Assembly: GCA_046328375.1 (NCBI GenBank)
Contig: JAXLWT010000031.1
Span: 607-64,606, forward strand
Reading direction: 5' to 3'
Source of the DNA: Thermomicrobiales bacterium
Lineage (GTDB): Bacteria; Chloroflexota; Chloroflexia; Thermomicrobiales; UBA6265
Length of the DNA: 64,000 nt
The first letter of the stretch is position 1; the number at the start of each line of letters is the position of its first letter. This document shows positions 1 through 64,000 of this stretch, in pieces. The position numbers were made by a program, and so were the translations under genes. The notes beneath the pieces are model-generated. The model saw only the letters and a list, made by a program, of their open reading frames with translations. It had not been told where the DNA came from and did not search any database.

Positions 1-2264
1 GCCTGCACCTGGGGAACGTCACCCGCATGGAGGCGGGCAACGGCGGCTTCGTACGGGTAACCGAGTTCCTCCCAGGCGGTGGCGGCATCCTCCCACGCAC
101 CCCGGAGTTGCATCGCCCAGGGTGGGGCCACGTCCTGATCTGCGACCGGGAGACCGACCTGCTGGGCCAGCCAGCGCAGTTCCCCACGTTGCCAGGGCGT
201 GCCGCGCTCGTCCGCAAGCGTGAGCACGCGGGACAGGGCGGTAGCGGCCGCCTCGTGACGATCGAGCAGGAGGTCTCGCTCTGCCTGCGCTGCGCACACG
301 GGCCCCATACGGATCAACTGCGATGTCCGTTCCGCCAGTCGCCAGCCTTCAGCCAGGGTTGCCTCTGCGGCGGAATCACCTCGCCGCACCTGCATGCGCC
401 CGAGCGCCGTGAGCGCCACGATGCGGGTCAGCGGCGCATGGTCCTGCCGCCTCAGGACACTCCCGGCATCCTGGATGACCTCCTGCCACCGGCCGCGGTG
501 ACATGCCACAAGCGCGCGCAGCGCAATCAGGTAGTGCAGGTACTGGTGCACGTCAAACGCATCGGTGTAGGCCAGCGCCCGCGCAATCTGGACCTCAGCC
601 TCATCAAGCCGCATGTCATCGAGCGCGGCCCAGGCCCGGTTCGCAAGCGCCCGCCCGGCGTGATCGACGAACCCGGCCGCCTGTGCCTCCGTGATGCACC
701 GTTCCAGGGCCGCGACGCCCGCTGCATAGTCACGTCGGGCCAGCGCGGTCGCCAGGTTGATGCGCGCGTGCACAACCGTGCTCGCATCCTCCAGCTTCGT
801 TCCCAGGTGTTGTGCCCGCTCTCCCCACGCGTTAGCGCCCGCATCGTCGTAGGCCAGCATGCAGAGCTGGGCGAGGTTGCTGTACGCCATGGCCAGTTCC
901 AGGCCGGGCGGATGTCGTTCCAGCAGGTGCACGGCGGTGCGTGCTGCCTGTTCGGCATCCGCGCCCCGGCCATCGAACCAGAGGTGCCGCGAAAGCCAGC
1001 GCTGGTTGTCTCCTTGGCGCATCTCATCGCCAAGCTCGGCACTGAGAAGTACGGCCTGTCGCCGCGAGGAGATGGCGGACTCGACCCGGCCGCAGAGCTG
1101 GCTGGCCTCTGCGTGGTTCTCACACAGGGCCGTTCGCGTCTCGGGCGAGGCAGCACCAGCGAAACGCAGGGCCCGCGCGTACTGATCCGCGGCCTCGCGG
1201 TGCGCGTGCCGGGCCATCGCCTGCTTGGCAGCCGTCGTGGCAAATTCCAGCGTCTGAGGACTTCCCGCGGCCTCCGCGAAGTGGGCCAGGCGCGCGACAT
1301 CCGGCTCTCCTCGGGCCAGCAGCGCCTCCAGGACACGACCGTGCAGCAAGCGCCGGCGCAAGGGGGGAATAGCGGCGAGGATGGCTTCGCGAATCAGGTC
1401 ATGCCGAAAGCGCAGATATGGCGTTTGCTCCGGCGCCAGAATCAGGCCATGCAGGATACAGGCGTCAAGTTCATCCGTGACCGGCCCAGCCACCGCCAGG
1501 ACCAGGTCCGGGTCAATGCGGCCGCCGATCACCGCGCAGAGATCCAGCACGCCGCGCGCCTCAGTGCGCAGACGCGCGGCCCGCGCCAGCACGGCGTCCG
1601 TCACGGTCGCGGGAATCTCACCTTCTTCGGCGGAGAGCACCTGGTTGACGAAGAACGGATTCCCGCCGGTCAACTGGTACAACTCGTCCAGGTCCCGGCC
1701 GGAGTTGACCGCCAGTTGGCCAACTCCCTCCCGGCTGAGCGGAGCCAGGGAGAGCCGCGGAGCCACTCCACTACTTGCCAGATCGCCCAGCATCAGGCGC
1801 AGGGGGTGATCCGGCCCCAGTTCGTCATCGCGGTAGGTGATGACGAACAGGACTGGCACCTGCGCGGCACGTCGCGCCATGAAGCGCAGGAACTCCAGCG
1901 AGATGCTGTCAGCCCACTGCGCGTCTTCACCGATGATGATGGTTGGGCCGGACCGGCTACGGAGCGCCTCCAGCACCGCATGGAAGACCTCTTCGCCGCG
2001 TGCCTGCGCCAGGTCAAGAGTCAGGCCCAGGGCAGGAGCAAGGTCACGTGTAGGACCGACCGGGGTCGGGGTCGAGGTCGCCTCGCATGAGGCCCGCAAC
2101 ACGGTGGCACGTTTGGCTGCGCGCTCGGCAAAGGTCTGCACGAGTGCGCTCTTGCCCACCCCCGCCTCGCCGCCCACCATGACCAACCGGCCATGTCCAC
2201 GCACGGCTGCCTGCAGGTGTTCTTCCAGCAGCGCCAACTCTGGCGCGCGTTCCAGCAATTCCAC
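1..2264 (-). CDS. Large P-loop NTPase (AAA/STAND) plus helical/TPR regulator-like protein with LuxR/MalT-like architecture. The 3' end runs off the window, so any C-terminal HTH is not visible.
   Basis: It is absent from the ORF track because it runs off the window edge. My reverse-complement translation from GTG 2264 reads VELLERAPELALLEEHLQAAVRGHGRLVMVGGEAGVGKSALVQTF (Walker A). It stays open to nt 1, ending ...AWEELGYPYEAAVARLHAGDVPQVQA. The + strand ORF 27..2090 is its antisense shadow. Confidence 0.8.
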   Translation of the reverse strand, partial: MELLERAPELALLEEHLQAAVRGHGRLVMVGGEAGVGKSALVQTFAERAAKRATVLRASCEATSTPTPVGPTRDLAPALGLTLDLAQARGEEVFHAVLEALRSRSGPTIIIGEDAQWADSISLEFLRFMARRAAQVPVLFVITYRDDELGPDHPLRLMLGDLASSGVAPRLSLAPLSREGVGQLAVNSGRDLDELYQLTGGNPFFVNQVLSAEEGEIPATVTDAVLARAARLRTEARGVLDLCAVIGGRIDPDLVLAVAGPVTDELDACILHGLILAPEQTPYLRFRHDLIREAILAAIPPLRRRLLHGRVLEALLARGEPDVARLAHFAEAAGSPQTLEFATTAAKQAMARHAHREAADQYARALRFAGAASPETRTALCENHAEASQLCGRVESAISSRRQAVLLSAELGDEMRQGDNQRWLSRHLWFDGRGADAEQAARTAVHLLERHPPGLELAMAYSNLAQLCMLAYDDAGANAWGERAQHLGTKLEDASTVVHARINLATALARRDYAAGVAALERCITEAQAAGFVDHAGRALANRAWAALDDMRLDEAEVQIARALAYTDAFDVHQYLHYLIALRALVACHRGRWQEVIQDAGSVLRRQDHAPLTRIVALTALGRMQVRRGDSAAEATLAEGWRLAERTSQLIRMGPVCAAQAERDLLLDRHEAAATALSRVLTLADERGTPWQRGELRWLAQQVGLPVADQDVAPPWAMQLRGAWEDAATAWEELGYPYEAAVARLHAGDVPQVQ

Positions 2265-2355
2265 GACGGTCCGCCTGTTTCCGCGTTGGGTGGAGGGGCG
2301 TGTAGCCGACGACGCAGTTCAGGATACCGGTTTTCGCCCGCGGACCTGCCGGAAT

Positions 2356-3243
2356 CTAGCGCACACCGCCCGCGCGCAACTCCGCGATGGTCTCGGCGGT
2401 CCGTTCGATCTGCGCGGGTTCGGTGCCCGGCGGCGGCTGCAGAATGAACTCACGGATGCCAATCTCGGAGAAGCGACCGACAAAATCGCGCAGCGCCTCG
2501 GGCGATTCCCACGGATTCACTTCCTGCGGCAGGATCCCCTTCACATAGAGGTGTGAACGCAGCACTTCATAGGGCGGCCGGCCGACCTCCGAGCACGCCT
2601 CGTCCAGTGACGTGTTGCGCGCGGCCATCTCCTCCAGCGTGCCAGTGGAGTTCCAGCGGTCGGCGTAGCGCGCCACGATGCGCATCATGCGCGGGCCGTG
2701 CGCACCAAGCGTGAAGGGGATGCGGTCCTGCACAGGTGCCGGGCGGAACGGCGCATCGCGCACCTGGTAGTACTCGCCCTCGTACGTGGTGACATCCTGG
2801 GTAAAGAGCGCGTTGCAGATCTCGACCGCCTCCCGGAAGCGCCCGACCAACTCGGCGTTGCCCGGGAACGGGATGCCGAACATCTCGTGCTCAGGCACGA
2901 ACCAGCCCGCGCCGAGCCCAAACTCCAGCCGCCCGTTGGAGATGTGATCGAGCGTCACCGCCTCCTTGGCCACCAGCGGCGGGTGGCGGAACGTGTTGCA
3001 GGAGACGAGCACGCCGAAGCGAATGTTCTTCGTGACCAGGGCCAGGGCCGCCAGCAGCGTCCACGGCTCGAAGATGGGACCATCCAGCTTGAAGGGCGGG
3101 ACATAGTGATCGGCCAGCCAGAGGTTATCGAACCCCAGGCCCTCCAGGAAGGTCCACTGCTCCGCAAGTTCCCGGAAGGGCCGCTGGGTCGGCGTCTGCA
3201 CCCCGAAGAGAAGCTGCTCTCGATCCTGAACCTGATCCGCCAC
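2356..3243 (-). CDS. LLM-class (luciferase-like) F420-dependent oxidoreductase
   Basis: 295-aa ORF with a GTG start. It has typical LLM strings: FDNLWLADHY, RFGVLVSCNTFRHPPLVAKEAVTLDHISNGRLEFGLGAGW. It is a paralog of 57836..58714. Confidence 0.9.
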   Translation of the reverse strand: MADQVQDREQLLFGVQTPTQRPFRELAEQWTFLEGLGFDNLWLADHYVPPFKLDGPIFEPWTLLAALALVTKNIRFGVLVSCNTFRHPPLVAKEAVTLDHISNGRLEFGLGAGWFVPEHEMFGIPFPGNAELVGRFREAVEICNALFTQDVTTYEGEYYQVRDAPFRPAPVQDRIPFTLGAHGPRMMRIVARYADRWNSTGTLEEMAARNTSLDEACSEVGRPPYEVLRSHLYVKGILPQEVNPWESPEALRDFVGRFSEIGIREFILQPPPGTEPAQIERTAETIAELRAGGVR

Positions 3244-3323
3244 GTTGCACCCGTCTCCCGCTGTCTCGACGCTTACCTGAGAGGCTGAGCATATCAGGGG
3301 AACCAGATGTTGCGCGCCATGCC

Positions 3324-4268
3324 TCAGTTCGTCGGGGCGAAGATATCCACGCGGTCGCTGTCCGCGTCTGCAACGTAGAGGCGGTTGGAAGCATCGAAGC
3401 CGATGCCCATGGGGTCGAAGCCGTAGGGCGCGACATTGTTGAAGCTGATGCTGGCGAGGTACTTCCCGCCGAGCGTAAAGAGCTGCACGCGGCGGTTGCC
3501 CGTGTCGGTCACCGCCACACGGTTGCGGTTATCCACGATCACATCGCGCGGGTCGTTGAATGCACCATTCGTGTTCCCCTGGCGCCCCCACTTGCGCAGG
3601 AACTTCCCCTTGGCCGAGAAGACCTGGACCCGGTTGTTCGCGCCGTCTACCACATAGACGCGCCCCTTCCGGTCGGTGGCGATGCCGCGCGGGTAGTTGA
3701 ACTTGCCGGAGATTGCGCCGCGCCCCCCAAAGGAGAAGAGGTAGCGCCCGTTGCGACTGAAGACCTGGACCCGGTTGTTCGAGGAGTCGGCGACGTAGAT
3801 GCGGCCGCCGCGCCCGATCGCCACCCCCCACGGATCGGCAAACTTGCCGGTTGCGGAGCCCTTGCCCCCAAAGCGCCGGATAAAGCCGCCACTGGACGAA
3901 AAGACCTGGATGCGATGGTTGAGCGTGTCCGCCACGTAGACCTGGCCGGATGGACTGACGGACACGCCGCGCGGGCGGTTGAACTGGCCGTTGCCCGTCC
4001 CGTAACTCCCCCAGCGCCGCACGTACTTGCCACTGCGCGTGAACTGCTGGATGCGATTGTTGTAGGAATCAGCGACGTAGACTGCGTCGCCCCGCGCGGC
4101 CACCCCACGCGGCCCGTCGAAGCGACCCGCACCCGTGCCTGTCCCACCCCAGCTGCCGGCGGAGCGGTAGCGCGGGGTAGCGGCCTCGGCGACTGGCGCC
4201 ATCCATGGCCGCAGCACCAGGGCAATTCCACCAGCGAGGAAACGACGACGGGAAATGCGGTCAACCAT
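3324..4268 (-). CDS. NHL-repeat beta-propeller protein with a Tat signal
   Basis: N-terminus is MVDRISRRRFLAGGIALVL. It carries six repeats of the type YVAD..NNR(I/V)QVF...G.F...FG..G...G.F..P.G(V/I)A. SD GGAGG lies 4 nt before the ATG. Confidence 0.9.
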   Translation of the reverse strand: MVDRISRRRFLAGGIALVLRPWMAPVAEAATPRYRSAGSWGGTGTGAGRFDGPRGVAARGDAVYVADSYNNRIQQFTRSGKYVRRWGSYGTGNGQFNRPRGVSVSPSGQVYVADTLNHRIQVFSSSGGFIRRFGGKGSATGKFADPWGVAIGRGGRIYVADSSNNRVQVFSRNGRYLFSFGGRGAISGKFNYPRGIATDRKGRVYVVDGANNRVQVFSAKGKFLRKWGRQGNTNGAFNDPRDVIVDNRNRVAVTDTGNRRVQLFTLGGKYLASISFNNVAPYGFDPMGIGFDASNRLYVADADSDRVDIFAPTN

Positions 4269-4325
4269 GGGGCCTCCGAATTCGGCGGATGTGCCCCTCC
4301 ATCATGCACCAGGTTGCCGCGAGCG

Positions 4326-6158
4326 TCAGGAGGGTTGCAGGTAATTCCCGTCGCACCAGCCGGCAAGACCGTCGAACGTCACGACCTGGTACCAGAAGAT
4401 GCCGTCGGCATCGACGGCATCACTGGCAATCGTCAGCGCGTGGCCCTCCGGTAACTCCGCCACGACCTCTGCCCATAACCCGGGCTCGCTCCGCAGGTTG
4501 AGTGAGCCTGCAGCCACCACGGCAGGTGCGCCAGGCGTAAGCATCCAGGCGTCCTGTCGTCGCTCACGGCGACGGCGGCCACCATCACGGTCGCGCTCCT
4601 CCTCCGGGTCCCCTCCGCCACCCACGGCAGCATCGGCGGGCGGATCCTGCGCGGGCACCGGCGTGGGTTCGGCCGCGTCAGCTGGCGGGGAGGACGCGCT
4701 GTCCACCGCGGTCGGCTGTGCGGTCGGTTCCGGTGTGGGCCAGGGCTCATCCGGGTTCGGATCAGGGGAGAGCAGGTTCCCGGCGATCCAGCCGGTGAGC
4801 GACGGCCCTTGCACCTGGTACCAGATGGTCTCCTCGTTGGTGGTGGGACCTTCCACCACCATCAGGCGCTCTCCGACCGTCACGTTGGCGACCTTGTCGA
4901 ACTCGGTGCCCGGTCCGGAGCGCAGCGCCACGCCGTCCGCGTTCGTGACCACGCGCACGCCGGAAACCCACTGCGGCGGTGGCGGCGCCGGATCATCCCG
5001 GCCGCGAATAACGCGGCGAATCTCCGTGCGCACCGTGGGGATCGTCACGTAGAAGTCCTCACCAGGGCAGGTCGTGTTGTTGACGTCGCGGTGCCCGCAG
5101 ATGGTGGGCAGGTCGGGGATATCGTGGAACGGAGCGCTGATGGTGGGATCGAGATTGCGCCCGGCCCACGAGGCAATCCAGACGATGGCGTTGTGCATTT
5201 CAGGGGTGATGTCGTTCTCGAAGAAGCGCCCCATCAGGCAGATGCCAGCGCTCCCGTAGTTGTACCCCTCGGCGTGACAGCCGACGGCGTTCTCCCCGCC
5301 CACGCGGCCCTCGTAGACATTGCCCATGAAATCGACGAGGTAGTTGTAGGCAATATCCCCCCAGCCACGGGTGATGGCGTGGAAGTAGTAGATGGAGCGC
5401 ATTTCGAGCACAGGGTCATTGAAATTGGCGGTATCCGCGTGGTGAATGATGACGTGCTCGACCGCCTGGTACTCGACCGGAAAGATCTCCTTCCCGTTCT
5501 TGTCGAAGCGTAACGATTCGTCGGCGCCCCAACCGGCGCGGCTGATGACGGGCGGCATGGCGAAGACGGGCGCCGTGGCCGGATCGGCCACCTGCTCCAG
5601 CGTGGCTCCCGCCGAGGCATCGATGTAATCCAGTTCGAACCCGGGCAGCGTCGCGACGTTCCCCGCGCCGTCGTATGTGCGGTACTGGAGGAAAGTCCCG
5701 CGTGGGGTGGACGTCAGCTCACCGATGGTGCGCCCCTCGCGGTCGGGCGGGCCGCCGTGCCCGGCGCGACCGATCCAGACCGGATCAGACCAGGTCACGC
5801 CATCCGGGCTCCACAGCAACTCGACGACGGCGTTGGGATCCCCCTCACCGCTCCAACTCGGGGCAACGGCATCAAAGGGGAAATCAGCAGCGAAGGAGAT
5901 GTACGCCGCAGGATCCGCGCGCTGCGCCAGGCCAAAGTTCGCCACTTCGCTCCAGCGCCCACCCTGGATCGAGCCACCCTCTTGCACCAGCGGAGCGGCG
6001 CCAGCCGTCCTCGCGGGCTTGCCCACCGGCGACAGCGATGCTCGCCCAGCCGCCAGCGTGCCCATGGCCGCGCCAACGCCGAAGCGCAATACCTCTCGTC
6101 GCCCCAGCCGCGCCGACATGGCGGCGGCGCGCACCTTGCTGCTCGCACTGCGGCACAC
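4326..6158 (-). CDS. N-acetylmuramoyl-L-alanine amidase (Amidase_2/PGRP fold) with a Tat signal, a Pro/Asp-rich linker and C-terminal SH3b-like domains
   Basis: Amidase_2 core reads HVIIHHADTANF...ITRGWGDIAYNYLVDFMGNVYEGRVGG...HRDVNNTTCPG. The twin-arginine motif is GRREVLRFG. There are two SH3-like segments (VNLRSGPG / LNLRSEPG). The start is either GTG 6158 or ATG 6119. Confidence 0.9.
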   Translation of the reverse strand: MCRSASSKVRAAAMSARLGRREVLRFGVGAAMGTLAAGRASLSPVGKPARTAGAAPLVQEGGSIQGGRWSEVANFGLAQRADPAAYISFAADFPFDAVAPSWSGEGDPNAVVELLWSPDGVTWSDPVWIGRAGHGGPPDREGRTIGELTSTPRGTFLQYRTYDGAGNVATLPGFELDYIDASAGATLEQVADPATAPVFAMPPVISRAGWGADESLRFDKNGKEIFPVEYQAVEHVIIHHADTANFNDPVLEMRSIYYFHAITRGWGDIAYNYLVDFMGNVYEGRVGGENAVGCHAEGYNYGSAGICLMGRFFENDITPEMHNAIVWIASWAGRNLDPTISAPFHDIPDLPTICGHRDVNNTTCPGEDFYVTIPTVRTEIRRVIRGRDDPAPPPPQWVSGVRVVTNADGVALRSGPGTEFDKVANVTVGERLMVVEGPTTNEETIWYQVQGPSLTGWIAGNLLSPDPNPDEPWPTPEPTAQPTAVDSASSPPADAAEPTPVPAQDPPADAAVGGGGDPEEERDRDGGRRRRERRQDAWMLTPGAPAVVAAGSLNLRSEPGLWAEVVAELPEGHALTIASDAVDADGIFWYQVVTFDGLAGWCDGNYLQPS

Positions 6159-6341
6159 GTGCTCGTCTCCACGTATTCACTGGTCGTATGCGGGGTTGAA
6201 CGGGACGCAACGGGGAAGCGTCACACCGGCAGGAACGCGCGGGAGCGCTCATGGTTCCGCCGCCTGGGGCAGGGCGATGCTACGGGGAGTGGTGACGGGA
6301 TGTCAACTGTGGAGCTACGGACGTGGCTCTCGGGCTCTCCG

Positions 6342-6779
6342 TCACGGCCCGACGGGATAGTGGCTACGGATCGCAATGCGGTTCCAGGAATTCATCACCA
6401 CGGCGAGCCAACTGATCGCCGAGACCTGTTCGTCGGTCAGCGAGCCGTTGTCCCACCCGCGGCGGTCCGGAACCGGCAGGCGTGTGACATCTTCAGCAAG
6501 CGCGAGGGCGGCCCGCTCTTGCTCGCTGAAATACTGCGACTCCCACCAGGCCGCAACAACTGAAAGGCGGTCTATGGTCTCACCCTTGGCGAGCGCATCA
6601 CGCGTGTGCATACGCAGGCAGAACGAGCAGCCATTGATCTGCGAGACGCGAATCTTCACCAGTTCGCTCAGCCTGGGATCGAGTCCAGCCCGGGCAGCGG
6701 CCTCGTCCGCTTCCCTGCTCAGTGCCCTGACGTGCTCGTACGCGGTGGGGTGCTCTTTGCCGAGATTGACATGCGTCAT
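6342..6779 (-). CDS. Carboxymuconolactone decarboxylase (AhpD-like) family protein
   Basis: Translation from ATG 6779 reads MTHVNLGKEHPTAYEH...IRVSQINGCSFCLRMHT (CxxC motif of the CMD family). The upstream part of track ORF 6342..6995 looks non-coding. Confidence 0.85.
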   Translation of the reverse strand: MTHVNLGKEHPTAYEHVRALSREADEAAARAGLDPRLSELVKIRVSQINGCSFCLRMHTRDALAKGETIDRLSVVAAWWESQYFSEQERAALALAEDVTRLPVPDRRGWDNGSLTDEQVSAISWLAVVMNSWNRIAIRSHYPVGP

Positions 6780-7040
6780 GATCTGGACCTTCCCAAGGTA
6801 GAAGATGTCTGTTGCTGTCCGTACTGCGGCGTGCAGAGACGTTGATCCGCCCGAACATCCCTCGAGACACGAAGACGACGCGGTCCGCATCAACAGGGCC
6901 GGTGGTCTTGCAGACCGCTGTAGGCAACGGAAGGCATCGAGCGAAGGCGGCGCCCCGTGCCTGTGACGAGAGCAAATCGCTACGTCCCTCGCCACGTCCT
7001 TCCAGAGGGCAGAGACCGGCTCTCGACATTGGGGAGCACC

Positions 7041-9155
7041 TCATCGTGAATGGCTAAAGACCTGATCTCGCGCGTGCTCTGGCTGCGCCCGGGAGGCCAG
7101 TACCACTTCTACCCGCGCGTCGTGGAAATCTCCGCCGCCCCCCGCATCGCTCAGTCCGTCCGGCGTGAGCAGGTTGGCGGACACGCCGCCGGGACTGCGT
7201 GAGGCCCACCAGCCAGAGGGCATCGACACCACCCCAGGAATCACGGCATCCCCGAGCGTCACCCGCAGCGAGAGCTGCCCCTGCGCGTTGCCGACCTGCA
7301 CCCAGTCGTCATCCTCGATGCCGCGAGGCGCGGCGTCCGCCGGGTGCATGAGCAGGCGCGGTTCCTTCTCCGCCTTGAGGTGGCGCGGGAGGTTGGCGAA
7401 GCTTGAGTTCAGGAAGTGCAGCGCGGACTTGGCGCTGATCAACGTCAGTGGGTACGCAACCGCGTCCTCACCACCCGCCGGGACGTAGCCAGGGAGCGGA
7501 TCTCCGCCAGCCGCAGCCAATGTCTCGGAGAAGAACTCCGCACGGCCCGACGGGGTCGGGAAGCCACCCTCCGCGTACGGCACCCACGGGTCGGGGATGT
7601 TCAGCTTCGCCCAACCTTCCTCGTGCAGGCGCTCCCAGGTAATCCCCTCCAGCCACGGATCGTCGCTGTCCAGCACATCGCGGATGATCTGCTCGTCGCT
7701 CGTCTGGAGGTACTCCTCGTGCAGGCCCATGCGCGCAGCCAGGCGACGGAAGACCTCTGTTGTCGGCACGCTCTCGCCCAGCGGCGCGATGGCCGGCTGG
7801 TTGAGCGTCAGGTACGGATGGCCCCAGGCGCCGACCAGGTCGTAGTGCTCCAACTGGGTCGTGGCGGGAAGCACGTAATCCGCGTAGCGAGCCGTGTCAG
7901 TCAGGAATTGCTCGTGCACGACGGTGAACAGATCATCGCGTTGCAGGCCACGCGCCAGAAGGGCCTGGTTGGGGATGGTCGCCATCGGGTTGGCGCCGTA
8001 GACAACCAGGGCGCGTACGGGCGGGTCAAGCGTGGGGTCGGTCAGGATTCGACCGAGTTGCACCATGTTCAACTGCCGGATCGATGCGTTCTCCAGCTCC
8101 GGCATGGTGGCAGTGGCGGAGTTCAGCGCCTGGCGATGCAGCCGGGAGGTCATGTAGGCCAGGCCGCCACCATGATCGCGCCAGGCGCCGGTGAGCGCGG
8201 GCAGGCAGGCAATGGCCCGGTACATGCCCGCGCCGTTGGCGTGGTGCTCCATGCCGACCAGCAGGCGAATCGCCGCCGGGCGCGTGGTGGCGTAGGCGTG
8301 GGCCAATTGCTCGATATCCGCGGCCGGGATGCCAGTGATGGCCGCCACGCGCTCCAGGGGATACTGCGCCAGGCGCTGACGCAGGTCCTCGAACCCGGTC
8401 GTGAACCGCTCGATGTACGCCGGATCGTGCAATCCGTTGTCAATGATGACGCGCATCATGCCGAGGGCCAGCGCGCCATCGGTGCCGGGTCGCGGCTGCA
8501 GGTGCCAATCCGCGGCGGCGGCGGAACGCGTGCGCACCGGATCGATCGCGACAACCGTCGCGCCGTTCTCCCGCGCCTTGCGGATGAGCGGCCAGACGTG
8601 CAGGTTGGTGACGATGGGGTTGGCGCCCCAGAGGATGATGTAGCGGCTCTGCTCCAGATCCTGGGGCAGCATTCCCGTATTCGTACCGTTGACGGCAGCC
8701 ACTCCGGCACCGCCGGCGCCGCCACAGATGGCCCGCTCCAGGCGCGAGGCCCCGATGCGCGCGAAGAAGCGGCGGTCGAGGCTGCCTCCCTGCACGATCC
8801 CCATGGTGCCGAGGTAGCTGAAGGGCAGGATGCTGGTGGCGTCCTCGGCCATCACCCCGCTCAAGCGGCCGGCGATCTCACCCAGCGCGTCGTCCCAGCT
8901 CACGCGCTCGAACTCGCCCGCGCCTTTCGCTCCCGTGCGGCGCAGCGGGTAGCGGAGGCGCTCCTCGCTGTAGACCCGCTCCAGGTAGGGATTCACCTTG
9001 GCGCAGAGGCCGCCCCGCGTCAGGGGGTGCCCGGCATCACCGGCCAGCTTCACCGCCACGCCATCCTGCACGGTCACCTGCCAGGCGCAGGAATCGGGGC
9101 AATCGTGGGCGCAACCACCGCGAACGATGTGAGCAGTGGGGAGGAGATCAGCCAT
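7041..9155 (-). CDS. Molybdopterin (bis-MGD) oxidoreductase catalytic subunit, MopB superfamily
   Basis: 704-aa ORF. It has an N-terminal Cys cluster (GGCAHDCPDSCAW...GGLCAKV), molybdopterin-binding regions and a C-terminal beta-barrel region (MHPADAAPRGIEDDDWVQVGN). Confidence 0.9.
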   Translation of the reverse strand: MADLLPTAHIVRGGCAHDCPDSCAWQVTVQDGVAVKLAGDAGHPLTRGGLCAKVNPYLERVYSEERLRYPLRRTGAKGAGEFERVSWDDALGEIAGRLSGVMAEDATSILPFSYLGTMGIVQGGSLDRRFFARIGASRLERAICGGAGGAGVAAVNGTNTGMLPQDLEQSRYIILWGANPIVTNLHVWPLIRKARENGATVVAIDPVRTRSAAAADWHLQPRPGTDGALALGMMRVIIDNGLHDPAYIERFTTGFEDLRQRLAQYPLERVAAITGIPAADIEQLAHAYATTRPAAIRLLVGMEHHANGAGMYRAIACLPALTGAWRDHGGGLAYMTSRLHRQALNSATATMPELENASIRQLNMVQLGRILTDPTLDPPVRALVVYGANPMATIPNQALLARGLQRDDLFTVVHEQFLTDTARYADYVLPATTQLEHYDLVGAWGHPYLTLNQPAIAPLGESVPTTEVFRRLAARMGLHEEYLQTSDEQIIRDVLDSDDPWLEGITWERLHEEGWAKLNIPDPWVPYAEGGFPTPSGRAEFFSETLAAAGGDPLPGYVPAGGEDAVAYPLTLISAKSALHFLNSSFANLPRHLKAEKEPRLLMHPADAAPRGIEDDDWVQVGNAQGQLSLRVTLGDAVIPGVVSMPSGWWASRSPGGVSANLLTPDGLSDAGGGGDFHDARVEVVLASRAQPEHARDQVFSHSR

Positions 9156-9225
9156 CGGAGAGTCACCTGCTTGTCTGCTAACGGAGAGCCGGGAGAATAC
9201 TCGGCGCGTACCGGCGGTTGGGACG

Positions 9226-9759
9226 TCATGCCGGCTGCTGAGCGCGCTTGCCGATCTCTTCCATCAAGTCCCAGCAACTGGCTGCCGCATTCATCGTCAG
9301 CAGGAATACGACCGCCACCAACCAGTCGAGGACACCGGCCTCCCCCTGCCAGATGCCAAGCGCCAGGTAGAGGGAGACCGCATACGCCAGCGTCGGGGAG
9401 ATGACCCGGGTGAGCGCGTTGCGCCCACTCCAGGCGGGGTCAGGATCAGTGCGCGCCACCCGGACATCGCGCGCAATGCGCAACAAGCCCTGCAGGCCTA
9501 CGATCACCAGGGTAATCAGGAGCGTGGTGCCGTAGTCGGAAGGGACGAGAGCGGCCAGCCCCAGGATGACCAGCACCAGGAGGCTGTGGAACGTCTGCCG
9601 GGTCAGCACCCGCATGCCAGCGTGCGTCGTGTCCGCCATGATGGCCGGGTTGAGGCCGATCACGACGAACAGGAGACCGACGAGCGTCCCGGCGACGGCA
9701 GAGACCGCCGCGAAGAAGTCGTGCCATTCCAGCAGTGCGGTGGCCACCGGGTCGGTCAT
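9226..9759 (-). CDS. Integral membrane protein of unknown function (about 5 TM helices)
   Basis: The profile is hydrophobic (VAGTLVGLLFVVIGL, LLVLVILGLAALV, LLITLVIVGL, ...). I preferred ATG 9759 (MTDPV) because GGAAAGG lies upstream. ATG 9783 is an alternative. Confidence 0.6.
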   Translation of the reverse strand: MTDPVATALLEWHDFFAAVSAVAGTLVGLLFVVIGLNPAIMADTTHAGMRVLTRQTFHSLLVLVILGLAALVPSDYGTTLLITLVIVGLQGLLRIARDVRVARTDPDPAWSGRNALTRVISPTLAYAVSLYLALGIWQGEAGVLDWLVAVVFLLTMNAAASCWDLMEEIGKRAQQPA

Positions 9760-9831
9760 GCTCCGCCTTTCCTGAGCCAACATCTCGCCGGCGCGGACGG
9801 CACTCGCCGGCCACGTGTTCCTGACACAGAC

Positions 9832-10749
9832 CTAATCCCGTTCGATAACCTCACGCTGCATCCGGCAAACGACGGTGTAGGCCGGGTTGTAGACGTTGCC
9901 GATGTCATAGCCGACCGTCTGCCCCATGAGGTGAGAGGCGGAAGCCAGGTCATAGCCATAATCGGTCATCAGCCAGGAGAGCATTTCTGTGGTGGCGTGC
10001 TGCAACGCCTGGTCGAGCGGGCGCGCGTTGCCGACAGTGAAGATCTCCTTGCCGTCGCTGGTGATGCCGCGCGGCCAGGCGATCGTCCAGCCCTTGCGCA
10101 GATCGACGCGCAGTTCCATCTCCATCGAGATCTCGATGCCAGTACCACTGATCTCGCCATCCCCCTGGCGAGCGTGACCATCGCCAGCCGCCAGCAGCGC
10201 GCCGGGTTGCCCGACCGGAAACCAGACCCTGGTGCCAGCGCGGAAGCCGCGCCAGTCCATGTTGCCGCCGTGCGGGCCAGGCGTGGAGGTGGAGATTGCT
10301 TCACCACCCAGGGGGGCCACGCCGAAGCAGCCGATCATCGGGTCCAGCGGCAGCACCAGATCCTGCAGGGCCATCGGCGGATCGACAAGTCGGGTGGTCC
10401 AACTCGCCACGTCCACCGCCCAGTCAGTGGAGGCACGCGCGGGGAAGGTAATCACGGTGTCCGGGTCCACCACGTTCGTGGCCAGGGGGTACCGCGTCCA
10501 GCCGCGATCCCGCGACGGGGTGAGGCGAACGATCTCCACCTCCAGGGCATCCCCTGGTTCTGCACCGTTGACCCAGACGGGACCACTCTGCGGGTTCGGC
10601 GTCTCCCCACGTTGCACCTGGGCGCGATCGTAGCCAAAGGCATCCAGAGTGTGGAAGACGATGGTGTCGCCGGGCTCCACGTGCAGGATCGGCTCATGGG
10701 GACCGAGGGTGTTCACGAACGCGTCTGGGTCGAGGTGATGCAGCGCCAC
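9832..10749 (-). CDS. Acetamidase/formamidase family amidohydrolase
   Basis: It has FmdA/AmdA-like strings (HVEPGDTIVFHTLDAFG, GPVWVNGAEPGD, GGNMDWRGFRAG, GDGHARQGDGEISGTGIE). I preferred GTG 10749 because TGGAGG lies 5 nt upstream. The track start is TTG 10773. Confidence 0.85.
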   Translation of the reverse strand: MALHHLDPDAFVNTLGPHEPILHVEPGDTIVFHTLDAFGYDRAQVQRGETPNPQSGPVWVNGAEPGDALEVEIVRLTPSRDRGWTRYPLATNVVDPDTVITFPARASTDWAVDVASWTTRLVDPPMALQDLVLPLDPMIGCFGVAPLGGEAISTSTPGPHGGNMDWRGFRAGTRVWFPVGQPGALLAAGDGHARQGDGEISGTGIEISMEMELRVDLRKGWTIAWPRGITSDGKEIFTVGNARPLDQALQHATTEMLSWLMTDYGYDLASASHLMGQTVGYDIGNVYNPAYTVVCRMQREVIERD

Positions 10750-10819
10750 ACGTGCCTCCAGGGATAGGGACAAATCAGCGCCCGGATTGTCGCACTCGCG
10801 GGGAACACTCGCGATAACA

Positions 10820-10855
10820 TTGTCATATGCATTTATCGTGATATTGTGATATACT
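10820..10855 (+). promoter_or_regulatory. AT-rich sigma70-like promoter for the small ORF at 10885
   Basis: TTGTCA (10820-25), 16 nt, then TATTGT. This overlaps an extended -10 TGaTATACT (10847-55). The inverted repeat CGATAA...TTATCG and the direct repeat GTGATAT/TGTGATAT lie within it. This is the only strongly AT-rich patch in the neighbourhood. Confidence 0.5.
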
Positions 10856-10884
10856 CAGCGCGTAAGCATGAGAGGAGGACAAAC

Positions 10885-11058
10885 ATGAACGTGCTTCGCA
10901 ATCTGATCAACCGCATGAGTGGCAGTGGCAGCGCCCGCTTCGAGCGCTACTACGGTGACATCGCCCACGAGGGTGTTGGTTACCCGACCGCTGACGAAGC
11001 CCGCCGGGACATGCTGCGGCACGACGCCGCGGTGAACCGCTATGGCTGGGTCCGCTAA
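10885..11058 (+). CDS. Small hypothetical protein (57 aa)
   Basis: Translation is MNVLRNLINRMSGSGSARFERYYGDIAHEGVGYPTADEARRDMLRHDAAVNRYGWVR. A strong SD (GAGAGGAGG) lies 5 nt before the ATG. The gene sits between its own promoter and terminator. Confidence 0.6.
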   Translation: MNVLRNLINRMSGSGSARFERYYGDIAHEGVGYPTADEARRDMLRHDAAVNRYGWVR

Positions 11059-11097
11059 TGCGGGGCCGAACACCCCGCGTTCGGATATCTGATTGAT

Positions 11098-11136
11098 ACG
11101 GCCCCTGATCGCAAGAACAGGGGCCGTACTGTTTCT
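11098..11136 (+). terminator. Rho-independent-type terminator hairpin
   Basis: ACGGCCCCTG, a 10-nt loop, CAGGGGCCGT, followed by the T-rich stretch actgtttct. A smaller hairpin (GCGGGG...CCCCGC, 11060-11078) precedes it. Confidence 0.6.
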
Positions 11137-11250
11137 CCCTGGCAAACCACCCGCAGCAGGCGGCACGCGGCCGGTCTCCCCTCGGAGCCCCGAGTTTCCC
11201 TCGCAGACCACGTACCTGTGGAACCCTCGTTCGTTTTGCTGATTCGCTCC

Positions 11251-11273
11251 GGAATCCGTATTTCTACGGATTC
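11251..11273 (+). promoter_or_regulatory. Conserved quasi-palindromic box upstream of a Cys-rich Tat-protein gene (copy 1)
   Basis: The box is GGAATCCGTATTTCTACGGATTC, a perfect 9-bp inverted repeat (GAATCCGTA / TACGGATTC) with spacer tttc. It begins 87 nt before GTG 11338. It matches 35401..35422 at 19 of 22 positions. Confidence 0.5.
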
Positions 11274-11337
11274 GGTGGCGTGCGAAAACCGCTAACGTGC
11301 CAACTGAGGAACGACGTCGGTCACCAGGGAGGCTCGT

Positions 11338-11832
11338 GTGGAATCAGATCGCTTTGACACCCTTGCGCGGCATGTTGCACCCCATCTCTCCCGCCGCGGC
11401 TTGACCGGGTTGGCCCTGTTGGCGCTGGCCAGTTTTGGCATGGCCAGCGAAACCGATGCTCGCAAGAAGCGCAAGAAGCACAAGCGGAAGAACAAGGGCA
11501 CGAAGTGCACGGGGTGCACGGCCTGCCAGTCATGCGTGAATGGCGTATGCCAACCGTCGGCAGACGGACTCGCCTGCGGGAGATCGGGCGTCTGCATCAA
11601 TGGCTTCTGCAGCCTGGCGTGCGATCCGAACGGTGATGGCTGCGCCGGCAGTGCCGGCTGCATGACACGCAAGTCGGAGGATGGCAGCGTGTGCGTACCT
11701 GCCTCGGGTGACCCATGCTTCAACACAGAATGTGATGACGATGCCGATTGCCCACAGGGGCAGGCGTGCGTCTCCACAATCTGCATCGATTTCACGACAG
11801 GGCACTGCGCTCCGGTCATCGCCGCAGGGTGA
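11338..11832 (+). CDS. Small secreted Cys-rich protein: Tat signal plus polybasic run plus an 18-Cys domain (family member P1)
   Basis: GTG start with GGGAGG 5 nt upstream. The signal region is MESDRFDTLARHVAPHLSRRGLTGLALLALASFGMASETDA, then RKKRKKHKRKNKGTK, then CTGCTACQSCVNGVCQP...GQACVSTIC.... Confidence 0.8.
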   Translation: MESDRFDTLARHVAPHLSRRGLTGLALLALASFGMASETDARKKRKKHKRKNKGTKCTGCTACQSCVNGVCQPSADGLACGRSGVCINGFCSLACDPNGDGCAGSAGCMTRKSEDGSVCVPASGDPCFNTECDDDADCPQGQACVSTICIDFTTGHCAPVIAAG

Positions 11833-11870
11833 TCAATCACCTCGCTCACTGACGAGGCCCGCACACGAAC

Positions 11871-11900
11871 GGACCGGGCAGGTGAGTACCTGCCCGGTCC
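11871..11900. terminator. Bidirectional terminator hairpin between convergent genes
   Basis: GGACCGGGCAGGT, loop gagt, ACCTGCCCGGTCC (13-bp perfect stem). It lies between the stops at 11832 (+) and 11928 (-). Confidence 0.6.
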
Positions 11901-11927
11901 GATGCTGCGCGGAGAGTCGTCTCAGCG

Positions 11928-12470
11928 TTACTCGGGGACGCAGATCACGTAGGTGGTGACCTCGAATGTCCAGGGCGTCGTGATGAACTCCACCACAGTT
12001 GTCCAGCCCACTGGCACGTCATCACCGTTCAGGTCTGGATAGGTCGACCGAACACGGGCAAATGTCGTGACGGACGTTCCTTCATACCCTCCACCGGTGG
12101 CAACATAGCCGCTCGGGCAACTCGCAGTGCACCCGTCTGTCGCGCCGTCTGACCCTGGTGGGGTTCCATCCGGGAAGGAGCAGGTCTGCCGCTCCACGAT
12201 GATACTGGCGCCCGCCGGAGGCCCATCAGGCCCGGTCGGCCCGCTTGGTCCACTTGGGCCATTTGGCCCCTCAGGACCCTTCTTGCCGCGCCGGCCCCGT
12301 CGCCCGCGCCGTCGCCGCCACCGCTCCGAGTGGGCTTCATCCTTCTTGGCCTCGGCGTTGCCCGCCAGGGCCAGCCCGCCAGCGGCGGCGGCCACACCCA
12401 GCGCCAATCGCCGGGTGGTCACCCCAGCCGCCAGGCGGCTCAGTTCCTCCAGGCGCGATTCATCAAGCAC
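11928..12470 (-). CDS. Secreted protein: Tat signal plus Arg/Lys-rich run plus a collagen-like GPx run plus a Cys-containing beta-rich domain (family member P2)
   Basis: I preferred GTG 12470 because GCAGGAG lies 6 nt upstream. This gives VLDESRLEELSRLAAGVTTRRLALGVAAAAGGLALAGNAEA, then KKDEAHSERWRRRRGRRGRRGKKG, then PEGPNGPSGPSGPTGPDGPP. The track start, TTG 12506, adds 12 aa. Confidence 0.75.
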   Translation of the reverse strand: MLDESRLEELSRLAAGVTTRRLALGVAAAAGGLALAGNAEAKKDEAHSERWRRRRGRRGRRGKKGPEGPNGPSGPSGPTGPDGPPAGASIIVERQTCSFPDGTPPGSDGATDGCTASCPSGYVATGGGYEGTSVTTFARVRSTYPDLNGDDVPVGWTTVVEFITTPWTFEVTTYVICVPE

Positions 12471-12656
12471 GCCACAATCTCCTGCCCCGTCATCAGGGGA
12501 CTCCAACGCTGCCAGGGCAGCGCTGCCTGCCCCGCCTGCCTACTCTACGGCATATGAGTTCACTGCGTGCACAGGATGAACGGAACGTCAAGTTTTCAGG
12601 ACCACTGTATGTCACCAGTGGCACAGTTTCATGCAAGAACAGGCCGCGCTCGGAAC

Positions 12657-14306
12657 CTAGGCGCTCTCGTCCTCCGGTTCATTCAGGACGCTCGCCACTT
12701 CCTGCGCGGCCCGCGCGCCCGCTCGTGCGGCACCTTCCATGAAGCCCGTGAGACCAAGCGTGCACGCATCTCCCGCGAAGTGGATCCGTCCCTGGGGCAC
12801 CGCCTCGTAGCCACCAAAAGTGGTGACCTGGCCAACGGTGTAGGTCGGGTAACTGCCAAGCAGGTTGGGATCTCCCGCCGGGTAACTCAGCGTCGCCGTC
12901 CCCGTGTAGTGCTCTGTTGCGCCCGGCAAGACCTCTTCCAGCAACGCCAGGAACTGTTCTGCAAACGCGGCGGTCAGCGGCGAGTCCAGGGAGGTTGTGA
13001 ATGGCCCGTCGGGCATGAACCCGGCTCCAATAACGCCTCCGGTGAACAGGTTGATGATGCCAGCCGTTCCAGCCTGCCCCCGGCTGACTTCCCAGGTCGT
13101 CTGGAAGCCAAGGTCCGTGAAGACGAAGCCATTCGCGACGCCGGGCCAGGGCCCGGTGGTACGCCAGAAGCGCTCGTCGAATTGCAGCTGCAGCTTCGCG
13201 TTCGTGCCGTAGCTCAGTTCGCTGATGGCCTGTCGCTTGAGCGGATCAAATGCCGCGTGCACGATGCTCAAGGTGCGCAACACGCTGAACGGGATCGCCA
13301 GGATCACACGGTCGAAGTGCTCCTCGCGGAAACCGGCTTCCGTGGCGAAGGCCAGCGTGACGCCATCCACCTGCTGCGTCACCGCGGTGAGCCGCCAGTT
13401 GGTACGGACCTCGCAGGCAGGAGACGTCGAGGCGACGTACGCGGCAATCGCTTCCGGCAGCCGCTGATTCCCACCCTCGATGTGGTAGCGCTCGTCGGAT
13501 GCCCCCAGGACCTCCGGGTTGTCCGGGTCTGGCTGATCCGCCAGGGGAATGATGAGCGCGAGCGCACTCTGCTCGGAGGTATCGCGTCCGTTCTCGGTGG
13601 TGTACGCCGCATCGAGCAACTTCCCGAGTGGCGAGCCCAGCCCGCCGGGGACAAACTGGTCGATCCACTGGGCGATGCTCATGTGGTCGAACAGGTACGC
13701 CTCGGGCGTGTAGACGTCGTAGCGCGTTTCTGGACCAAATGTTGCCGCCTGCTCCACCGCAATCCGGTAGACCGGCAGGAAATCGCGGTTCGCCTCATCC
13801 TCTGTGTAGTAGTGCCCGTTGAAGAAGTAGGTGTCCTCGGCTTCCGGATCCATCGCCTCCAGGAGATCGACGAGCGGCAGGTCAAAGCGAGCGGCCAACT
13901 CCTGTATGACCGTGTGACCAGTGTCGATGAGTTCGGCACACCATTCGCTTGTCTGGTCATCGGCCCAGGTGGTGGTGTTGGAGTGCATGCGCCCGCCGAT
14001 GCGGTCAGACGCCTCGAAGATCGTGCTGGGGATACCCGCATCGTGGAGAGCCAGCGCTGCGGACAGACCACCGATACCGGCGCCCACGATGCCTACTCTC
14101 GGCGTCCCCGGAACAGGCGTAGCCTGTGCCCGTGCTGAACGCCGCTCCACGCCGCCAAAAAGTGCCAGCCCAGCGGTTGCGCCAGCGCCGGCCAGGACGA
14201 CACGCCGGGAAACTCGCGGGGTGTCTGTGCCCTGGATCTGTGCGTCTGCCATCGCAGCGCGCCTTGCCATTGCGAGCACCGCGCGCATCGCGGTTGATCG
14301 GGCCAT
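12657..14306 (-). CDS. Flavin-containing amine oxidase (monoamine oxidase-like) with a Tat signal
   Basis: ATG 14306 is preceded by AAGGAGGAG. The twin-arginine motif is SRRVVLAGAG. The FAD dinucleotide motif is VGIVGAGIGGLSAALAL...EASDRIGGR. The C-terminus reads IHFAGDA. The upstream 110 aa of the track ORF look non-coding. Confidence 0.9.
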   Translation of the reverse strand: MARSTAMRAVLAMARRAAMADAQIQGTDTPRVSRRVVLAGAGATAGLALFGGVERRSARAQATPVPGTPRVGIVGAGIGGLSAALALHDAGIPSTIFEASDRIGGRMHSNTTTWADDQTSEWCAELIDTGHTVIQELAARFDLPLVDLLEAMDPEAEDTYFFNGHYYTEDEANRDFLPVYRIAVEQAATFGPETRYDVYTPEAYLFDHMSIAQWIDQFVPGGLGSPLGKLLDAAYTTENGRDTSEQSALALIIPLADQPDPDNPEVLGASDERYHIEGGNQRLPEAIAAYVASTSPACEVRTNWRLTAVTQQVDGVTLAFATEAGFREEHFDRVILAIPFSVLRTLSIVHAAFDPLKRQAISELSYGTNAKLQLQFDERFWRTTGPWPGVANGFVFTDLGFQTTWEVSRGQAGTAGIINLFTGGVIGAGFMPDGPFTTSLDSPLTAAFAEQFLALLEEVLPGATEHYTGTATLSYPAGDPNLLGSYPTYTVGQVTTFGGYEAVPQGRIHFAGDACTLGLTGFMEGAARAGARAAQEVASVLNEPEDESA

Positions 14307-14571
14307 TGATCTCCTCCTTACCTGGCTGGGGTGCATGCCCGGCCAGGACACACTGTAGCGAGAGCGACGAAGCTTGCCACCAGTAATCTCTGCGGGGTTT
14401 TGGTGATCCGGGGCGAAAACACGCGGACAGCGCGGACACACTCCGCCGGCCAGTGGCAGATGCCGGGCGCCGAGTAGACACCTACGGAGGCACCCGTATG
14501 CTGGGCTCCAACCCGGTTTACCCTGAGGTCCCGCTGCCGGCGGGACCTCACGACGCACCGCACGAAACGGA

Positions 14572-15075
14572 GTGGAGACGGCCGCGACGACACGAATCCG
14601 CTCGGCGCTTGGTTGCGTCCCGGCTCTGATGCTCATGACTGGCGCGAGTGCCGTGTTCGCGCAGGAGGCGACGACTGCCGCAAGTCCGTCGATAGCGCAG
14701 GCCTACGGCGACACCTGGTCATCGGGGAATGCTGCTGAGGTCGCTGCGCTCTCCACCGAGGATGCGGTGCGCGACGATGTGCCAACCTCGACGGTCTCGG
14801 ACGGCCGCGACGCTATCGAAAAACTCGCGCAAGCCCTGTTTGCCAGTGACGACGCTGTCCGCCTCGAGGTCACTGACGGCTTCGTAGGCGAAAACTGGGC
14901 CGTTATCGAATGGACCTTCTCCGGCAAGAACCCGGCAACCGGCCGCGAAGTGACCTTCCGCGGCGCTTCGGTGCTGGAACTCAAGGACGGCCTGATCAGC
15001 GAAGAGCGCGACTATTACGACCTGCCGGAGATGCTCGCGCAGATCGGCGCAGCGTCAGCCACCCCTGCCCCGTAG
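14572..15075 (+). CDS. SnoaL-like (NTF2 fold, ester-cyclase-like) protein with a Sec-type signal peptide
   Basis: GTG start. The signal is ...ALMLMTGASAVFA/QEA. The core reads WSSGNAAEVAALSTEDAVRDD...VIEWTFSGKN...RGASVLELKDGLISEERDYYD. Confidence 0.8.
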   Translation: METAATTRIRSALGCVPALMLMTGASAVFAQEATTAASPSIAQAYGDTWSSGNAAEVAALSTEDAVRDDVPTSTVSDGRDAIEKLAQALFASDDAVRLEVTDGFVGENWAVIEWTFSGKNPATGREVTFRGASVLELKDGLISEERDYYDLPEMLAQIGAASATPAP

Positions 15076-15188
15076 ACATCCGTACGCCACGACGGACGCG
15101 TGTTCGAAACTCTTCGCCTGTTCAACGTGCGACGGCGTTGGGAGGACCGCGACCTGCCATTTCGCGCACACGCACTCGCCAGGGACGT

Positions 15189-15221
15189 GGCCAGGCGGGG
15201 CGACTGTCGCCCCGCCTGGCC
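15189..15221 (+). terminator. Strong hairpin downstream of 14572..15075
   Basis: GGCCAGGCGGGGCGAC t GTCGCCCCGCCTGGCC (16-bp perfect stem). No clear T-tract follows. Confidence 0.55.
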
Positions 15222-15236
15222 GCTACACTCGCCGGC

Positions 15237-16409
15237 GTGACCACCACCGGCGGGAATGCCCAACTCATCGACGCTCTTCGCGCAGAGATCGCGGCCCAGG
15301 ACGGACGTATCCCCTTTACCCGCTTCATGGAACTGGCGCTCTACCACCCCGACTGGGGGTACTACCACGCGGCACAACGCCGCCCGGGCCGCCCCGGAGA
15401 TTTCCTGACCGCGCCCGAGGCGCACCCGTTTTTTGGCATCACGCTCGCCCGCCAGGTCGCGGAATGCTGGGAACGCCTGGAGCGCCCGGACCCGTTCGTC
15501 GTGCGCGAGTACGGCCCGGGGGTAGGCGGGCTTGCCTGGGACATCATCGGCGGCCTGCAGCGGGAACATCCAGCCTGCCTCGCCGCGCTCACCTACGAAC
15601 TCGTGGAGCGGAACCCACAACGCGTGGCGGAGGCCCTGGCGGCGTTTCGCGACGAGGGCCTCGGCGAGGTCGTGTGCGCGGTCGATCCCGAGGAGATCGA
15701 CATCCGTCCCCCCATCACCGGCGTGATCCTGGCCAATGAGGTGGCCGACGCCTTCCCGGTTCACCGCCTCATCTGGCAGGACGGGGACCTGCGCGAAGGG
15801 TGGGTGACCTGGGACGGCACAGGCTTTGCCGAGCAGATCGCCGAGCTTTCGCCACAGGCCCGGCAGGCCGATCCAGCCGGGATGCTCAGCGCCAACGGCA
15901 TCAGCCTCCAGGAGGGTGACCGGATCGAGATCAGTCCGGCCGCCGCGGCCTGGTTCGCGGCGGCCGCGTCCCGGCTGGAGCGTGGGTACGTCATCGTCAT
16001 TGACTACGGCTATCCCGCCGCGCAGCTCTACCAGGCGCACCGCCTCGAGGGGACAGTGCGCGCCTACCGTGCCCACACGGTGACGGATGACCCGTTTGCC
16101 AACGTCGGGGAGCAGGACCTCACGGCGCACGTCGATTTCACGGCGCTGCGAGAAGCGGGCGAGCGGGCGGGCCTCACCTTTGCTGGCCAGACGAACCAGG
16201 CCGCCTTCCTGACGGGTCTCGACATGGGAAGCCTGATGGTGACCCTTGGCCAGGACCCGGAGACCACCATGGAGGAGTACCTGGCCGCCCAGGCCGCGGT
16301 GCTTCGCCTGATCGACCCTGGCAGCCTCGGCCGTTTCGGCGTCCTCCTCATGGCGCGGGATGCCCCGGTCGATCCGCCGTTGCGCGGGCTGAGCTTTCCA
16401 CCCTTGTAG
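15237..16409 (+). CDS. MidA/NDUFAF7-family SAM-dependent methyltransferase (DUF185)
   Basis: Family strings: IPFTRFMELALYHPDWGYYH...GDFLTAPEAHPFFG...EYGPGVGGLAWD...ILANEVADAFPVH...DLTAHVDF. The start is uncertain. I chose in-frame GTG 15237. The track ORF start at 14910 overlaps the previous gene. Confidence 0.8.
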   Translation: MTTTGGNAQLIDALRAEIAAQDGRIPFTRFMELALYHPDWGYYHAAQRRPGRPGDFLTAPEAHPFFGITLARQVAECWERLERPDPFVVREYGPGVGGLAWDIIGGLQREHPACLAALTYELVERNPQRVAEALAAFRDEGLGEVVCAVDPEEIDIRPPITGVILANEVADAFPVHRLIWQDGDLREGWVTWDGTGFAEQIAELSPQARQADPAGMLSANGISLQEGDRIEISPAAAAWFAAAASRLERGYVIVIDYGYPAAQLYQAHRLEGTVRAYRAHTVTDDPFANVGEQDLTAHVDFTALREAGERAGLTFAGQTNQAAFLTGLDMGSLMVTLGQDPETTMEEYLAAQAAVLRLIDPGSLGRFGVLLMARDAPVDPPLRGLSFPPL

Positions 16410-16543
16410 GCCGCAGGAACAGGGCAACCATCGTGAACGCGGCGTCTGCTGGCGTTTCCCCGAAATGTGGTTGCCAGCAACCGCGCGATGCGTCACGCTA
16501 CGCCAAGCAACATCCAGGCGTGACCGCAGGGGAGAAGGTGTCC

Positions 16544-16903
16544 GTGTTGGTATTCCTGCAGGGGGCGGAAATGCAGCCCTCGCGTATTCGCGCGTCCTGG
16601 CCAGACGCGCAGTTCGTGGCCCGCGCCCGGTTGACACCGCGCCCCCACGGTGGGGTTTTCCCTGTGGCCAATCCGGCCTACGCGGCGTGGGGTATCGTCA
16701 TTGAGGCGCCAGCAGACGTCGAGGGCGAGGCGCGGCACGTGATGACCGATGAGGGCCACCACCTCCAGGTCGTCGTTCCCGCGCCGGACGACGCTGATCC
16801 GAAGGCGGTACTCGCCGCTGCCAAGTACTGGGAACTCCCCCCACCCTACGTGCGAGGCCTGGCGTTTACAGCGGCCGTGCCGGTGGAGGAGTATTTCTAC
16901 TAG
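16544..16903 (+). CDS. Gamma-glutamylcyclotransferase-like (AIG2/GGCT fold) protein
   Basis: C-terminal part of track ORF 16433..16903. It reads VLVFLQGAEMQPSRIRASWPDAQFVARARL...AWGIVIE.... GGAGAAGG lies 5 nt before GTG 16544. Both the family call and the start are tentative. Confidence 0.55.
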   Translation: MLVFLQGAEMQPSRIRASWPDAQFVARARLTPRPHGGVFPVANPAYAAWGIVIEAPADVEGEARHVMTDEGHHLQVVVPAPDDADPKAVLAAAKYWELPPPYVRGLAFTAAVPVEEYFY

Positions 16904-17020
16904 GGATTTCGGGTGTAATCTGCGGCCGGGCACCCGGCGGGCACCAGTCAGGATCACAGGGATCAGATTTCGCAGCGCGGCGTTATGTTGTCAGGACATC
17001 CAGATTCCGAAAGGACCTCC

Positions 17021-17281
17021 ATGGCAAACCAGATTCTCGAAATTCTCTTGATGGCCTTACAGCTCCTCACCTACGCCTTGCTGGGACGTGCGCTGCTCTC
17101 CTGGGTTGATCCGCGTCAGCAGTGGGCCATCAGCCGGGTGCTTGCCGATATCACCGATCCGGTCATCGCGCCGCTGCGGCGGGTGATCCCGCCCGTGGGG
17201 ATGATCGATATCTCGTTCATCGTGGCCATCCTGCTCATCCAGGTCCTGCAACGGCTGCTCATCCAGGCGATGTACGCCTGA
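17021..17281 (+). CDS. yggT: YggT family membrane protein
   Basis: Translation from ATG 17021 reads MANQILEILLMALQLLTYALLGRALLSWVDPRQ...ITDPVIAPLRRVIPPVGMIDISFIVAILL, the typical YggT signature. Confidence 0.85.
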   Translation: MANQILEILLMALQLLTYALLGRALLSWVDPRQQWAISRVLADITDPVIAPLRRVIPPVGMIDISFIVAILLIQVLQRLLIQAMYA

Positions 17282-17311
17282 CGCAACCCAGCGCGTCAAC
17301 GTGATCGAGTA

Positions 17312-17351
17312 CAGCCAGCGCGGCGAAGTTTCGCCGCGCTGGCTGCGTTTT
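17312..17351 (+). terminator. Rho-independent terminator
   Basis: CAGCCAGCGCGGCGAA gt TTCGCCGCGCTGGCTG (16-bp stem), followed by cgTTTTgt. Confidence 0.7.
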
Positions 17352-17429
17352 GTGACCTGGCCGCCAACTGCTCCTGGCCCTGACGGATCTGCCCTGCGCC
17401 GGTCCAAGGCGGCGCGTGGCGCCGTCGGG

Positions 17430-18518
17430 CTAGTTCCAGAACGCGCGAATCTTGTCCAGGTCCGCTTCCGCCCGCTTCTGGCCAAATGCAATCTGCGGCA
17501 GGATGTATTTCGGGTCCATGATGCTGTCGATCTTCGTCGATCCGGGCTCCAACCCTGCCACGATCAGGATCGTCTCTGTCCCGCCTGCCTCCAGGTCAGC
17601 AACTTCCTGCTGCAGCGTGTTGGGCATCCCGGACGTGCGCAGGCCCTCCGGCACCGCCTCTGGTCCACCGTCCGACAGCGAGAAGACCAACGCCTTCTTG
17701 ACGCCGGCCACCACGTCACAGTGCGTGCTGGTCTGGCACATCCCACCATCCATGCAGAGGCGATCCTTGAGCCAGGTGGGGCCTGTTGTGCCGGGCAGCG
17801 ACGAACTGGCGCCGCAGGCGACGTTGACCGGGATTCCATCGGCTTGGGAGACGATGATCCGCTCCCCGGTGTAGCAATCATTCGCTGTGGTGTACAGCGC
17901 CGGCGACGGCCAGGCGGTGATCCCGATCACCTGCTCGACGGAGTCTTCGTACTGGAACGGTCCATCGGCATTACGTGCGGCCATCGCCGCCCGGCCAATG
18001 GCCTGGATCGTTTCCGGCTTCGCGTCCTTTGCGCCAAGGGTGATCTCATGGGCGCGGAGCTGGCTGGCGTTTGGCGCCCCACCCGGGAGGAGCTTGCCGA
18101 ACAGGAAAGGAAACGTGCCCAGGGCGTCCAGTTCCTGCGTCACCGCCGCCAGCATCCCGCTGGCCAGAATGGCCCCGCCCAGCGAGCCCGCCGACGTGCC
18201 GACGATGATGTCTGCCTTGCTGAGATCCACACCATTCTTCAGGAGTGTATTGAAGTAACCTACATAGAACGAGAGCAGGTAGATCCCTCCACCGCCCAGC
18301 ACCAGCGCCCGCTCTTTTCCAGTTCCCAACGACGGCGAATACGGAATGGGATGCGCCAAGCCATCGTCAAAGCCGGGAACCGGCGTTGCGTCCTGCTGCA
18401 GCAGGCGACCCCACCGTCCATCACCCGGGAAGATTGCCCGGCCGGCCGCCGGATTCCCAGACACACTTGCCGCCACAGCACCACCAGCCAGGGCAGAAAG
18501 AAGCCGTCGCCTGCGCAT
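17430..18518 (-). CDS. Patatin-like phospholipase with a Tat signal
   Basis: The signal is MRRRRLLSALAGGAVAA. The oxyanion motif is LVLGGGGIY. The nucleophile elbow is GTSAGS. The catalytic Asp region is MDGGM. I preferred ATG 18518 over 18581. Confidence 0.85.
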   Translation of the reverse strand: MRRRRLLSALAGGAVAASVSGNPAAGRAIFPGDGRWGRLLQQDATPVPGFDDGLAHPIPYSPSLGTGKERALVLGGGGIYLLSFYVGYFNTLLKNGVDLSKADIIVGTSAGSLGGAILASGMLAAVTQELDALGTFPFLFGKLLPGGAPNASQLRAHEITLGAKDAKPETIQAIGRAAMAARNADGPFQYEDSVEQVIGITAWPSPALYTTANDCYTGERIIVSQADGIPVNVACGASSSLPGTTGPTWLKDRLCMDGGMCQTSTHCDVVAGVKKALVFSLSDGGPEAVPEGLRTSGMPNTLQQEVADLEAGGTETILIVAGLEPGSTKIDSIMDPKYILPQIAFGQKRAEADLDKIRAFWN

Positions 18519-18665
18519 ACCATCCAACTCCAGAGTGAAACGACCCCGAGCACATGCCCCGTCACCTGACGATGGTATCAAGTGATCGGCGCTGCCGAGA
18601 CAAGGTAAGCGGATGATCGGCAGGGATCAGGAGCAATCACGGCGGCGGGGGGTTACACTCTGCCC

Positions 18666-19064
18666 ATGCCGAACGGACCTGTTCCTGCCCAGTATCACGA
18701 TGTCCTGGAAAGCACCGTGCTCGGCCACCTGGCCACCACGGACGAGACAGGCCGGCCCGAGGTCAACCCTGTCTGGTTCATCTGGGACGGCACCCACGTG
18801 CTGGTGAGCGTCAAGGGCGCAACGCGCAAATACCGCAACCTGGTGCGCGACCCGCGCGTCGCCATCTCCTTCCAGGATGAGCACGATCAGGAGCGCTACC
18901 TGGAGGTCCGCGGCGAAGTCATCGAGTTTGTCCCTTACGACACCCTTGACTTCGTCAACGAGTTGGCGCACAAGTACACCGGCGCAGACTTCAAGCACGG
19001 CCATGCTGGACAGGAGCGCTACAAGCTCGTCATCCGCGTGGATAGCTGGACAGCGCAAGGGTAA
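18666..19064 (+). CDS. PPOX-class (pyridoxamine 5'-phosphate oxidase-like) probable F420-dependent enzyme
   Basis: 132 aa. Family strings: VLGHLATTDETGRPEVNPVWFIWDGTHVLVSV...RKYRNLVRDPRVAISF. Confidence 0.85.
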   Translation: MPNGPVPAQYHDVLESTVLGHLATTDETGRPEVNPVWFIWDGTHVLVSVKGATRKYRNLVRDPRVAISFQDEHDQERYLEVRGEVIEFVPYDTLDFVNELAHKYTGADFKHGHAGQERYKLVIRVDSWTAQG

Positions 19065-19300
19065 GCAATCTTTCAGCCGTCACCCTCACCCCTTGATCTC
19101 CGCCGGACCCCAACACGGGGGAGCGGCATCCCTTCTGAAGTGACTCACGTGAACGCACCACTCCACGGGTGGTGCCAGTCATCGCTCCAGACCTGGTCGG
19201 TCCAGGGCGTACACGTCAATCTTGCTCGGTCGCTGGAGGGCGTGCCCTGCTTCCGCTGGCGGAGTTTCGGAAGCCTGGAGTATCGCGGGGTCACATGATC

Positions 19301-19552
19301 TCAACCGGGAAGACGTCGTCGCCCTTCCAGGTACTGACGCATCAGGCCCAGGGCTTCCAGTGCCGTCGCGACCGAGACGGCGAGCCGTCCGTTCACCCAG
19401 ACCTCGAAGGTTGGCGGCATCGGCTCGAAGATGTTGCCCCAGCCCATGTGGGACAGCACGATGGCCCACTCCGACCGGCCCTCGATGCGGTCCTGTACCC
19501 CGATGAAGTCGTCCGCCCTTCGACCCTGCTCGTAGAACTTCACGTCCGGCAT
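19301..19552 (-). CDS. Small hypothetical protein (83 aa)
   Basis: ATG 19552 is preceded by AGGAG at 7 nt. Translation begins MPDVKFYEQGRRADDFIGVQDRIEGRSEWAIVLSHMGWGNIFEPMPPTFEVWVNGRLAV.... I recognise no family. It is divergent from the HTH-STAND gene. Confidence 0.55.
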   Translation of the reverse strand: MPDVKFYEQGRRADDFIGVQDRIEGRSEWAIVLSHMGWGNIFEPMPPTFEVWVNGRLAVSVATALEALGLMRQYLEGRRRLPG

Positions 19553-19913
19553 CAACGTGCTCCTGTGCCGCTATCCCGCAAGCCGCTCCCAGCGGCCCAA
19601 CATCCACTCACCGGGACCGCCACGCATCAGGCCCCACACAATCTCGTCAGCGTTGGCAAGGCCATTCCCGACCGCGTCCCAGGCAATCGCCGCAACCCGT
19701 TCGCCGTCGCACACACGAGAACAACCTCCCGGTGACGGTCAACGAGGAAGGCGGAACATCTTCGCGTGCGAACGTGGAATGACCCAGCATCATCCTATTG
19801 AGGGCGGCATCCCCGTCAAATAAGCTGCTTATGCGTTACGCTTGATGTCGTCCATCTCATTGATTGGACTGAAAAGTGGCATCTTCTCGCAGGAGAATGG
19901 TGGAGGAAGGCGT

Positions 19914-22436
19914 ATGGCTGCGTCAGCCGCGCACGATGAGCCGGACACGCTGGGGCAGCGAGTCCGGCGCCTTCGCCTTGCCAATGGGCTGACCCAGGGC
20001 CAACTTGCCGCGCGCATGCGCATCACACAGGTCAGAGTTTCCCAGATCGAGGGCGGGGAGGACGCTCGCCCACTGCGGCTGCGCACGCTCTGCGACCTGG
20101 CCGATGGGTTGGGCGTTGACCTTGACGCGCTCATCGCTGGCGACCCGCTCTACGAGCACATCGACATCGATGATGTCGCGTCGCTGCCTCCGACCCAGAC
20201 CGCACTGCGCGCCGTTTCACCCCTGATCGATCGTGCTGCCGAACTCGGCGCGGTCCGCGCGCACTTGCGTGACGGGGGGACGCGCCTGCTGACCCTCGTG
20301 GGACCGGCGGGCGTCGGCAAGACACAACTCGCCCTCCACGCCGTGGCAGCGCTCCAGGCTGACCACCTCGAGCAACATGTCGTCTCGCTCGCCACGTGTC
20401 GCGATGCCGCCAGCCTTGTCACGGCGATCGCCCGCGCAATTGGTCTCCGCGAGCGGGACGCGCGGCCTCTGCGGGAGCGTCTCATGACGGCCCTCCATGA
20501 TCGGCGCTTGCTCCTCCTGCTCGATAACGTCGAGCAGGCGCTACCGGCGACGGCGGAGTTAGTGGCGGAGTTGGTCGCACTCTGTCCGCGGCTGACCTTG
20601 CTTGTCACCAGCCGGGCGCCGCTCAGGATTCAGGCTGAACAGGTCGTCACGGTCCACCCCTTACGGCTCCCCGACGCCGGCAGCCCGGTCACGCTCGCCA
20701 CTGCCACCAATGCATCGGCAGTCCAGATGTTTGTTCATCGCGCACGCTCCGCCGTGCCAGGGTTTGCCGTGACCGAAGCGAATGCGGCGCAGATCACCGC
20801 CATCTGCCGGCGCCTGGATGGCTTACCGCTTGCGATCGAGTTAGCTGCTCCCCGCACGCGGGTGATGACCCTCGACCAACTCCTGCGGCAAATCGACCAC
20901 CGGCTTGCCTTGCTCACGGCCGGAGCGCGCGACCTCCCTCTGCGCCAGCAATCGCTGCGCGCCAGCATCGCCTGGAGCATTGACCTTCTCTCATCCGATC
21001 AGCAGGCGCTCTTCCGGCGCCTGTCTGTTTTCGCCGATGGCTTCACGCTGGATGCGGCAATCGCCGTAATTGCTGACGCTGCCACTCAGCAACCAACAGA
21101 GCGAACCTGGTCAGCCGCTGAGGTGGCAAACGGCATAGCGCTGCTGATTGAGCAGAATGTGTTGACACGACAGGAGCAAACGCACGCCCACCCGCGATTC
21201 CGCATGCTGGAGACGATCCACGAGTACGCGCGTGAGCAACTGGCGGCGGCAGGCGAAGAGATACCGTTGCGTGAGCGCCATCTCAGGTGGATATCCAGCC
21301 TGGCCGAGCGCGCTGACGCGGAGCTCTGCGGCTTCGAGCAAGACGCATGGCTCTACCGGCTCGATGCCGAGTGGGAGAATGCGCGCACCGCACTGAACTG
21401 GGCCATGGCGAGCGAGAACGCGCTGGGCGCACTCCACCTTGCCGTGGCCCTGACAGACTTCTGGTATCTGCGCGGGATGTTGAGCGAGGGTGCAGAGTTC
21501 CTGGAGCGAACCCTGGACCTCATGCCAGGCGCGCCAGCGGACCACGATCTGGTCCGCGCCCAGGTGCGTGCCCTGTCAGCAGCCAGCCAGATTGCCCAAC
21601 CACGCGGTGATCTGGCTGGCGCTGGCGTCTTCGCCGAAGAGTCGCTCCTCCTCGCCAGGGCCATCGGCGATCGCCAGGGAGAAGCACAGGCGCTTGCGCT
21701 GCTCGGCAACCACGCCCTCACCCGAGGGCACCTGGCGACCGCAGCCACGCGACACCGCGCGGCCCTGCTCCACTTTCGCGAACTGGGCGGCAATCATCGC
21801 TGGGTCATTGCGGGCCTCAACAACCTCAGCCAGATTGCCTACGAACAAGGCAGCCATCAGGAAGCCCTGGCCCTGGCCAGCGAGGCCCTGGCCCTGGCCA
21901 TGAGTGCGGGCGATGCCTGGGGCCTCGCATTGGCGCACCAGCGCCTCGGCGATGCGGCACTCGCCCTCGGGCAGAATGGGCAGGCAGCACATCATTTTGT
22001 GTGGAGCCTCGTCCAGAACCGCAGCCAGCAGTCGGAATGGGGAATTGCCAATGCCGTTGCCGCGTGCGGAAGCCTGGCGACAGCGGCAGGCGAGCCAGAG
22101 CGAGGTGTTCGCCTGTTCGCGGCTGCGTCCTCGCTCTACCAGTCAATGGGTGTCAGCATTCCCCCAAAGTTGCGTCCCGACTGGACCCGGATGCTGGACC
22201 GCGCGCGTGCCTCAACCGGCAGCGTGACGTCTGCTCGTGCCTGGTCGGAAGGATCGCAACTCACGGCTGAGGAGGCGGTTACCGAAGCGCTCACGATTGC
22301 GGTGCAGATCACCCTGGAGGACGCAACCTCTCCAGAGTTACCAGGGGTGTTACGAATGTCGCATCGCCCGCACGCGAACAGACGAGTACGGAAAGCTCGT
22401 AGCGGACCTCAAAGGGATGGTCTCAAGGGGGCGTAA
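19914..22436 (+). CDS. XRE-type HTH plus NB-ARC/AAA (STAND) ATPase plus TPR regulator
   Basis: ATG 19914 follows GGAGGAAGG. The HTH reads LGQRVRRLRLANGLTQGQLAARMRITQVRVSQIEGG. The P-loop is VGPAGVGKTQLA. Walker B is LLLLDNVEQ. Also present are [12 protein letters not shown] and TPR-like repeats. Confidence 0.85.
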   Translation: MAASAAHDEPDTLGQRVRRLRLANGLTQGQLAARMRITQVRVSQIEGGEDARPLRLRTLCDLADGLGVDLDALIAGDPLYEHIDIDDVASLPPTQTALRAVSPLIDRAAELGAVRAHLRDGGTRLLTLVGPAGVGKTQLALHAVAALQADHLEQHVVSLATCRDAASLVTAIARAIGLRERDARPLRERLMTALHDRRLLLLLDNVEQALPATAELVAELVALCPRLTLLVTSRAPLRIQAEQVVTVHPLRLPDAGSPVTLATATNASAVQMFVHRARSAVPGFAVTEANAAQITAICRRLDGLPLAIELAAPRTRVMTLDQLLRQIDHRLALLTAGARDLPLRQQSLRASIAWSIDLLSSDQQALFRRLSVFADGFTLDAAIAVIADAATQQPTERTWSAAEVANGIALLIEQNVLTRQEQTHAHPRFRMLETIHEYAREQLAAAGEEIPLRERHLRWISSLAERADAELCGFEQDAWLYRLDAEWENARTALNWAMASENALGALHLAVALTDFWYLRGMLSEGAEFLERTLDLMPGAPADHDLVRAQVRALSAASQIAQPRGDLAGAGVFAEESLLLARAIGDRQGEAQALALLGNHALTRGHLATAATRHRAALLHFRELGGNHRWVIAGLNNLSQIAYEQGSHQEALALASEALALAMSAGDAWGLALAHQRLGDAALALGQNGQAAHHFVWSLVQNRSQQSEWGIANAVAACGSLATAAGEPERGVRLFAAASSLYQSMGVSIPPKLRPDWTRMLDRARASTGSVTSARAWSEGSQLTAEEAVTEALTIAVQITLEDATSPELPGVLRMSHRPHANRRVRKARSGPQRDGLKGA

Positions 22437-22520
22437 AGATGCCACGGGTATTCCCGACACCAGGCCCGGTTGCGGTCACCAGGCCAGGACGCTGTGGGGC
22501 CATCGACATCATTAACTGGG

Positions 22521-24098
22521 ATGTCGCATGGCGACGCGAGCTGGCGCAGCAATTTGGTTAGCTCCCGGACATACCATACCCTCGCCACGCTGACCGAGAA
22601 ACTGCCAGTCAGCGCGATACACGGCGATGCCGCCACTGCCATCACTGGCATCACCTGCAGCACCGAGCTTGGCGACGTACAGGCAAGTTCACTCTTTGCG
22701 CCCCTGGATTTGTCATCGCCTCGCACAGCGGCGCTGGCGGCCAAAGCGGTCAGCCGGGGCGCAGCAGCACTTCTCCTTGAGCAAGCGCTGGACATCCCGG
22801 TTCCGCAACTCATTGTCCCGGATGCCCGCTCGGCATTAGCCGTGGTAGCAGCCACCTTCTATTCCCACCCCGCAAACGAGATCACCTGCATTGGCATCAC
22901 CGGCACCGCCGGCAAAACCACGACAACCCTTCTCACGTACGAGATCCTGCGCGCGAGCGGGCTTCGTCCGGGGCTGATCGGTACGCTGGACTGGCGTATT
23001 GGCGACTTCTGGAACCGGCACCGGACGGGTCGCACGACGCCGGAGGCTCCAGACGTGCAGCGCATGTTGCGAGACATGGTTGACGTAGGCGACCAGACGG
23101 CAATCCTGGAAGCCAGTTCCCAGGGACTGGAGCAGCACCGGCTCGATACCGTGCCCTTCAGTATCGGCGCGATGACGCATGTGACCCGGGATCACCTGGA
23201 TTTTCACGGCAGTCTGGGCGCGTATCGCCGCGCCAAGGCGCGCCTCTTTGAACGCCTTGACGGCGTATCCGGCACGGCGGTGCTGAACGCTGATGATCCC
23301 GCCTCACGCCGCATGGCCGAGTACTCGACGGCGGCCCGCATCCTCACCTATAGCGCCGCTGGCCAGGGCGCCGATGTGCGCGCCACGGATATCCGCCCCG
23401 AGAACGAGCACACACGATTCCGGCTTTCACTTGCTGGGTCATCAACGACGATCCAGTTGCCCCTGCCTGGGGCGTTCAACGTGGCGAACGCGCTCTGCGC
23501 TGCCGCTATCGCCCACGCTGCCGAGGTGCCACTGGCCAACATCGCTGCGGGGCTGGCGCAGAGCGCTCCGATTCCGGGGCTCCTGACCACGGTCGAGGCC
23601 GGCCAACCATTCCTCGTCATCATTGATGAGGCCAAGTCTGCCATGGCCCTCGTTCATGCACTGGAAGTCGCCCGACAACGAACGCAACAGGGGCGCATCA
23701 TCGTGGTGGTCAGTGCCTCGGAGCTGGTACGGCCCGACCTGTTGCGGCAAAGAGGGGAAGTTGCCGAACTGGCCGCCGACTACGCGGTGTTCACCACCGC
23801 CCGTGCTCGCTTGGTCGATCCTGCATCGATCGTCGAACACCTTGCAGACGGAGCACGCGCCGCCGGAGGGATCGACGGTGTAACGTACGCCTGTGAACCA
23901 GATCGCCGCAGCGCCATGATCCACGCCCTGGCGCTGGCTCGGCCTGGGGACTGCGTTCTCATCACTGGCAAAGGGATCGAGAGCACCCTCGAGGTGGGAA
24001 GCCTGGTGATTCCATGGGATGACGTCGCCATCGCCCGGCAGATCCTGGCCGAGATGGAGTATCCGCTCGAACCTGGCCGGGGCGAACATCTTGGCTAA
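22521..24098 (+). CDS. Mur ligase family protein. It is MurE-like, with an intact central ATPase domain but atypical N- and C-terminal domains.
   Basis: The central domain retains GITGTAGKTTTT, LEASSQGL, THVTRDHLDFHG and RRAKARLF. The C-terminal domain lacks the canonical MurE strings (see findings). The start is uncertain: ATG 22521 has no good SD, and the track ORF begins at 22470. Confidence 0.8.
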   Translation: MSHGDASWRSNLVSSRTYHTLATLTEKLPVSAIHGDAATAITGITCSTELGDVQASSLFAPLDLSSPRTAALAAKAVSRGAAALLLEQALDIPVPQLIVPDARSALAVVAATFYSHPANEITCIGITGTAGKTTTTLLTYEILRASGLRPGLIGTLDWRIGDFWNRHRTGRTTPEAPDVQRMLRDMVDVGDQTAILEASSQGLEQHRLDTVPFSIGAMTHVTRDHLDFHGSLGAYRRAKARLFERLDGVSGTAVLNADDPASRRMAEYSTAARILTYSAAGQGADVRATDIRPENEHTRFRLSLAGSSTTIQLPLPGAFNVANALCAAAIAHAAEVPLANIAAGLAQSAPIPGLLTTVEAGQPFLVIIDEAKSAMALVHALEVARQRTQQGRIIVVVSASELVRPDLLRQRGEVAELAADYAVFTTARARLVDPASIVEHLADGARAAGGIDGVTYACEPDRRSAMIHALALARPGDCVLITGKGIESTLEVGSLVIPWDDVAIARQILAEMEYPLEPGRGEHLG

Positions 24099-25800
24099 TC
24101 CCCTGCTCGTCTGCCTGTTGCCCGTGCGGAATGGCGAGGCTGATCTGCCAGGGTACCTCGACTCGGTGGCGGTGTTCGGGGACGCCGTCGTCGCGCTTGA
24201 TGACGGTAGCACCGACCGCACCAACGAGATGTTACGGGCTCACCCGCTGGTCAGGATCGTCCTGGAGAATCCACCACGTCCCGACTACGTGGGGTGGGAC
24301 GATGCGGCGAACCGCAACCGGCTGCTGGACGCCGCGGGTGAATTGGCCCCGGCCTGGATCTTGTCGCTGGACGCCGATGAGCGAATCCCGGCGGATGATG
24401 GCAATGCCCTGCGCGCATTTCTCGAAACTGACGCCTTGCCGGGCCTCGGCTATGGATTCCGGGTCTACCGCATGTGGGACGATCTGGAGCGCTATGATCG
24501 CGCGGGCCTGTGGGTGTTCCGCCTCTTTGCCTGGCAGCGTGGGCAACGATTCCCGGATCAGCGCCTCCATTTCGTCCCGCTTCCCACCGATCTGCCGCGT
24601 TCCCGCTGGGTCCGCACCTCGATTCGCATCCAGCACCTGGGTGGGCTGACACCAGCGCGCCGCCAGGACCGCTTCGAGAAGTACCGCCAGGCCGACCCGC
24701 AGAACGAGTTTCAGCACTCGTACCGGGACCTCCTGGAACCCGCGCTCGACGTGCATCCCTGGGAGCCCCGGGCGGCGGATTTACCCATTCTGGATGTGTC
24801 GCCGGAGGCGGTCGAAGCCAGCCTGGACGACGCGGAGCAACCTGAGCTTGACGCGATCACCGATCATCCGGTGCTCTCTGCGGTAATCATCTCCCGCGAT
24901 GATGGTCCTCGCTTGCTGCGCACAGTGCGATCAGTCGTGGAGCAGGAGTCTCCCTGGCCCTTCGAGGTCATCGTGGTGGTCAGCGGCGCTGGCAATGGAG
25001 CGGCACTGGTGCGGGAGCATTTCCCACTGGTCACGGTGGTGGACCTGCCGGGCCCGGCACTCCCGGGTGAGGCGCGCAACGCCGGCTTGCGGGTTGCGCG
25101 TGGCGACTTCGTCTCGTTTCCCGGGTCGCACGTGATCTTGCCGCAGGGCAGCCTGGCGGCGCGGATGCGGGCGCACGACCTCGGCTACGCGATGGTAACT
25201 GGCACCACACTGAATGGCACGCGCACCCCGGCAGGCTGGGCCTCCTACTTCCTCGACCACTCGACGGTGCTGCCAGGACGTCCCTCCGAGGAGTTGCGGA
25301 GTGCGCCGGCGCACTGCTCATACCGCCGCCGCGCGCTGGAGGCGATTGGCGGGTTCCCGGAACACCTGCGCGCCGGCGAAGACACCGTCGTCAACCAGGC
25401 GCTGTCCAAGCGTGGCCACCGGGCATACCGGGCTCAGGATGTCGTCCTGGTCCACCGCAGTCCCTGCCGGACCGTCAAGAAGCTGGTTTCCCATCACTTC
25501 ACTCGCGGCCGCGGCTACGGCCGCATCCTGCGCGAACGTGATGGCATGACCCGACGCGACCTCGTGCGGGCACGTGGACGCCGGCTGCTACGGCAGCAAA
25601 CCGCGGGACGCATGAAAGCAACGACGCAGCAGGTCCGTGCCTGGGGCGGCCTTCACCTGGCCGCTCGATACTTCGTAGTCTTCCCGCTCGTCGTGTTGGG
25701 CTGCCTGTCCTGGACCGCTGGAACCTGGTTCGAGCTAGCTGTCAGTGACACGCCAACCGGAAGCCCGGGAAAAGACTCAAGACCGTCTCTCAGTCTGTGA
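24091..25800 (+). CDS. Two-domain family-2 glycosyltransferase with a C-terminal TM segment
   Basis: Domain 1 reads LLPVRNGEADLPGYL...ALDDGSTDRT...LSLDADE. Domain 2 reads LSAVIISRDDGPRLLRTVRSVVEQ...GEARNAGL. The TM segment is FVVFPLVVLGCLSW. TTG 24091 overlaps the upstream stop by 8 nt. ATG 24019 would overlap by 80 nt. Confidence 0.8.
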   Translation: MANPLLVCLLPVRNGEADLPGYLDSVAVFGDAVVALDDGSTDRTNEMLRAHPLVRIVLENPPRPDYVGWDDAANRNRLLDAAGELAPAWILSLDADERIPADDGNALRAFLETDALPGLGYGFRVYRMWDDLERYDRAGLWVFRLFAWQRGQRFPDQRLHFVPLPTDLPRSRWVRTSIRIQHLGGLTPARRQDRFEKYRQADPQNEFQHSYRDLLEPALDVHPWEPRAADLPILDVSPEAVEASLDDAEQPELDAITDHPVLSAVIISRDDGPRLLRTVRSVVEQESPWPFEVIVVVSGAGNGAALVREHFPLVTVVDLPGPALPGEARNAGLRVARGDFVSFPGSHVILPQGSLAARMRAHDLGYAMVTGTTLNGTRTPAGWASYFLDHSTVLPGRPSEELRSAPAHCSYRRRALEAIGGFPEHLRAGEDTVVNQALSKRGHRAYRAQDVVLVHRSPCRTVKKLVSHHFTRGRGYGRILRERDGMTRRDLVRARGRRLLRQQTAGRMKATTQQVRAWGGLHLAARYFVVFPLVVLGCLSWTAGTWFELAVSDTPTGSPGKDSRPSLSL

Positions 25801-25812
25801 GTTCCGAACCGA

Positions 25813-25839
25813 ACCGGCAGGCTATCGCGCCCTGCCGGT
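25813..25839. terminator. Hairpin between convergent stops
   Basis: ACCGGCAGG, a 9-nt loop, then CCTGCCGGT. It lies between stop 25800 (+) and stop 25850 (-). Confidence 0.5.
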
Positions 25840-25849
25840 CTGCTCGTGC

Positions 25850-26152
25850 CTAGTGCTTCCCTTTGTGCTTCTTCCGTCGACGCTTTTTGCGCTTGCCATC
25901 CGTCGTGCTGCCGCCGGGAGCACTGGGGGGTTTGGGAGGGCTGCAATACAGTTCATAGAGTTCTGGCGGCAAGTTCGGCTGGCATTGATCACCGCTGCCG
26001 CTGCCACCGTCACCGGCAGCCACCGGCTGCAGCGCCACCGCGTATGACGCCGCCACCCCTCCGGACACGCCCAGTGCCATCAGCCCCTGGACGAACGTGC
26101 GGCGATTGATCTTGTTGGCGATATACGCATCGATGAGTTCGTGCTGGGACAA
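25850..26152 (-). CDS. Small Tat-signal protein with a C-terminal polybasic tail (family member P4, permuted architecture)
   Basis: I preferred TTG 26152 because GAGGAGA lies 5 nt upstream. This gives (L)SQHELIDAYIANKINRRTFVQGLMALGVSGGVAASYAVA...CQPNLPPELYELYC...DGKRKKRRRKKHKGKH. The track start, GTG 26203, has no SD. Confidence 0.65.
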   Translation of the reverse strand: MSQHELIDAYIANKINRRTFVQGLMALGVSGGVAASYAVALQPVAAGDGGSGSGDQCQPNLPPELYELYCSPPKPPSAPGGSTTDGKRKKRRRKKHKGKH

Positions 26153-26424
26153 TTGCGTCTCCTCGCCTGAAAGCAACGAGGTCCACTGTAGCGGATTTGC
26201 CACAAAAAGCTAGTCCCGGCGGAATGTCCGCGCTCGCATGCCCCTAACGGGCAATCACACCACGCTACAGCGCGCAGCCATGGCCTCACGGGAAGGTTCA
26301 CCGGTGTGTCGCCAGTGCGCAAGACACATCGCGGCTCGTACAATCCGGGAGCGCGCTGTGGCATTCGCCCGCCCGCCGCCGCTCTCCTGCCCGGCCAACG
26401 ACTCATCCGTAGGCTGCATACCGC

Positions 26425-27198
26425 ATGCGCATCTACAGCTGGAACGTGAACGGGGTGCGCGCAGCCATGCGCAAGGGCCTGGACACCTTCCTGGCCGAAA
26501 CGCAACCGGACATCCTCTGCCTGCAGGAAACTCGCCTCGACGCGGCGCATGTGCCAGAAGACCTGCGTGCCGTCCACGGCTATCACACCTCCTGGTCGCC
26601 CCTGCGCCGGGCTGGTTACGGCGGCGTAGCCACCTTCAGCCGGCAAGCACCGGTCGCCTGGCAGGTAGGGATGGGCGTTCCCGGCTTCGACGATGAAGAC
26701 CGGGTGCTGATTACCGAGTACCCGGCGTTTACGCTCTACAACGTCTATTTCCCGAACGGGAAATCGAGCCCGGGGCGCCTCGCCTACAAACTGGCTTTCA
26801 ACGAGGCCTTCCAGCATCACGTTGATGCCAGCGTGCAGGATGGTCGCTGCCTCATCGTGTGTGGCGATGTCAACACCGCCCACCAGGATCTGGATATCGC
26901 GCATCCGCAGCAGCACCGGCAGGAGTCGGGTTTCCTGCCCGAGGAACGAGCCTGGCTGGACCGCTTCATGGCCGGCGGCTGGGTCGACACCTTTCGCCAT
27001 TTTCACCCTGATCAGGCGGCCGCCTACACCTGGTGGGATCCGCGCTCGCGCGCCCGGGGCCGCAACGTCGGCTGGCGCATTGACTACGGTTTTGTCCAGG
27101 CAGGGTGCCTGGGCCAGGTGGTTGACGCTGGCATCTCGCCCGAGGTACCGGGATCTGACCACTGCCCCATCTGGCTCGACCTGCGGTGCACCACCTGA
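26425..27198 (+). CDS. xth: Exodeoxyribonuclease III (AP endonuclease, EEP family)
   Basis: Diagnostic strings: MRIYSWNVNGVRA...PDILCLQETR...NVYFPNG...GDVNTAH...WWDPRSRARGRNVGWRIDY...GSDHCPIWLDL. Confidence 0.9.
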   Translation: MRIYSWNVNGVRAAMRKGLDTFLAETQPDILCLQETRLDAAHVPEDLRAVHGYHTSWSPLRRAGYGGVATFSRQAPVAWQVGMGVPGFDDEDRVLITEYPAFTLYNVYFPNGKSSPGRLAYKLAFNEAFQHHVDASVQDGRCLIVCGDVNTAHQDLDIAHPQQHRQESGFLPEERAWLDRFMAGGWVDTFRHFHPDQAAAYTWWDPRSRARGRNVGWRIDYGFVQAGCLGQVVDAGISPEVPGSDHCPIWLDLRCTT

Positions 27199-27218
27199 CG
27201 ACGCTGGGAGTGGCAACG

Positions 27219-28136
27219 ATGACCGAGAACGACAGCATTACCTGGACGCTCGATGGTCACGACCTGGACCTGGGTCATCTGACCAAGGTTCTCTGGCCAG
27301 ATGATGGCCTGACCCGGGAGGATCTCCTGGCGTATTACCGAGACATCGCCCCGGTCATGCTGCCGCACCTGGCTGACCGCCCCGTGACCCTGCGCACCTA
27401 CCCGGAGGGGATAACCGGGCCGTCCTTCTACAAGCGGGATCTGCCGGATCATGCTCCAGCCTGGCTGCGTGCCGTCGACTACACCGGTCAGTCGACCACG
27501 CGCACGATCCAGGTGCCCCTCATCGACAACGCCGCGGGTCTCGTCTGGTTTGCCAACACGGGGGCCATCGAGTTCCATGGCTGGAGCGCCCGGGCGCCAC
27601 GCCTCGACCAGCCGGACCAGGCCATCTTCGATCTCGATCCCGGAGAGTCTGCCTCCTTCGCCAGCGTGCTGCAGGTTGCGCTCCTGTTGCGGGAGGCGCT
27701 GGCCCAGGACGGGGTGCAGGGCTATCCCAAGACGAGCGGCCGGCACGGCCTGCATGTGCATGTCCCGCTGACGCCAGGCGCCGGTTACCCGGAGGTTCGT
27801 ACGTGGGTCAAGCGCGTGGCCGAGAAGTTGGAGGCCAACCACGATGGGCTGGTCGCCGTAGCACGCGGCGCGACCCACCGCGGCGAGGGCGTCACCATCG
27901 ACTACGCGCAGAACAGCGTTGCCCGGAACACAGCCGCGCCGTACACCGTGCGTGCTGCACCCGGCGCAACCGTTGCCGCGCCGCTGAGCTGGCAGGACGT
28001 GGAGGATGGTGCGGTCCGCCCGGGCGATTTCACGCTGCGCACGATGCGGGAGCGTGTGGCAACCCATGGAGATCTCCTCGCCCCGGTGTTGCTTGGCGGC
28101 CAGGAAATCCCACCGCAGGAGCGGCCCCGGAGGTGA
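27219..28136 (+). CDS. LigD-type primase-polymerase (PolDom / Prim-Pol) stand-alone protein
   Basis: ATG 27219 follows GGGAGTGG. AEP motifs: AIFDLDP, KTSGRHGLHVHVPL, VTIDYAQN. It lies 21 nt after the xth stop. Confidence 0.9.
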   Translation: MTENDSITWTLDGHDLDLGHLTKVLWPDDGLTREDLLAYYRDIAPVMLPHLADRPVTLRTYPEGITGPSFYKRDLPDHAPAWLRAVDYTGQSTTRTIQVPLIDNAAGLVWFANTGAIEFHGWSARAPRLDQPDQAIFDLDPGESASFASVLQVALLLREALAQDGVQGYPKTSGRHGLHVHVPLTPGAGYPEVRTWVKRVAEKLEANHDGLVAVARGATHRGEGVTIDYAQNSVARNTAAPYTVRAAPGATVAAPLSWQDVEDGAVRPGDFTLRTMRERVATHGDLLAPVLLGGQEIPPQERPRR

Positions 28137-28145
28137 CAAGCCGCC

Positions 28146-29894
28146 ATGGACTACGCTGACCTGGTCGCGACCTACCAGGTGATCGAGCAAACCTCCAGCC
28201 GGCGCCAGATGCGCGACGCGCTGGTAACCCTGCTCCAACGGACCCCTGCGCCTTTGCTCCCGGCGGTCATCACGCTCACCCGCGGGGCATTGCCGCCGAC
28301 CGCCGCCATCTCCGCTACCGGGATGGCCGAGCGCCTGGCGCTGCGCGCCGTGGCCGGGGCAACTGGGGCAACGGAAGCCGACGTTGCGGCGCACCTGGCG
28401 CGTTCGGGAGACCTGGGGACGACGGCAGAAGCGCTGCACGAGGGGCAGCCGGGCCGTGGCCTCAGCGTGGAAGAGGTCTTTGCCGGGCTGGAGCGGATCG
28501 CGCAGGCAGGCGGGCCCGGCGCCACCGCGCAACGGGTCACCACGCTGGCTGATCTCCTGCGCGGGGCAACTCCGCTCGAGGCCCGCTACCTGGTGCGCAC
28601 GGCGATTGGCACGCTGCGGCTGGGTCTGGGGGACATGACGCTCCTCGACGCCCTGGCGGCAGCCTGGGATGCCGGAGTCAGCCGCTCCGAGCTGGAACGC
28701 GCCTATAACCTGACTTCTGACCTGGGGCTGATCGCAACCCGCCTGGCCACAGGCGGTGAGGCGGCGTTACGTGATCTGCACCCAGCGCTCTTTCACCCGG
28801 TGCGACCGATGCTGGCGGAACGCGTCGACACGGCCGCCGCGGTCATGGCGCACTTCGGAGGCGCGTGTGCCGCCGAGTACAAGTACGACGGTGAGCGCCT
28901 GCAAATTCACAAGCAGGGGGACGAGGTACGCATTTACTCGCGCCGCCTTGAGGAGATCAGCGCCCAGTACCCCGACGTGATCGCGATGGTGCGCGAGCAG
29001 GTCACGGCCCGGGAGGCGGTCATCGAAGGGGAAGCGATCGCGGTCGACCCCACGTCCGGGCACCCACTGCCGTTCCAGACACTCATGCGGCGCAAACGCA
29101 AGCACGACGTGGCGCAAGTGGCAGCAGAGCTTCCTGTTACGCTCGCCGCCTTCGATGTCCTCCTGGTCGATGGTGAAGATCTGACCACCTGCGGCTACCC
29201 TGAGCGCCGGGCTCGCCTGGAGCAGATCATCTCCGCATCACCGCGATTCCACCTGGCGGAGCGCCGCATTGTCAGTAGCGTCGCCGAATTGCAGGCGTAC
29301 TTCGACGAGGTGGTCCGTGCCGGCGCTGAAGGCGTGCTCTGCAAATCCCTGGCCGCTAACGCGGTGTACCAGGCAGGCACCCGCGGCTGGAACTGGATCA
29401 AACTGAAGCGAGACAGTACTGCAGCACTCAGCGACACGCTCGACCTGGTCGTCGTGGGGGCATTTCATGGCCGCGGCCAGCGCGGCGGGAGTTACGGCTC
29501 GCTGCTGTTGGCCGCCTATGACCCCGAAGCGGAAATGTTTCGCACCGTCACGCGCTGCGGGACCGGCTTCACCCAGAAGCAACTGGCAGCCCTGCCGGAG
29601 CAACTGGCGGCGTACCGCCTCCCCCACCCGCACCCTCGCGTCGATTCCCGCATGACGCCGGATGTCTGGTTCGCCCCGGTTCGTGTCCTGGAGGTGACCG
29701 GCGCGGAACTCACGCTGTCGCCTGTGCACACCGCGGCCTGGGGCGCGCTCCGCCCGGATCGTGGCCTGGCGCTGCGCGCGCCACGCTTTACCGGCCGCTG
29801 GCGCGACGACAAGGCGCCGGAGGACGCGACCACCACACAGGAGATCCTGGAGATGTATCAAACCAGGCAGGCTGCCGGGGACAAGCCGCGCTAA
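28146..29894 (+). CDS. ATP-dependent DNA ligase with three domains (DBD, adenylation, OB), Lig1/LigB-like
   Basis: Motif I is AAEYKYDGERLQIH. Others: EGEAIAVD, LFDVLLVDGEDL-type region (FDVLLVDGEDL), EGVLCKS, NWIKLKRD. GGAGGTGA spans the PolDom stop, 9 nt before the ATG. Confidence 0.9.
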   Translation: MDYADLVATYQVIEQTSSRRQMRDALVTLLQRTPAPLLPAVITLTRGALPPTAAISATGMAERLALRAVAGATGATEADVAAHLARSGDLGTTAEALHEGQPGRGLSVEEVFAGLERIAQAGGPGATAQRVTTLADLLRGATPLEARYLVRTAIGTLRLGLGDMTLLDALAAAWDAGVSRSELERAYNLTSDLGLIATRLATGGEAALRDLHPALFHPVRPMLAERVDTAAAVMAHFGGACAAEYKYDGERLQIHKQGDEVRIYSRRLEEISAQYPDVIAMVREQVTAREAVIEGEAIAVDPTSGHPLPFQTLMRRKRKHDVAQVAAELPVTLAAFDVLLVDGEDLTTCGYPERRARLEQIISASPRFHLAERRIVSSVAELQAYFDEVVRAGAEGVLCKSLAANAVYQAGTRGWNWIKLKRDSTAALSDTLDLVVVGAFHGRGQRGGSYGSLLLAAYDPEAEMFRTVTRCGTGFTQKQLAALPEQLAAYRLPHPHPRVDSRMTPDVWFAPVRVLEVTGAELTLSPVHTAAWGALRPDRGLALRAPRFTGRWRDDKAPEDATTTQEILEMYQTRQAAGDKPR

Positions 29895-30703
29895 CGAGGC
29901 GCAGCTTCTGCTGCCTCCGCTTCCCGCAGCAGCACCGCGATGATCTCCGCCAGGCGCGTGCCCGCCGCGGCCAGGATCTCCCGCCCGATCTCCGGCGTAG
30001 CGGACCGCGCATCACCCGTGACGCCGTTGCGCGTGCGCTCGTGATAGGGCCGGGCCAGGATACCGCCGTACTGCGCCAGCAAGGCCTGTGATTCAGGCAT
30101 GGCATCCACGACGTCCGGTCCAGTGGCTGCCTGCGGCTTCCCTCGCTGCGGCATCACGGCCATCACGACCGCCGCTTCGTCGGCGCCACCGTGGCCGATC
30201 CCGCTGGCCGGCAACCGCTTCCTCGCCTCCTCCTCGATCAGGGCGTAGCCGAAGATGGAGGCCACCACCTCTGCCCCGGTGAACTGCTTGATCTCCTCAC
30301 AGGCCGTGGCGATCACCGCCGTGTTCCCGCCGTGCCCATTCACGAACAGGAAGCGCTGCACGCCGTGCGCGTGCAGGGAGGAGACGATGTCCTCCAGGAT
30401 GGCGGTCAGGGTCTCCGGGCGCAGCGTGATCGTGCCAGGGAAGTGCATGTGGTGCCAGGAGATTCCCCACGGAATTGCAGGCGCCACGGCCACGCGCGGC
30501 CCAGCCAGTGCGGCCGCTGCCTGGCAGAGTGACTCCGCGCTCACGGTATCGGTGGAAACCGCGATGTTCGGGCCGTGCTGCTCGTGCGCCCCGACGGGGA
30601 TCAGGACCAGGTCAAGACGGGGTAGGAGGTCGGCCGTCTCAGGTGAGGAAAGATCGGCCAGCAGCAATGGGCCGCCGGTGAGATTGGAGCTCGACTCGCT
30701 CAT
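29891..30703 (-). CDS. Creatininase-family amidohydrolase
   Basis: Family strings: LIPVGAHEQHGPNIAVSTD...WGISWHHMHFPGTITL...RFLFVNGHGGN...HGGADEAA. I preferred ATG 30703 (30709 is also possible) over track start 31069. Its stop overlaps the ligase stop by 4 nt (convergent). Confidence 0.85.
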   Translation of the reverse strand: MSESSSNLTGGPLLLADLSSPETADLLPRLDLVLIPVGAHEQHGPNIAVSTDTVSAESLCQAAAALAGPRVAVAPAIPWGISWHHMHFPGTITLRPETLTAILEDIVSSLHAHGVQRFLFVNGHGGNTAVIATACEEIKQFTGAEVVASIFGYALIEEEARKRLPASGIGHGGADEAAVVMAVMPQRGKPQAATGPDVVDAMPESQALLAQYGGILARPYHERTRNGVTGDARSATPEIGREILAAAGTRLAEIIAVLLREAEAAEAAPR

Positions 30704-30892
30704 GATCATGCCTCGGGCGTTCGCGGTGTCCAGTGGCGCGGATGGTAGTAGAGACCGTGCCACCCTGCCCTCCTGCTGCAACCTCGTTCGCACAGATGTG
30801 CTACGTTCTCGCGCCGTGCTGACCCGTGCCGCACGAGGAGTCATGGCACCCCAGAGCCCGTGCTTGGGTGGTTCAGGCAGGAGCAACGCACC

Positions 30893-31186
30893 ATGTATGG
30901 CTTGATCGGCAAGATGAAAACGCAACCCGGCCAGCGCGACGCGCTCATCGCCCTGATGCTGCAAGGCACGACGGCGATGCCTGGCTGCATCAGCTACATC
31001 GTGGCGCGGGACACGACCGATCCGGACGCCATCTGGGTCACAGAGGTCTGGGACAGCCCGGAGAGCCACAAGGCGTCACTGAGCCTGCCAGAGGTCCGGG
31101 ACACTATTGCCCAGGCCATGCCCCTTATCGCGGCCTTCGAGCCTGGCGCCGAGACGGAACCAGTGGGCGGCGTCGGTCTGCCCTAG
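30893..31186 (+). CDS. Antibiotic-biosynthesis-monooxygenase (ABM) family small protein
   Basis: Translation is MYGLIGKMKTQPGQRDALIALMLQGTTAMPGCISYIVARDTTDPDAIWVTEVWDSPESHKASL. AGGAG lies upstream of ATG 30893. Confidence 0.8.
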   Translation: MYGLIGKMKTQPGQRDALIALMLQGTTAMPGCISYIVARDTTDPDAIWVTEVWDSPESHKASLSLPEVRDTIAQAMPLIAAFEPGAETEPVGGVGLP

Positions 31187-31213
31187 GGCCCATCTGTCAC
31201 ATGAGAGGAGGTG

Positions 31214-31708
31214 TCAGGCCTCCTCCCATGTCAGGGGCACCTCGACACCCTGCGTCCGCAGCAACTGGGCCAGGGCACGACGGAAATCCCGTAGTTCTTC
31301 CGCAGGCAGCACATTGAAGAATGTCGCATCGTTCGCGTCTGCCAGGGCAGCCAGGCGGGGAGCAAGCGCGGCAGCACGCGGGGTGAGGGCGATCCGAATA
31401 CTGCGCCGGTCGCCGTCCACTGGCAGGCGCCGGACCAGGTCCTTGTCTTCCATACGGTCCAGCAGGCGCGTGAGCGAACCCGGATCGACATCGATGAAGC
31501 GCGCGATCTCCAGGGGAGTGACCGCGTCCTCACGGTAAACGGTGATCAGCACGCTCCACTGCGCCACCGTCACGCCGTGCTCCGCGAGCGCTGCCTCAAA
31601 GCGGGCATGCACCACCCCGCGCAGCCGGTTGAGCCAGTAGCCTGTGTGATCCTGCAGTCCGCTCGGCAACTCATCGCGACGTCGCTCTCTCACACCGTGC
31701 CTCCCCAT
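31214..31708 (-). CDS. MarR family transcriptional regulator
   Basis: The winged HTH region reads VTVAQWSVLITVYREDAVTPLEIARFIDVDPGSLTRLLDRMEDKDLVRRLPVDGDRRS. GGGGAGA lies before the ATG. It is divergent from the VOC gene. Confidence 0.9.
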   Translation of the reverse strand: MGRHGVRERRRDELPSGLQDHTGYWLNRLRGVVHARFEAALAEHGVTVAQWSVLITVYREDAVTPLEIARFIDVDPGSLTRLLDRMEDKDLVRRLPVDGDRRSIRIALTPRAAALAPRLAALADANDATFFNVLPAEELRDFRRALAQLLRTQGVEVPLTWEEA

Positions 31709-31760
31709 GTGTCTCCCCTATGATTGCTCTGGCAATTCTCGCTTCGGCAAGGAGACGTTC

Positions 31761-32273
31761 GTGGAATCGATTCGCTTCAAGGGTCCCGCCGCCTACATCG
31801 CCGATCTCGATCGCTCACGCGCATTCTATGAGGACTTGCTCGGGTTGACTGTCCTGCGGGTGATGTCCCGCGGGGCGACACCGATCGCCGTCGCGTACAC
31901 CGAGGGGCTCTCCATCTGGCTCGCCAGCGATGCCTACGCCTCCATCTGCGGCAACGCCAGCCTGGCTCCCCAGAACCTGCGTGGCGGCAACTGGGAGAAC
32001 ACATTCGAGACGGAGGGGTATGCGGAGATCTACGCCCGCTTGCGGGATGCCGGCGCGGAGTTCCTGTACGAGCCGCGCACGCTGCCGTGGGGACAGCGTG
32101 GATTTCGTGTCTACGACCCTGATGGGCACATCCTGGATATCTCTGAGACGATGAACGCCTCCGTGCGGCGGCAGGCAACGGAAGGGAAGACGCCGGAGGA
32201 GATCAGCGCCACGAGCGGCTTCACCGTGGACGAGGTCAGGCAGATGGTGGCGGGAACTGGCGCCTCAGCCTGA
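31761..32273 (+). CDS. VOC (glyoxalase/bleomycin-resistance) family protein
   Basis: GTG 31761 follows AAGGAGA at 5 nt. Family strings: VESIRFKGPAAYIADLDRSRAFYEDLLGLTV...WGQRGFRVYDPDGHILDI. Confidence 0.8.
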   Translation: MESIRFKGPAAYIADLDRSRAFYEDLLGLTVLRVMSRGATPIAVAYTEGLSIWLASDAYASICGNASLAPQNLRGGNWENTFETEGYAEIYARLRDAGAEFLYEPRTLPWGQRGFRVYDPDGHILDISETMNASVRRQATEGKTPEEISATSGFTVDEVRQMVAGTGASA

Positions 32274-32351
32274 GTCCGGAAGGAGCTGGCAACCAGGCAG
32301 CAGGCGTAACGGAAGCGGCGGGCGCGGTCCCATGCCAGCCATCAGGCAGGG

Positions 32352-33536
32352 TCACGGCTCGCCGCGCGGGCGCAGGCCCGGGAGCCGCATCGACTGATGC
32401 TCCATGTGCAGCATGCGCATCGCAATGACCAGGCAGGCAAACGCCGCGACGATCAACGGCGCCACAATGCCGAAGCCCCAGCGCATGCCGACGAGGTCGG
32501 CAATAGCGCCGACCACTAACGGCGCCAGCAGCAGCGCGCTCCCCGCGGCAACTGCCAGGCGTGCGGTCGCGACGTCGATCATGTCGGGAACGGCGCCGGT
32601 CGCCACCCCGACGGTGAGCGGGTAGAAGTTGGCAATACCCAGCCCGGCGACAAAGAGCCCAATCAGGCTCAAAGCCGCGCCCGGAGCCAGCCAGAAGATC
32701 AGGAACCCGCCCAGCGCGATCGCCAGCGCGGCGTAGAGGAGATGAGCGCTGGTGAAGCGCCAGGCCAGGCGTGAGCCAATGAGCCGCCCGCCCGCCATGG
32801 CGACAAAGAAGAGCGTCATGGCGGACGCGGCCAGCGCGGGTTCGAGGTGTACGACCGAGGCAAGGAACTCCGCGCCCCAGTAAGCCACGCACCACTCCAC
32901 CGCCGCAACCAGGAAGAGCACCAGCGCCAGCACCCAGAACGCCGGGGGTAGCGTGCGCCGTGCATCGCCCGCTGTGCGGGCCATCGAACTCTCCGGAAAA
33001 CGCACCTGCCGGAACGTCAACCAGAGCAGCAGCGCCCACGGGGCAGTGAGCACCAGCGCCAGCGGCCAACCTACCCCCGCTGCGGCGAGCGACCCGACGA
33101 TGAGCGGCGCCAGCACCGCACACGTGGTGGCGGCCACGTTCGATTCCGCCAGGGCGATGGTGCGCCGCTCACCGTGGATATCGGCCAGCACCGACTGGTT
33201 CGCCATGAGCGAGAAATTGCCCAGCAGCCCCATGCAGAACGCGCCGAGAATGGTCCCCACGACCACCGGGCTGAACGCGATAAGCAACGCGCCGCCACTC
33301 ATACCCGCGATGCCGCCCCACAACGCAGCCGTCCGGCCGATCCGCAGCACCACGCGCTCACCCACGAGCCCGGAGATGACAGCGCCCAGGGCGACCGCAG
33401 AAAAGTGAAGGCTGGCCACGGCGTAGCTGAGGTGCAACTCCTCCCGCAGAAAGGGCATCACCGGACCAAGCGCGGTCTCCAGGTAGGCAAAGAGGCCGAG
33501 AAGCAGGTACGCCGCCCACGTGCGCCGGTCGCGCAC
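32352..33536 (-). CDS. MFS transporter
   Basis: 394 aa with about 12 hydrophobic helices. An MFS-type loop (GERVVLRIGR) follows TM2. Confidence 0.9.
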   Translation of the reverse strand: MRDRRTWAAYLLLGLFAYLETALGPVMPFLREELHLSYAVASLHFSAVALGAVISGLVGERVVLRIGRTAALWGGIAGMSGGALLIAFSPVVVGTILGAFCMGLLGNFSLMANQSVLADIHGERRTIALAESNVAATTCAVLAPLIVGSLAAAGVGWPLALVLTAPWALLLWLTFRQVRFPESSMARTAGDARRTLPPAFWVLALVLFLVAAVEWCVAYWGAEFLASVVHLEPALAASAMTLFFVAMAGGRLIGSRLAWRFTSAHLLYAALAIALGGFLIFWLAPGAALSLIGLFVAGLGIANFYPLTVGVATGAVPDMIDVATARLAVAAGSALLLAPLVVGAIADLVGMRWGFGIVAPLIVAAFACLVIAMRMLHMEHQSMRLPGLRPRGEP

Positions 33537-33825
33537 GAACGTTACGGCGGTCGATGGGCTGGAAATTGCGGTCTTCTCCGGTGCGGAACCTGCGCCTCAA
33601 TGGCAGTAGCCTGCATTGTCGCACGCGTGTTTGCCCCGCTGTCGTCCTGACCTGGCGCGCCGTGACACTCAACTGGGTGTCCTGGGCGGCGCCTTGCCGC
33701 CTCTACACTGAGGGAGCCCACCTCCAAGGTGGAAGACCCGGCGCGGTCACGACAGGGGGCCAGGGCTCGTGCAAGAACCCACTCCCACTTACGCCGGGAA
33801 CGCTGGCTGGCGTGGAAAGTGAGCG

Positions 33826-34383
33826 ATGTCGCAACGACGCGAGTACCTGCTGGAAGCGGCCTACCAGTATGTGCTGAAAAATGGGCTGAGCGACCTTTCC
33901 CTGCGCCCACTGGCGCAAGCCATTGGTTCGTCGCCACGGGTGTTGCTCTTCGTCTTTGAGAGCAAGGACAACCTGGTGCGGACCCTGCTGGCTCGTGCCC
34001 GTCAGGACGAACTGGACGTCCTGGAGCCAATCCGCGCCGCGGCGCAACAGGGAGCTGTACAGCAGGAGGAGGTGGCCGAGGTCATCTGGGCATGGCTCAC
34101 CAATCCTGGCCACCGTGGCCTGCTCACGCTGTGGGTTGAGGCCTACGCTCGTTCGCTGACTGTCACGTCTGGCCCGCTGGCGGAGTTCGGCCGGCAATCA
34201 GTTACCGACTGGCTCCCGCTGCTGGCGGGTCCCGTGGAGCCAACCGCCCTCCTCGCCCTGCTGCGGGGTGGCATGCTCGATCTTCTGGCCACAGGCGACC
34301 ACGTCCGCGTCGATGCCAGCGTCAGGGATGCGCTCCACCTGCTGACCCATCTGCGCGAGAGCCTCCCGGCCGAGACCCCGTAG
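33826..34383 (+). CDS. TetR/AcrR family transcriptional regulator
   Basis: The N-terminal HTH reads RREYLLEAAYQYVLKNGLSDLSLRPLAQAIGSSPRVLLFVFESKDNLV. Confidence 0.9.
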   Translation: MSQRREYLLEAAYQYVLKNGLSDLSLRPLAQAIGSSPRVLLFVFESKDNLVRTLLARARQDELDVLEPIRAAAQQGAVQQEEVAEVIWAWLTNPGHRGLLTLWVEAYARSLTVTSGPLAEFGRQSVTDWLPLLAGPVEPTALLALLRGGMLDLLATGDHVRVDASVRDALHLLTHLRESLPAETP

Positions 34384-34475
34384 GCCACGGCGTGACAATG
34401 CAGGAACGCGCCACATGGACGGTAACGGCCAAAACCTGGGAGCTGAACGTGCCGCAAGCAGGGTGTACCAGGTGT

Positions 34476-35027
34476 TTAACGCAGGGTGGACTGGCCCACT
34501 CTCGTCTGCCCGCCGGCTGAGACAGCGAGCGGGAGTTCGTAGATTTGGCCGATGAGGTCGACACCGAAACTGTGGTGCGGCTCCTCAGAGACCAGGGCGA
34601 ACCCAGCGTCGAGGTAGATGCGGCGGGCAGCGGCCAGCGGATCGTTCGTCCAGAGGCGCATCCGCTGATACCCGGCCTTGCGCGCAAAGGCAACGCAGGT
34701 CTCGGTCAAACCTCTCCCCAGGTGATGGCCGCGGCCATCAGGGTGCACGAGCAGGATGCGCAACTGGGCCGTGTCCTCGTCTGCGGCGACACACAAGACG
34801 CACCCCACACGCCGCCCGTCGATCTCGGCGATCCAGCCAGCCTCGCGCGCGGGGTCATGCCCATTGGCGAAGTCCGCGACGATGCGACAGACCAGGGACT
34901 CGAATGTGGCATCCCAGCCAAACTCGGAGGTGTAGACCTCCCCGTGCGTCATGATGATCCAGCCCAGATCACCAGGCTGCCCGAGCGGACGAATTGAGAC
35001 TGCCCTTTCTGCACCAGCCGTCGCCAT
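34476..35027 (-). CDS. GNAT family N-acetyltransferase
   Basis: The acetyl-CoA binding region reads LRILLVHPDGRGHHLGRGLTETCVAFARKAGYQRMRLWTN. I preferred ATG 35027 (MATAGAE...). Confidence 0.85.
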   Translation of the reverse strand: MATAGAERAVSIRPLGQPGDLGWIIMTHGEVYTSEFGWDATFESLVCRIVADFANGHDPAREAGWIAEIDGRRVGCVLCVAADEDTAQLRILLVHPDGRGHHLGRGLTETCVAFARKAGYQRMRLWTNDPLAAARRIYLDAGFALVSEEPHHSFGVDLIGQIYELPLAVSAGGQTRVGQSTLR

Positions 35028-35400
35028 GCCACTATCCCCCGGGACTGAAACGATCGTTTCAGTCACTGTAGCACGCCAATGCCCTGCCCGCGGTCCATTC
35101 CCGAACCTCATGGCCGGCATCGATGGCGCCAGCCTGGTCTCGGTGCCAAGGTGGAATCAATGCGGCCTGAATCATGGCGCGGGGGTCATGACGTCGCGCG
35201 TGGTCGAGGTGAGGTCCTGGATCGGATGGTGCGGACTGCTGCCACGCAGGGCTGGGGTGGCCGTTTGCCCGGCCGCCCGAGCTACCGGCGCCAACGACCA
35301 TGGTGCTCTGCCCGGGAACGTCCTTCGTCGCCTCCGGGACGTCCCGGTTGATGCCCGTCGCGGGCGCCCTTCGCTTCGCTTTCAGCAACTCCCAATCAGC

Positions 35401-35422
35401 GGAATGCGTACTTCTACGGATG
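35401..35422 (+). promoter_or_regulatory. Conserved quasi-palindromic box upstream of a Cys-rich Tat-protein gene (copy 2)
   Basis: The box is GGAATGCGTACTTCTACGGATG. It begins 86 nt before GTG 35487. It matches 11251..11272 at 19 of 22 positions. Confidence 0.5.
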
Positions 35423-35486
35423 TCCTGATCTGCGCTCATCGTTAGCCTGACGTTCAGGCAGTCGTTCCACTTTCTAGGAGGCCACC

Positions 35487-35867
35487 GTGGATGCAGACCA
35501 CCTCGAGGCACTCGTCGCCCGTCTCAACCCACGGCTGAGCCGCCGTCACAGCCTGGGTTTGATCGGTGTGTTTGGCATAGCGAGCGCGGGCCTCGGCATG
35601 GAAGCCCACGCCAAAAAGAACAAGAGGAAGCACCCACGTCGCTGCTTCATGGTCGGCTACGCCTTCTGCGTTGACGGTGAGACGGTCATCGTCAACTCAT
35701 GTGGGAGGAAGAGGTTGCTCAAGCGCGGCGAGACGCCTGGCCGGTGCCCCGACACTTGCGTTCCCCAGTGTGCGGATTGCGCCGCGGGTGACGATGGCTG
35801 TGGCGGCACGTGCGGTTGCCCAACTGGCCAGGTCTGCGTGGAGGCCACCTGCCAGCCAGTTCCGTGA
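35487..35867 (+). CDS. Small secreted Cys-rich protein: Tat signal plus polybasic run plus a 12-Cys domain (family member P3)
   Basis: GTG start with AGGAGG 5 nt upstream. The signal region is MDADHLEALVARLNPRLSRRHSLGLIGVFGIASAGLGMEAHA, then KKNKRKHPRR, then CFMVGYAFC...CADCAAGDDGCGGTCGCPTGQVCVEATCQP. Confidence 0.8.
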   Translation: MDADHLEALVARLNPRLSRRHSLGLIGVFGIASAGLGMEAHAKKNKRKHPRRCFMVGYAFCVDGETVIVNSCGRKRLLKRGETPGRCPDTCVPQCADCAAGDDGCGGTCGCPTGQVCVEATCQPVP

Positions 35868-35920
35868 CGCCCACCCGCCACAGGTGCACTGGCGTCCCCC
35901 GTTTGGGCACTGGCCACGCG

Positions 35921-36583
35921 CTAGTCCTGGCCCAGCAGGTCCAGCATTTCCGGGCGGAACTCGGTGAGGGAACCGAGGCGAAGGTCGGCAGCGAGGAAGC
36001 GGCGATCGTCGATGAGGGCGGGGTCGGGCACCGCGACGCAGCGCATACGCGCGGCCTTGGCCGCGATGACGCCGTTCGGGGAATCCTCGAAGGCGACGCA
36101 CTCGACAGCCGGTACCCCGAGGGCCCGGGCCGCCTCGATGTAGACCGCGGGGTGCGGCTTACCGAATGGCTCATGTTCCGCGGATTGCACCACCGAGAAG
36201 TAGTGATCGATACCCAGGGTTTCCAGCACCACGCGGATGACGTCGCTGGCGGAGGAAGAGGCAATGGCGAGCGGATAGCCAGCCGCCCGCAAAGCTGCCA
36301 GGGCATCGAGCACGCCCGGGTTGGGGACCGAGCGCTCGCGGATGAGATCCATGACTCGGGTCTCGATCATCGCCTCCACGACCTTGCGCGGCGGCTCTTC
36401 CCAGGGATACGTGCGTTGCCAGGTCTCCACCAACTCATCCGTCCGCAGCCCGGTTGTGGCAACGGCGTCCTCTTCTGTCAACGGCACGCCGATGCCGTTC
36501 AGGACCTCGACCGAGGCGATGCGCCAGAGCGGCTCGGAATCGGTCAGCATTCCATCCATATCGAAGATGACAGCTTGCGGCAA
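35921..36583 (-). CDS. HAD-superfamily phosphatase (beta-phosphoglucomutase / sugar-phosphatase subfamily)
   Basis: TTG start. Motif I reads VIFDMDGMLTDSE. Also present: ASSS, GKPHPAVY, FEDSPNG. Confidence 0.9.
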   Translation of the reverse strand: MPQAVIFDMDGMLTDSEPLWRIASVEVLNGIGVPLTEEDAVATTGLRTDELVETWQRTYPWEEPPRKVVEAMIETRVMDLIRERSVPNPGVLDALAALRAAGYPLAIASSSASDVIRVVLETLGIDHYFSVVQSAEHEPFGKPHPAVYIEAARALGVPAVECVAFEDSPNGVIAAKAARMRCVAVPDPALIDDRRFLAADLRLGSLTEFRPEMLDLLGQD

Positions 36584-36643
36584 GGACTTGCACCCTTCCT
36601 GTTCCGTCGTTTCCGCGCCAACGCGCCACGACGTGATTGCGAC

Positions 36644-37735
36644 CTAGATCAGCACGCTGCTCGCCACTGGATCGGCCAGCCGGAAGAGCGCTTCCATGAA
36701 GTAATGATCACCGTAGATCAGCGAAACATCGATGGCGTTGCCGTGCGGCAGATCACCGGTCTGGTGCAAGAGCATCCCCTCCTCGTCGCTCTTCGCTGGC
36801 GGGGTGCACGTGTCAAGCAGCACATCGAGGAGCGCGCGTCCCTGCGCCACTCGCTGCGGCGTACCCAGGTCCAGCAATCCATCCGCCGCGATGGCGCCAG
36901 CCGAGGCGTCTCGCGGGACAGTTGGGCCATCATCCGCGAAATCCCAGGCTGGCGCTCGCCCCGGTTCCAGACGGGAGAGAAAGTCGTCGGCTGAGCGTTC
37001 TGCAACCGCCCTGAAGGCTTCGTCGCCACTCATGCGAGCCACAACGGAAAAGCCGTAGATCGCCCAGGCCTGTCCGCGGGCCCACAGCGAGGTGTCGTGC
37101 AACCCCTGGTGTGTGCCATAGCGCACGGCCCGTCCACGCTCCGGATCGAAATCGACGACGTGAAACGTGGAGCCATCCGGACGAACATGATGGGCGGCCG
37201 TGGTTTCCGCTACGCGCAACGCCATCGCCCGGTAGTGAATGTCGCCCGTCTCCTCTGCCGCCCAGAGCAGAAAAGGCAGATTCATGGCCGTGTCGACGAT
37301 GGTCCGGCCCCGGTTTGCCGGGTTGTGCGTGTCATCCCAGGCCTGCAGGTAGCCGCCCACCTGGTTGAAGCGCGTCGTCAGCGATGCCGCGGCGGTAAGG
37401 GCCACGTCCCGGAAGTACGGATCGCCCGTAATGCGGTAGCCGCGCACGAAGCTGGGGTAGAAGAGAAACCCCATGTCGTGCGTCGTGGTGTCATGCTTCC
37501 GCGGCTCCAGCCGCCGCGACCAGTCGTAGGCAGCTTCCAGGAGCGCGAGATCCCCGGTCCGCAGGTAGGCCATCCAGGTGATGCCGAGCCAGTGACCACC
37601 CGTCCAGCGTCCGCGCGGCTCCGTCAGCCAGCGCCCCTGCTCGGTCCAGTAGGGGAAGCCATCCAGGCGTGCCACGTTGCGCCGGGTTGTGGCGACGCAG
37701 GTATCCAGGGCCTCGGCGTAGCGGGTGTCCGTCAT
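36644..37735 (-). CDS. Glycoside hydrolase family 88-like (unsaturated glucuronyl hydrolase)
   Basis: ATG 37735 follows GGAGTGAG. Family strings: WTGGHWLGITWMAY...THDMGFLFYPSF...YLQAWD...IVDTAMNLPFLLWA...GQAW. Confidence 0.85.
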   Translation of the reverse strand: MTDTRYAEALDTCVATTRRNVARLDGFPYWTEQGRWLTEPRGRWTGGHWLGITWMAYLRTGDLALLEAAYDWSRRLEPRKHDTTTHDMGFLFYPSFVRGYRITGDPYFRDVALTAAASLTTRFNQVGGYLQAWDDTHNPANRGRTIVDTAMNLPFLLWAAEETGDIHYRAMALRVAETTAAHHVRPDGSTFHVVDFDPERGRAVRYGTHQGLHDTSLWARGQAWAIYGFSVVARMSGDEAFRAVAERSADDFLSRLEPGRAPAWDFADDGPTVPRDASAGAIAADGLLDLGTPQRVAQGRALLDVLLDTCTPPAKSDEEGMLLHQTGDLPHGNAIDVSLIYGDHYFMEALFRLADPVASSVLI

Positions 37736-37863
37736 TGTGCTCACTCCAGCTCGTCCACCTCTCCCACGTTCTGCCTGCAGACGCACACGGGGCAACTCCT
37801 CCCCAATGGCCAGGTCCGCACGTGCAGTACGACTGGCGGACCGGGAAGGCGAGCGTTCCCGCG

Positions 37864-38946
37864 CTAGAACACCTTCTTCATCACGCCGAGTGCACCCTGC
37901 TTCCACGGGACGCGGTGCGTAATCCCCGATTCTCCCGCGAACTGCGCCCGGCTGGCGATGTACCAGTCGAAGTTTCGCAGCAGTGCCTGCTGGTTGGAGT
38001 AGCGCGGCTCCCAGCCGAGGAGCATCCGCGCTCGCTCGATGGAGACGAAGGAATCCTTCGCGGCCGTCTCATAGACCCAGGTGTAGAGCGGTGAGAGCCC
38101 GAGCCGATCCAGGAGCCGCAGCGCCCAAATGGCCGGAGCGGCCGGGAAGCCGATGATGCGCTTCCCGAACCCCGCCGCGTCCAGCACGGCCTGGTAATCC
38201 TGGGCCATGGTCTGGAACTCTGCTGCGCCGATGTTGAAGGTGTGATTGGCCTGGGCCGCGGGCAACGTCAGGCAGAGCCAGATGGCGTCGCACAGGTCCG
38301 CGACGTCGAGCAACTGATAGCGGTTACGGCCACTGCCGATCATCGGGAAGTTACGGCCATCGAGTGCCCAGTCGTAGAGCAGCGCAAAAACGCCCAGCCG
38401 CTCTGGCCCCACGAACGATTTCGGCCGCAGGATGGGGACAACCAGTCCGCGTTCCCGGAACTGCACGGCGATCATTTCTGCCGCAATCTTGGCTTTGCCG
38501 TACGGCCCGACGCCATCCAGCCGGTCCGTTTCCAGCAGCGGGTGGTGGTCCGGGATGCCGTAGACCGCCGTCGAGGAAATGTGGACGACGCGCGGCACCC
38601 CGAGCGCCTGCGCTGTCTCCAGCACGATGCGCGTGCCGTCGACATCGGTGGTGAAGATCTCCTGGGGCGGGTACAGAGGCAGCGCCGCCGCCGTGTGGAC
38701 CACGGCGTCGACGCCCGCCATGGCGAGCGCTACGGCCGCGCGATCCCGGATATCGCCGGTGAAGGTGCGCACGCGGCCGGCCACGTCCGGGTAGTCGAAC
38801 GCCGCCAGGTCGAGCGAAGCGACCTCACAGCCCTGCGCCAGCAGAAAGCGCACCAGGTTGATGCCCAGGAACCCGGCGCCGCCCGTCACCAGCACGGAGC
38901 GCGGCGCGGCACGACTCCCGGCCATCTCCAGTTCTTCCGTCACCAT
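37864..38946 (-). CDS. NAD-dependent epimerase/dehydratase (SDR family)
   Basis: The Rossmann motif is VLVTGGAGFLGINL. The catalytic YxxxK is YGKAK. The start is ATG 38946 or 38925. Confidence 0.9.
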   Translation of the reverse strand: MVTEELEMAGSRAAPRSVLVTGGAGFLGINLVRFLLAQGCEVASLDLAAFDYPDVAGRVRTFTGDIRDRAAVALAMAGVDAVVHTAAALPLYPPQEIFTTDVDGTRIVLETAQALGVPRVVHISSTAVYGIPDHHPLLETDRLDGVGPYGKAKIAAEMIAVQFRERGLVVPILRPKSFVGPERLGVFALLYDWALDGRNFPMIGSGRNRYQLLDVADLCDAIWLCLTLPAAQANHTFNIGAAEFQTMAQDYQAVLDAAGFGKRIIGFPAAPAIWALRLLDRLGLSPLYTWVYETAAKDSFVSIERARMLLGWEPRYSNQQALLRNFDWYIASRAQFAGESGITHRVPWKQGALGVMKKVF

Positions 38947-39147
38947 TCCGCCTTCGTCTGCCCTGCAAATCCCCTCGCGAGTCTACGGAGCGAGGGCAGT
39001 TTCGTCATCTCACACGGACGACGCGCGCTCGTTGTATGAGTGACAGGGGGCGAACACACTCAACCCCTACTCCGATGCCGCCGGCTCGCCCCCTGTCCGA
39101 CCTGTCGACAGGCCACATTCCAAACCAGCAGCAAAGGGAGGCGCCGC

Positions 39148-39351
39148 ATGCTTGCGTATACGGCAGTGGATAGTCTGCGCGTCATTAGCCGTGATTTCGA
39201 TTTCGATTGGCAACCTGCCGTGAATGACGACCTGGCGGTGGCCCGTCGGAGCTGGAGCGGGCAACTCCGCACCCGCCAACGCCTGAACCGGATTGCTCTC
39301 GCCGTGCTGGCGCTCCTGCTGCCAGCCAGCGCCCTGGCCGGGATGCGCTAA
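39148..39351 (+). CDS. Small hypothetical protein with a C-terminal TM segment (67 aa)
   Basis: ATG 39148 follows AAGGGAGG. Translation is MLAYTAVDSLRVISRDFDFDWQPAVNDDLAVARRSWSGQLRTRQRLNRIALAVLALLLPASALAGMR. I recognise no family. Confidence 0.45.
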   Translation: MLAYTAVDSLRVISRDFDFDWQPAVNDDLAVARRSWSGQLRTRQRLNRIALAVLALLLPASALAGMR

Positions 39352-39407
39352 CGGGGTTCCGGCGTGCTCGGGATGGAAATCATGATGGCCCGGGCAACGC
39401 GCGACCC

Positions 39408-39460
39408 GACACACGAACGCGGGGCGTTGCGATGATCGCAACGCCCCGCGTTCGTGTGTC
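39408..39460. terminator. 53-nt perfect palindrome (26-bp arms) between convergent genes. It is probably a bidirectional terminator.
   Basis: GACACACGAACGCGGGGCGTTGCGAT g ATCGCAACGCCCCGCGTTCGTGTGTC. It lies between stop 39351 (+) and stop 39476 (-). Confidence 0.7.
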
Positions 39461-39475
39461 AGTTGGGAACCGGGT

Positions 39476-39868
39476 TCAGGCTGGCTGAGCGGCGAGGGCA
39501 TCCCGGCGTGGGAGGGTGAGGAGGCTGCGACGGCCGTAGGCCACCAGCGCGGTCACCACCCCGAGCCCCGCCGGCACCAGCGCCAGCACCCCCAGCCCCA
39601 TCGCCAGCGTACTCAGCGTTGCCCCGATCATGATCACGGTGAGCCCCACGGCCGCCAGCACCGTCACCTCCGGCCGGACCTTCAGCGCCAATGGCAGGAT
39701 CAGCCCCAGCGCTCCCAGCACCTCACAGACCCCGATAACGAGGATGAAGCTGACCGGAAACGGCGACAGCATCGCCAGCGTCTCCGGTGGGGTGAGGAGT
39801 TTGCTCCCACCCGCGAAAGCAAACACGACGGCCACCAGTCCCTGAGCCACCCACAGTGCACGGTGCAT
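39476..39868 (-). CDS. DoxX family membrane protein
   Basis: 130 aa with 4 TM helices. It begins MHRALWVAQGLVAVVFAFAGGSKL.... GCAGGAGG lies 6 nt before the ATG. Confidence 0.85.
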   Translation of the reverse strand: MHRALWVAQGLVAVVFAFAGGSKLLTPPETLAMLSPFPVSFILVIGVCEVLGALGLILPLALKVRPEVTVLAAVGLTVIMIGATLSTLAMGLGVLALVPAGLGVVTALVAYGRRSLLTLPRRDALAAQPA

Positions 39869-40204
39869 CCTGAACCTCCTGCATCCTGTCGTCTCGATGC
39901 CGTCGGGCGCTCCATGCCGGCTCGGGTCGCGCCGCCCGCCCCTGCGAGGCGGTTCTGCTCAGTAGTCGTTTGCAGATGGCCGAAATCGACAGGGCGACCG
40001 GTAACGTGCAAGACCCGATTGAGATGGCCGAGGTCCCATTTTCGCGATCAATTTATCCCGGTCGGTTGCGCTGTCACCGGATACTGTTGAGCGCTGACGT
40101 CGGGCTCTTTCACCATGCTCGATCAGCAGGCAACACCACCGTTTGCTGACCTGCCGCGTCAAGCGGCGCGCTGCAGGCAAGTCTGGGCTAAGCAGCGTCG
40201 CCTG

Positions 40205-40741
40205 CTACGAGCTTGGGGTAGCTTGCATCGGGCCAAACAGTTCGGCCAGGGGGCCACGCGGTTCACCCATCGGCTCAATCACCATCCTCGTTCCTGCTGC
40301 GGCGCCAGGTCCGTACTCGCCGGTAAGGGCACCATCTGGCGTGGCAACCTCAAGCGAGTAGATCGCGGTGAAGCTTTGTCCGTCCTCGGCAACTTCGACC
40401 GTGCCCCGGACGTGCACCATTCCACCCGGGAGTGCGCCGCCAGTCGCAGGGAAGGCCAGGGTGATTGCGCCCGTGCGCGCACCGGTGGGTTCCCACACGC
40501 CGACCGTATTTCCCCCGAAGGCGTCTGACCCGATGTACAACCCATCTGCAGTGAAGACGATGAGCTCTGGCGGGTTTGCCGGGTCGTTGACATCGCCGTC
40601 CAGCACCCAAGCCCCCACCAGCGGGTGTCCACTCATGGCCGCTGGCGTCGCCTCCTGGGCTCCAGCAGGCTGAGACGCAAGGGCTCCCATACCCAGGGAG
40701 ACGAAGACGAACAGCAGCACGAGCATCCTCGAGTAACGCAT
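40205..40741 (-). CDS. Secreted hypothetical protein (Sec signal, beta-rich)
   Basis: The signal is MRYSRMLVLLFVFVSLGMGALASQPAGA/QEA. AAAGGA SD is present. I recognise no family. Confidence 0.75.
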   Translation of the reverse strand: MRYSRMLVLLFVFVSLGMGALASQPAGAQEATPAAMSGHPLVGAWVLDGDVNDPANPPELIVFTADGLYIGSDAFGGNTVGVWEPTGARTGAITLAFPATGGALPGGMVHVRGTVEVAEDGQSFTAIYSLEVATPDGALTGEYGPGAAAGTRMVIEPMGEPRGPLAELFGPMQATPSS

Positions 40742-40770
40742 GGCGAGATCCTTTCACTTGTCGGGCTAAC

Positions 40771-40809
40771 GCCGGAATCAAATTGGGTAGAGACTCTCTC
40801 TATTCCGGC
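40771..40809. promoter_or_regulatory. Inverted repeat in a divergent promoter region. It is a candidate TetR operator.
   Basis: GCCGGAAT, 23 nt, then ATTCCGGC. A TATAGT box (40821-26) lies only 7 nt before ATG 40834, and no SD is present, so the TetR mRNA may be leaderless. Confidence 0.35.
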
Positions 40810-40833
40810 AGAGCCATGCTATAGTGAATTGCA

Positions 40834-41481
40834 ATGGACGTCAAGCTCCCTCGTTCCTACGTTTCCCCACAGCGCACCGAGGGGGCCAATGCCACCCGGC
40901 AACGCCTTCTCGCGGCTGCTGAAACCCTTTTCGCGGAGCGAGGTTTCGCGGCGACCACGATGGGGGCGATTGCGAGCGCGGCCGGTGTCTCCCCTGCGAC
41001 GGTGTATCTCCACTTCCCGAGCAAGGCCGCCGTGGTCGCCGCGCTGGCCGACGCGATCACCGCGGCCTCCGACCTGAGTGTCGAGCACGTCGAACAGGAA
41101 CCCGACCCGGTCACCCAGATCCGGATCGGCGCAGCGATTCTCCGCCGGCTGAACGAGCGTTCCTGGCTCGTCGCCGAGGTGTTGCGAGGCGCTCAGGGCG
41201 GAGAACAGGGCCTGGCCGAGACGTGGGTGACCTGGCAGCAACGGCATCTGGAGGCGATCCGGCGAGGAATAACGGCGCTTCATGGCGAGGGAGCGTTGCG
41301 GGAGGGGCTCACGCTGGATGAGGCGGTTGACGTGTTCTACGCGCTTGCCGGCACGGATGTCTATCGCGCACTGGTGCGCGAACGAGGCTGGTCTCCCGAA
41401 CGCTACGAGGCGTGGCTCTTCCGCCTGGGCTGCACCGAACTGCTTGGGAATCCGTCGGCGGCAACTCCGCACGAGCAATAG
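40834..41481 (+). CDS. TetR/AcrR family transcriptional regulator
   Basis: The HTH reads ATRQRLLAAAETLFAERGFAATTMGAIASAAGVSPATVYLHFPSK. Confidence 0.9.
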   Translation: MDVKLPRSYVSPQRTEGANATRQRLLAAAETLFAERGFAATTMGAIASAAGVSPATVYLHFPSKAAVVAALADAITAASDLSVEHVEQEPDPVTQIRIGAAILRRLNERSWLVAEVLRGAQGGEQGLAETWVTWQQRHLEAIRRGITALHGEGALREGLTLDEAVDVFYALAGTDVYRALVRERGWSPERYEAWLFRLGCTELLGNPSAATPHEQ

Positions 41482-41820
41482 GCGCAAGCACCCTACGGCT
41501 AACCGAAGCCAGGAAAGTCGCCAGGGCCAGAAACAGAGCTATTAGCCGTGTTTGGCTGGCATCCGTGATGAGAAGGATGCCTCGGTCACTCCCTGTCTCG
41601 CGCGAATGCTGCCCAACCCAGACGCAAGGGTTATCCCATCACTGGTGGAAGGTCTCGCGCGGAGCTGTCTCGCTCCCGGCAAATTGCGTGGTTGTACGGA
41701 TGCCACGCCATGCCCGTCACCCTAGCCTGAAGGCACGCGCTGCGCTGAAAACCGGCGCAGCGCCGGGACACACGCGTGCTCCCAGCACAGGCTTCATCTC
41801 GGAAGGAGATCAGCACGGGC

Positions 41821-42132
41821 ATGACGATTTCTGGACCCTCCCAGGCACACGTATCTCCAGCGCAGATCCTCCTGACCATGCTCCAGGAGCGTTTGTCCGG
41901 CGAGATCGCTGCGATTCACGCGGCTGCCCTCGAAATCCTGAGCGGGCAACAGGGCACGCCGCCGCAGGCCATCCGCATGTCGATCAACGTCGAACCGGAG
42001 GTCGTGGTGGAGCCGGGTCAGGAACCGGTTGCCGCAAATCGCTCCACAACCTGCTGGGACCACACCTACGCGTGCGGCAAGTCCGAGACGGGGTACATCA
42101 TGTGTACCGTGCATGTCTGCATGTACACCTAG
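41821..42132 (+). CDS. Small protein (103 aa) with a helical N-terminal region and a Cys/His-rich C-terminal 30 residues. It resembles a RiPP precursor or a small metal-binding protein.
   Basis: ATG 41821 follows GGAAGGAGA. Codon third positions are G/C-rich, as in neighbouring genes. The C-terminus reads ...EPVAANRSTTCWDHTYACGKSETGYIMCTVHVCMYT. Confidence 0.6.
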   Translation: MTISGPSQAHVSPAQILLTMLQERLSGEIAAIHAAALEILSGQQGTPPQAIRMSINVEPEVVVEPGQEPVAANRSTTCWDHTYACGKSETGYIMCTVHVCMYT

Positions 42133-42324
42133 GTCTCCACCTGGCGCCACGGACCAGCGCGTGCCTGGGAATTCAGGCCCACCATGGCCATGACCCCACC
42201 GGGTACGCCGGGCGAAAGCGGTGGTCCCACCCAATATGCAAAACATGCATCACGGGAACGACCACCGCTCCGGGTACGCTTCACGGGAGAACAACTCCGG
42301 TGGCGCGTTGGGCAGGAGTGAGAG

Positions 42325-43002
42325 ATGGACCGGCGGACGGCGCTGCTTTTTGACCTGGATGGCACGCTGGTCGATTCCGTCTACCAGCACGTGCTGGCCT
42401 GGCGCGTCGCGCTGGAGGCGGTGGGCATCGATCTCTCGGTCTGGCGCATTCACCGCCGCATCGGCATGAGCGGCGGTCTGTTCATTAACGCCCTGTTGCG
42501 CGAGACGGCAGGCGGCATCACCCAGGAACAGATCGACCGTGTGCGCTTTGCTCACGCCACGGCCTACAACGAACTCGCCGGTGAGGTGCGTCCCCTCCCT
42601 GGCGCCAAAGCGCTGCTGACGACGCTCACGGAAGCTGGCGTTCCCTGGGCGATCGCCACGAGTGGCCGCTGGGAAACTGCCGGGCACGTCATCGCCTCAC
42701 TTGAGATCCCGGAGGGCGTGCCGGTTGTCACGCGCGACCAGGTCGCGCACGCCAAACCGGACCCGGACCTGTTCGAGGCCGCGGCCGAGAGGCTGGGGGT
42801 GAACATCGAGCACTCCATCGTGGTTGGCGACAGCATCTGGGATCTCCTGGCCGCCCGCCGGGCCCGCGCGCTCGGGGTAGGTCTCCTCTCCGGTGGCTAC
42901 GGCGTGGACGAATTGCAGTCAGCCGGCGCCTACCGTGTCTATGAGGATCCGGCCGATCTGCTCCGCCACCTGGACGAAGTTGGCGTGCGGCGCACGGTCT
43001 GA
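42325..43002 (+). CDS. HAD-superfamily hydrolase (phosphatase)
   Basis: Motif I reads LLFDLDGTLVDS. Also present: TSG, HAKPDPDLF, VGDSIWD. GGCAGGAG SD is present. Confidence 0.9.
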   Translation: MDRRTALLFDLDGTLVDSVYQHVLAWRVALEAVGIDLSVWRIHRRIGMSGGLFINALLRETAGGITQEQIDRVRFAHATAYNELAGEVRPLPGAKALLTTLTEAGVPWAIATSGRWETAGHVIASLEIPEGVPVVTRDQVAHAKPDPDLFEAAAERLGVNIEHSIVVGDSIWDLLAARRARALGVGLLSGGYGVDELQSAGAYRVYEDPADLLRHLDEVGVRRTV

Positions 43003-43012
43003 GTTCCTCGCC

Positions 43013-43795
43013 GTGACCACAGTGACACCCACCACCGGCGCCGTGGGACAGCAGCCCGGCCCCTTCGTCCTGGTGCACTGCGCCTGGGCAGGCGGGTGGA
43101 TCTGGCGAGACGTCGCAGCTCGCCTCCGGGAGCTGGGGTACACGGTCTTCGCCCCCACGCTTTCTGGCATGGGCGAGCTGCAGCACCTGGCCCAGCCGGA
43201 TATCGACCTCGATACGCACATTGCCGATGTTGTCGATCTGCTGACCCGCGAAGATCTGCACGATGTGCAACTGATCGGCTGGAGCTACGGTGGCCTGGTC
43301 ATCAGCGGCGTGGCGGAGGTTGTGCCGGAGCGGCTGGCCCAGGTGATGTACCTGGATGCCACCGTCGCGACGGATGGGCAAAGCGGCAACGACGCAGAAC
43401 GCGCCACCGCTCAGGAGGTGGCAGAGTTGGCTGCCTCCGGGATCGCCGCCGGCCTGCCCGGGTTCTTCACCCATGACCCGTCCAGGGAGTGGCTCGCTGC
43501 GAGCATGCCCGATCCAGCCGTTCGCGACTGGGTCCTGGCCAACTTCACGCCGCACCCCATGGCAACCTACACCCAGCCGCTCTCCCTGGGCAATCCGGAC
43601 GCAGCCAGCATCCCACGCACCTACATCTTCTGCACCGAGGGCAAGGGAGATGCCGCCTCAGACCACTCGGTGTCGACCCTGGAACGCCTGTCGCACGATC
43701 CTGCCTGGCGCGTCGTGCAGGTCCAGGACACCCACATGGCGCCGGTCAACCATCCTGTGGCCATCGCGGAACTGCTCGCTTCCCTGGCGCGCTAG
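43013..43795 (+). CDS. Alpha/beta hydrolase (esterase/hydroxynitrile-lyase-like subgroup)
   Basis: Family strings: PFVLVHCAWAGGWIWRDV...FAPTLSGMG...LIGWSYGG...DTHMAPVNHP. The start is uncertain (GTG 43013 or 43022). The track ORF start at 42893 overlaps the HAD gene. Confidence 0.85.
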   Translation: MTTVTPTTGAVGQQPGPFVLVHCAWAGGWIWRDVAARLRELGYTVFAPTLSGMGELQHLAQPDIDLDTHIADVVDLLTREDLHDVQLIGWSYGGLVISGVAEVVPERLAQVMYLDATVATDGQSGNDAERATAQEVAELAASGIAAGLPGFFTHDPSREWLAASMPDPAVRDWVLANFTPHPMATYTQPLSLGNPDAASIPRTYIFCTEGKGDAASDHSVSTLERLSHDPAWRVVQVQDTHMAPVNHPVAIAELLASLAR

Positions 43796-43924
43796 CACGC
43801 GACCGGCGCCATCCGGTCAGCAAAGCAAACTCCCACGGAGCTCACAGCCCGTTCCAAGGTTCGCCCCCTATCGTGGAGACAGGTCAACGGGGCCACACCG
43901 CAGAACGACAGACAGGAGCACACC

Positions 43925-44107
43925 ATGACCCCACGCACACTGCTGACCGCTATTGGCGCGACCGCTGTCGCTTTCGCAATTGCTATCGGCATTGCCGCCG
44001 GCTCGGGTTCCAGCCCGACCACCCCGGTCTCGGCCAGCGCTGCCACCGCGCAGGCCACCCTGGCCACGCAGCGAATGGCCGCGCCTCACACCCTGCTGTC
44101 GCACTAG
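43925..44107 (+). CDS. Small membrane-anchored hypothetical protein (60 aa)
   Basis: AGGAG lies 6 nt before the ATG. Translation begins MTPRTLLTAIGATAVAFAIAIGIAAGSGSS.... It lies directly upstream of the dioxygenase-like gene. Confidence 0.5.
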   Translation: MTPRTLLTAIGATAVAFAIAIGIAAGSGSSPTTPVSASAATAQATLATQRMAAPHTLLSH

Positions 44108-44174
44108 GATTGACCGATCAACGTTTAGCTACAGCAACGTGCGCCACGACCAGCGCCGGCCAGGAGTCTTCGCC

Positions 44175-45002
44175 TTGTCACACCAATCACCGATGCGTCC
44201 GAGCCGTTCACAGTGGAACTCCCATCTGGCCGTGGCGCCAAGCCGGCGCGATCTGTTGCGCGGCGGCATGGCCGCCCTCGCGCTTGGCGTGCTCCAGGTA
44301 CGGCTCCCTGCGCCTGCTGGCGCGCAGGAGGCAGCCAGCCCAACCGCCGATCTCTGCCTGATGACGCCGGAGATGACCGAGGGCCCGTTCTACCTGGACA
44401 CCGATCTCCTGCGTGAAGATGTCACCGAGGGCACGCCCGGTCTCCCGCTGCGACTGCAGGTCCTGGTGGCGGATAGCCGCGCCTGCACCCCGCTGACCAA
44501 CGCCGCGGTCGATATCTGGCACTGTGACGCGCAGGGATTCTATTCCGGCGTCGCGGCCCGGCCCGGGAGTGGAGCAGGCGAATCACCAGCCATCGATTCC
44601 GGCACGTTCCTGCGCGGCATTCAACTCACTGGCGACGATGGCGTCGCCGAATTCACCACCATCTACCCGGGTTGGTACTCCGGCCGCACCGTGCACATCC
44701 ATATGAAAGTGCACATCGACGGCGAGACGGTGGACGAGGACACCTACGACGGTGGACACGTCTCCCACACTGGGCAACTCTTTTTCGACGACGCGATCAG
44801 CGACGAGGTCTACGGCACCTTCGAGGCCTACGCGGGCCGGGACGACAGCCAGCGCACCCGCAACGACCAGGACAACATCCTGGGCGAACACCTGGACGAA
44901 CCCGGCTTCCTCGTCAGCCTTTCTCCGCTGGACGAGAACGACCCCAGCCAGGGTTTCCTTGGCGTCATCACGATTGGGGTCGACCCGGAAGCGAGTGTAT
45001 AG
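44175..45002 (+). CDS. Intradiol ring-cleavage dioxygenase-like protein with a Tat signal
   Basis: TTG 44175 has AGGAG 8 nt upstream. ATG 44193 is an alternative. The twin-arginine motif is SRRDLLRGG. Family strings: TEGPFY, LRLQVLV...DIWHCDAQGFYSG, GWYSGRTVHIHMKVH. Confidence 0.85.
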   Translation: MSHQSPMRPSRSQWNSHLAVAPSRRDLLRGGMAALALGVLQVRLPAPAGAQEAASPTADLCLMTPEMTEGPFYLDTDLLREDVTEGTPGLPLRLQVLVADSRACTPLTNAAVDIWHCDAQGFYSGVAARPGSGAGESPAIDSGTFLRGIQLTGDDGVAEFTTIYPGWYSGRTVHIHMKVHIDGETVDEDTYDGGHVSHTGQLFFDDAISDEVYGTFEAYAGRDDSQRTRNDQDNILGEHLDEPGFLVSLSPLDENDPSQGFLGVITIGVDPEASV

Positions 45003-45081
45003 GCGGCCAGCCAGGGCTGCTCACCGCTCCGGTCAGGCGTGCCTGGCGCAGGGCAAGAATGCCGACAGTGCCACCTGCGAG

Positions 45082-45108
45082 TGTTGGCATTGTTGGCATT
45101 CTTGGCAT
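45082..45108. repeat. Three tandem 9-mers (TGTTGGCAT, TGTTGGCAT, TCTTGGCAT)
   Basis: I read this directly from the sequence. A partial fourth unit (tgttcc) follows. The upstream CAAGAATGCC (about 45053) is complementary to GGCATTCTTG inside the repeat. Confidence 0.8.
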
Positions 45109-45241
45109 TGTTCCACGGGTTACACCGGTGGCAGGGGCGTACGGAGCCCTTTGGTAAACACAATTGAACAGTACGCCGTAGGGCTGATGGCGCAGCAGGG
45201 AGATGACATCGCGGGGGTCCTCCAGCAAGAAGCCCCGCTCG

Positions 45242-46183
45242 TCAGCAGGCGCCCTCGGCCCAGCGCAGCACGCGCAGGGCACGCAGGGTGTTCCAGCGGC
45301 TCGGCTGGCCGACCCCGGCCTCCAGCGTGACCAGCATCGTCCCGGAATGCTCAGCGTCCAGGAGCCAGCGTCCGTCAGGTTGTTGCTTCAACCGCAGCAG
45401 CGTGATCGCCTCATCCAGGCGCTCGTCAGGGTTCGCCCCGGCCTCACGCAGGTAATCGAGCCCGCGCAACACGTCGTAGCTCCACCAGGACGGGAACGCG
45501 AACTGCGACCAGTCCGCCCCGGACTGGCGATCGCTGATGATTTCCCCCGTCGAGAGCCGTCGCATCAGGCGGCGCTCCAGCAGGTACTCCTGGCCTCGTA
45601 GCCGGGCTGCCGTCACCTCCGGGTGCGGCCCGAAGGCACGCTCATAGGCCAGCAATGCCTCCAGCACGCAGACTGTCGTGTTGAACGATGACCGGGTCGA
45701 GCCGAACTCCGCCTCGCAGTTCCAGCCGCCATCGTCCAGTTGTTCCCCGAGCAGGCGCCCGATGAGCGCGTGCACATCCTGCCCGAAGTACGCGGCCGCG
45801 GCCGCCACCTGCCCATTGATGCAGGGCTCGATCTCCCCTACGAAATAGGGGTTGTCATTACACTCCTCCGGGCCACTCCCTCGCCACGTCACCTGCTCCC
45901 GCACGCGGCCCAGTGCTTGCTGGGCCCCGGGACTGGCCGGGTCAAGCCCCAGTTGCCACAGGAGCCAGAGGGCATGCATCGTCGAGTTGAAGCCTGGATT
46001 CCAGGCGATACCTGCCCAGGTGCCATCGGCGGCCTGTTGCGCCAGAATCTGCGCTCCGGCACCCTCGGTGGCGACACGCGCTCGCTCGGCAGCAATCTCG
46101 CGCTCAGGGGCGTCCGTAAGATCGCGCAGCACCTGCCAGTGCAGCGCCGGGTCACCCTCCAGTAGCCAGTCAACGACGGTCAC
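45242..46183 (-). CDS. Prenyltransferase/squalene-cyclase-repeat (alpha/alpha toroid) protein of unknown function
   Basis: GTG 46183 follows AGGAGGAAATC. It has recurrent QW-like repeats: AADGTWAG, QLDDGGWNCE, QQPDGRWLLD. Confidence 0.75.
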   Translation of the reverse strand: MTVVDWLLEGDPALHWQVLRDLTDAPEREIAAERARVATEGAGAQILAQQAADGTWAGIAWNPGFNSTMHALWLLWQLGLDPASPGAQQALGRVREQVTWRGSGPEECNDNPYFVGEIEPCINGQVAAAAAYFGQDVHALIGRLLGEQLDDGGWNCEAEFGSTRSSFNTTVCVLEALLAYERAFGPHPEVTAARLRGQEYLLERRLMRRLSTGEIISDRQSGADWSQFAFPSWWSYDVLRGLDYLREAGANPDERLDEAITLLRLKQQPDGRWLLDAEHSGTMLVTLEAGVGQPSRWNTLRALRVLRWAEGAC

Positions 46184-46330
46184 GATTTCCTCCTGTCGCG
46201 CAGGCTGAAGCGGGGCGCTGGATGATAGTCGCGCAACTGGGCGGGAGTTCGACACAGGCCACAGGTCACAGGCGGTGTCTGTTGCGGGCTGCCCCAAACC
46301 GTGGCGGATAGCGGAAACGAGCAGGCAGCA

Positions 46331-46933
46331 TCATCCGCGCGGCGCGTAGTCGAGGACGGCCAGGTAGACGCACTCCCCAGAGCCGGCGTTCTCGAAGCGG
46401 TGGATCACGTCGGCGCGGAAGTAGAACGCGTCACCAGCCTCCAGCAGGTGAGACGTGGCGCCGATCACCATGCGCAATGACCCCGTCTCCACCAGGACGT
46501 ATTTATCGATAGCCGGGTGGTAGGGCTGCAGATCATCGGTCGCCGTTCCACCCGGCAGCGTCACGCGGATCCACTCAATGCCTCGCCCGGCAAAGGCGGG
46601 CGAGAGGAGCTGCCGGTCGATTCCCGTCCGCTCATCGCGAAAGACCAGCCGCTCCCCGGCCGGGATAGTGACCGTTGGGCGCCGCTCCTCTTCCCCCAGG
46701 AGCTGGGCCAGGCTCACCCCAAGCGCACGCGCGACGTCAGTCGCGGCATTGAGCGATGGACTGTGCTCACCACGCTCGAGGTTGGAGAGGGTAGCGCGGC
46801 TCACCCCGGCGGCCGCCGCCAGCTCCTCCAACGTCAGCCCCTGCTGGCTCCGCGCTTCCCGCACCCGTGCGCCAAAGCGGGATGACACCGAACCACCAGC
46901 CGGGTTGGCTGTAATCTCCGGATGCTCTTCCAT
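46331..46933 (-). CDS. XRE-family HTH regulator with a C-terminal cupin domain
   Basis: The HTH reads [39 protein letters not shown]. The cupin region reads [14 protein letters not shown]...[16 protein letters not shown]. Confidence 0.9.
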
Positions 46934-46958
46934 ATATTGTATTTCTCCAGTATATTGG
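46933..46958. promoter_or_regulatory. AT-rich divergent promoter/operator region between the XRE-cupin gene and ilvD
   Basis: The direct repeat TATATTG occurs twice, 18 nt apart (46933-39 and 46951-57). This is the only AT-rich patch here. No TSS evidence is available. Confidence 0.35.
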
Positions 46959-47018
46959 AATCCTCCTGTTCGACCATCGCGAGATCAATCAGGACCAGCC
47001 ATCGTCAGGGAGTACCCC

Positions 47019-48704
47019 ATGCGTTCCAACACGATCAAGCAGGGTATCGAGCGAGCACCCCACCGCGGCCTGCTGCGGGCCACCGGCCAGATTCGCAGTG
47101 AAAGCGATTTTGGCAAGCCTTTCATCGCCATCTGCAACTCATACGTCGACATCATCCCCGGACACGTTCACCTGCAGGAGTTCGGACGCGTCGTCAAGGA
47201 GGCCGTGCGCGCGGCTGGCGGTGTCCCGTTCGAGTTCAACACCATCGGCGTCGATGACGGGATCGCCATGGGGCATGAGGGGATGCGTTACTCCCTTCCC
47301 TCGCGCGAACTCATAGCGGACAGCATCGAGACCATGACGATGGCGCACTGTTTCGACGCCATGATCTGCATCCCGAACTGCGACAAGATTACGCCAGGGA
47401 TGCTGATGGGAGCGGCGCGGGTCGATATCCCGACCATCTTCGTCTCCGGGGGGCCAATGCTGGCTGGCCAGGATGGGGCCGGCAACAGCGCCGACCTGGT
47501 CACCATCTTCGAGGCGGTTGGCAAGCGGGCAGCGGGCGAGATCGACGACGCGCAACTGCTGAAGATCGAGCAACTGAGCTGCCCCACCTGCGGCAGTTGC
47601 TCCGGGATGTTCACCGCCAACTCCATGAACTGCCTCTGCGAGGCGCTGGGCATCGCACTACCGGGCAACGGCACGATCCCGGCGGTTTCTCCCCGCCGGC
47701 ATGATCTGGCACGCCGGGCCGCCGCCCAGATCCTGGAACTCTGGCGGCAAGGCATCTCCTTCCGCGACATCGTCACTCCCGAGGCGATCGATAACGCGAT
47801 GGCGCTCGATGTGGCAATGGGCGGGTCCACCAACACGGTCCTGCATGTGCTGGCCCTGGCCCGTGAATCGGGGCTCGACTATCCGCTCACGCGCTTCAAC
47901 GAGGTCTCGGACCGCGTGCCGCACCTGGCCAAGGTCTCCCCGGCCTGGGACGGTCCACGGCAGTGGCACATCCAGGACGTCGACGAGGCAGGCGGTGTTT
48001 CCGCCCTCCTGCACGAACTGGCAGGGCAACCGGGAACACTTCATCTCGACGCGCAGACCGTGACGGGCACGCCGCTGGGCGAGGTCATCGCCCAGGCGGA
48101 GAACCGCAATCCCGCCTGCCTGCGGCCTGTCAACCGGCCGCATTCACCGCGCGGAGCGCTCTGCGTGCTCTTTGGCAACCTGGCTCCGGAGGGGGCGGTG
48201 GTCAAGGTCGGCGCGGTCGAGCACCACCAGGTGCACTTTCGTGGACCCGCTCGAGTCTTCGACAGCGAGGAAGACGCCACGAACGCCGTCATCAACCGTC
48301 GCATCAGGCAGGGCCAGGTGATCGTGGTGCGTTACGAAGGGCCGCGCGGCGGGCCAGGGATGCGCGAGATGCTCTCATTGACGAGCATGGTCAAGGGGAT
48401 CCCGGAACTGAGCGCCAGCACCGCCCTGGTCACGGACGGCCGGTTCAGCGGGGGCACGCGCGGCCTCTCGATTGGTCATGTTTCGCCGGAGGCCGCAGAG
48501 GGCGGGGCGATCGCCCTCTTGCAAGATGGGGACATGATCACCATCGACCTCGCTGCGCGCCGGCTGGAGGTGGAGTGCTCCGACGCTGAACTGGCGGCCC
48601 GCCGTGCGGCCTGGACTCCGCCCCTCAGGGAAGAGCGGCGTGGTTGGCTGGGTCGCTACCGGAGGCTGGTGACAAACGCCGCGCAGGGGGCCGTCCTCGC
48701 GTAA
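47019..48704 (+). CDS. ilvD: Dihydroxy-acid dehydratase
   Basis: Diagnostic strings: [23 protein letters not shown]...[10 protein letters not shown]...[17 protein letters not shown]...[17 protein letters not shown]...TDGRFSGGT. Confidence 0.95.
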
Positions 48705-48716
48705 GAACGGCGTGGC

Positions 48717-50006
48717 TCACGGGTGGGGCGAAGCCAACGGAACGTGGAGCGTGAAGGTTGACCCCACGCCAGGCGTGCTCTCCACGGTGATCTCGCCGTC
48801 CATCACCGTGGCCAGGCGCCTGGCGATGGCCAGGCCCAGGCCGGCCCCATGGTGGCGCGGGCGGCCATGATCAGCCTGGCGGTAGGGCTCGAAGATCCTG
48901 GTCAGGGCGTCGGGTGCGATGCCATAGCCGGTGTCACGCACGTGAATGAAGAGCCGCTCCCTGTCCATGGCGACGGCGATCTCCACCGACCCAGATTCGG
49001 TAAATTTCACCGCGTTGCCCGCCAGGTTGAGCAGGATCTGGCGTAGGCGCTCCGCGTCCCCAAGCAGTGGCGGCAGGCTTTCCGGGAGGTGCATCCGCAG
49101 CTCAAGGCCGCGCTGCGCCGCCTGTGGCTGCACGTCCTGGCGTACCTGCTCCAGGACCTGGGCCAGGTCAACGGGGTCGCGCCGCAGCATCAGGCCGTCG
49201 GCTTCCATGCGAGCCAGGTCGAGCAGGTCGTTGATGATGGTGAGCATCCGGCGCCCGCCCATCTGGATATAGCCGAGATCTGCGCGCTGCTCTTCGTTCA
49301 GGATGGCGTGCGAGTCGGCGAGCAGGAATTCGGCGTACCCCAGTATGGCCTGCAATGGCGTACGCAACTCGTGGTTGGCCATGGCCAGGAAGGCGCTCTT
49401 GGCCTGGTTGGCGGCCTCCGCTGCCTCCTTCGCCTGGAGCAACGCGGTGTGCTCGCGCTCATGCAGGATGGCAACCCCGGCCAGGTCACCTGACTGGTCA
49501 ACCAGGACCAGATCACCTTCCGAGGGTGCCCGTGGCTCCCGGTAATAGACCGCGAACGTCCCGAGCACCTCGTCACGCTCCCGGTCGAAGATGGGGAGCG
49601 ACCAGCAGGCACTCAGCCCGTGTGCGACCGCAAACTCCCTCCACCCGGCCCACCGAGGATCAGTCGCGATATCGCTGACGATGACCGATTCCCGGAGGAA
49701 GGCGGCCGTGCCGCACGAGCCGACCATGGGACCAATGCGCACCCCGTCGATGGCCCTGGCAAAACTCTCGGGGAGACTGGGCGCAGCGATATGGCGCAAC
49801 TGCCCGTTCGGCGCATCGAGGAGCAGGATGGAGCAGGCTGAGCCAGGCATCACGCCCTCCAGGGCCCGACAGAGCGCCGCGAGGACGACGGCGAGTGGTT
49901 TCCCTTCAGCCAGCAGGCGCAGGACATGGTTCTGCCCAGCAAGCAGACGTGCTGAGCGGTCACGCTGAGCGGTCCCGGTTGAAGAGTCAGGCACCAACCT
50001 CTCCAT
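48717..50006 (-). CDS. Sensor histidine kinase with an N-terminal GAF domain (cytoplasmic)
   Basis: The H-box is MANHELRTPLQAILGYAEFL. The N/G boxes are LLNLAGNAVKFT, VRDTGYGI and GAGLGLAI. The GAF-like region reads SILLLD...GSCGTAAF. I preferred ATG 50006. I see no adjacent response regulator. Confidence 0.85.
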   Translation of the reverse strand: MERLVPDSSTGTAQRDRSARLLAGQNHVLRLLAEGKPLAVVLAALCRALEGVMPGSACSILLLDAPNGQLRHIAAPSLPESFARAIDGVRIGPMVGSCGTAAFLRESVIVSDIATDPRWAGWREFAVAHGLSACWSLPIFDRERDEVLGTFAVYYREPRAPSEGDLVLVDQSGDLAGVAILHEREHTALLQAKEAAEAANQAKSAFLAMANHELRTPLQAILGYAEFLLADSHAILNEEQRADLGYIQMGGRRMLTIINDLLDLARMEADGLMLRRDPVDLAQVLEQVRQDVQPQAAQRGLELRMHLPESLPPLLGDAERLRQILLNLAGNAVKFTESGSVEIAVAMDRERLFIHVRDTGYGIAPDALTRIFEPYRQADHGRPRHHGAGLGLAIARRLATVMDGEITVESTPGVGSTFTLHVPLASPHP

Positions 50007-50425
50007 TGTCGTGCGGAGCGTGGATTGTCCGCGCGAACAGTAGCAGGATGCGTCCCAATGAATCGCGAAACAGGCAACACACGAGGCATGCATTGCTGGC
50101 ATGATCCTGCCAGTCCGCTGCTTGCGGTGCCCAGCCCGTGCCCCAGATAGACACATAAGTGATTGGCATTACATTCGTGCCTTGTCCGGACTGGACAAAG
50201 GGCCAATACTCACGTCGCTTCCGCGTGTTCTTCAACGATTCGTGCGGCGCAGCTTGGCGACGCATCCCTGATACACCGGCGTGTGACCAGGAGTGAGCAA
50301 CGAATGGAACGGCCGGTGACTCTCCGTGCGGGTGGGCTCTCTTGCGTCATCGACGTTGCCTCCGCCAGCACCTCAAGACCAGACGATGTCCGACAGCAGC
50401 GCCGCTGATACCCCCTGGGGCATGA

Positions 50426-52744
50426 GTGGCACGCTCCTCCCCTTCCCTGCTCCGCGCCACCTGGATGCGGGCTCATTACCCGCACCACGCACCTCCATTC
50501 GTGGGCCGTGCGCGCGAGATCGAGCGCGTGCAGGCGTTGCTCGCCCGGGAAGATGTCCGGCTCGTAACACTGACCGGTCCTGGTGGTGTGGGCAAGACCC
50601 GCGTGGCCATCCAGGCGGTCTCCAGCAGCGACCAGCCTGCCCATTTCGTGGACCTGGCCGATGTCCACCATCCTGCGCTTGTCCTGCCCACCATTGCCGC
50701 GGGCCTCAACGTCCGCACCGATGGCCGGCCAGTCCTGGACAGCCTCACCTTCGCCCTGCGGGATAGCGAATCACTGCTGGTCCTGGACAACTTCGAGCAG
50801 GTCTTGCCCGCCGCGGAGCAGCTGGCCGATCTGCTGGATGCCTGCCCTCAGCTGCGCCTGCTGATCACGAGCCGCGTCGTGCTGGACATCGTGGGTGAGC
50901 ATGTGATCGACATCCGGCCCTTTACCCTGCCGCCAGGCGAGTTGGGCGGGCCGGGTGCCGACCCGCGGCACATGGAGGCATGCCAACTCTTTGCCGACCG
51001 CGCCCAGGCGCTCGATCCTGAGTTCACGCTGACCAGCGAGAACGTTGCGACCATCCTCAATATCTGCCGGCAACTGGACGGCCTGCCACTTGCGATCGAA
51101 CTCGCGGCAGCCTGGGCGTCCGTGCTCTCGCCAGCCGCGCTGCTGGCCCAGCTTGACCATCGACTGACGCTGCCGAGCACGAGCGCGATCGGGACACCAT
51201 CGCGGCAACGCAGCCTGCGAGACACCATCGCCTGGAGCTACGGTCTGCTCAGCGATGCGTCGCAACTGCTGTTCCGCCGGGCCGCCGTGTGCAACGGCGG
51301 ATGCTCGCTCACCGCGGTGCAGGAAATCTGTGGCGACACCTCGCTGGATGTCCTGCACGAGTTACGTGCTCTCGTCGCCAACAGCCTGGTCCGGCGTATC
51401 AACGGGGCGCACGGTGATTCGCAGTACACCATGCTGGAAACAGTGCGCGAATTTGGCGTGGCGTGCCTGGAGGACAGTGGCGAAGCCCAGGAGATTCGGG
51501 GCCGGCACGCCGCGTTTTTCCTGGCGCTCGCCCAGCAAGCTGACGCCCACCAGAACACGCGGGATCGTGAAACCTGGCTCGACCGCCTGGAAGCCGAACA
51601 GGGCAACCTGAACAGCGCGCTCGGCTGGGCTCTCGCGCAGGGTGACGCCGAAACTGCGCTGGGCATCTGTGGCGCACTGCTCACGTTCTGGCAGTTCCGC
51701 TTCTACTCCACTGTTGGGCTGGGCTGGGTGCGGCGCGCCCTGGCGCTCGAGCAGCCCGCGTCGGAGCATGTCCGTCGCAAGGCTCGCTACTGCGCGGGCA
51801 CGCTGGCCTACATGCACGGCGAAGACGCCGAAGCCACGGCGATCTTCACGGACCTCCTGGAGGAGTTTCGGGCAGCCGACGAACCAGCGATGGTTGGCCG
51901 GGTGGAGGTTGCACTTGGCCGGCTTGCCTGGGACGCGGGCAACCTGGAGACTGCCGGAGCCTGGTTTGCATCATCCCGGGAGCAGTTTGCGCGTTGCGGG
52001 GATGAGGTCGGCCTGGCGCACAGCCTGCACGGCCTGGGACTCGTTGCCCACAAGGCCGGGGAGATCGCCCTGGCTGAGACATTCCTGCGGGACTCTCTGC
52101 AGAAATGGCACGCGCTGGGGTTTACGTGGGAGCTGGCCCGGTGCATCCCCGGCCACCTCGCTGATGTCGCGCGGGCTGCCGGGAACTGGCCCCAGGCGCT
52201 GGTGCTCTACCAGGAGTGCCTCTCCCTCAACTGGGCCGCCCAGGATCTCGAAAACATCTCCTGGAGCCTGATGGGCCTGGCACACATCGCAATTGCCGAT
52301 GGCGCCTGGGAGCTCGCCGCCCACCTGATGGGCATGGCGGACCGGTTCGAGGATCTCACCGGCGCGCCCCTCACGCCGCACATCCACCGGGATCATGAGC
52401 TGGCGGAACACACGCTGATCGATCACTTCGGCCCGGTGCCGTTCGCTGATGCGCTTGAAGCCGCCCGCGGGGCCGACCTGGAGACGGAAGTGGCGGCGGC
52501 CCTGGCGTTGACGCGTCCCTTCAATCGTCCCGCGGCGCCGAGGTCCTCCGACCAGGGGCTGACCCAGCGCGAGCTCGAGGTCCTGCGCATGATGGCGTCA
52601 GGCAGATCCAACCAGGAGATCGCCGACACGCTCTTCCTGAGCGTCGGGACCGTCAAGGTTCACGTCACGCGCATCCTGGCCAAGCTGGGCGTCAAGTCGC
52701 GCGCGGCTGCCACCGACTACGCGCACCGGCACCACCTCGCCTGA
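50426..52744 (+). CDS. LuxR-family regulator with NB-ARC/AAA (STAND) ATPase and TPR domains. The 5' end may be frameshifted.
   Basis: Diagnostic strings: [11 protein letters not shown]...[13 protein letters not shown]...LLVLDNFEQ...[12 protein letters not shown]. The C-terminal HTH reads [45 protein letters not shown]. Confidence 0.85.
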
Positions 52745-52840
52745 CCTCGGTTACGGTCATCGCATCTGCCGCAAGTGGAGGCGTCGTGACGACGCAGTCA
52801 GACCACCAAGCGCCCAGGCAGACGCCTCGTGGCCGTTTCT

Positions 52841-53623
52841 CTACCTGGTGGGCTCCGCAGCCGCGCCGACCTCCCCTTCCGCCAGTTTCGGGTCACCGGC
52901 AAAGAAGGTGTAGTCGTTCTCCTTCAGCCACTCGCCTGCCACACGGGTCGATTCCTCGGTGCCAGCCATGTCATCAAACACGGTGATATACGCCTGGCCA
53001 CCCGTCTCCGCGTCGGCGCTGCCAAAGTAAGCGACGAACCCGGGGATGGCCTCGACCAACGGCACATAGCCTTCCCCGATCAGGCGCATGACGTCCGCCA
53101 CCTCCCAGTCCGGATTCGGTTGCCGCAAGCGGATGACGACGTATTTGCCGAGCAGGTCTCCGGCGGGCGCCGGGGTCGCAACCCCAATCACGCCGTTGTG
53201 TACATCTGGATCTCCCTCGTAGACATCCAGCATGTTTGCCTTCACCCATTCGCCGGCAATGCGGTTCGACTCCGCCACACCGGCCTCATCCGTGAAGATC
53301 CCGACCGAGAAGAGGGCGCGAGTCTCCGGGTTGGCGGCAGCGAAGTAGAGGTCCAGCCCCGGGACCGCCTGGACCAGGGGCACAAAGCCATCCTGAATCT
53401 GGGCCAACACGTCCTCGACCTCGCGGTCAGCCTTCACAGTCCTGAGACGGATCACCACATGTTGCCCCAGCAGGCCTGCGTCAGCCCCTGGCGAGGCGAC
53501 CGGGCTCGCGTCTTGCGCCAATGTCGCCTGGTCAGCGTTTACACCAGCCGTGACCAGCACCAGCAAACCACCCGTCAGCTTGATCGCCGTCCGCCGCGTC
53601 ACGCCACGTGCTGTCATCGTCAT
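52841..53623 (-). CDS. Tat-signal secreted protein with two tandem ABM/Dabb-like (ferredoxin-fold) repeats
   Basis: The signal is MTMTARGVTRRTAIKLTGGLLVLVTAGVNA. There are two ~100-aa internal repeats: (Q/K)(H/Y)VVIRLR...V.D(V/M)...I..G(F/Y)VPLV.A(V/I)PG...YF...AGEW(V/L)K. Confidence 0.75.
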   Translation of the reverse strand: MTMTARGVTRRTAIKLTGGLLVLVTAGVNADQATLAQDASPVASPGADAGLLGQHVVIRLRTVKADREVEDVLAQIQDGFVPLVQAVPGLDLYFAAANPETRALFSVGIFTDEAGVAESNRIAGEWVKANMLDVYEGDPDVHNGVIGVATPAPAGDLLGKYVVIRLRQPNPDWEVADVMRLIGEGYVPLVEAIPGFVAYFGSADAETGGQAYITVFDDMAGTEESTRVAGEWLKENDYTFFAGDPKLAEGEVGAAAEPTR

Positions 53624-53777
53624 GCCCTTCAGCAAACTCGCCACGATTCCAGGAGAATTTCGCACCAGCACCTGGCGCGCTGGGTGTTGTCTCCAGTGTG
53701 AGGCCAACGCGCGTCCTGCACGTCTATCGAAAGTCGTATTTGGGTGTATGACGGGACAGGAGATGAGGCTCGGTGGG

Positions 53778-54779
53778 TCAGCCGCCGCTACTCCCGCGCA
53801 CCACCAACTCAGCGCGCAGCAGCGTGGCGGGCGGGCGGGATAGCGCCGGCCCCTCCATCGCCGACCTCAACAGGGCGACCCCCTGCCTACCCATCTCGCG
53901 CATGGGGACACGCATGGTGGTGAGGTCCAGGTACGTAGCCAGGTCGATATCGTTGTACCCAATGACCGCCAGGTCATCCGGCACCCGCACGCCAAGGCGC
54001 CGCGCGGCGGTCAGCACACCGGCGGCCTGGGTATCGCTGCCCACGAAGAGCGCCGTCGGGGGAGCAGGTTGGGCGACAAGAGCCGCCAGCGCCGCCTCGC
54101 CACCGGCAGCACTGAACTCGGTGATGATCTCGTAGGTTGGGTGGAGCGGTAACCCGGCAGCAGTCACTGCAGCTTCATAGCCATGTTGACGCCCCGCAGG
54201 CGACCCCTGGGCGAAGGGGGTAGCAGCGTGATCGACGTAGGCAATACGCCGGTGCCCCAGGTCAATCAGGTGCTGCACCGCCTGGGCCGCGGCTGATTCG
54301 TGATCGACCGCAATGCTGGGCAACATGCGGTGCAGGCCGTCAACCAGCACGACAGGCATGCGCTCGGCGTCCAGGCGTCGCACGAGGGCGGGTGTTGGCG
54401 CCTGCGAGACGATGATGGCGCCATCAGCGCGGCCTGGGGCAGCGAGCGCGGCAAAGACGCGGGCCCGGTCCTCGGCACGTTCGATAGTGCGGATCAGCAG
54501 GGAGTAGCCGCTCCCTTCCAACGCAATCTCGATCCCACGCAGCACCTCCACGTAGAAATCGCGCGAGACCAGCGGCACCGCGACCTCGAGCGTATCGGTG
54601 CGCTTCCGCGAGAGCGCCTGCGCGGCAGCGTTCGGGTGATAGCCCAGACGCGCGATGGCCGCTTCCACCTTCTCACGTGTCGCCGGCGCCACGCGGGGCT
54701 GACCTCCAAGCACGCGAGAAACGGTGCCCACGCCAACACCAGCTTCGCGCGCAACGTCTCGGATCGTGGCAGGGCGCAT
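53778..54779 (-). CDS. LacI family transcriptional regulator
   Basis: ATG 54779. The HTH reads MRPATIRDVAREAGVGVGTVSRVLGG. A periplasmic-binding-protein-like effector domain follows. Confidence 0.9.
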   Translation of the reverse strand: MRPATIRDVAREAGVGVGTVSRVLGGQPRVAPATREKVEAAIARLGYHPNAAAQALSRKRTDTLEVAVPLVSRDFYVEVLRGIEIALEGSGYSLLIRTIERAEDRARVFAALAAPGRADGAIIVSQAPTPALVRRLDAERMPVVLVDGLHRMLPSIAVDHESAAAQAVQHLIDLGHRRIAYVDHAATPFAQGSPAGRQHGYEAAVTAAGLPLHPTYEIITEFSAAGGEAALAALVAQPAPPTALFVGSDTQAAGVLTAARRLGVRVPDDLAVIGYNDIDLATYLDLTTMRVPMREMGRQGVALLRSAMEGPALSRPPATLLRAELVVRGSSGG

Positions 54780-54824
54780 GATGATCTCCGTAGCCGCAAC
54801 ACAATGAACGGCGGTGGTACTTGC

Positions 54825-54874
54825 GGAACCGGTTCCACCATCATACACTCTAGAGTCGAGTGGAACCGGTTCCA
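54825..54874. promoter_or_regulatory. Two perfect palindromic operator-like sites in the LacI/ClC divergent region
   Basis: GGAACCGGTTCC lies at 54825-54836 and TGGAACCGGTTCCA at 54861-54874. Their centres are 37 nt apart. They lie between ATG 54779 (-) and ATG 54905 (+). Confidence 0.6.
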
Positions 54875-54904
54875 CAATTGCTCCAGAGGAGAGTAACCAC
54901 CTTC

Positions 54905-56794
54905 ATGCAGTCCCTTCGCCAGCGCTTCCTGGCCACGGTCTTGCCCGAAAGCCGGGGCTTCGAGGGCACCCCGTACATGGCCAAGTGGCTCGTACTTGGC
55001 ACGGCCATCGGCATCATCGCGGGTCTGGGCGCGGTCCTCTTTGCGCGCGCAATTGGCCTGGTCACGGACGTGCTGCTCGGCGGCATCGCGGGGTACACGC
55101 CTCCCGGGCCCCTTGGTGAAGGAGTACCGGTGATCCAGGCAATGTCTCGCCCCTGGTTGCTACCGCTGGTAACCACGCTCGGCGGGCTCCTCTCCGGGAT
55201 CCTCGTCTTCCGCTTCGCGCCCGAGGCCGAGGGACACGGCACTGACGCGGCTATCGCCGCCATCCACTACCAGGGCGGCAAGCTGCGGGCACGCGTCGCC
55301 CCGGTGAAACTGATCGCCTCCGCGCTCACGATCGGCAGCGGCGGCTCGGCCGGCCGTGAGGGGCCGGCCGCCCAGATCTCGGCCACGTTCGGATCCGTCC
55401 TGGCCACCTGGCTTGGCCTCAGCGCGCAGGATCGCCGTGTGGCGGTTGCCGCCGGCATGGGCGCGGGCATTGGCGCCATCTTCCGCGCACCGTTGGGCGG
55501 CGCCGTGATGGCGACCGAAATTCTCTACCTGCATGACTTCGAGGTTGAGGCCCTCATCCCCGCGCTGATCGCTTCCATCGTTGGGTACAGTGTTTTCGGC
55601 TTCTTCGAGGGGTGGGACCCCATCTTCGGCGCTCAGCCGGGGCTGGCGTTCGAGAACCCAGCCACGCTCGTCTACTACGCGCTGCTCGGCGTGATCTGTG
55701 GCCTGATCGGCCTTCTCTACGCACGCAGCTTCTACGGGATTGAGGCGATCTTCCACCGCTTGCACCTGCCACGCTGGACGAAGCCGGCGCTGGGTGGGTT
55801 GCTCGTTGGCCTGCTCGGTCTGGTGGTGACCGGCGCCATTCACACTGGTTACGGCTGGGTGCAGATCGCGATGTCGCCGGACCTGCTGACCCTTCCGCTC
55901 TGGATCGTCCTCGTTCTCCCCTTCGCCAAAATCCTGGCGACCTCCCTGACCGTGGGATCGGGTGGATCGGGCGGCATTTTCGGGCCAGGCATGGTGATCG
56001 GTGGGTTCGTGGGCGCGGCCTTCTGGCGGCTGGGCCACGGCCTGCTGCCCGGGTTGCCAGAGAGCCCTGCACCCTTCGTCATCGTTGGCATGATCGCGCT
56101 CTTCGGGGGCATTGCACACGCCCCACTGGCCATGCTGCTCATGGTCGGGGAGATGACCGGGAATCTCTCGCTGCTGGCTCCGGCCATGATCGCTGTCGCG
56201 CTCTCGACGGCACTCGTCGGCGACGAAACGATCTACCGCAGCCAGCTTCCGGACCGCAGCAGCGCACCCGCCCACCGCGTGCGCCTCAGCTTTCCGCTCC
56301 TCTCCTCACTGCGTGTGCGTGACGCCATGACCGCGCTCCCAGCCGGAGAACTCACAGCCGGAGCGCCGAATAGCGCCCTGCTTCTCTCGCCAGAAACGAC
56401 CCTGGATGATGCGCTGGAGCAGATCACGGCTGCCGACGCCAACCAGGCGACGGTCCTCGAACGCGAGCAGCCCGTTGGGCACCTGACCACGCGCGATATC
56501 GTCGCGACCTACAAGCTCGCCCTGGCCCGCGGCGTACGGCGCACGCGTCGCCTGGGCGTCGAAAGCTCGCTGCTGGAGGCAACGGTCGCGGTGGCCTCTC
56601 CCCTGGCCGGGAAGATGCTCAAGGAGATCCCGTTCCCATCAGGCGCGCTGGTCGTCTCCATCACGCGGGATGAAGGGACGGTCTTCCCTCGCGGCGACAC
56701 CGAACTCCAGGCTGGAGACCGCGTCATGCTCGTCACGGATGCCCGCAACGAAAGCGCGGTGCGCACTTTCCTGGAAACGCAGACCGCCGCGTGA
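54905..56794 (+). CDS. ClC-family chloride channel / H+-Cl- antiporter with C-terminal CBS-like and TrkA-C (RCK_C) domains
   Basis: The selectivity-filter motifs are GSGGSAGREGP and GSGGIFGPGM. There are about 10-12 TM helices. The C-terminus reads LAGKMLKEIPFPSGALVVSITRDEGTVFPRGDTELQAGDRVMLV. Confidence 0.9.
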   Translation: MQSLRQRFLATVLPESRGFEGTPYMAKWLVLGTAIGIIAGLGAVLFARAIGLVTDVLLGGIAGYTPPGPLGEGVPVIQAMSRPWLLPLVTTLGGLLSGILVFRFAPEAEGHGTDAAIAAIHYQGGKLRARVAPVKLIASALTIGSGGSAGREGPAAQISATFGSVLATWLGLSAQDRRVAVAAGMGAGIGAIFRAPLGGAVMATEILYLHDFEVEALIPALIASIVGYSVFGFFEGWDPIFGAQPGLAFENPATLVYYALLGVICGLIGLLYARSFYGIEAIFHRLHLPRWTKPALGGLLVGLLGLVVTGAIHTGYGWVQIAMSPDLLTLPLWIVLVLPFAKILATSLTVGSGGSGGIFGPGMVIGGFVGAAFWRLGHGLLPGLPESPAPFVIVGMIALFGGIAHAPLAMLLMVGEMTGNLSLLAPAMIAVALSTALVGDETIYRSQLPDRSSAPAHRVRLSFPLLSSLRVRDAMTALPAGELTAGAPNSALLLSPETTLDDALEQITAADANQATVLEREQPVGHLTTRDIVATYKLALARGVRRTRRLGVESSLLEATVAVASPLAGKMLKEIPFPSGALVVSITRDEGTVFPRGDTELQAGDRVMLVTDARNESAVRTFLETQTAA

Positions 56795-56977
56795 AGCCAA
56801 CCGGGTGTAAGCCCCTCCGCTTACCAGAGGTCCCTGCTCAGCATTGCCGGATGTGAAACCCGAAGGCCCGGGGGGAGCCGGCTGCATTGACGACGCTTGC
56901 TGCACCACGAGCGGCCGCGGTTACCGGCGCCCCAGAACCGTGGCTGTGGAATGCCACACGAGCGTACTGACATCCTT

Positions 56978-57697
56978 TCAGCCAGCTACCGGCGGACCCT
57001 CTGCAATATCGACGAGCAGATCGGCCAGGTCATCCGGCCGCGAGAGGAATGGCGAATGCGAACTGGTGAACTCGCGGCTGGCGCTCGCCAGGGCAGCAAA
57101 CTGGCGCTGCACGGCAGGTGGGATCGCCTTGTCCTCCGTCAGGAGGATGTAGGTCGTGGGGCGGGTGTGCCAGGAGGCCGCAGTGTTGGCCCAGCCCATT
57201 ACCTGTTGCGCCTGGGGCCGCAGGCGTTCCACCGCCCAGGCGGCAATCTCAGGCGTGCAATCCGCGAAGAAAAAGGGAACGGCAAGATCCCTGTCCAGGA
57301 TGCAGGAGCCATCGTCACGCAGGCCAACGAATGGCGGCAACGGTCCTGGCGGGAAGTAAGAGAGGTACGATCGTCCAATCTCAGGCATGAATGCGCCGAG
57401 CATGATGAACTGCCGCACATTGGGGCCAAAGCTCGCCTCGGCGACGACCGCCCCGCCGTAGGAATGCCCCACGACCACGGTGTTTGCTCCCATGGCGGCG
57501 GCGGCCGCCGTGACAGTGGCCGCATCATCCGCGAAGGTGCCCAGCCGGGCCGGATCATCACCGACTGACGCAAGAGAGACCGTTTCCGAGGCATACCCCC
57601 GGAGCTCCAACGCCGTGCGCAAGAGGTCAAAGCACCAGGGTCCGTGCCATGAGCCATGTACCAGGAGAAACGCTGGCCGAAGAGGCGTGTCCATCAT
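56978..57697 (-). CDS. Alpha/beta hydrolase
   Basis: Family strings: FLLVHGSWHGPWCF...VVGHSYGG (nucleophile elbow)...SHSPFLSRP. The start is ATG 57697 or 57694. Confidence 0.85.
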   Translation of the reverse strand: MMDTPLRPAFLLVHGSWHGPWCFDLLRTALELRGYASETVSLASVGDDPARLGTFADDAATVTAAAAAMGANTVVVGHSYGGAVVAEASFGPNVRQFIMLGAFMPEIGRSYLSYFPPGPLPPFVGLRDDGSCILDRDLAVPFFFADCTPEIAAWAVERLRPQAQQVMGWANTAASWHTRPTTYILLTEDKAIPPAVQRQFAALASASREFTSSHSPFLSRPDDLADLLVDIAEGPPVAG

Positions 57698-57835
57698 TCT
57701 TCTCCCGTCGTGACGAGAAAATGGCGCGGCGGATCCGCTCCGGGAGAAGTACGATCATCAAGGCCCTATGGATCATGGATGCCAGGGCCGCGAGTGGCGC
57801 GGGAGCGGTAGAGCGGCGGCACCTCAGGCGTGTGA

Positions 57836-58714
57836 TTACACCGAGGCAGGGCGGATCCGCGTAACCACCTCGTCTGCCAGGCGCGTCGGCATCCCCGCGA
57901 CGAACGGGCGTTGCATGATCAGCACGATGTGGGTTGCGCCCGCATCGACGAACTCCTGCACCTCACGCACGGCGCGCGGGAGATCGTCGAAGTCGATGCG
58001 GTACTGGGTCGAAAGTTCGATCTCCGCCGGATCCCGTGCGACGTCGGCGCAGTGCTGTCGCAGCACGTTCACCTTGTGGCGGAATGTCTCGACATCGCCA
58101 CCGCCGAAGTTCCAGAGATCTGCCTGCCGCGCCACCACGCGCAGCGTCAGTTGCTCGCCGCTGCCCCCAATGAGGATAGGCGGGTGGGGCTGCTGCACCG
58201 GTTTCGGGTCCACGCGTGCCTCGCGCAGCTGGTAATAGCGGCCATCGTGGGTGACGGCCTCCTCCGTCCAGAGCCGCCGCGCGATCACGATCCCCTCCTC
58301 CATGCGCCTGATGCGCTCGCCCGGCGGTGGCAGAGGGATATTGCGGCTCTCGTGCTCGTAGACGGCCCACCCCGCGCCCATGCCGTAATCGACGCGGCCG
58401 CCGGAGATGACGTCGGCGTGGGCGGCAATCTGCGCGTGCATGGCTGGATCCCGGTAGGTGTTACAACCGGTCATCAGGCCCAGGCGCAGGCGGGATGTTT
58501 GCGTCGCCAGCGCGGTCAGCAGTGTCCACGGTTCGAAGCAAGGCCCGATGATCTCAGGGCCAGCGGCCGCAGCCGTGTCGACCGGGTTCAGGTGGTCAAA
58601 AAGCCAGCCGTGCTCGAAGACAGGAATGGCATCTGCCTCCTGCCAGACAGCCAGCAGGTCCTGATACGTCGTGTGCTGCTGGGGGGTCTTGAAGCCGAAT
58701 CGCAGGCGTGGCAC
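57836..58714 (-). CDS. LLM-class (luciferase-like) F420-dependent oxidoreductase
   Basis: GTG start after AAGGGAGAGGG. Family strings: RFGFKTPQQHTTY...HGWLFDHL...RLGLMTGCNTYRDPAM...GGRVDYGMGAGW. Confidence 0.9.
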   Translation of the reverse strand: MPRLRFGFKTPQQHTTYQDLLAVWQEADAIPVFEHGWLFDHLNPVDTAAAAGPEIIGPCFEPWTLLTALATQTSRLRLGLMTGCNTYRDPAMHAQIAAHADVISGGRVDYGMGAGWAVYEHESRNIPLPPPGERIRRMEEGIVIARRLWTEEAVTHDGRYYQLREARVDPKPVQQPHPPILIGGSGEQLTLRVVARQADLWNFGGGDVETFRHKVNVLRQHCADVARDPAEIELSTQYRIDFDDLPRAVREVQEFVDAGATHIVLIMQRPFVAGMPTRLADEVVTRIRPASV

Positions 58715-59139
58715 GTGGCGCCCTCTCCCTTGTGTGCGGGCAACGGATCACCGCCGCCCCGGTCAGATGGGGCTCACGATAACCAAACTGGATGAGGCCG
58801 TACAGAGCCAATCGCGCTCAGGCGCATGAGCGGCAAGCGCGGCAGGTGCCGGGCCGAGATGCGCAACGGCAACCGGTTGCGACTTTCCAGCGCCACACCG
58901 TCGGCAACGTGAGCGGGCGGCATGATCTCCCCTTGAATAGCAGCGATCTGCAGGGACGCGCAGCACGTCACCTATCTCAGCGTAAAGGTGCGCAGCGAGC
59001 GTCCGCGGGGTGCTCCGTGTCGAGCATCACCATCTCCGCTCGACGTCCCGGCCGCCGCGGCGGCCCATTCGCCTAGACTCCCAGTGACCAGAGGCACGGG
59101 ATCCTTCTCCACCGGAAGATCGTCCCGGCAAGGAGTGTC

Positions 59140-60465
59140 ATGCGTCCCCTCGAATGGTGCCTCGTCTTCGCGTTTCTCCCCCTCATCCTGCTTGCATTCG
59201 GTCCACCAGCGTGGCGCAGGTACTGGCGGCCGTTGAGCGTCACACCTGCGCTCGTCGCCGTACTCCAGGTCGTGCTGGAAGGTTGGCGCTGGCAGCTCAT
59301 TCCGCTCTACCTGCTGGCGACTGCCATCCCGCTCGTTGCCATTGCGCGTCGTGGCAAGCCCCTCGCACGCTGGTTACGCCTGGCCACCGGAGTCGTCCTG
59401 GCTGGCGTCGTGCTCGGGTCGACCGTCCTCGCCGGATGGGTCCTGCCCGTCATCACGTTACCCACCCCAACAGGCCCCTACGCCGTGGGAGTGATGGACC
59501 GCGAGTTGGTGGACCCGGCCCGGGACCGCCGCCTGATGGCCAGTGTCTGGTATCCGGCAGCCGCTGCCGGTGATCCGGCACCCTTCACCCACTACCCGGA
59601 TCAGCTCATGACCGGGATGGCGAACCTCACCGGGCTGCCCGGCATCGTGTTCCAGCACCTGCGGTACATCGACGTGGCGGCGAGTGATGGCGCACCAATC
59701 CTGGACGTCGCGGAGCCATTCCCGGTCCTCGTCTTCTCTCACGGAATGGTCGGGATGCGGCTACAAAACGCCTCCATGCTCCAGGATCTCGCCAGTTGGG
59801 GCTACGTGGTGCTGGCGCTCGACCACACGGACGCGGCGGCGGTGACGACCTTCCCGGACGGCGAAACGCGCCTCTACGATCCCACGCGCTTCGGCTTGCC
59901 CGCCGACGCAGCGCCGAGCAAAGAAGCTGTCGAGGCCAACGTGTTCCCGGTCTGGGTAGCGGACCAGCAGTTCGCGATTGACACGCTGGAGGCGTGGCAG
60001 GCGAGCGATCCCGTCTTCGCCGGCAAACTCGACCTGGCCAGGCTCGGTGCGTTCGGGCACTCCTTCGGTGGGGCTACCTCCCTCGAGGTCTGCCGCATCG
60101 ATGACCGCTGCCGCGCCGCTGTTGATCTGGACGGCGGCCTCTACGGCGGCATGCTGGAACAGCCAGCCACACGGCCCATGCTGCTGGTCAGTTCCGCGTC
60201 CAGCGGCGGTGACGATGTCGCCCGGGCAGCATGGCGCCAGGCGGTGGACCGGGCGCAGGGACCTGCCAGCTGGCTGGAGTTGCCAGGGAGCAGCCACCTC
60301 TCGTTTACCGATTCGGAGTTGCTCTCGCCGCTGCTACTGCCGGCCGGGTTCGAGCCCCGGGCTGGACTGGCAAAGGTTGATCATGACCTGCGGCTCTTTT
60401 TCGACACCTACCTGCGTGGGCAGACGCAAACCGGAGACTACCTGCTTCCGGCTGTGACGCCGTAG
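59140..60465 (+). CDS. Membrane-anchored alpha/beta hydrolase (PAF-acetylhydrolase / lipase-like)
   Basis: AAGGAG lies 5 nt before the ATG. There are about 4 N-terminal TM helices. Also present: PVLVFSHGM and the nucleophile elbow GHSFGG. Confidence 0.8.
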   Translation: MRPLEWCLVFAFLPLILLAFGPPAWRRYWRPLSVTPALVAVLQVVLEGWRWQLIPLYLLATAIPLVAIARRGKPLARWLRLATGVVLAGVVLGSTVLAGWVLPVITLPTPTGPYAVGVMDRELVDPARDRRLMASVWYPAAAAGDPAPFTHYPDQLMTGMANLTGLPGIVFQHLRYIDVAASDGAPILDVAEPFPVLVFSHGMVGMRLQNASMLQDLASWGYVVLALDHTDAAAVTTFPDGETRLYDPTRFGLPADAAPSKEAVEANVFPVWVADQQFAIDTLEAWQASDPVFAGKLDLARLGAFGHSFGGATSLEVCRIDDRCRAAVDLDGGLYGGMLEQPATRPMLLVSSASSGGDDVARAAWRQAVDRAQGPASWLELPGSSHLSFTDSELLSPLLLPAGFEPRAGLAKVDHDLRLFFDTYLRGQTQTGDYLLPAVTP

Positions 60466-60489
60466 CGACACCGGCCTGAGCGTGTGCCC

Positions 60490-61644
60490 CTACGCCACCC
60501 CGGCCACACTCAGGACGCGTCGCATCCGGTCGTTCGCCAGGTCGGGGTCGCGCAGGAGCCTCGCCTGATCGGCCAGCATGAAGAGCCGCGCCAGGTGCAC
60601 GGTGGAGCGCTGCCCCTCGGCCGCCCCGATCATGCGGAAGTGGTCCTGGTAGCCGTTGAGATAGGCCATGAAGACCACACCCGTCTTGTAGAAGCGGGTC
60701 GGCGCCGCGAAGAGATGCCGCGCGAAAGGGACGGTCGGAGCCAGGATCTCCTCGTAGCGCACAACGTCGCCAGCATCGAGCGCTTGCAAGGCGGCAGCGG
60801 CGGCCGGCGCTATCGGATCAAAGACACCCAGCAGCGCGTCACTGTGCCGCATCCCGTCGCCCAGGATCAGGTCGGGATAGTTGAAGTCGTCCCCGGTGTA
60901 CATGCGCACGCCCGCGGGCAACCGCGAGCGCAGCGTGATCTCCTGCGCATCGTCCAGGAGTGAGAGTTTGACCCCGTCGATCTTCGCGGCGTGACGGGTC
61001 AGGACATCGACGCAGACATCCATGGCCACCGCCAGGTCACGGGAGCCCCAATACCCAGTCAACGCGGGGTCGAACATGTCACCCAGCCAGTGAATGATCA
61101 CCGGCTGCTGCACCTGGGCCAGGATGCGGTCGTAAACAGCGATGTAGTCCTCAGGGCTGGTGGCCAGGGCGGCCAGCGCGCGGCTCGCCATGAGGATGAC
61201 GCGCGCCCCCTGTGCCTCGACAAACGCCACCTGCGTTTCATAGGCCTGGGCGACGTCCTCCAGCGAGGCGGCATCCTGTGGCGAGAGCTGGTCGGTACCA
61301 GCCCCGCAGGCGATGACAGCGCCGGGGGTGGCCAGCGCCTCACGCACGGCGCGCCGAATCAACTCCTGCGCCGCCGTCCAGTCCAGTCCCATGCCGCGCT
61401 GCGCGGTATCCATCGCCTCCGCCACGGCCAGCCCTTGCCCCCAGAGCACGTGCCGGAAGGCCAGCGTCGCGTCCCAGTCAACGCACGGTTGGGTGGTGGG
61501 ATCGGCGGCGGTGAGCGGATCGGCGACCACGTGCGCGGCGGCGTAGGCAACCCGGCTGGTGCTCGGTGCGCTCGTTTCCGGCCAGGGCGCCGCATTGGTC
61601 GCCGCGTATTCGATCCAGCTTCCATCTCCCACAGGCAAGCGCAT
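60490..61644 (-). CDS. DUF993-family protein (TIM-barrel-like; common in sugar/inositol clusters)
   Basis: ATG 61644. Translation begins MRLPVGDGSWIEYAA...RVAYAAAHVVADPL...VDWDATLAFRHVLWGQGLAVAEAMDTAQRGMGLDW. The family call is from memory of DUF993 N-terminal strings. Confidence 0.7.
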   Translation of the reverse strand: MRLPVGDGSWIEYAATNAAPWPETSAPSTSRVAYAAAHVVADPLTAADPTTQPCVDWDATLAFRHVLWGQGLAVAEAMDTAQRGMGLDWTAAQELIRRAVREALATPGAVIACGAGTDQLSPQDAASLEDVAQAYETQVAFVEAQGARVILMASRALAALATSPEDYIAVYDRILAQVQQPVIIHWLGDMFDPALTGYWGSRDLAVAMDVCVDVLTRHAAKIDGVKLSLLDDAQEITLRSRLPAGVRMYTGDDFNYPDLILGDGMRHSDALLGVFDPIAPAAAAALQALDAGDVVRYEEILAPTVPFARHLFAAPTRFYKTGVVFMAYLNGYQDHFRMIGAAEGQRSTVHLARLFMLADQARLLRDPDLANDRMRRVLSVAGVA

Positions 61645-61687
61645 CAGGTGTTCTCCGGTCCTTGCGTTACAGTGTCCATTCCGTGTC

Positions 61688-61753
61688 GTCTCGAGCTTGG
61701 CGAGAGACCTCGCGGTGTGCGGGAAGATGGAAATGACGAAATCCCTCGACTTC
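61688..61753 (-). repeat. Structured intergenic element, copy A (between the LacI stop and the DUF993 start)
   Basis: On the minus strand it reads GAAGTCGAGGGATTTCGTC, about 20 nt, then CGCGAGGTCTCTCGCCAAGCTCGAGAC. Its 3' arm is near-identical to copy B. Confidence 0.6.
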
Positions 61754-61785
61754 ACTCGGGATGACACGTATTTTTGCGCGCCGCG

Positions 61786-62829
61786 TTACCTCGCTGCCCC
61801 ACATGAACGGCGCACGATCAGCGCCGGCGGCAGCACAATCTGCTGCACTGGGCCGCCCCCCGCTCCTTCGATGCGGTCCACCAGCAGTTGCACCGCGATC
61901 CGGCCCAGGTCGGGCGTGCGTCCATCCACCGTCGTCAGCGGCACCGCCGCCACCCGGGCAAACGAGATATTGTCGAAGCTGACCAGGGCAAGATCCTCCG
62001 GGATTGCCCAGCCGCTCGCCTGTGCCGCCTCCAGCACGCCGAGCGCCATGGCATCGCTACCGACAAAGAGCGCGGTGGGCCGCTCAGGTGCGTGAAAGAG
62101 GTGCAGGGCGCCGCGCAGCCCGGCGTCCATGCCGGATTCGGTGACCACCACCCACTCCGGGGCGACCGTTAGCCCTGCCGCCTGCATCGCATCGCGGAAG
62201 CCGCGCAGGCGCTCCCGGAACGCAACCACCTCGACCGGTCCGCCGAGGTAGCCAATGGCGCGGTGTCCCAGGTTGATCAGGTGGCGCGTGGCCATCACTG
62301 CCCCGGCGTGGTTGTCCGGAATCACGAAGTCCGCGGCGACGCCCTCCAGGTGCCGGCTGACCATCACGATCTTGTCACCCGCGTCAACAAGCCGGGTCAA
62401 CTCGCGGTCATCCACCCGTACGGAGGCGAAGAGGATGCCATCCACCCGTTTCCGGCGCAGGTTCTCCACCAGCGACTGTTCACGCCGCGCGTCAGCTCCG
62501 GTGCTGACCAGGATCAGGTCGTACCCACGCCGCGAGGCTTCACTGTCGATCGCTGCCACCAGGTCGGGGTAGAACGGGTTGGTGATGCTGGGAATCACCA
62601 CCGCCAGGGAACCGGTGCGGTTCGTGGCCAGGCTGCGCGCCAACTGGTTGGGCCGGAAATCCAGCTCGGCGATCGCCTCCCGGATGCGCAGGGCGGCTCC
62701 GTCCGAGACATACGGCACGCCGTTCAGGAGCTTGGAGACCGTGGACTTGGAGACTCCGGCTCGCCGGGCCACCTCATCGATGGTGGCCGGACGCGCGCCC
62801 CGCGCCGGGGTATCGAGACCGTCCGTCAC
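61786..62829 (-). CDS. LacI family transcriptional regulator
   Basis: The HTH reads ATIDEVARRAGVSKSTVSKLLNG. The GTG start overlaps the permease stop (GTGA). Confidence 0.9.
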   Translation of the reverse strand: MTDGLDTPARGARPATIDEVARRAGVSKSTVSKLLNGVPYVSDGAALRIREAIAELDFRPNQLARSLATNRTGSLAVVIPSITNPFYPDLVAAIDSEASRRGYDLILVSTGADARREQSLVENLRRKRVDGILFASVRVDDRELTRLVDAGDKIVMVSRHLEGVAADFVIPDNHAGAVMATRHLINLGHRAIGYLGGPVEVVAFRERLRGFRDAMQAAGLTVAPEWVVVTESGMDAGLRGALHLFHAPERPTALFVGSDAMALGVLEAAQASGWAIPEDLALVSFDNISFARVAAVPLTTVDGRTPDLGRIAVQLLVDRIEGAGGGPVQQIVLPPALIVRRSCGAAR

Positions 62830-63809
62830 GACCCGTTGCGCCGCCGCGCCTGGTCGACAAAGACGGCCACGATGATGACCGCACCGACGGCAACCTGCTG
62901 GTAGAACGCTGGCACGTTGTTGAGCGTCAGCCCATTCTGCAGCGCGCCCATGATCAAGGCGCCCACCACCGTGCCCAGGATGCTGCCCTGTCCTCCGGAG
63001 AGACTCGCCCCACCCATGACTGCTGCCGCGATGGCGTTCAACTCGTAGCCGGTGCCGGAGATCGGCTCTGCCGCCCCGAGGCGAGCGGTCAGGATCAGCG
63101 CCGCCACCCCCGCCAGCACGCCGGAGATCATGTAGACGGAGACGAGCCGCCGCTGCACGTTGATGCCGCTCAGCCGCGCCGCTTCCTCATTGCCGCCGAT
63201 GGCGATCACTTGCTGGCCGAACGGGGTGTAGTTGAGCGTGAGGTGCGCGAGGATCGCGATGACGGCCGCGATCACGACCGGCGCCGGAACCCCGAGGATG
63301 CGCCCGGCGATGAGCGCCTTGAACTCCGGAGGAACGCCATAGACCGGGGTGCCCTGGCTGTAGATCAGGACCAGGCCGCGCAGCAGGCTCATGGTGCCCA
63401 GCGTCACGATGAACGGCGGCAGTTTCCCTCTCGTGATCAGCAGGCCGTTGAATGCGCCCGCCAGCAGGCCGCACCCCAGCCCGGCCAGGATGGCCAACGG
63501 CACGCTCACCCCACGCGCCATCAGGTCCGCGGTCAGGTAGGCAGAGAGCGCGACGATCGAGCCCACCGAGAGGTCGATCCCCGCCGTGATGATCACGATC
63601 GTCATGCCGATGGCCAGTACGGCCGTGATCGACGACTGCAGCGCGACGTCGAGCAGGTTATCCACCCGCATGAAGGCCGGGTTCAGCCAGGCAAAGACGA
63701 CGCAGAGCGCCACCAGGCCGATGATGATCCCCGATTCCCGGCCGAGCAGGCCGCTCCAGGGACGCGGCGACGACCGCTCCATGGTGGATACATTGGGAGT
63801 TGCCGCCAT
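62826..63809 (-). CDS. Sugar ABC transporter permease (RbsC/XylH-like, BPD type 2)
   Basis: 327 aa with about 9-10 TM helices. Family strings: GIDLSVGS...FIVTLGTMSL...IGGNEEAARLSGINV. Confidence 0.9.
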   Translation of the reverse strand: MAATPNVSTMERSSPRPWSGLLGRESGIIIGLVALCVVFAWLNPAFMRVDNLLDVALQSSITAVLAIGMTIVIITAGIDLSVGSIVALSAYLTADLMARGVSVPLAILAGLGCGLLAGAFNGLLITRGKLPPFIVTLGTMSLLRGLVLIYSQGTPVYGVPPEFKALIAGRILGVPAPVVIAAVIAILAHLTLNYTPFGQQVIAIGGNEEAARLSGINVQRRLVSVYMISGVLAGVAALILTARLGAAEPISGTGYELNAIAAAVMGGASLSGGQGSILGTVVGALIMGALQNGLTLNNVPAFYQQVAVGAVIIVAVFVDQARRRNGS

Positions 63810-63848
63810 TCCTCTTACTCCTGCTTCAGTGCGCTGCCTATTACGTAC

Positions 63849-63943
63849 CTCGAGCTTGTCGAGAGACCTCGGTTACGTTGTGAGCGCCGGTGTCGCTCCG
63901 ACGTGGATGCCGGTCATTCTGGGAAACGACGTCTCTCGACTTT
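63849..63943 (-). repeat. Structured intergenic element, copy B (upstream of the permease start)
   Basis: On the minus strand it reads AAAGTCGAGAGACGTCGTTTCCC, about 48 nt, then CCGAGGTCTCTCGACAAGCTCGAG. GTCGAGAGAC and GTCTCTCGAC are perfect complements. Confidence 0.6.
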
Positions 63944-64000
63944 CCTTGAGACACGAACTGGGACGAGACACTCCTACCACGCAGACAGCCTGTGCCGCGC

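Follow-up and report, generated by a model that had tools for sequence, protein, structure and literature searches.

A candidate Tat-type leader followed by a polybasic tract precedes cysteine-rich and collagen-like proteins of Thermomicrobiales

Introduction

Unfolded proteins are normally rejected by the Tat pathway, and the Tat signals of TorA and DmsA are bound by dedicated chaperones. For unfolded, reduced cargo, the only Tat export known to us is that of artificial substrates in E. coli. The pathway passes small unstructured hydrophilic polypeptides of about 100–120 aa (PMC6708511), and it is the usual route of cofactor-bearing proteins (PMC7317946). Sec avoidance is achieved by basic residues in the c-region or the early mature domain, and many positive charges behind a weak helix block Sec (PMC7317946). 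The final transmembrane helix of the actinobacterial Rieske protein is described as Tat-dependent in the summary that this source gives (Tooke et al. 2017, summarised in PMC7317946).

Here we analyse a leader of this general kind, its polybasic tract and the proteins that carry both, starting from a 64 kb stretch of DNA (the window). The reading that we favour on balance is that these proteins would be exported by a Tat-type signal and cleaved, that their polybasic tails would hold them on the anionic envelope, and that their cysteines would form disulfides outside the cell.

Results

Genes and family membership in the window

The initial annotation of this locus proposed a convergent pair of small exported proteins as the core of a four-member family. 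Both open reading frames of the pair are present: P1 (11338..11832, + strand, GTG start, 164 aa) and P2 (11928..12470, − strand, GTG start, 180 aa). The two other proposed members, and a hairpin between the convergent genes, are as follows:

11859..11912, no strand assigned: intergenic hairpin with 25-nt arms, 84% complementary, and a perfect 14-bp core
25850..26203, − strand: P4, a small separate protein that has an ordinary Tat-like signal (NRRTFVQGL) and ends in a basic tail
35487..35867, + strand: P3, by sequence a P1 paralog, in which the same leader precedes the basic tract KKNKRKHPRR and a body with 12 Cys

P1, P2 and P3 are under purifying selection, with dN/dS between orthologs of 0.29, 0.26 and 0.19–0.38, respectively, and are therefore real genes; their GC3 is raised, and the coding conservation in relatives that had been proposed as a check is borne out by the dN/dS values. 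The GC3 of P4 is coding-like, and look-ups of the exact P2 and P4 products returned no database record.

The proposed family of four holds for P1 and P3. P3 reads as a true paralog of P1; BLASTP aligns their first 52 residues at E = 1e-9. P2 shares the leader type alone, its best pairwise BLASTP match to P1 (E = 0.29) not being significant. P4 is not a member of the P1/P3 family: it scores 6.4 bits against the 40-aa leader HMM described below, its spacing before RR differs and its basic run lies at the C-terminus. Ordinary Tat-like signals are also found on other proteins of the window, and this signal type is therefore common in the genome; no TatA-like ORF or tat genes lie within the 64 kb.

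The pairing of P1 and P2 could not be upheld as the core of a family. Two Thermomicrobiales MAGs keep a P2 homolog together with its neighbours and have no adjoining P1-like gene, and we therefore rejected P1/P2 as a functional pair. At locus L008 the gap beside the P2 homolog is too short for a P1-like gene, and at locus L007 the corresponding slot holds unrelated ORFs only. The hairpin between P1 and P2 is a probable bidirectional terminator; it has no T-run, which is why a simple terminator scan misses it, and a promoter and terminator consensus scan of positions 11000–12700 made no call.

A leader-defined protein family

P1 has the build that had been described for it, with RR at residues 19–20, an ETDA site followed by RKKRKKHKRKNKGTK, and 18 Cys in a 123-aa mature part:

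11327..11332, + strand: Shine–Dalgarno sequence GGGAGG of P1, kept in the 68%-identical ortholog locus despite diverged flanks
11338..11460, + strand: P1 leader, residues 1–41, with the putative pre-RR helix MESDRFDTLARHV, SRR at 18–20, the h-region and the ETDA site
11461..11505, + strand: P1 polybasic tract RKKRKKHKRKNKGTK, net charge +11
11506..11832, + strand: acidic, putatively disulfide-rich P1 body and stop codon, 18 Cys, pI 4.05

The P3 body ends in CPxGQxCVxxxC, a motif shared with P1. A 40-aa HMM covering the leader only, with the motif M-D/E-x-x-R-F-D-x-L-x-R-x-L and RR at residues 19–20, scores P1 at 43.6 bits and P3 at 33.1 bits. In a profile search (E <= 1e-3) the P1/P3 family comprised 246 representatives at 50% clustering; in nearly all alignments query and target both start at residue 1. 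The taxon labels retrieved are without exception those of Thermomicrobiales or Chloroflexia MAGs, and one MAG supplies three matches.

The family n-region has a fixed length of 18 residues, is net acidic and follows the consensus M-D/E-x-D/E-R-F-D-x-L-x-R-x-L, in which F6 is kept in 131/150 and D7 in 132/150 representatives and R11 and L13 are also conserved. This 18-residue pre-RR extension is probably helical; for the P1 leader, AF2 predicts a helix at residues 2–17 with low confidence. S/T-R-R occupies residues 18–20, and the c-region before the small-x-Ala site is acidic. Straight after the site comes a Lys-rich tract of 7–19 residues (median 12 aa, K:R = 3:1), which is followed by Pro/Thr-rich linkers; the first 30 mature residues have a net charge of +11. 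One family member at locus L030 has the leader without the basic tract, so leader and tract are separable.

The module precedes varied and usually disulfide-rich cargo, including Cys-rich repeats, NHL propellers, beta-helices and STIG1-like repeats. When P1–P4 and 44 members were scanned against Pfam and NCBIfam, neither the leader nor the tract nor the P1/P3 bodies could be assigned to a family, in keeping with the earlier statement that P1–P4 belong to no named family, and single members match MXAN_6577-like and Stig1 models. A literature search found no description of an RFD-leader/poly-Lys family. The idea that these are RiPP precursors was dropped because the cargo domains are large and varied. 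We consider it rather probable that the P1/P3 family and the leader-sharing P2 are lineage-specific exported proteins built on one N-terminal module. The leader variant is common to hundreds of uncharacterised proteins and may mark a lineage-specific route for exporting and retaining surface proteins.

P2 joins the leader to a collagen-like run and a beta-sandwich head

The order of parts that had been assigned to P2 is likewise present, namely RR at residues 20–21, AEA, a basic run, a collagen-like run and a Cys-containing beta domain:

12348..12470, − strand: P2 leader, residues 1–41, MLDESRLEELSRL, with TTRR at 18–21, an Ala/Gly h-region and the AEA site
12216..12305, − strand: P2 collagen-like run, residues 56–85, ten G-X-Y triplets by direct reading
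11931..12203, − strand: P2 C-terminal head, residues 90–180, modelled as a six-strand beta-sandwich, with 4 conserved Cys

The triplets are uninterrupted (GRR GRR GKK GPE GPN GPS GPS GPT GPD GPP), and what had been called the basic run is the first three of them, GRR GRR GKK, in register with the collagen-like run. The run scores 20.1 bits against Pfam Collagen (PF01391, cut-off 27.2), and the P2 homologs P0011 and P0014 have a precomputed PF01391 match. RRLA is invariant in 16 P2 homologs. Against the P1-type leader HMM the P2 leader is borderline (7.9–12.4 bits), and a P2 homolog from Sphaerobacteraceae has a clear P1-type leader at 24 bits; P1 and P2 therefore share a leader type although their mature proteins are unrelated, and the P2 leader appears to be a divergent copy of the P1-type leader.

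The head is modelled by AF2 with a pLDDT of about 90 over residues 91–179. Conserved copies occur in about 30 homologs and also in long collagen-like proteins of actinobacteria. It has no Pfam match, and a Foldseek search of its fold returned no significant hit (best E 0.16 against the PDB and 0.009 against BFVD), the weak structural matches including H-type lectins and tail-fibre tips.

Opposed charges in the predicted mature P1

Mature P1 (123 aa, GRAVY −0.28) is without a hydrophobic stretch and sets a +11 tail against a −9 body of pI 4. An alignment of 34 family members has 13 invariant and 5 nearly invariant Cys columns, and the P1 body has a dN/dS of about 0.18. The structure model of P1 is poor (pLDDT 46, from a nine-row alignment), and its C-terminus scores 16.4 bits against DUF7107 (PF23416), below the 24.6-bit Pfam cut-off.

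Given the same export route, the mature products could instead be secreted cationic, disulfide-stabilised peptides of an antimicrobial or toxin-like (defensin-like) kind, with the tail attacking anionic target membranes. The shortest members (P0085, P0090, P0126 and P0132, precursors of 85–92 aa) would yield highly cationic 8-Cys peptides of 45–50 aa that resemble defensins. Paralogs are numerous, clustered and variable, with eight within 14 kb at locus L030, and P1 itself sits in a variable slot, which related genomes leave empty or fill differently. We nonetheless judge a peptide toxin unlikely. The tail-plus-knot is joined in many members to large NHL, beta-helix and other domains, which do not suit such a function, and the P1 body is strongly acidic (pI 4.05). 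Moreover, dN/dS values of 0.2–0.4 carry no arms-race signal, and no immunity-like or transporter genes are conserved beside P1 or P3.

Mostly even cysteine counts

The number of Cys in the mature part is even in 99/116 members (85%, p = 3e-15). P1 has 18 and its ortholog 16, exactly two having been lost; the count is 12 throughout the P3 family and 4 throughout the P2 family. The commonest counts in the family, 18 and 20, are not all multiples of four, and 18, 14 and 10 are frequent. Profile matches in the PDB are weak and are to disulfide mini-proteins only: the knottin-type Evasin-3 (E = 8.6e-4), Dumpy and scytovirin. Because the counts are mostly even, because two Cys were lost together, because the totals are not multiples of four and because the likeness is to knottins and scytovirin, the cysteines most likely represent disulfides formed outside the cell.

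This pattern bears directly on the initial annotation, which had argued for cytoplasmic loading of a cofactor or metal. Tat would then be used because the Cys-rich domain takes up its metal or cofactor and folds while still in the cytoplasm. Tat is indeed the usual route of cofactor-bearing proteins (PMC7317946), and the mature P1 body opens with CxxCxxCxxC. The fourth and fifth Cys of that P1 stretch are, however, deleted in the 68% ortholog, an even parity in which 18, 14 and 10 are frequent totals suits pairs and not four-ligand sites, and the likeness is to disulfide knottins. No Fe-S or metal-binding family was matched in P1–P4 or the 44 members (Pfam, NCBIfam), and the same leader bears collagen-like, NHL and beta-helix cargo that needs no cofactor. 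Cofactor loading before export is thus very improbable.

The export signal

The RR pair is invariant in 148/148 aligned representatives, each from a separate 50%-identity cluster, and is never K although the adjoining tract is three-quarters lysine; it is invariant too in the P2 and P3 ortholog alignments. S/T stands directly before RR in 132/150. The family consensus after RR is G/R-L/V-L-G, in which hydrophobic residues are present, without the F or the K of the canonical x-F-L-K. The uncharged h-region is 17 residues long at the median (25% Leu, 22% Gly and 21% Ala), and the predicted cleavage site has Ala at position −1 in 105/138 and Ala/Thr/Val at −3 in 104/138. The Tat signal originally claimed draws support from the invariant RR, the preceding S/T, the short Gly/Ala-rich h-region and the conserved −3/−1 site, and a Tat-type signal is the best reading of the leader that these features allow. 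Pfam TAT_signal (PF10518) and TIGR01409 gave no match to P1, P2 or P3 at E <= 1; P4 matches the curated Tat models weakly (E = 0.065–0.079).

A reduced 18-Cys domain is not folded. The unusual folding route that had been suggested for it is nevertheless not required, because Tat passes small unstructured hydrophilic polypeptides of about 100–120 aa (PMC6708511). The suggestion that the polybasic tail may anchor the protein to an anionic surface is reasonable, and Sec avoidance (PMC7317946) would be a simpler, established role for it.

Could the leaders be ordinary Sec signals of a high-GC organism, with RR and the extension inherited in a recently expanded paralog family and devoid of targeting meaning? 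Tat HMMs do give no match, leaders are kept by descent in paralog families, and the dN/dS of the leader exceeds that of the mature part. We give this account very little credence, since Sec cannot translocate a chain with at least 10 positive charges right behind the cleavage site (PMC7317946), K never replaces RR in the 148 representatives even though lysine dominates the tract, and the leader is retained before unrelated cargo, that of P2 included. An uncleaved N-out/C-in membrane anchor, with the tract and Cys-rich domain in the cytoplasm as, for example, zinc-binding modules, would follow from the positive-inside rule, by which the charge distribution alone (a net charge of about +1 to +2 N-terminal and about +7 to +11 C-terminal to the helix) would predict a topology opposite to the exported one, but it is barely credible for a short (median 17 residues), Gly/Ala-rich helix that ends in a conserved −3/−1 cleavage motif, whose RR would need to cross the membrane, and which precedes cargo domains and Pro/Thr linkers of extracytoplasmic type, an even number of Cys and a collagen stalk with a lectin-like head unexpected in the cytoplasm.

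A palindromic box upstream of P1 and P3

Upstream boxes had been assigned to both P1 and P2:

11251..11273, + strand: P1 promoter-proximal palindromic box GGAATCCGTA-TTTC-TACGGATTC, by direct reading
11293..11298, + strand: −10-like hexamer TAACGT (TAnnnT), 21 nt past the box
12538..12556, − strand: stretch upstream of P2, CCGTA-GAG-TAGG on the P2 strand, not significant against the box
35401..35423, + strand: GGAATGCGTACTTCTACGGAT, the other copy of the box, 86 nt ahead of P3

The P1 box stands and recurs before P3, whereas the supposed degenerate copy before P2 is not a significant match; the latter stretch shows moderate conservation between about −70 and −85 relative to the start in the orthologs at L007 and L008. 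The P1 box contains a perfect 9-bp inverted repeat, GAATCCGTA-N4-TACGGATTC, at 11252–11273, and its conserved core is AATNCGTAYWYCTACGGAT (11253–11271). A 21-mer of the box occurs only before P1 and P3 in the 64 kb, where 0 such pairs are expected by chance. The box precedes every P1 and P3 ortholog fetched (11 loci), and other small exported proteins have it upstream at loci ranging from 38% to 70% GC.

In six aligned P1/P3 upstream regions, the T, the A and the final T of the hexamer are invariant at fixed spacing, and low-GC metagenome loci have TATTAT or TATATT at its position and TTGAC directly 3' of the box. A standard sigma-70 scan finds no promoter at TAACGT, and its assignment as a −10 element is putative. 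The box itself reads as a promoter-proximal regulator site that abuts the −35 position of P1 and P3. A variable base in its left arm is never compensated in the right arm, so the box would act as a DNA site and an RNA hairpin was rejected; Rfam searches of the P1 upstream region (by E-value) and of the whole window (at the gathering threshold) found no RNA family. An ECF-sigma site was dropped, there being no CGT at the right spacing. A direct repeat of the OmpR type is a possible fit to the commonest form of the box, but for the P1 and P3 copies the palindrome is the better fit.

Discussion

In the mechanism that we propose, the precursor would be targeted to TatBC through its RR motif. The polybasic tract at the mature start would make Sec translocation impossible, an extreme form of Sec avoidance in which an established principle is extended to the tract. 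The small, hydrophilic and still-reduced cargo would then pass Tat, signal peptidase I would cut after the conserved Ala, and the cysteines would pair into disulfides outside the cell, as the sequence statistics indicate. The released protein would be a charge dipole whose tail most probably holds it on an anionic component of the envelope; Thermomicrobiales are probably monoderm. In P2, the same leader would deliver a mini-collagen, its basic residues opening a ten-triplet G-X-Y stalk topped by a lectin-like beta-sandwich head. The palindromic site abutting the −35 of their promoters would co-regulate P1 and P3 and leave out P2.

A bolder interpretation, which we think rather unlikely, is that the pre-RR helix and the poly-Lys tract form the sorting signal of an undescribed, lineage-specific surface-protein pathway. 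A dedicated chaperone or processing enzyme could take hold of the helix, in the manner of TorD/NapD-type signal binders or of YSIRK-type routing, the lysine tract could fix the cargo to the envelope, electrostatically or covalently, and the promoter box could bring part of the set into a single envelope regulon.

Should the favoured reading of Tat-type export and envelope retention be true, Thermomicrobiales, an under-studied order, would have a recognisable address label on many surface or secreted proteins. Such a label is searchable; it could define the exported proteome in metagenomes and be tested as an export tag. The leader would represent a natural extreme of the Sec-avoidance principle, and natural handling by Tat of small, unfolded, disulfide-destined cargo would bear on the strictness of Tat folding proofreading. 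The conserved pre-RR helix predicts a binding partner, and the shared promoter box a widely conserved regulator.

The closest described systems are Tat signals of the SRRxFLK type, such as E. coli TorA and SufI. The family leader resembles them in S/T-R-R with an invariant arginine pair, in the weakly hydrophobic Gly/Ala-rich h-region and AxA-type site, in positive charge at the junction of c-region and mature part, and, as in TorA and DmsA, in a long n-region. It differs in that the n-region is not variable but a fixed-length, sequence-conserved, net-acidic predicted helix (F6, D7, R11, L13), that the c-region is acidic, and that the avoidance charge lies in the mature protein as a 7–19-residue poly-Lys/Arg tract; the residues after RR are not x-F-L-K, and standard Tat HMMs miss the leader. 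The Rieske helix, as summarised in PMC7317946, is similar in its RR, its low hydrophobicity and the C-side positive charges that halt Sec and hand the domain to Tat. In that summary it is the internal, uncleaved anchor of a cofactor protein, whereas the family helix is N-terminal, has a cleavage motif and precedes disulfide-rich or other cofactor-free cargo.

With the YSIRK/G-S signals of Gram-positive surface proteins, the family has in common an n-region motif that marks a subset of surface proteins. Its retention before unrelated cargo suggests that the conserved motif serves in sorting and not in export alone. Motif, lineage and export route differ (YSIRK signals use Sec) and YSIRK proteins are without a polybasic tract, so the likeness is one of analogy. 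P2 resembles Scl1/Scl2, BclA and Lcl, bacterial collagen-like proteins that bear a globular head, in its export signal, uninterrupted G-X-Y run and C-terminal beta-sandwich head. Unlike them, it has ten triplets only, a Tat-type leader, no LPXTG or other known anchor, and a head without a Pfam family or significant structural match, and it scores far below the cut-offs of the Scl and Lcl models. Finally, Evasin-3, scytovirin, the Cys-rich repeats of Myxococcus and STIG1-like repeats share with P1 and P3 dense, even-numbered Cys and the C-x-x-G-x-C beta-hairpin spacing, with weak profile matches. P1 and P3 reach no curated cut-off for these small disulfide-rich modules, and the P1-type arrangement of 16–18 Cys is a conserved pattern of its own.

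Four candidate genes for exported proteins

The initial annotation had grouped four small exported-type proteins, P1–P4, into one family. Their genes lie in a window of ~66% G+C at the following positions:

P1, 11338..11832, plus strand: GTG start, 164 residues
P2, 11928..12470, minus strand: GTG start, 180 residues, convergent with P1
Hairpin between the convergent P1 and P2, 11859-11912
P4, 25850..26203, minus strand: 117 residues
P3, 35487..35867, plus strand: 126 residues

Third-position G+C (GC3) is raised in all four. Among orthologs, dN/dS was 0.29 for P1, 0.26 for P2 and 0.19–0.38 for P3, demonstrating that purifying selection acts on all three as protein-coding genes and settling, for them, the coding check that the initial annotation had named. 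Reading both convergent ORFs recovered every residue-level feature described for them: P1 possesses RR at residues 19-20, ETDA, RKKRKKHKRKNKGTK and 18 Cys in a 123-residue mature part, while in P2 RR (residues 20-21) and AEA are followed by a basic run, triplets rich in GP and a C-terminal part that contains Cys. Near-identical P1+P2 loci are present in two JGI metagenomes, and relatives of P2 in two Thermomicrobiales MAGs and one Sphaerobacteraceae MAG; family members named at NCBI are all annotated as ‘hypothetical protein’ and derive from Thermomicrobiales or Chloroflexia MAGs. Elsewhere in the window, ARAGORN calls a 97-nt tRNA-Trp at 861-957 (plus strand); because Rfam, searched at gathering thresholds, reports no tRNA for any part of the window, this call is probably false, or the tRNA unusual.

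A common leader module precedes divergent cargo

The first 52 residues are common to P1 and P3 (BLASTP E = 1e-9), as is a C-terminal CPxGQxCVxxxC motif; pairwise comparison with P1 returned no significant similarity for P2 or P4. While a word-based search detected 2 relatives for P1, 5 for P3 and ~30 for P2, an exhaustive profile search with the P1 alignment detected 246 representatives at E ≤ 1e-3. Nearly all of these align from residue 1 of both query and target, with one N-terminal module in common and divergent downstream parts. The cargo types behind the module are:

P1-like bodies with 16-20 Cys
Short 8-Cys knots
STIG1-like and Myxococcus-like Cys repeats
NHL propellers
Right-handed beta-helices
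Domains without family assignment

A single MAG supplies three of the profile matches, and one 14-kb metagenome stretch (L030; JAESGR010000582.1, 125-13658) holds eight paralogs with the module. One of these, an 836-residue protein with STIG1-like repeats, retains the leader and lacks the basic tract; the paralog cluster adjoins a murE-like gene and a glycosyltransferase gene orthologous to window 24019-25800. In scans of P1–P4 and of sampled family members, no Pfam or NCBIfam model was found to cover the module, and no description of the family was found in the literature, consistent with the earlier remark that no named family was recognizable.

Scoring with a 40-residue leader-only HMM yielded 43.6 bits for P1, 33.1 for P3 and 7.9–12.4 for P2; P4, at 6.4 bits, was rejected as a family member. 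The Sphaerobacteraceae homolog of P2, with the N-terminus MDRPRFEGVTRLMAQLGTRR, scores 24 bits, which argues that the P2 leader is a diverged copy of the P1-type leader. The initial observation was largely right, with the family trimmed to P1 and P3, plus the leader-sharing P2. Downstream (3′) of the 68%-identical P1 ortholog in two related loci (L003 1105-1188 and L004 1091-1174), a gene opens with a leader, MDARHFDALTRVFSAAGTRRRLL, of the type bearing the Arg5-Phe6-Asp7 (RFD) motif; members therefore lie in tandem there, and not as a P1/P2 pair.

Composition of the leader module over 150 representatives
M1: 132/150
D/E at position 2: 129/150
R5: 83/150
F6: 131/150
D7: 132/150
L9: 85/150
R11: 102/150
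L13: 100/150
S/T at position 18: 132/150
R19 and R20: 148/148 aligned
Net charge of the pre-RR segment: median -1
Uncharged stretch after RR: median 17 residues; 25% Leu, 22% Gly, 21% Ala
Position -1 before the basic tract: Ala in 105/138
Position -3 before the basic tract: Ala/Thr/Val in 104/138
Positions -2 and -4 before the basic tract: commonly Asp/Glu
Basic tract: median 12 residues (range 7-19), K:R ~3:1
Net charge over the first 30 mature residues: +11

A short Pro/Thr-rich linker often follows the basic tract. Ordinary Tat-like signals elsewhere in the window possess neither the RFD helix nor the basic tract, as in these examples:

Near 44200, dioxygenase-like ORF
Ending near 53866, a further ORF

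The flavin amine oxidase gene beside P2 (12657-14636, minus strand) is a further example; its ordinary Tat-like signal, VSRRVVLAGAGATAGLALFG, lies well inside the longest ORF, so that translation probably begins far 3′ of the first ATG.

P2 as a candidate mini collagen-like protein

The ‘basic run’ of P2, RGRRGRRGKKG, keeps the register of the GPx triplets, and the two combine into ten uninterrupted G-X-Y triplets. Residues 91-179 are predicted to form a six-strand beta-sandwich (pLDDT ~90), and this head and the triplets recur in much longer actinobacterial collagen-like proteins, such as a 413-residue Sinosporangium protein (Pfam Collagen match, 4.8e-24). Fold searches with the head yielded nothing significant; their weak hits repeatedly include H-type lectins and phage tail-fibre tips. 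Given the triplets, the modelled head and the longer relatives, P2 is best described as a putative mini collagen-like protein with a possibly sugar-binding head; its leader is of the P1 kind, but the protein that follows is a different one.

In two related MAGs (L007 and L008), the P2 homolog keeps an FmdA/AmdA-type amidase gene and a conserved 57-residue ORF as neighbours without a P1-like gene beside it; the gap in L008 is too short for one, and the slot in L007 holds unrelated ORFs only. On these two MAGs, the P1/P2 convergence was hence rejected as a conserved unit and is taken as a local accident. The 57-residue ORF (MNVLRNLINRMSGSGSARFERYYGD..., window 10888-11058, plus strand), to which no family was assigned, adjoins the amidase gene in the window and in L001, L002, L007 and L008. 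In the Thermomicrobiales MAG L008, the P2 homolog is followed ~2.4 kb further downstream by a CRISPR array (8937-9779) in which the 37-nt repeat GTTTCAATCCCCACCCGCCCCGAGAGGCGGGTGCAAC occurs ~12 times.

Cysteine statistics and charge layout of the mature proteins

Of 116 members, 99 have an even Cys number in the mature part (binomial p = 3e-15). P1 possesses 18 Cys and its 68% ortholog 16, an 8-residue deletion removing exactly two; the count is 12 throughout the P3 family and 4 throughout the P2 family. The commonest counts (18, 20, 8, 16 and 14) are not limited to multiples of four. In a profile built from 34 P1-like proteins, 13 Cys columns are invariant and a further 5 nearly so; against PDB sequences, this profile matches small disulfide proteins only, all weakly, namely Evasin-3 (E = 8.6e-4), Dumpy and scytovirin. 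No Fe-S or metal-binding family matched the family members scanned. Taken together, Cys parity, column conservation, the disulfide-protein matches and the lack of an Fe-S or metal family lead us to conclude that the cysteine-rich cargo are, as judged from sequence, disulfide-rich extracytoplasmic modules; the same findings leave unsupported the cofactor or metal loading that had been proposed for them.

Mature P1 joins a +11 tail to a body of net charge -9 and pI 4.05, a layout that P2 and P3 repeat in milder form. This arrangement fits a tail that would bind an anionic partner with the body pointing away. P4 and a few large family members carry C-terminal basic tails instead, which hints that, besides Sec avoidance, the tails serve a purpose once the protein is mature; exported proteins of this lineage may habitually carry a basic tail at one end or the other. 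P4 itself (25850-26203, minus strand) possesses a canonical-looking Tat motif, NRRTFVQGL, two Cys and the C-terminal tail GKRKKRRRKKHKGKH.

A palindromic box upstream of P1 and P3

The perfect 9-bp inverted repeat reported before P1 was read directly from the sequence:

11252-11273, box before P1: GAATCCGTA-TTTC-TACGGATTC

The window contains a 21-nt version at two sites and no more (0 expected by chance): one ends up upstream of P1, 87 nt from its start, the other upstream of P3, 86 nt from its start. The core, AATNCGTAYWYCTACGGAT, lies 5′ of every P1 and P3 ortholog retrieved (11 loci) as a conserved island in diverged surrounding DNA. One base of the left arm varies (C, G or A) and is never compensated in the invariant right arm, which argues for a protein-binding DNA site; an RNA stem was rejected on this ground. 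An Rfam search of the P1 upstream region returned no match.

A TAnnnT hexamer follows the box at a fixed 21 nt. Querying metagenome contigs for the 19-nt box, 21 nt and TAnnnT retrieved 18 loci of 38-70% G+C, relative to a rough expectation of ~1 for a collection whose size is known only approximately. Where G+C is low, TTGAC, which was outside the query, comes immediately after the box, then 17 nt and TATTAT or TATATT, and this spacing places the box at a predicted -35 to -54, approximately. Among the downstream genes are those for three more leader-family proteins, which start at +81 to +84; others, small and unrelated, encode Lys/Glu-rich proteins with a Sec signal, a lipoprotein and a small ORF, MERLSPMELRVKSLVEEFF..., that is probably leaderless. 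The box-bearing loci are L020-L037 (for example L020, complement of 2278-2323; also L026, L031, L036, L021 and L025). We read the box as a putative site of a widely conserved regulator, overlapping the -35 region, and P1 and P3 as candidate members of one regulon.

The supposed degenerate copy before P2 has no significant match to the box, yet is moderately conserved among P2 orthologs, suggesting that P2 is probably under its own control elements. Conserved blocks, GTGAYATNCAGTGGTSCTGAAA and CATNTGNCGTARAGTRG, are present upstream of P2 (window 12560-12640 and 12480-12530, with L007/L008 equivalents), together with a small GGGCA...TGCCC hairpin that differs in its loop from one ortholog to another; the blocks and hairpin may be such elements.

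Export route and comparison with known systems

Short Pfam and TIGRFAM Tat models did not match P1–P3. The best-supported mechanism, which we consider fairly probable, is Tat-type export of disulfide-rich proteins with an extreme Sec-avoidance and retention tail, in line with the Tat signal proposed initially. Four features support it: RR is never replaced by Lys in 148 representatives (separate 50%-identity clusters), though the adjacent tract is mostly Lys; S/T directly precedes RR; the h-region is short, Gly/Ala-rich and weakly hydrophobic; and the polybasic mature start is, in extreme form, an established Sec-avoidance feature (PMC7317946). Many positive charges after a weakly hydrophobic helix cause Sec to release the segment (PMC7317946). 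The RR leader would direct Tat-type export while the polybasic start enforced Sec avoidance; signal peptidase would then cleave at the conserved -3/-1 site, and the lysine tail would retain the protein. E. coli Tat exports unstructured hydrophilic polypeptides of 100-120 residues unless a hydrophobic stretch is present (PMC6708511), which softens the apparent conflict with Tat proofreading; mature P1 has 123 residues, a GRAVY of -0.28 and no hydrophobic window.

A minor alternative is a permanent membrane anchor of reverse topology in place of a cleaved signal, since the positive-inside rule alone would give the topology opposite to export; the conserved -3/-1 pattern speaks for signal-peptidase cleavage instead, and the cargo types and cysteine statistics are likewise at odds with an anchor.

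For Tat-type export, the module can be likened in working mode to a Tat signal with Sec avoidance, and its arrangement resembles the RR, weak helix and many positive charges of actinobacterial Rieske proteins. In concept it would parallel YSIRK signals, in which a motif-bearing signal is common to unrelated surface cargo. The module differs from all three by its fixed, conserved, acidic pre-RR helix, its acidic c-region and its long lysine tract.

What the first reader, a model, noticed from the sequence alone, without database searches (positions are those of the whole stretch)
35401..35867. Third family member carries the same 22-nt box at the same distance from a GTG start
P3 (35487..35867) has the same architecture as P1. 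Its RR is at residues 19-20, its cleavage site is AHA, then comes KKNKRKHPRR, then 12 Cys in about 84 aa, including CPTGQVCVEATCQP (compare P1 CVNGVCQP / GQACVSTIC). The box upstream of P3 is GGAATGCGTACTTCTACGGATG (35401..35422). The P1 box is GGAATCCGTATTTCTACGGATT, identical at 19 of 22 positions. The P3 box starts 86 nt before its GTG and the P1 box starts 87 nt before its GTG. Both genes have an AGGAGG-type SD exactly 5 nt before the GTG. The remaining 5' regions are only loosely alignable, roughly half the positions by eye. The box is therefore the best-conserved non-coding block, which suggests a shared operator, activator site or RNA hairpin for a regulon of these genes. Caveat: the two loci are paralogous, so some upstream similarity could be residual duplication.
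Basis: seen in the sequence. Interest (0 to 1): 0.7.

Follow-up and report, generated by a model that had tools for sequence, protein, structure and literature searches.

The report
Promoter box for a secreted-protein regulon
The 22-base box is real: it is a near-invariant DNA element set at a fixed distance upstream of the -10 promoter element of dozens of secreted-protein genes in soil Chloroflexota, so it is most likely the binding site of an unidentified transcription activator and not an RNA hairpin.

Summary
The boxes at 35401-35422 and 11251-11272 match at 19 of 22 positions, lie 86 and 87 nt before their GTG starts, and no such match appears in shuffled sequence. The box is not leftover paralogy. 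Every orthologue with enough upstream DNA keeps it while the flanks have diverged. It also precedes about 50 distinct promoters in Thermomicrobiales-like Chloroflexota, mostly genes for unrelated secreted proteins that share an N-terminal "FDxLxR...RR...poly-Lys" signal. The consensus is RAAATnCGTAYWYCTACGGATG. In 49 of 50 sites an nAnnnT -10 hexamer follows 20-22 nt after GGAT (37 at exactly 21; background 3%). There is no usable -35, and the distance from box to start codon varies from 66 to 142 nt. This puts the dyad centre near -42.5, as at class II activator sites. The hairpin reading fails: there is no covariation and one pair is broken in 37 of 50 sites. A third, weaker box (41681-41704) with the same 21-nt spacing precedes a conserved 103-aa Cys-containing protein. 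The regulator is unknown. This is a new cis-regulatory motif and regulon of a familiar kind.

The parts
35401..35422 (+). P3 box GGAATGCGTACTTCTACGGATG. The imperfect dyad is ATGCGTA (35404-35410) / TACGGAT (35415-35421), with its centre at 35412.5.
   Evidence: PWM score 39.1; no shuffle reached 12
35443..35448 (+). Predicted -10 hexamer TAGCCT (followed by G), exactly 21 nt after GGAT. The predicted TSS is near 35455, which puts the box centre at about -42.5.
   Evidence: inference from conservation; no TSS data
35476..35481 (+). Shine-Dalgarno AGGAGG, 5 nt before the GTG
35487..35867 (+). P3 CDS, 126 aa: FDxL-type N-terminus, RR signal, polybasic tract and a 12-Cys mature part
   Evidence: orthologues P0004-P0009
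11251..11272 (+). P1 box GGAATCCGTATTTCTACGGATT (perfect 9-bp dyad)
   Evidence: PWM score 36.3
11293..11298 (+). Predicted -10 hexamer TAACGT (followed by G), 21 nt after GGAT. The predicted TSS is near 11305.
11338..11832 (+). P1 CDS, 164 aa, with the same signal architecture and a Cys-rich mature part
41681..41704 (+). Third, degenerate box AAATTGCGTGGTTGTACGGATGCC
   Evidence: score 16.9; 0 of 20 simulated windows reached 12; orthologous loci carry the variant GGAACTnCGTACTTGTACGGTATC at the same place.
41723..41728 (+). Predicted -10 hexamer TAGCCT (followed by G), exactly 21 nt after the GGAT of the third box
41821..42132 (+). CDS of a conserved 103-aa protein with a 4-Cys C-terminus (CWDHTYACGKSETGYIMCTVHVC), downstream of the third box. 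It has no RR signal.
   Evidence: 24 homologues, 60-85% identical

Best explanation
The box is a double-stranded DNA element of the promoter, not part of the transcript. It is an 18-22 bp imperfect dyad (AT-n-CGTA / YWYC / TACG-G-AT, with an A-rich 5' extension). It sits where a -35 hexamer would be, with its centre about 42.5 bp upstream of the predicted transcription start. A sequence-specific, probably dimeric helix-turn-helix regulator is inferred to bind it and recruit the housekeeping-type RNA polymerase holoenzyme. That holoenzyme reads the weak yAnnnT -10 element 21 bp further on, as in class II activation. The sites define a regulon in Thermomicrobiales-like Chloroflexota that co-expresses a secretome. 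Its members are cysteine-rich small proteins such as P1 and P3, a GH5 cellulase, NHL propellers and Stig1-like repeats, all carrying a shared FDxLxR...RR...poly-Lys/Arg N-terminal export signal, plus a few other genes. Shown here: the conservation of the box, its fixed spacing to the -10 element, the absence of a -35, its directionality, its association with this gene set and the lack of RNA covariation. Inferred: the TSS position, protein binding, and activation as opposed to repression. The regulator is not identified.
For:: the two boxes match at 19 of 22 positions; 0 matches expected by chance; 7 of 7 non-redundant P1/P3 orthologue loci with enough upstream DNA keep the box 85-87 nt before the start, while nothing upstream of it is conserved; exact or degenerate boxes lie upstream of about 50 distinct genes, mostly in four Thermomicrobiales/Chloroflexota MAGs and soil contigs. 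Almost all of these encode M(D/E)xxxFDxLxR..RR..poly-K proteins with unrelated mature domains; a reversed-pattern control gave 15 hits with 0 in Chloroflexota, against 53 hits with 18 in Chloroflexota for the box; when the -10 element was required as well, 15 of 19 hits were in Chloroflexota; information content peaks at the box and again at A and T of an nAnnnT hexamer. That hexamer lies 21 nt (37 sites), 22 nt (11) or 20 nt (1) after GGAT in 49 of 50 sites, against a background of 3.1% (binomial P about 6e-45); the distance from box to start codon varies from 66 to 142 nt; the best -35 match averages 2.8 of 6, against 2.3 of 6 at random nAnnnT positions, and only 7 of 49 promoters reach 4 of 6; all 50 sites face the downstream gene, and divergent gene pairs have two separate boxes; no compensatory changes; no Rfam family.
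Against: There are no TSS or expression data, so the -42.5 position rests on a predicted -10 element. No regulator has been identified. The element is asymmetric: the central YWYC is conserved, G is required in the right arm but not at the mirror position in the left arm, and the A-rich extension is on the left only. That is unusual for a simple symmetric dimer site. Fixed spacing would also arise if a repressor operator had to overlap the polymerase contact region. The loci were largely found through the box itself, so the fraction of family genes carrying it (about half among genes not selected that way) is only approximate.
Confidence: 0.6

Rival explanations
1. The box is a repressor operator. 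A dimeric repressor binds it and blocks RNA polymerase from the -35 region, keeping the secretome genes off until a signal releases it.
For: The box has dyad symmetry and overlaps the -35 position. A site that must overlap the polymerase footprint would also show constrained spacing. Several TetR/MarR-type regulator genes lie near P3 and the third box.
Against: Without the box these promoters have no recognisable -35 and only a weak -10 element (yAnnnT, often with C at position 1), so they look activator-dependent. Spacing is fixed to within 1 bp in 48 of 50 sites and the orientation is strictly directional, which is typical of activator sites. From general knowledge, operators of known repressor regulons wander relative to the promoter.
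Confidence: 0.2
2. The box is itself a core-promoter element: an extended upstream or -35-like determinant read directly by a specialised sigma factor or a polymerase-associated factor, defining a distinct promoter class with a long 21-nt spacer.
For: The element is directional and nearly invariant, has rigid spacing to the -10 element and replaces the -35. In locus L069 an ECF-sigma-like gene and tatC lie directly downstream of a box-driven gene.
Against: The -10 element has the housekeeping TAnnnT form, with conserved A and T, not an ECF-type CGT or GTC motif. A gap of 21 nt from GGAT to the -10 element, or 37 nt from GAAAT, is outside the known sigma-70-family spacers of 16-19 nt (general knowledge). 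Dyad symmetry is not expected for a sigma region-4 target.
Confidence: 0.1
3. The box is transcribed and acts as an RNA hairpin in the 5' leader, affecting stability, translation or attenuation.
For: The P1 copy can form a perfect 9-bp stem with a 4-nt loop (-18.1 kcal/mol, z = -4.8).
Against: Across 50 sites there is no covariation: the observed measures fall within the shuffle distributions. The third pair (column 10 with column 23) is unpaired in 37 of 50 sites. Degenerate sites lose the right arm (TACCAAT, TACCGAT) without any compensating change. The P3 hairpin is unremarkable (z = -1.3) and the third site does not form it at all. Nothing promoter-like is conserved upstream of the box, while a -10 element is conserved downstream of it. 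No Rfam family matches.
Confidence: 0.03
4. The box is the DNA target of an RNA-guided regulator, such as a dCas12f-sigmaE or TnpB-derived TldR-type system, and not of a conventional transcription factor.
For: A sequence of about 20 nt that is nearly identical in many promoters, lies at a fixed distance from the start and has no -35 resembles the targets described for RNA-guided transcription (PMC12259090).
Against: Dyad symmetry is unexplained by a guide-target duplex. A normal -10 element is conserved, whereas RNA-guided transcription needs no promoter motifs (PMC12259090 abstract). Every exact copy in the Chloroflexota MAGs is in a promoter context, with no guide-like extra copy. The published systems are in Bacteroidetes and use 14-nt guides with few targets.
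Confidence: 0.02
5. The similarity is only residual from the duplication of P1 and P3 and has no function.
For: P1 and P3 are paralogues.
Against: The flanks have diverged beyond alignment while the box stays invariant. The same box also precedes genes with non-homologous mature domains in several genomes.
Confidence: 0.01

Closest known systems
Class II activator sites of the CRP/FNR family (for example the FNR box TTGAT-N4-ATCAA centred at -41.5)
   Same: A dyad of two short arms separated by 4 bp. It overlaps or replaces the -35, is centred about 42 bp upstream of the start, has rigid spacing to a sigma-70-type -10 element, and marks a dispersed regulon.
   Different: The sequence is unrelated (ATnCGTA-N4-TACGGAT). 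The element is clearly asymmetric (conserved YWYC centre and a 5' A-tract). No CRP/FNR-type protein has been linked to it. The TSS is predicted, not mapped.
lux/tra boxes bound by LuxR-type (GerE HTH) activators, for example the TraR tra box ATGTGCAGATCTGCACAT centred near -42.5
   Same: The 18-bp AT-5-4-5-AT geometry of the P1 copy (ATCCGTATTTCTACGGAT) mirrors the tra box layout, and the position overlaps the -35. LuxR-type HTH genes occur in the window (50426-52744) and next to some box loci (L042, L088).
   Different: The half-site sequence differs. There is no acyl-homoserine-lactone system and no tested link to any LuxR-type gene. The resemblance is recalled from general knowledge and was not tested here.
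pho boxes bound by PhoB/OmpR-family response regulators
   Same: They replace the -35 hexamer at a fixed distance upstream of the -10 element. The box can also be read as two TACGkAT units 10 bp apart when position 5 is A.
   Different: The inverted-repeat reading fits more sites (6 of 7 arm positions invariant) than the direct-repeat reading (5 of 7). No response regulator is implicated.
Targets of RNA-guided transcription (dCas12f-gRNA-sigmaE; PMC12259090)
   Same: A short, conserved sequence upstream of several genes that sets the transcription start by distance.
   Different: Here there is dyad symmetry and a conserved -10 element, with dozens of targets. The host phylum is different, and no guide RNA or dCas12f gene has been found.

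Membership tests
Structured cis-regulatory RNA (Rfam family or conserved leader hairpin) | Match to a curated covariance model | tested here: not met
   (window, gathering threshold: 0 hits). (18 box-bearing loci: only two unrelated c-di-GMP riboswitches, located elsewhere).
Structured cis-regulatory RNA (Rfam family or conserved leader hairpin) | Base pairs maintained by compensatory changes | tested here: not met
   74.7% of cells paired against 74.1% in shuffles; the covariation score is within the shuffle range; pair 10-23 is unpaired in 37 of 50 sites.
Structured cis-regulatory RNA (Rfam family or conserved leader hairpin) | The element lies within the transcript | not testable with these tools
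   The conserved -10 element lies downstream of the box, which predicts the box is not transcribed. TSS mapping is needed.
Class II activator-dependent sigma-70-type promoter | Dyad-symmetric protein-binding site of about 18-22 bp | tested here: met
   arms AT-n-CGTA and TACG-G-AT, with 6 of 7 positions complementary and nearly invariant in 50 sites.
Class II activator-dependent sigma-70-type promoter | Site centred about -41.5 to -42.5 from the TSS, with rigid spacing | tested here: inconclusive
   The spacing to the predicted -10 element is rigid (21 nt in 37 of 50 sites and 22 nt in 11), giving a centre near -42.5. The TSS itself is inferred.
Class II activator-dependent sigma-70-type promoter | Weak or absent -35 hexamer | tested here: met
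   mean best match to TTGACA is 2.8 of 6 against 2.3 of 6 at random positions; no consensus promoter detected.
Class II activator-dependent sigma-70-type promoter | A cognate activator binds the site and raises transcription | not testable with these tools
   No regulator identified; needs EMSA or pull-down and reporter assays.
FNR/CRP-box regulon | Consensus TTGAT-N4-ATCAA or TGTGA-N6-TCACA | tested here: not met
   The box consensus is AAATnCGTAYWYCTACGGAT. Only the 4-bp spacer geometry is shared.
ECF sigma-factor promoter | -35 GGAAC-like motif, a 16-17 nt spacer, then a -10 CGT/GTC-like motif | tested here: not met
   The conserved downstream element is nAnnnT, 37 nt after GAAAT. The positions 16-17 nt after GAAAT carry little information.
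RNA-guided transcription target (dCas12f-sigmaE) | A guide RNA gene carrying the same sequence, plus a linked dcas12f-rpoE locus | tested here: inconclusive
   All exact copies in the Chloroflexota MAGs are in promoter contexts. Whole genomes could not be scanned for Cas12f-like genes.
Intrinsic terminator | GC-rich stem followed by a T-run, downstream of a gene | tested here: not met
   no terminator call at either box, and no T-run follows. Several low-GC, non-Chloroflexota exact matches (AAAAATCCGTA..TACGGATTTTT) do look like terminators and are treated as chance hits.

The most novel reading that the evidence does not exclude
The box is not an ordinary regulon operator. It is the signature of a dedicated promoter class that lacks a -35 and is read by one specialised factor. 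That factor would be either a novel activator that stands in for sigma region 4, or a sigma-like or RNA-guided recruiter. The promoter class would have co-evolved with a previously undescribed export signal (M-D/E-xxx-FDxLxR...S/T-RR...poly-Lys). Together, promoter and signal peptide would form a portable 'secretome cassette' that Thermomicrobiales-like Chloroflexota attach to many unrelated extracellular proteins.
Probability: 0.15. Interest if true: 0.7.

Novelty: new member of a known kind. Interest (0 to 1): 0.5.

Why it matters
Almost nothing is known about transcription control in Chloroflexota, a major and mostly uncultured soil phylum. This box gives a precise and easily scanned marker for a co-regulated set of extracellular proteins: cysteine-rich small proteins, a cellulase, propellers and adhesin-like repeats. 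These proteins share an unannotated Tat-like signal followed by a polybasic tether. The box therefore defines a regulon, predicts transcription starts, and provides a 20-bp bait for fishing out the regulator. It also flags the signal-peptide class as something to study in its own right. In kind, though, it is a conventional transcription-factor site, so it extends known principles and does not overturn them.

Tried and rejected
1. Rfam scans of the window and of 18 box loci found nothing at the box.
2. The RNA hairpin was tested by pair counting and by folding, and was rejected.
3. A protein-pattern scan of species-representative genomes with P1 found no relatives. The family is tiny (10 clusters), so the motif itself was used for the wider search.
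4. A cross-phylum reading was considered. The exact box also occurs in Bacteroidota, Planctomycetota, Acidobacteriota and others. However, a reversed-pattern control gives 15 hits. Many non-Chloroflexota hits are A-run/T-run terminator-like hairpins or orthologous duplicates. When the -10 element is required, only 4 non-Chloroflexota hits remain, about the chance level. I therefore treat the element as Chloroflexota-specific, with two unexplained exceptions listed under Noticed in passing.
5. An ECF-type promoter reading (GGAAT/GAAAT as a -35) was rejected on spacing and on the type of -10 element.
6. A literature string search for the core 13-mers found no paper. Keyword searches found no description of the motif or of the signal class.
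7. Pfam and NCBIfam do not recognise the shared N-terminal signal.
8. I tried to spot the regulator by neighbourhood: a PAS kinase in L086, a NarL-type regulator in L042, a GerE gene in L088, ECF-like sigma plus TatC in L069, and a LAL-type LuxR gene plus a GAF kinase in the window. No gene is consistently linked.

Full report
**Observation**

The sequence is as described. GGAATGCGTACTTCTACGGATG lies at 35401-35422, 86 nt before the GTG at 35487. GGAATCCGTATTTCTACGGATT lies at 11251-11272, 87 nt before the GTG at 11338. They match at 19 of 22 positions. They are the only matches with up to 3 mismatches in 64 kb, and 100 dinucleotide-preserving shuffles gave none. The Shine-Dalgarno spacing and the P3 protein features (RR at 19-20, AHA, KKNKRKHPRR, 12 Cys) are correct. 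P1 and P3 are distant paralogues, about 30% identical.

**Is it residual paralogy?**

No. The P1/P3 family is small: 10 clusters in 5.8 billion proteins, all from soil metagenomes or Chloroflexota MAGs. I fetched the contigs of nine family clusters.
- Every non-redundant P1- or P3-type locus with enough upstream DNA (7 of 7) carries the box 85-87 nt before the start.
- The sequence upstream of the box and most of the leader cannot be aligned.
- The alignment revealed a second conserved block, C-n-y-TAnnnTG, exactly 21 nt after GGAT.

**How far does it extend?**

- An exact-pattern scan of 185,579 species-representative genomes (AAATNCGTAYWYCTACGGAT) returned 53 loci. Eighteen are Chloroflexota. 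These include 8 contigs of one MAG (KUW bin4, which also encodes P0009 and P0010) and 6 contigs of three Thermomicrobiales MAGs.
- The reversed pattern, used as a composition-matched control, returned 15 loci and none in Chloroflexota.
- When a yAnnnT hexamer 21 nt downstream was also required, 15 of 19 hits were Chloroflexota.
- A metagenome scan added 15 contigs.
- In the high-GC Chloroflexota loci the gene downstream of the box almost always encodes a protein beginning M(D/E)xxxFDxLxR, followed by (S/T)RRxxLG, a hydrophobic stretch, an Ala-rich cleavage-like site and a run of Lys/Arg.
- The mature parts are unrelated: a GH5 cellulase, an NHL propeller, Stig1-like Cys repeats, a DUF1554/endostatin-like domain and many small Cys-rich proteins.
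- The exceptions are an EamA-like membrane protein (L017, L026) and a multi-PAS histidine kinase (L086).
- A PWM built from 21 sites found further degenerate boxes in the same loci, again in front of family-type genes.
- Among family-type genes that were not themselves the reason a locus was fetched, about 10 have a box and about 11 do not. The P2-like collagen-repeat gene at 11928-12506(-) in this window is one that does not.

**A third site in the window**

The PWM found one more site at 41681-41704 (AAATTGCGTGGTTGTACGGATGCC, score 16.9). None of 20 simulated windows reached a score of 12. TAGCCTG follows exactly 21 nt after its GGAT, the same hexamer as at P3. The downstream ORF (41821-42132, 103 aa, four C-terminal Cys, no RR signal) is a real conserved gene with 24 homologues. 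Three diverged orthologous loci carry a variant box, GGAACTnCGTACTTGTACGGTATC, 141-142 nt before the ATG. Each again has a -10-like hexamer 21 nt after the position that aligns with the GGAT of the main box.

**Anatomy**

Fifty non-redundant sites give the consensus RAAATnCGTAYWYCTACGGATG.
- Information content is high across the box. It falls to background and then rises to 2 bits at the A and the T of an nAnnnT hexamer.
- That hexamer lies 21 nt after GGAT in 37 sites, 22 nt in 11 and 20 nt in 1, which is 49 of 50 in all. The background frequency is 3.1% (binomial P about 6e-45).
- A and T at hexamer positions 2 and 6 are the hallmark of housekeeping-type -10 elements (general knowledge).
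- The distance from box to start codon varies from 66 to 142 nt. The fixed partner of the box is therefore the -10 element, not the start codon. The 86/87-nt coincidence between P1 and P3 is a family trait.
- With T(-7) at 35448, the predicted start is near 35455 and the dyad centre (35412.5) falls at about -42.5. P1 gives the same geometry: -10 element at 11293-11298 and start near 11305.
- The -35 position is occupied by the 3' end of the box. The best match to TTGACA averages 2.8 of 6 against 2.3 of 6 at random nAnnnT positions, and the consensus promoter scan finds nothing.
- All 50 sites face the downstream gene, and divergent gene pairs (L040, L069) have one box each.

**RNA or DNA?**

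The P1 copy can fold into a perfect 9-bp hairpin (z = -4.8). The P3 copy is unremarkable (z = -1.3) and the third site does not form the hairpin. Across 50 sites there is no covariation. The third pair is unpaired in 37 of 50 sites, because the left position is A, G or C while its partner G is fixed. Degenerate sites lose right-arm bases (TACCAAT, TACCGAT, TACGAAT) without compensation. No Rfam family matches. Nothing promoter-like is conserved upstream of the box. The box is therefore a DNA element upstream of the transcript.

**Mechanism**

The best-supported reading is a binding site for a sequence-specific regulator that overlaps the -35 position of intrinsically weak promoters and recruits polymerase, as a class II activator does. 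The points in favour of activation are the missing -35, the weak -10 element (often C at position 1), spacing rigid to within 1 bp, and the strict orientation.

A repressor operator overlapping the polymerase footprint remains a serious rival, at about 0.2. A specialised sigma-like or core-promoter reading is possible, at about 0.1. It conflicts with the housekeeping-type -10 element and the 21-nt gap.

I also considered an RNA-guided recruiter of the dCas12f-sigmaE kind (PMC12259090). Dyad symmetry, the conserved -10 element and the absence of any non-promoter copy of the box in the MAGs argue against it.

The element is not perfectly symmetric: it has a conserved YWYC centre, a required G in the right arm only, and a 5' A-tract. 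This remains unexplained. It may reflect contacts with polymerase on the promoter-proximal side.

**Regulator**

The regulator is not identified. No gene is consistently adjacent to box loci. The candidates I saw, none of them tested, are:
- a NarL-type response regulator directly downstream of a box in a Dehalococcoidia MAG (L042);
- the PAS kinase in L086;
- a GerE-type gene near the variant box in L088;
- an ECF-like sigma gene and tatC downstream of a box gene in L069;
- in this window, a GAF histidine kinase (48717-50156, -) and a 772-aa LAL-type LuxR regulator (50426-52744, +).

**Comparison and novelty**

In function the box resembles FNR/CRP class II sites and LuxR/TraR boxes: an 18-22 bp dyad with a 4-bp centre near -42. 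Its sequence matches none of their consensus motifs. Literature searches for the core string and for related keywords found nothing.

It is a new motif and a new regulon of a known kind. The shared N-terminal signal (FDxLxR-RR-polyK) is not recognised by Pfam or NCBIfam and may be the more original biological lead.

**Verdict**

Interest is moderate.

Noticed in passing
window 11338-11832, 35487-35867, 11928-12506(-); loci L022, L023, L032, L035, L040, L041, L043, L050, L056, L069, L072, L075, L080, L083, L086: About 40 otherwise unrelated proteins share one N-terminal module: M(D/E)xxxFDxLxR, then (S/T)RRxxLG, a hydrophobic stretch, an AxA-like site, and a run of 6-15 Lys/Arg before the mature domain. 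Neither Pfam nor NCBIfam recognises it. It looks like a lineage-specific Tat-type signal plus a polybasic tether.
   Followed up: partly
window 11928-12506 (-): A P2-like gene with the same signal type, an RRRRGRRGRRGKKG tract and collagen-like GPxGPx repeats lies tail-to-tail with P1. It has no box within 260 nt upstream (best PWM score -30).
   Followed up: partly
window 41821-42132 (+): A conserved 103-105-aa protein family (24 homologues, no Pfam or NCBIfam hit) with a helical-looking N-terminal half and the C-terminus CWDHTYACGKSETGYIMCTVHVCMYT. It may be a precursor-peptide-like product. Its long leader contains a conserved GGGCAGG...CCTGCCC hairpin.
   Followed up: partly
L069 461-2620 (-): Directly downstream of a box-driven 330-aa secreted protein lie an ECF-sigma-like gene (apparently frameshifted in the MAG), a 154-aa unknown ORF and tatC.
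   Followed up: partly
L024 (Kapaibacterium) 337-356 and L052 (Ignavibacteria) 3244-3263(-); L046, L064 and L087 (Phycisphaerae): Exact copies of the box occur outside Chloroflexota, upstream of homologous large secreted proteins in pairs of related genomes, some with a TAnnnT hexamer 21-22 nt on. Overall the cross-phylum counts are near the control level, so these may be chance copies kept by descent, but I did not resolve this.
   Followed up: partly
L030 (Chloroflexi MAG), box at 953-972(-): The box, with TATAAT 22 nt downstream, precedes a 30-aa ORF followed by a radical-SAM enzyme, which is a RiPP-like arrangement. In L039 and L084 the box precedes homologous Sec-type secreted proteins of Anaerolineae-like contigs. 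The element therefore seems to reach beyond Thermomicrobiales within the phylum.
   Followed up: no
window 48717-50156 (-) and 50426-52744 (+): A GAF-HisKA-HATPase kinase is encoded divergently from a 772-aa LAL-type regulator (ATPase/TPR region plus a C-terminal LuxR HTH). This is a candidate regulator class for a dyad site of this geometry, but there is no evidence linking it to the box.
   Followed up: no
window 9226-11058 compared with L023 4193-7275: The P1 neighbourhood (formamidase/acetamidase, a 185-aa membrane protein and a molybdopterin oxidoreductase in L001) is syntenic with Thermomicrobiales MAG 5H213. This places the window's organism near that lineage. A conserved 57-aa ORF (10885-11058) followed by a terminator-like hairpin (about 11095-11135) lies just upstream of the P1 promoter.
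   Followed up: no
L026 5083-5168 (+): A c-di-GMP-II-GCG riboswitch (Rfam RF03170, 50.4 bits) lies about 840 nt from the box in a Thermomicrobiales contig and appears unrelated to it.
   Followed up: no
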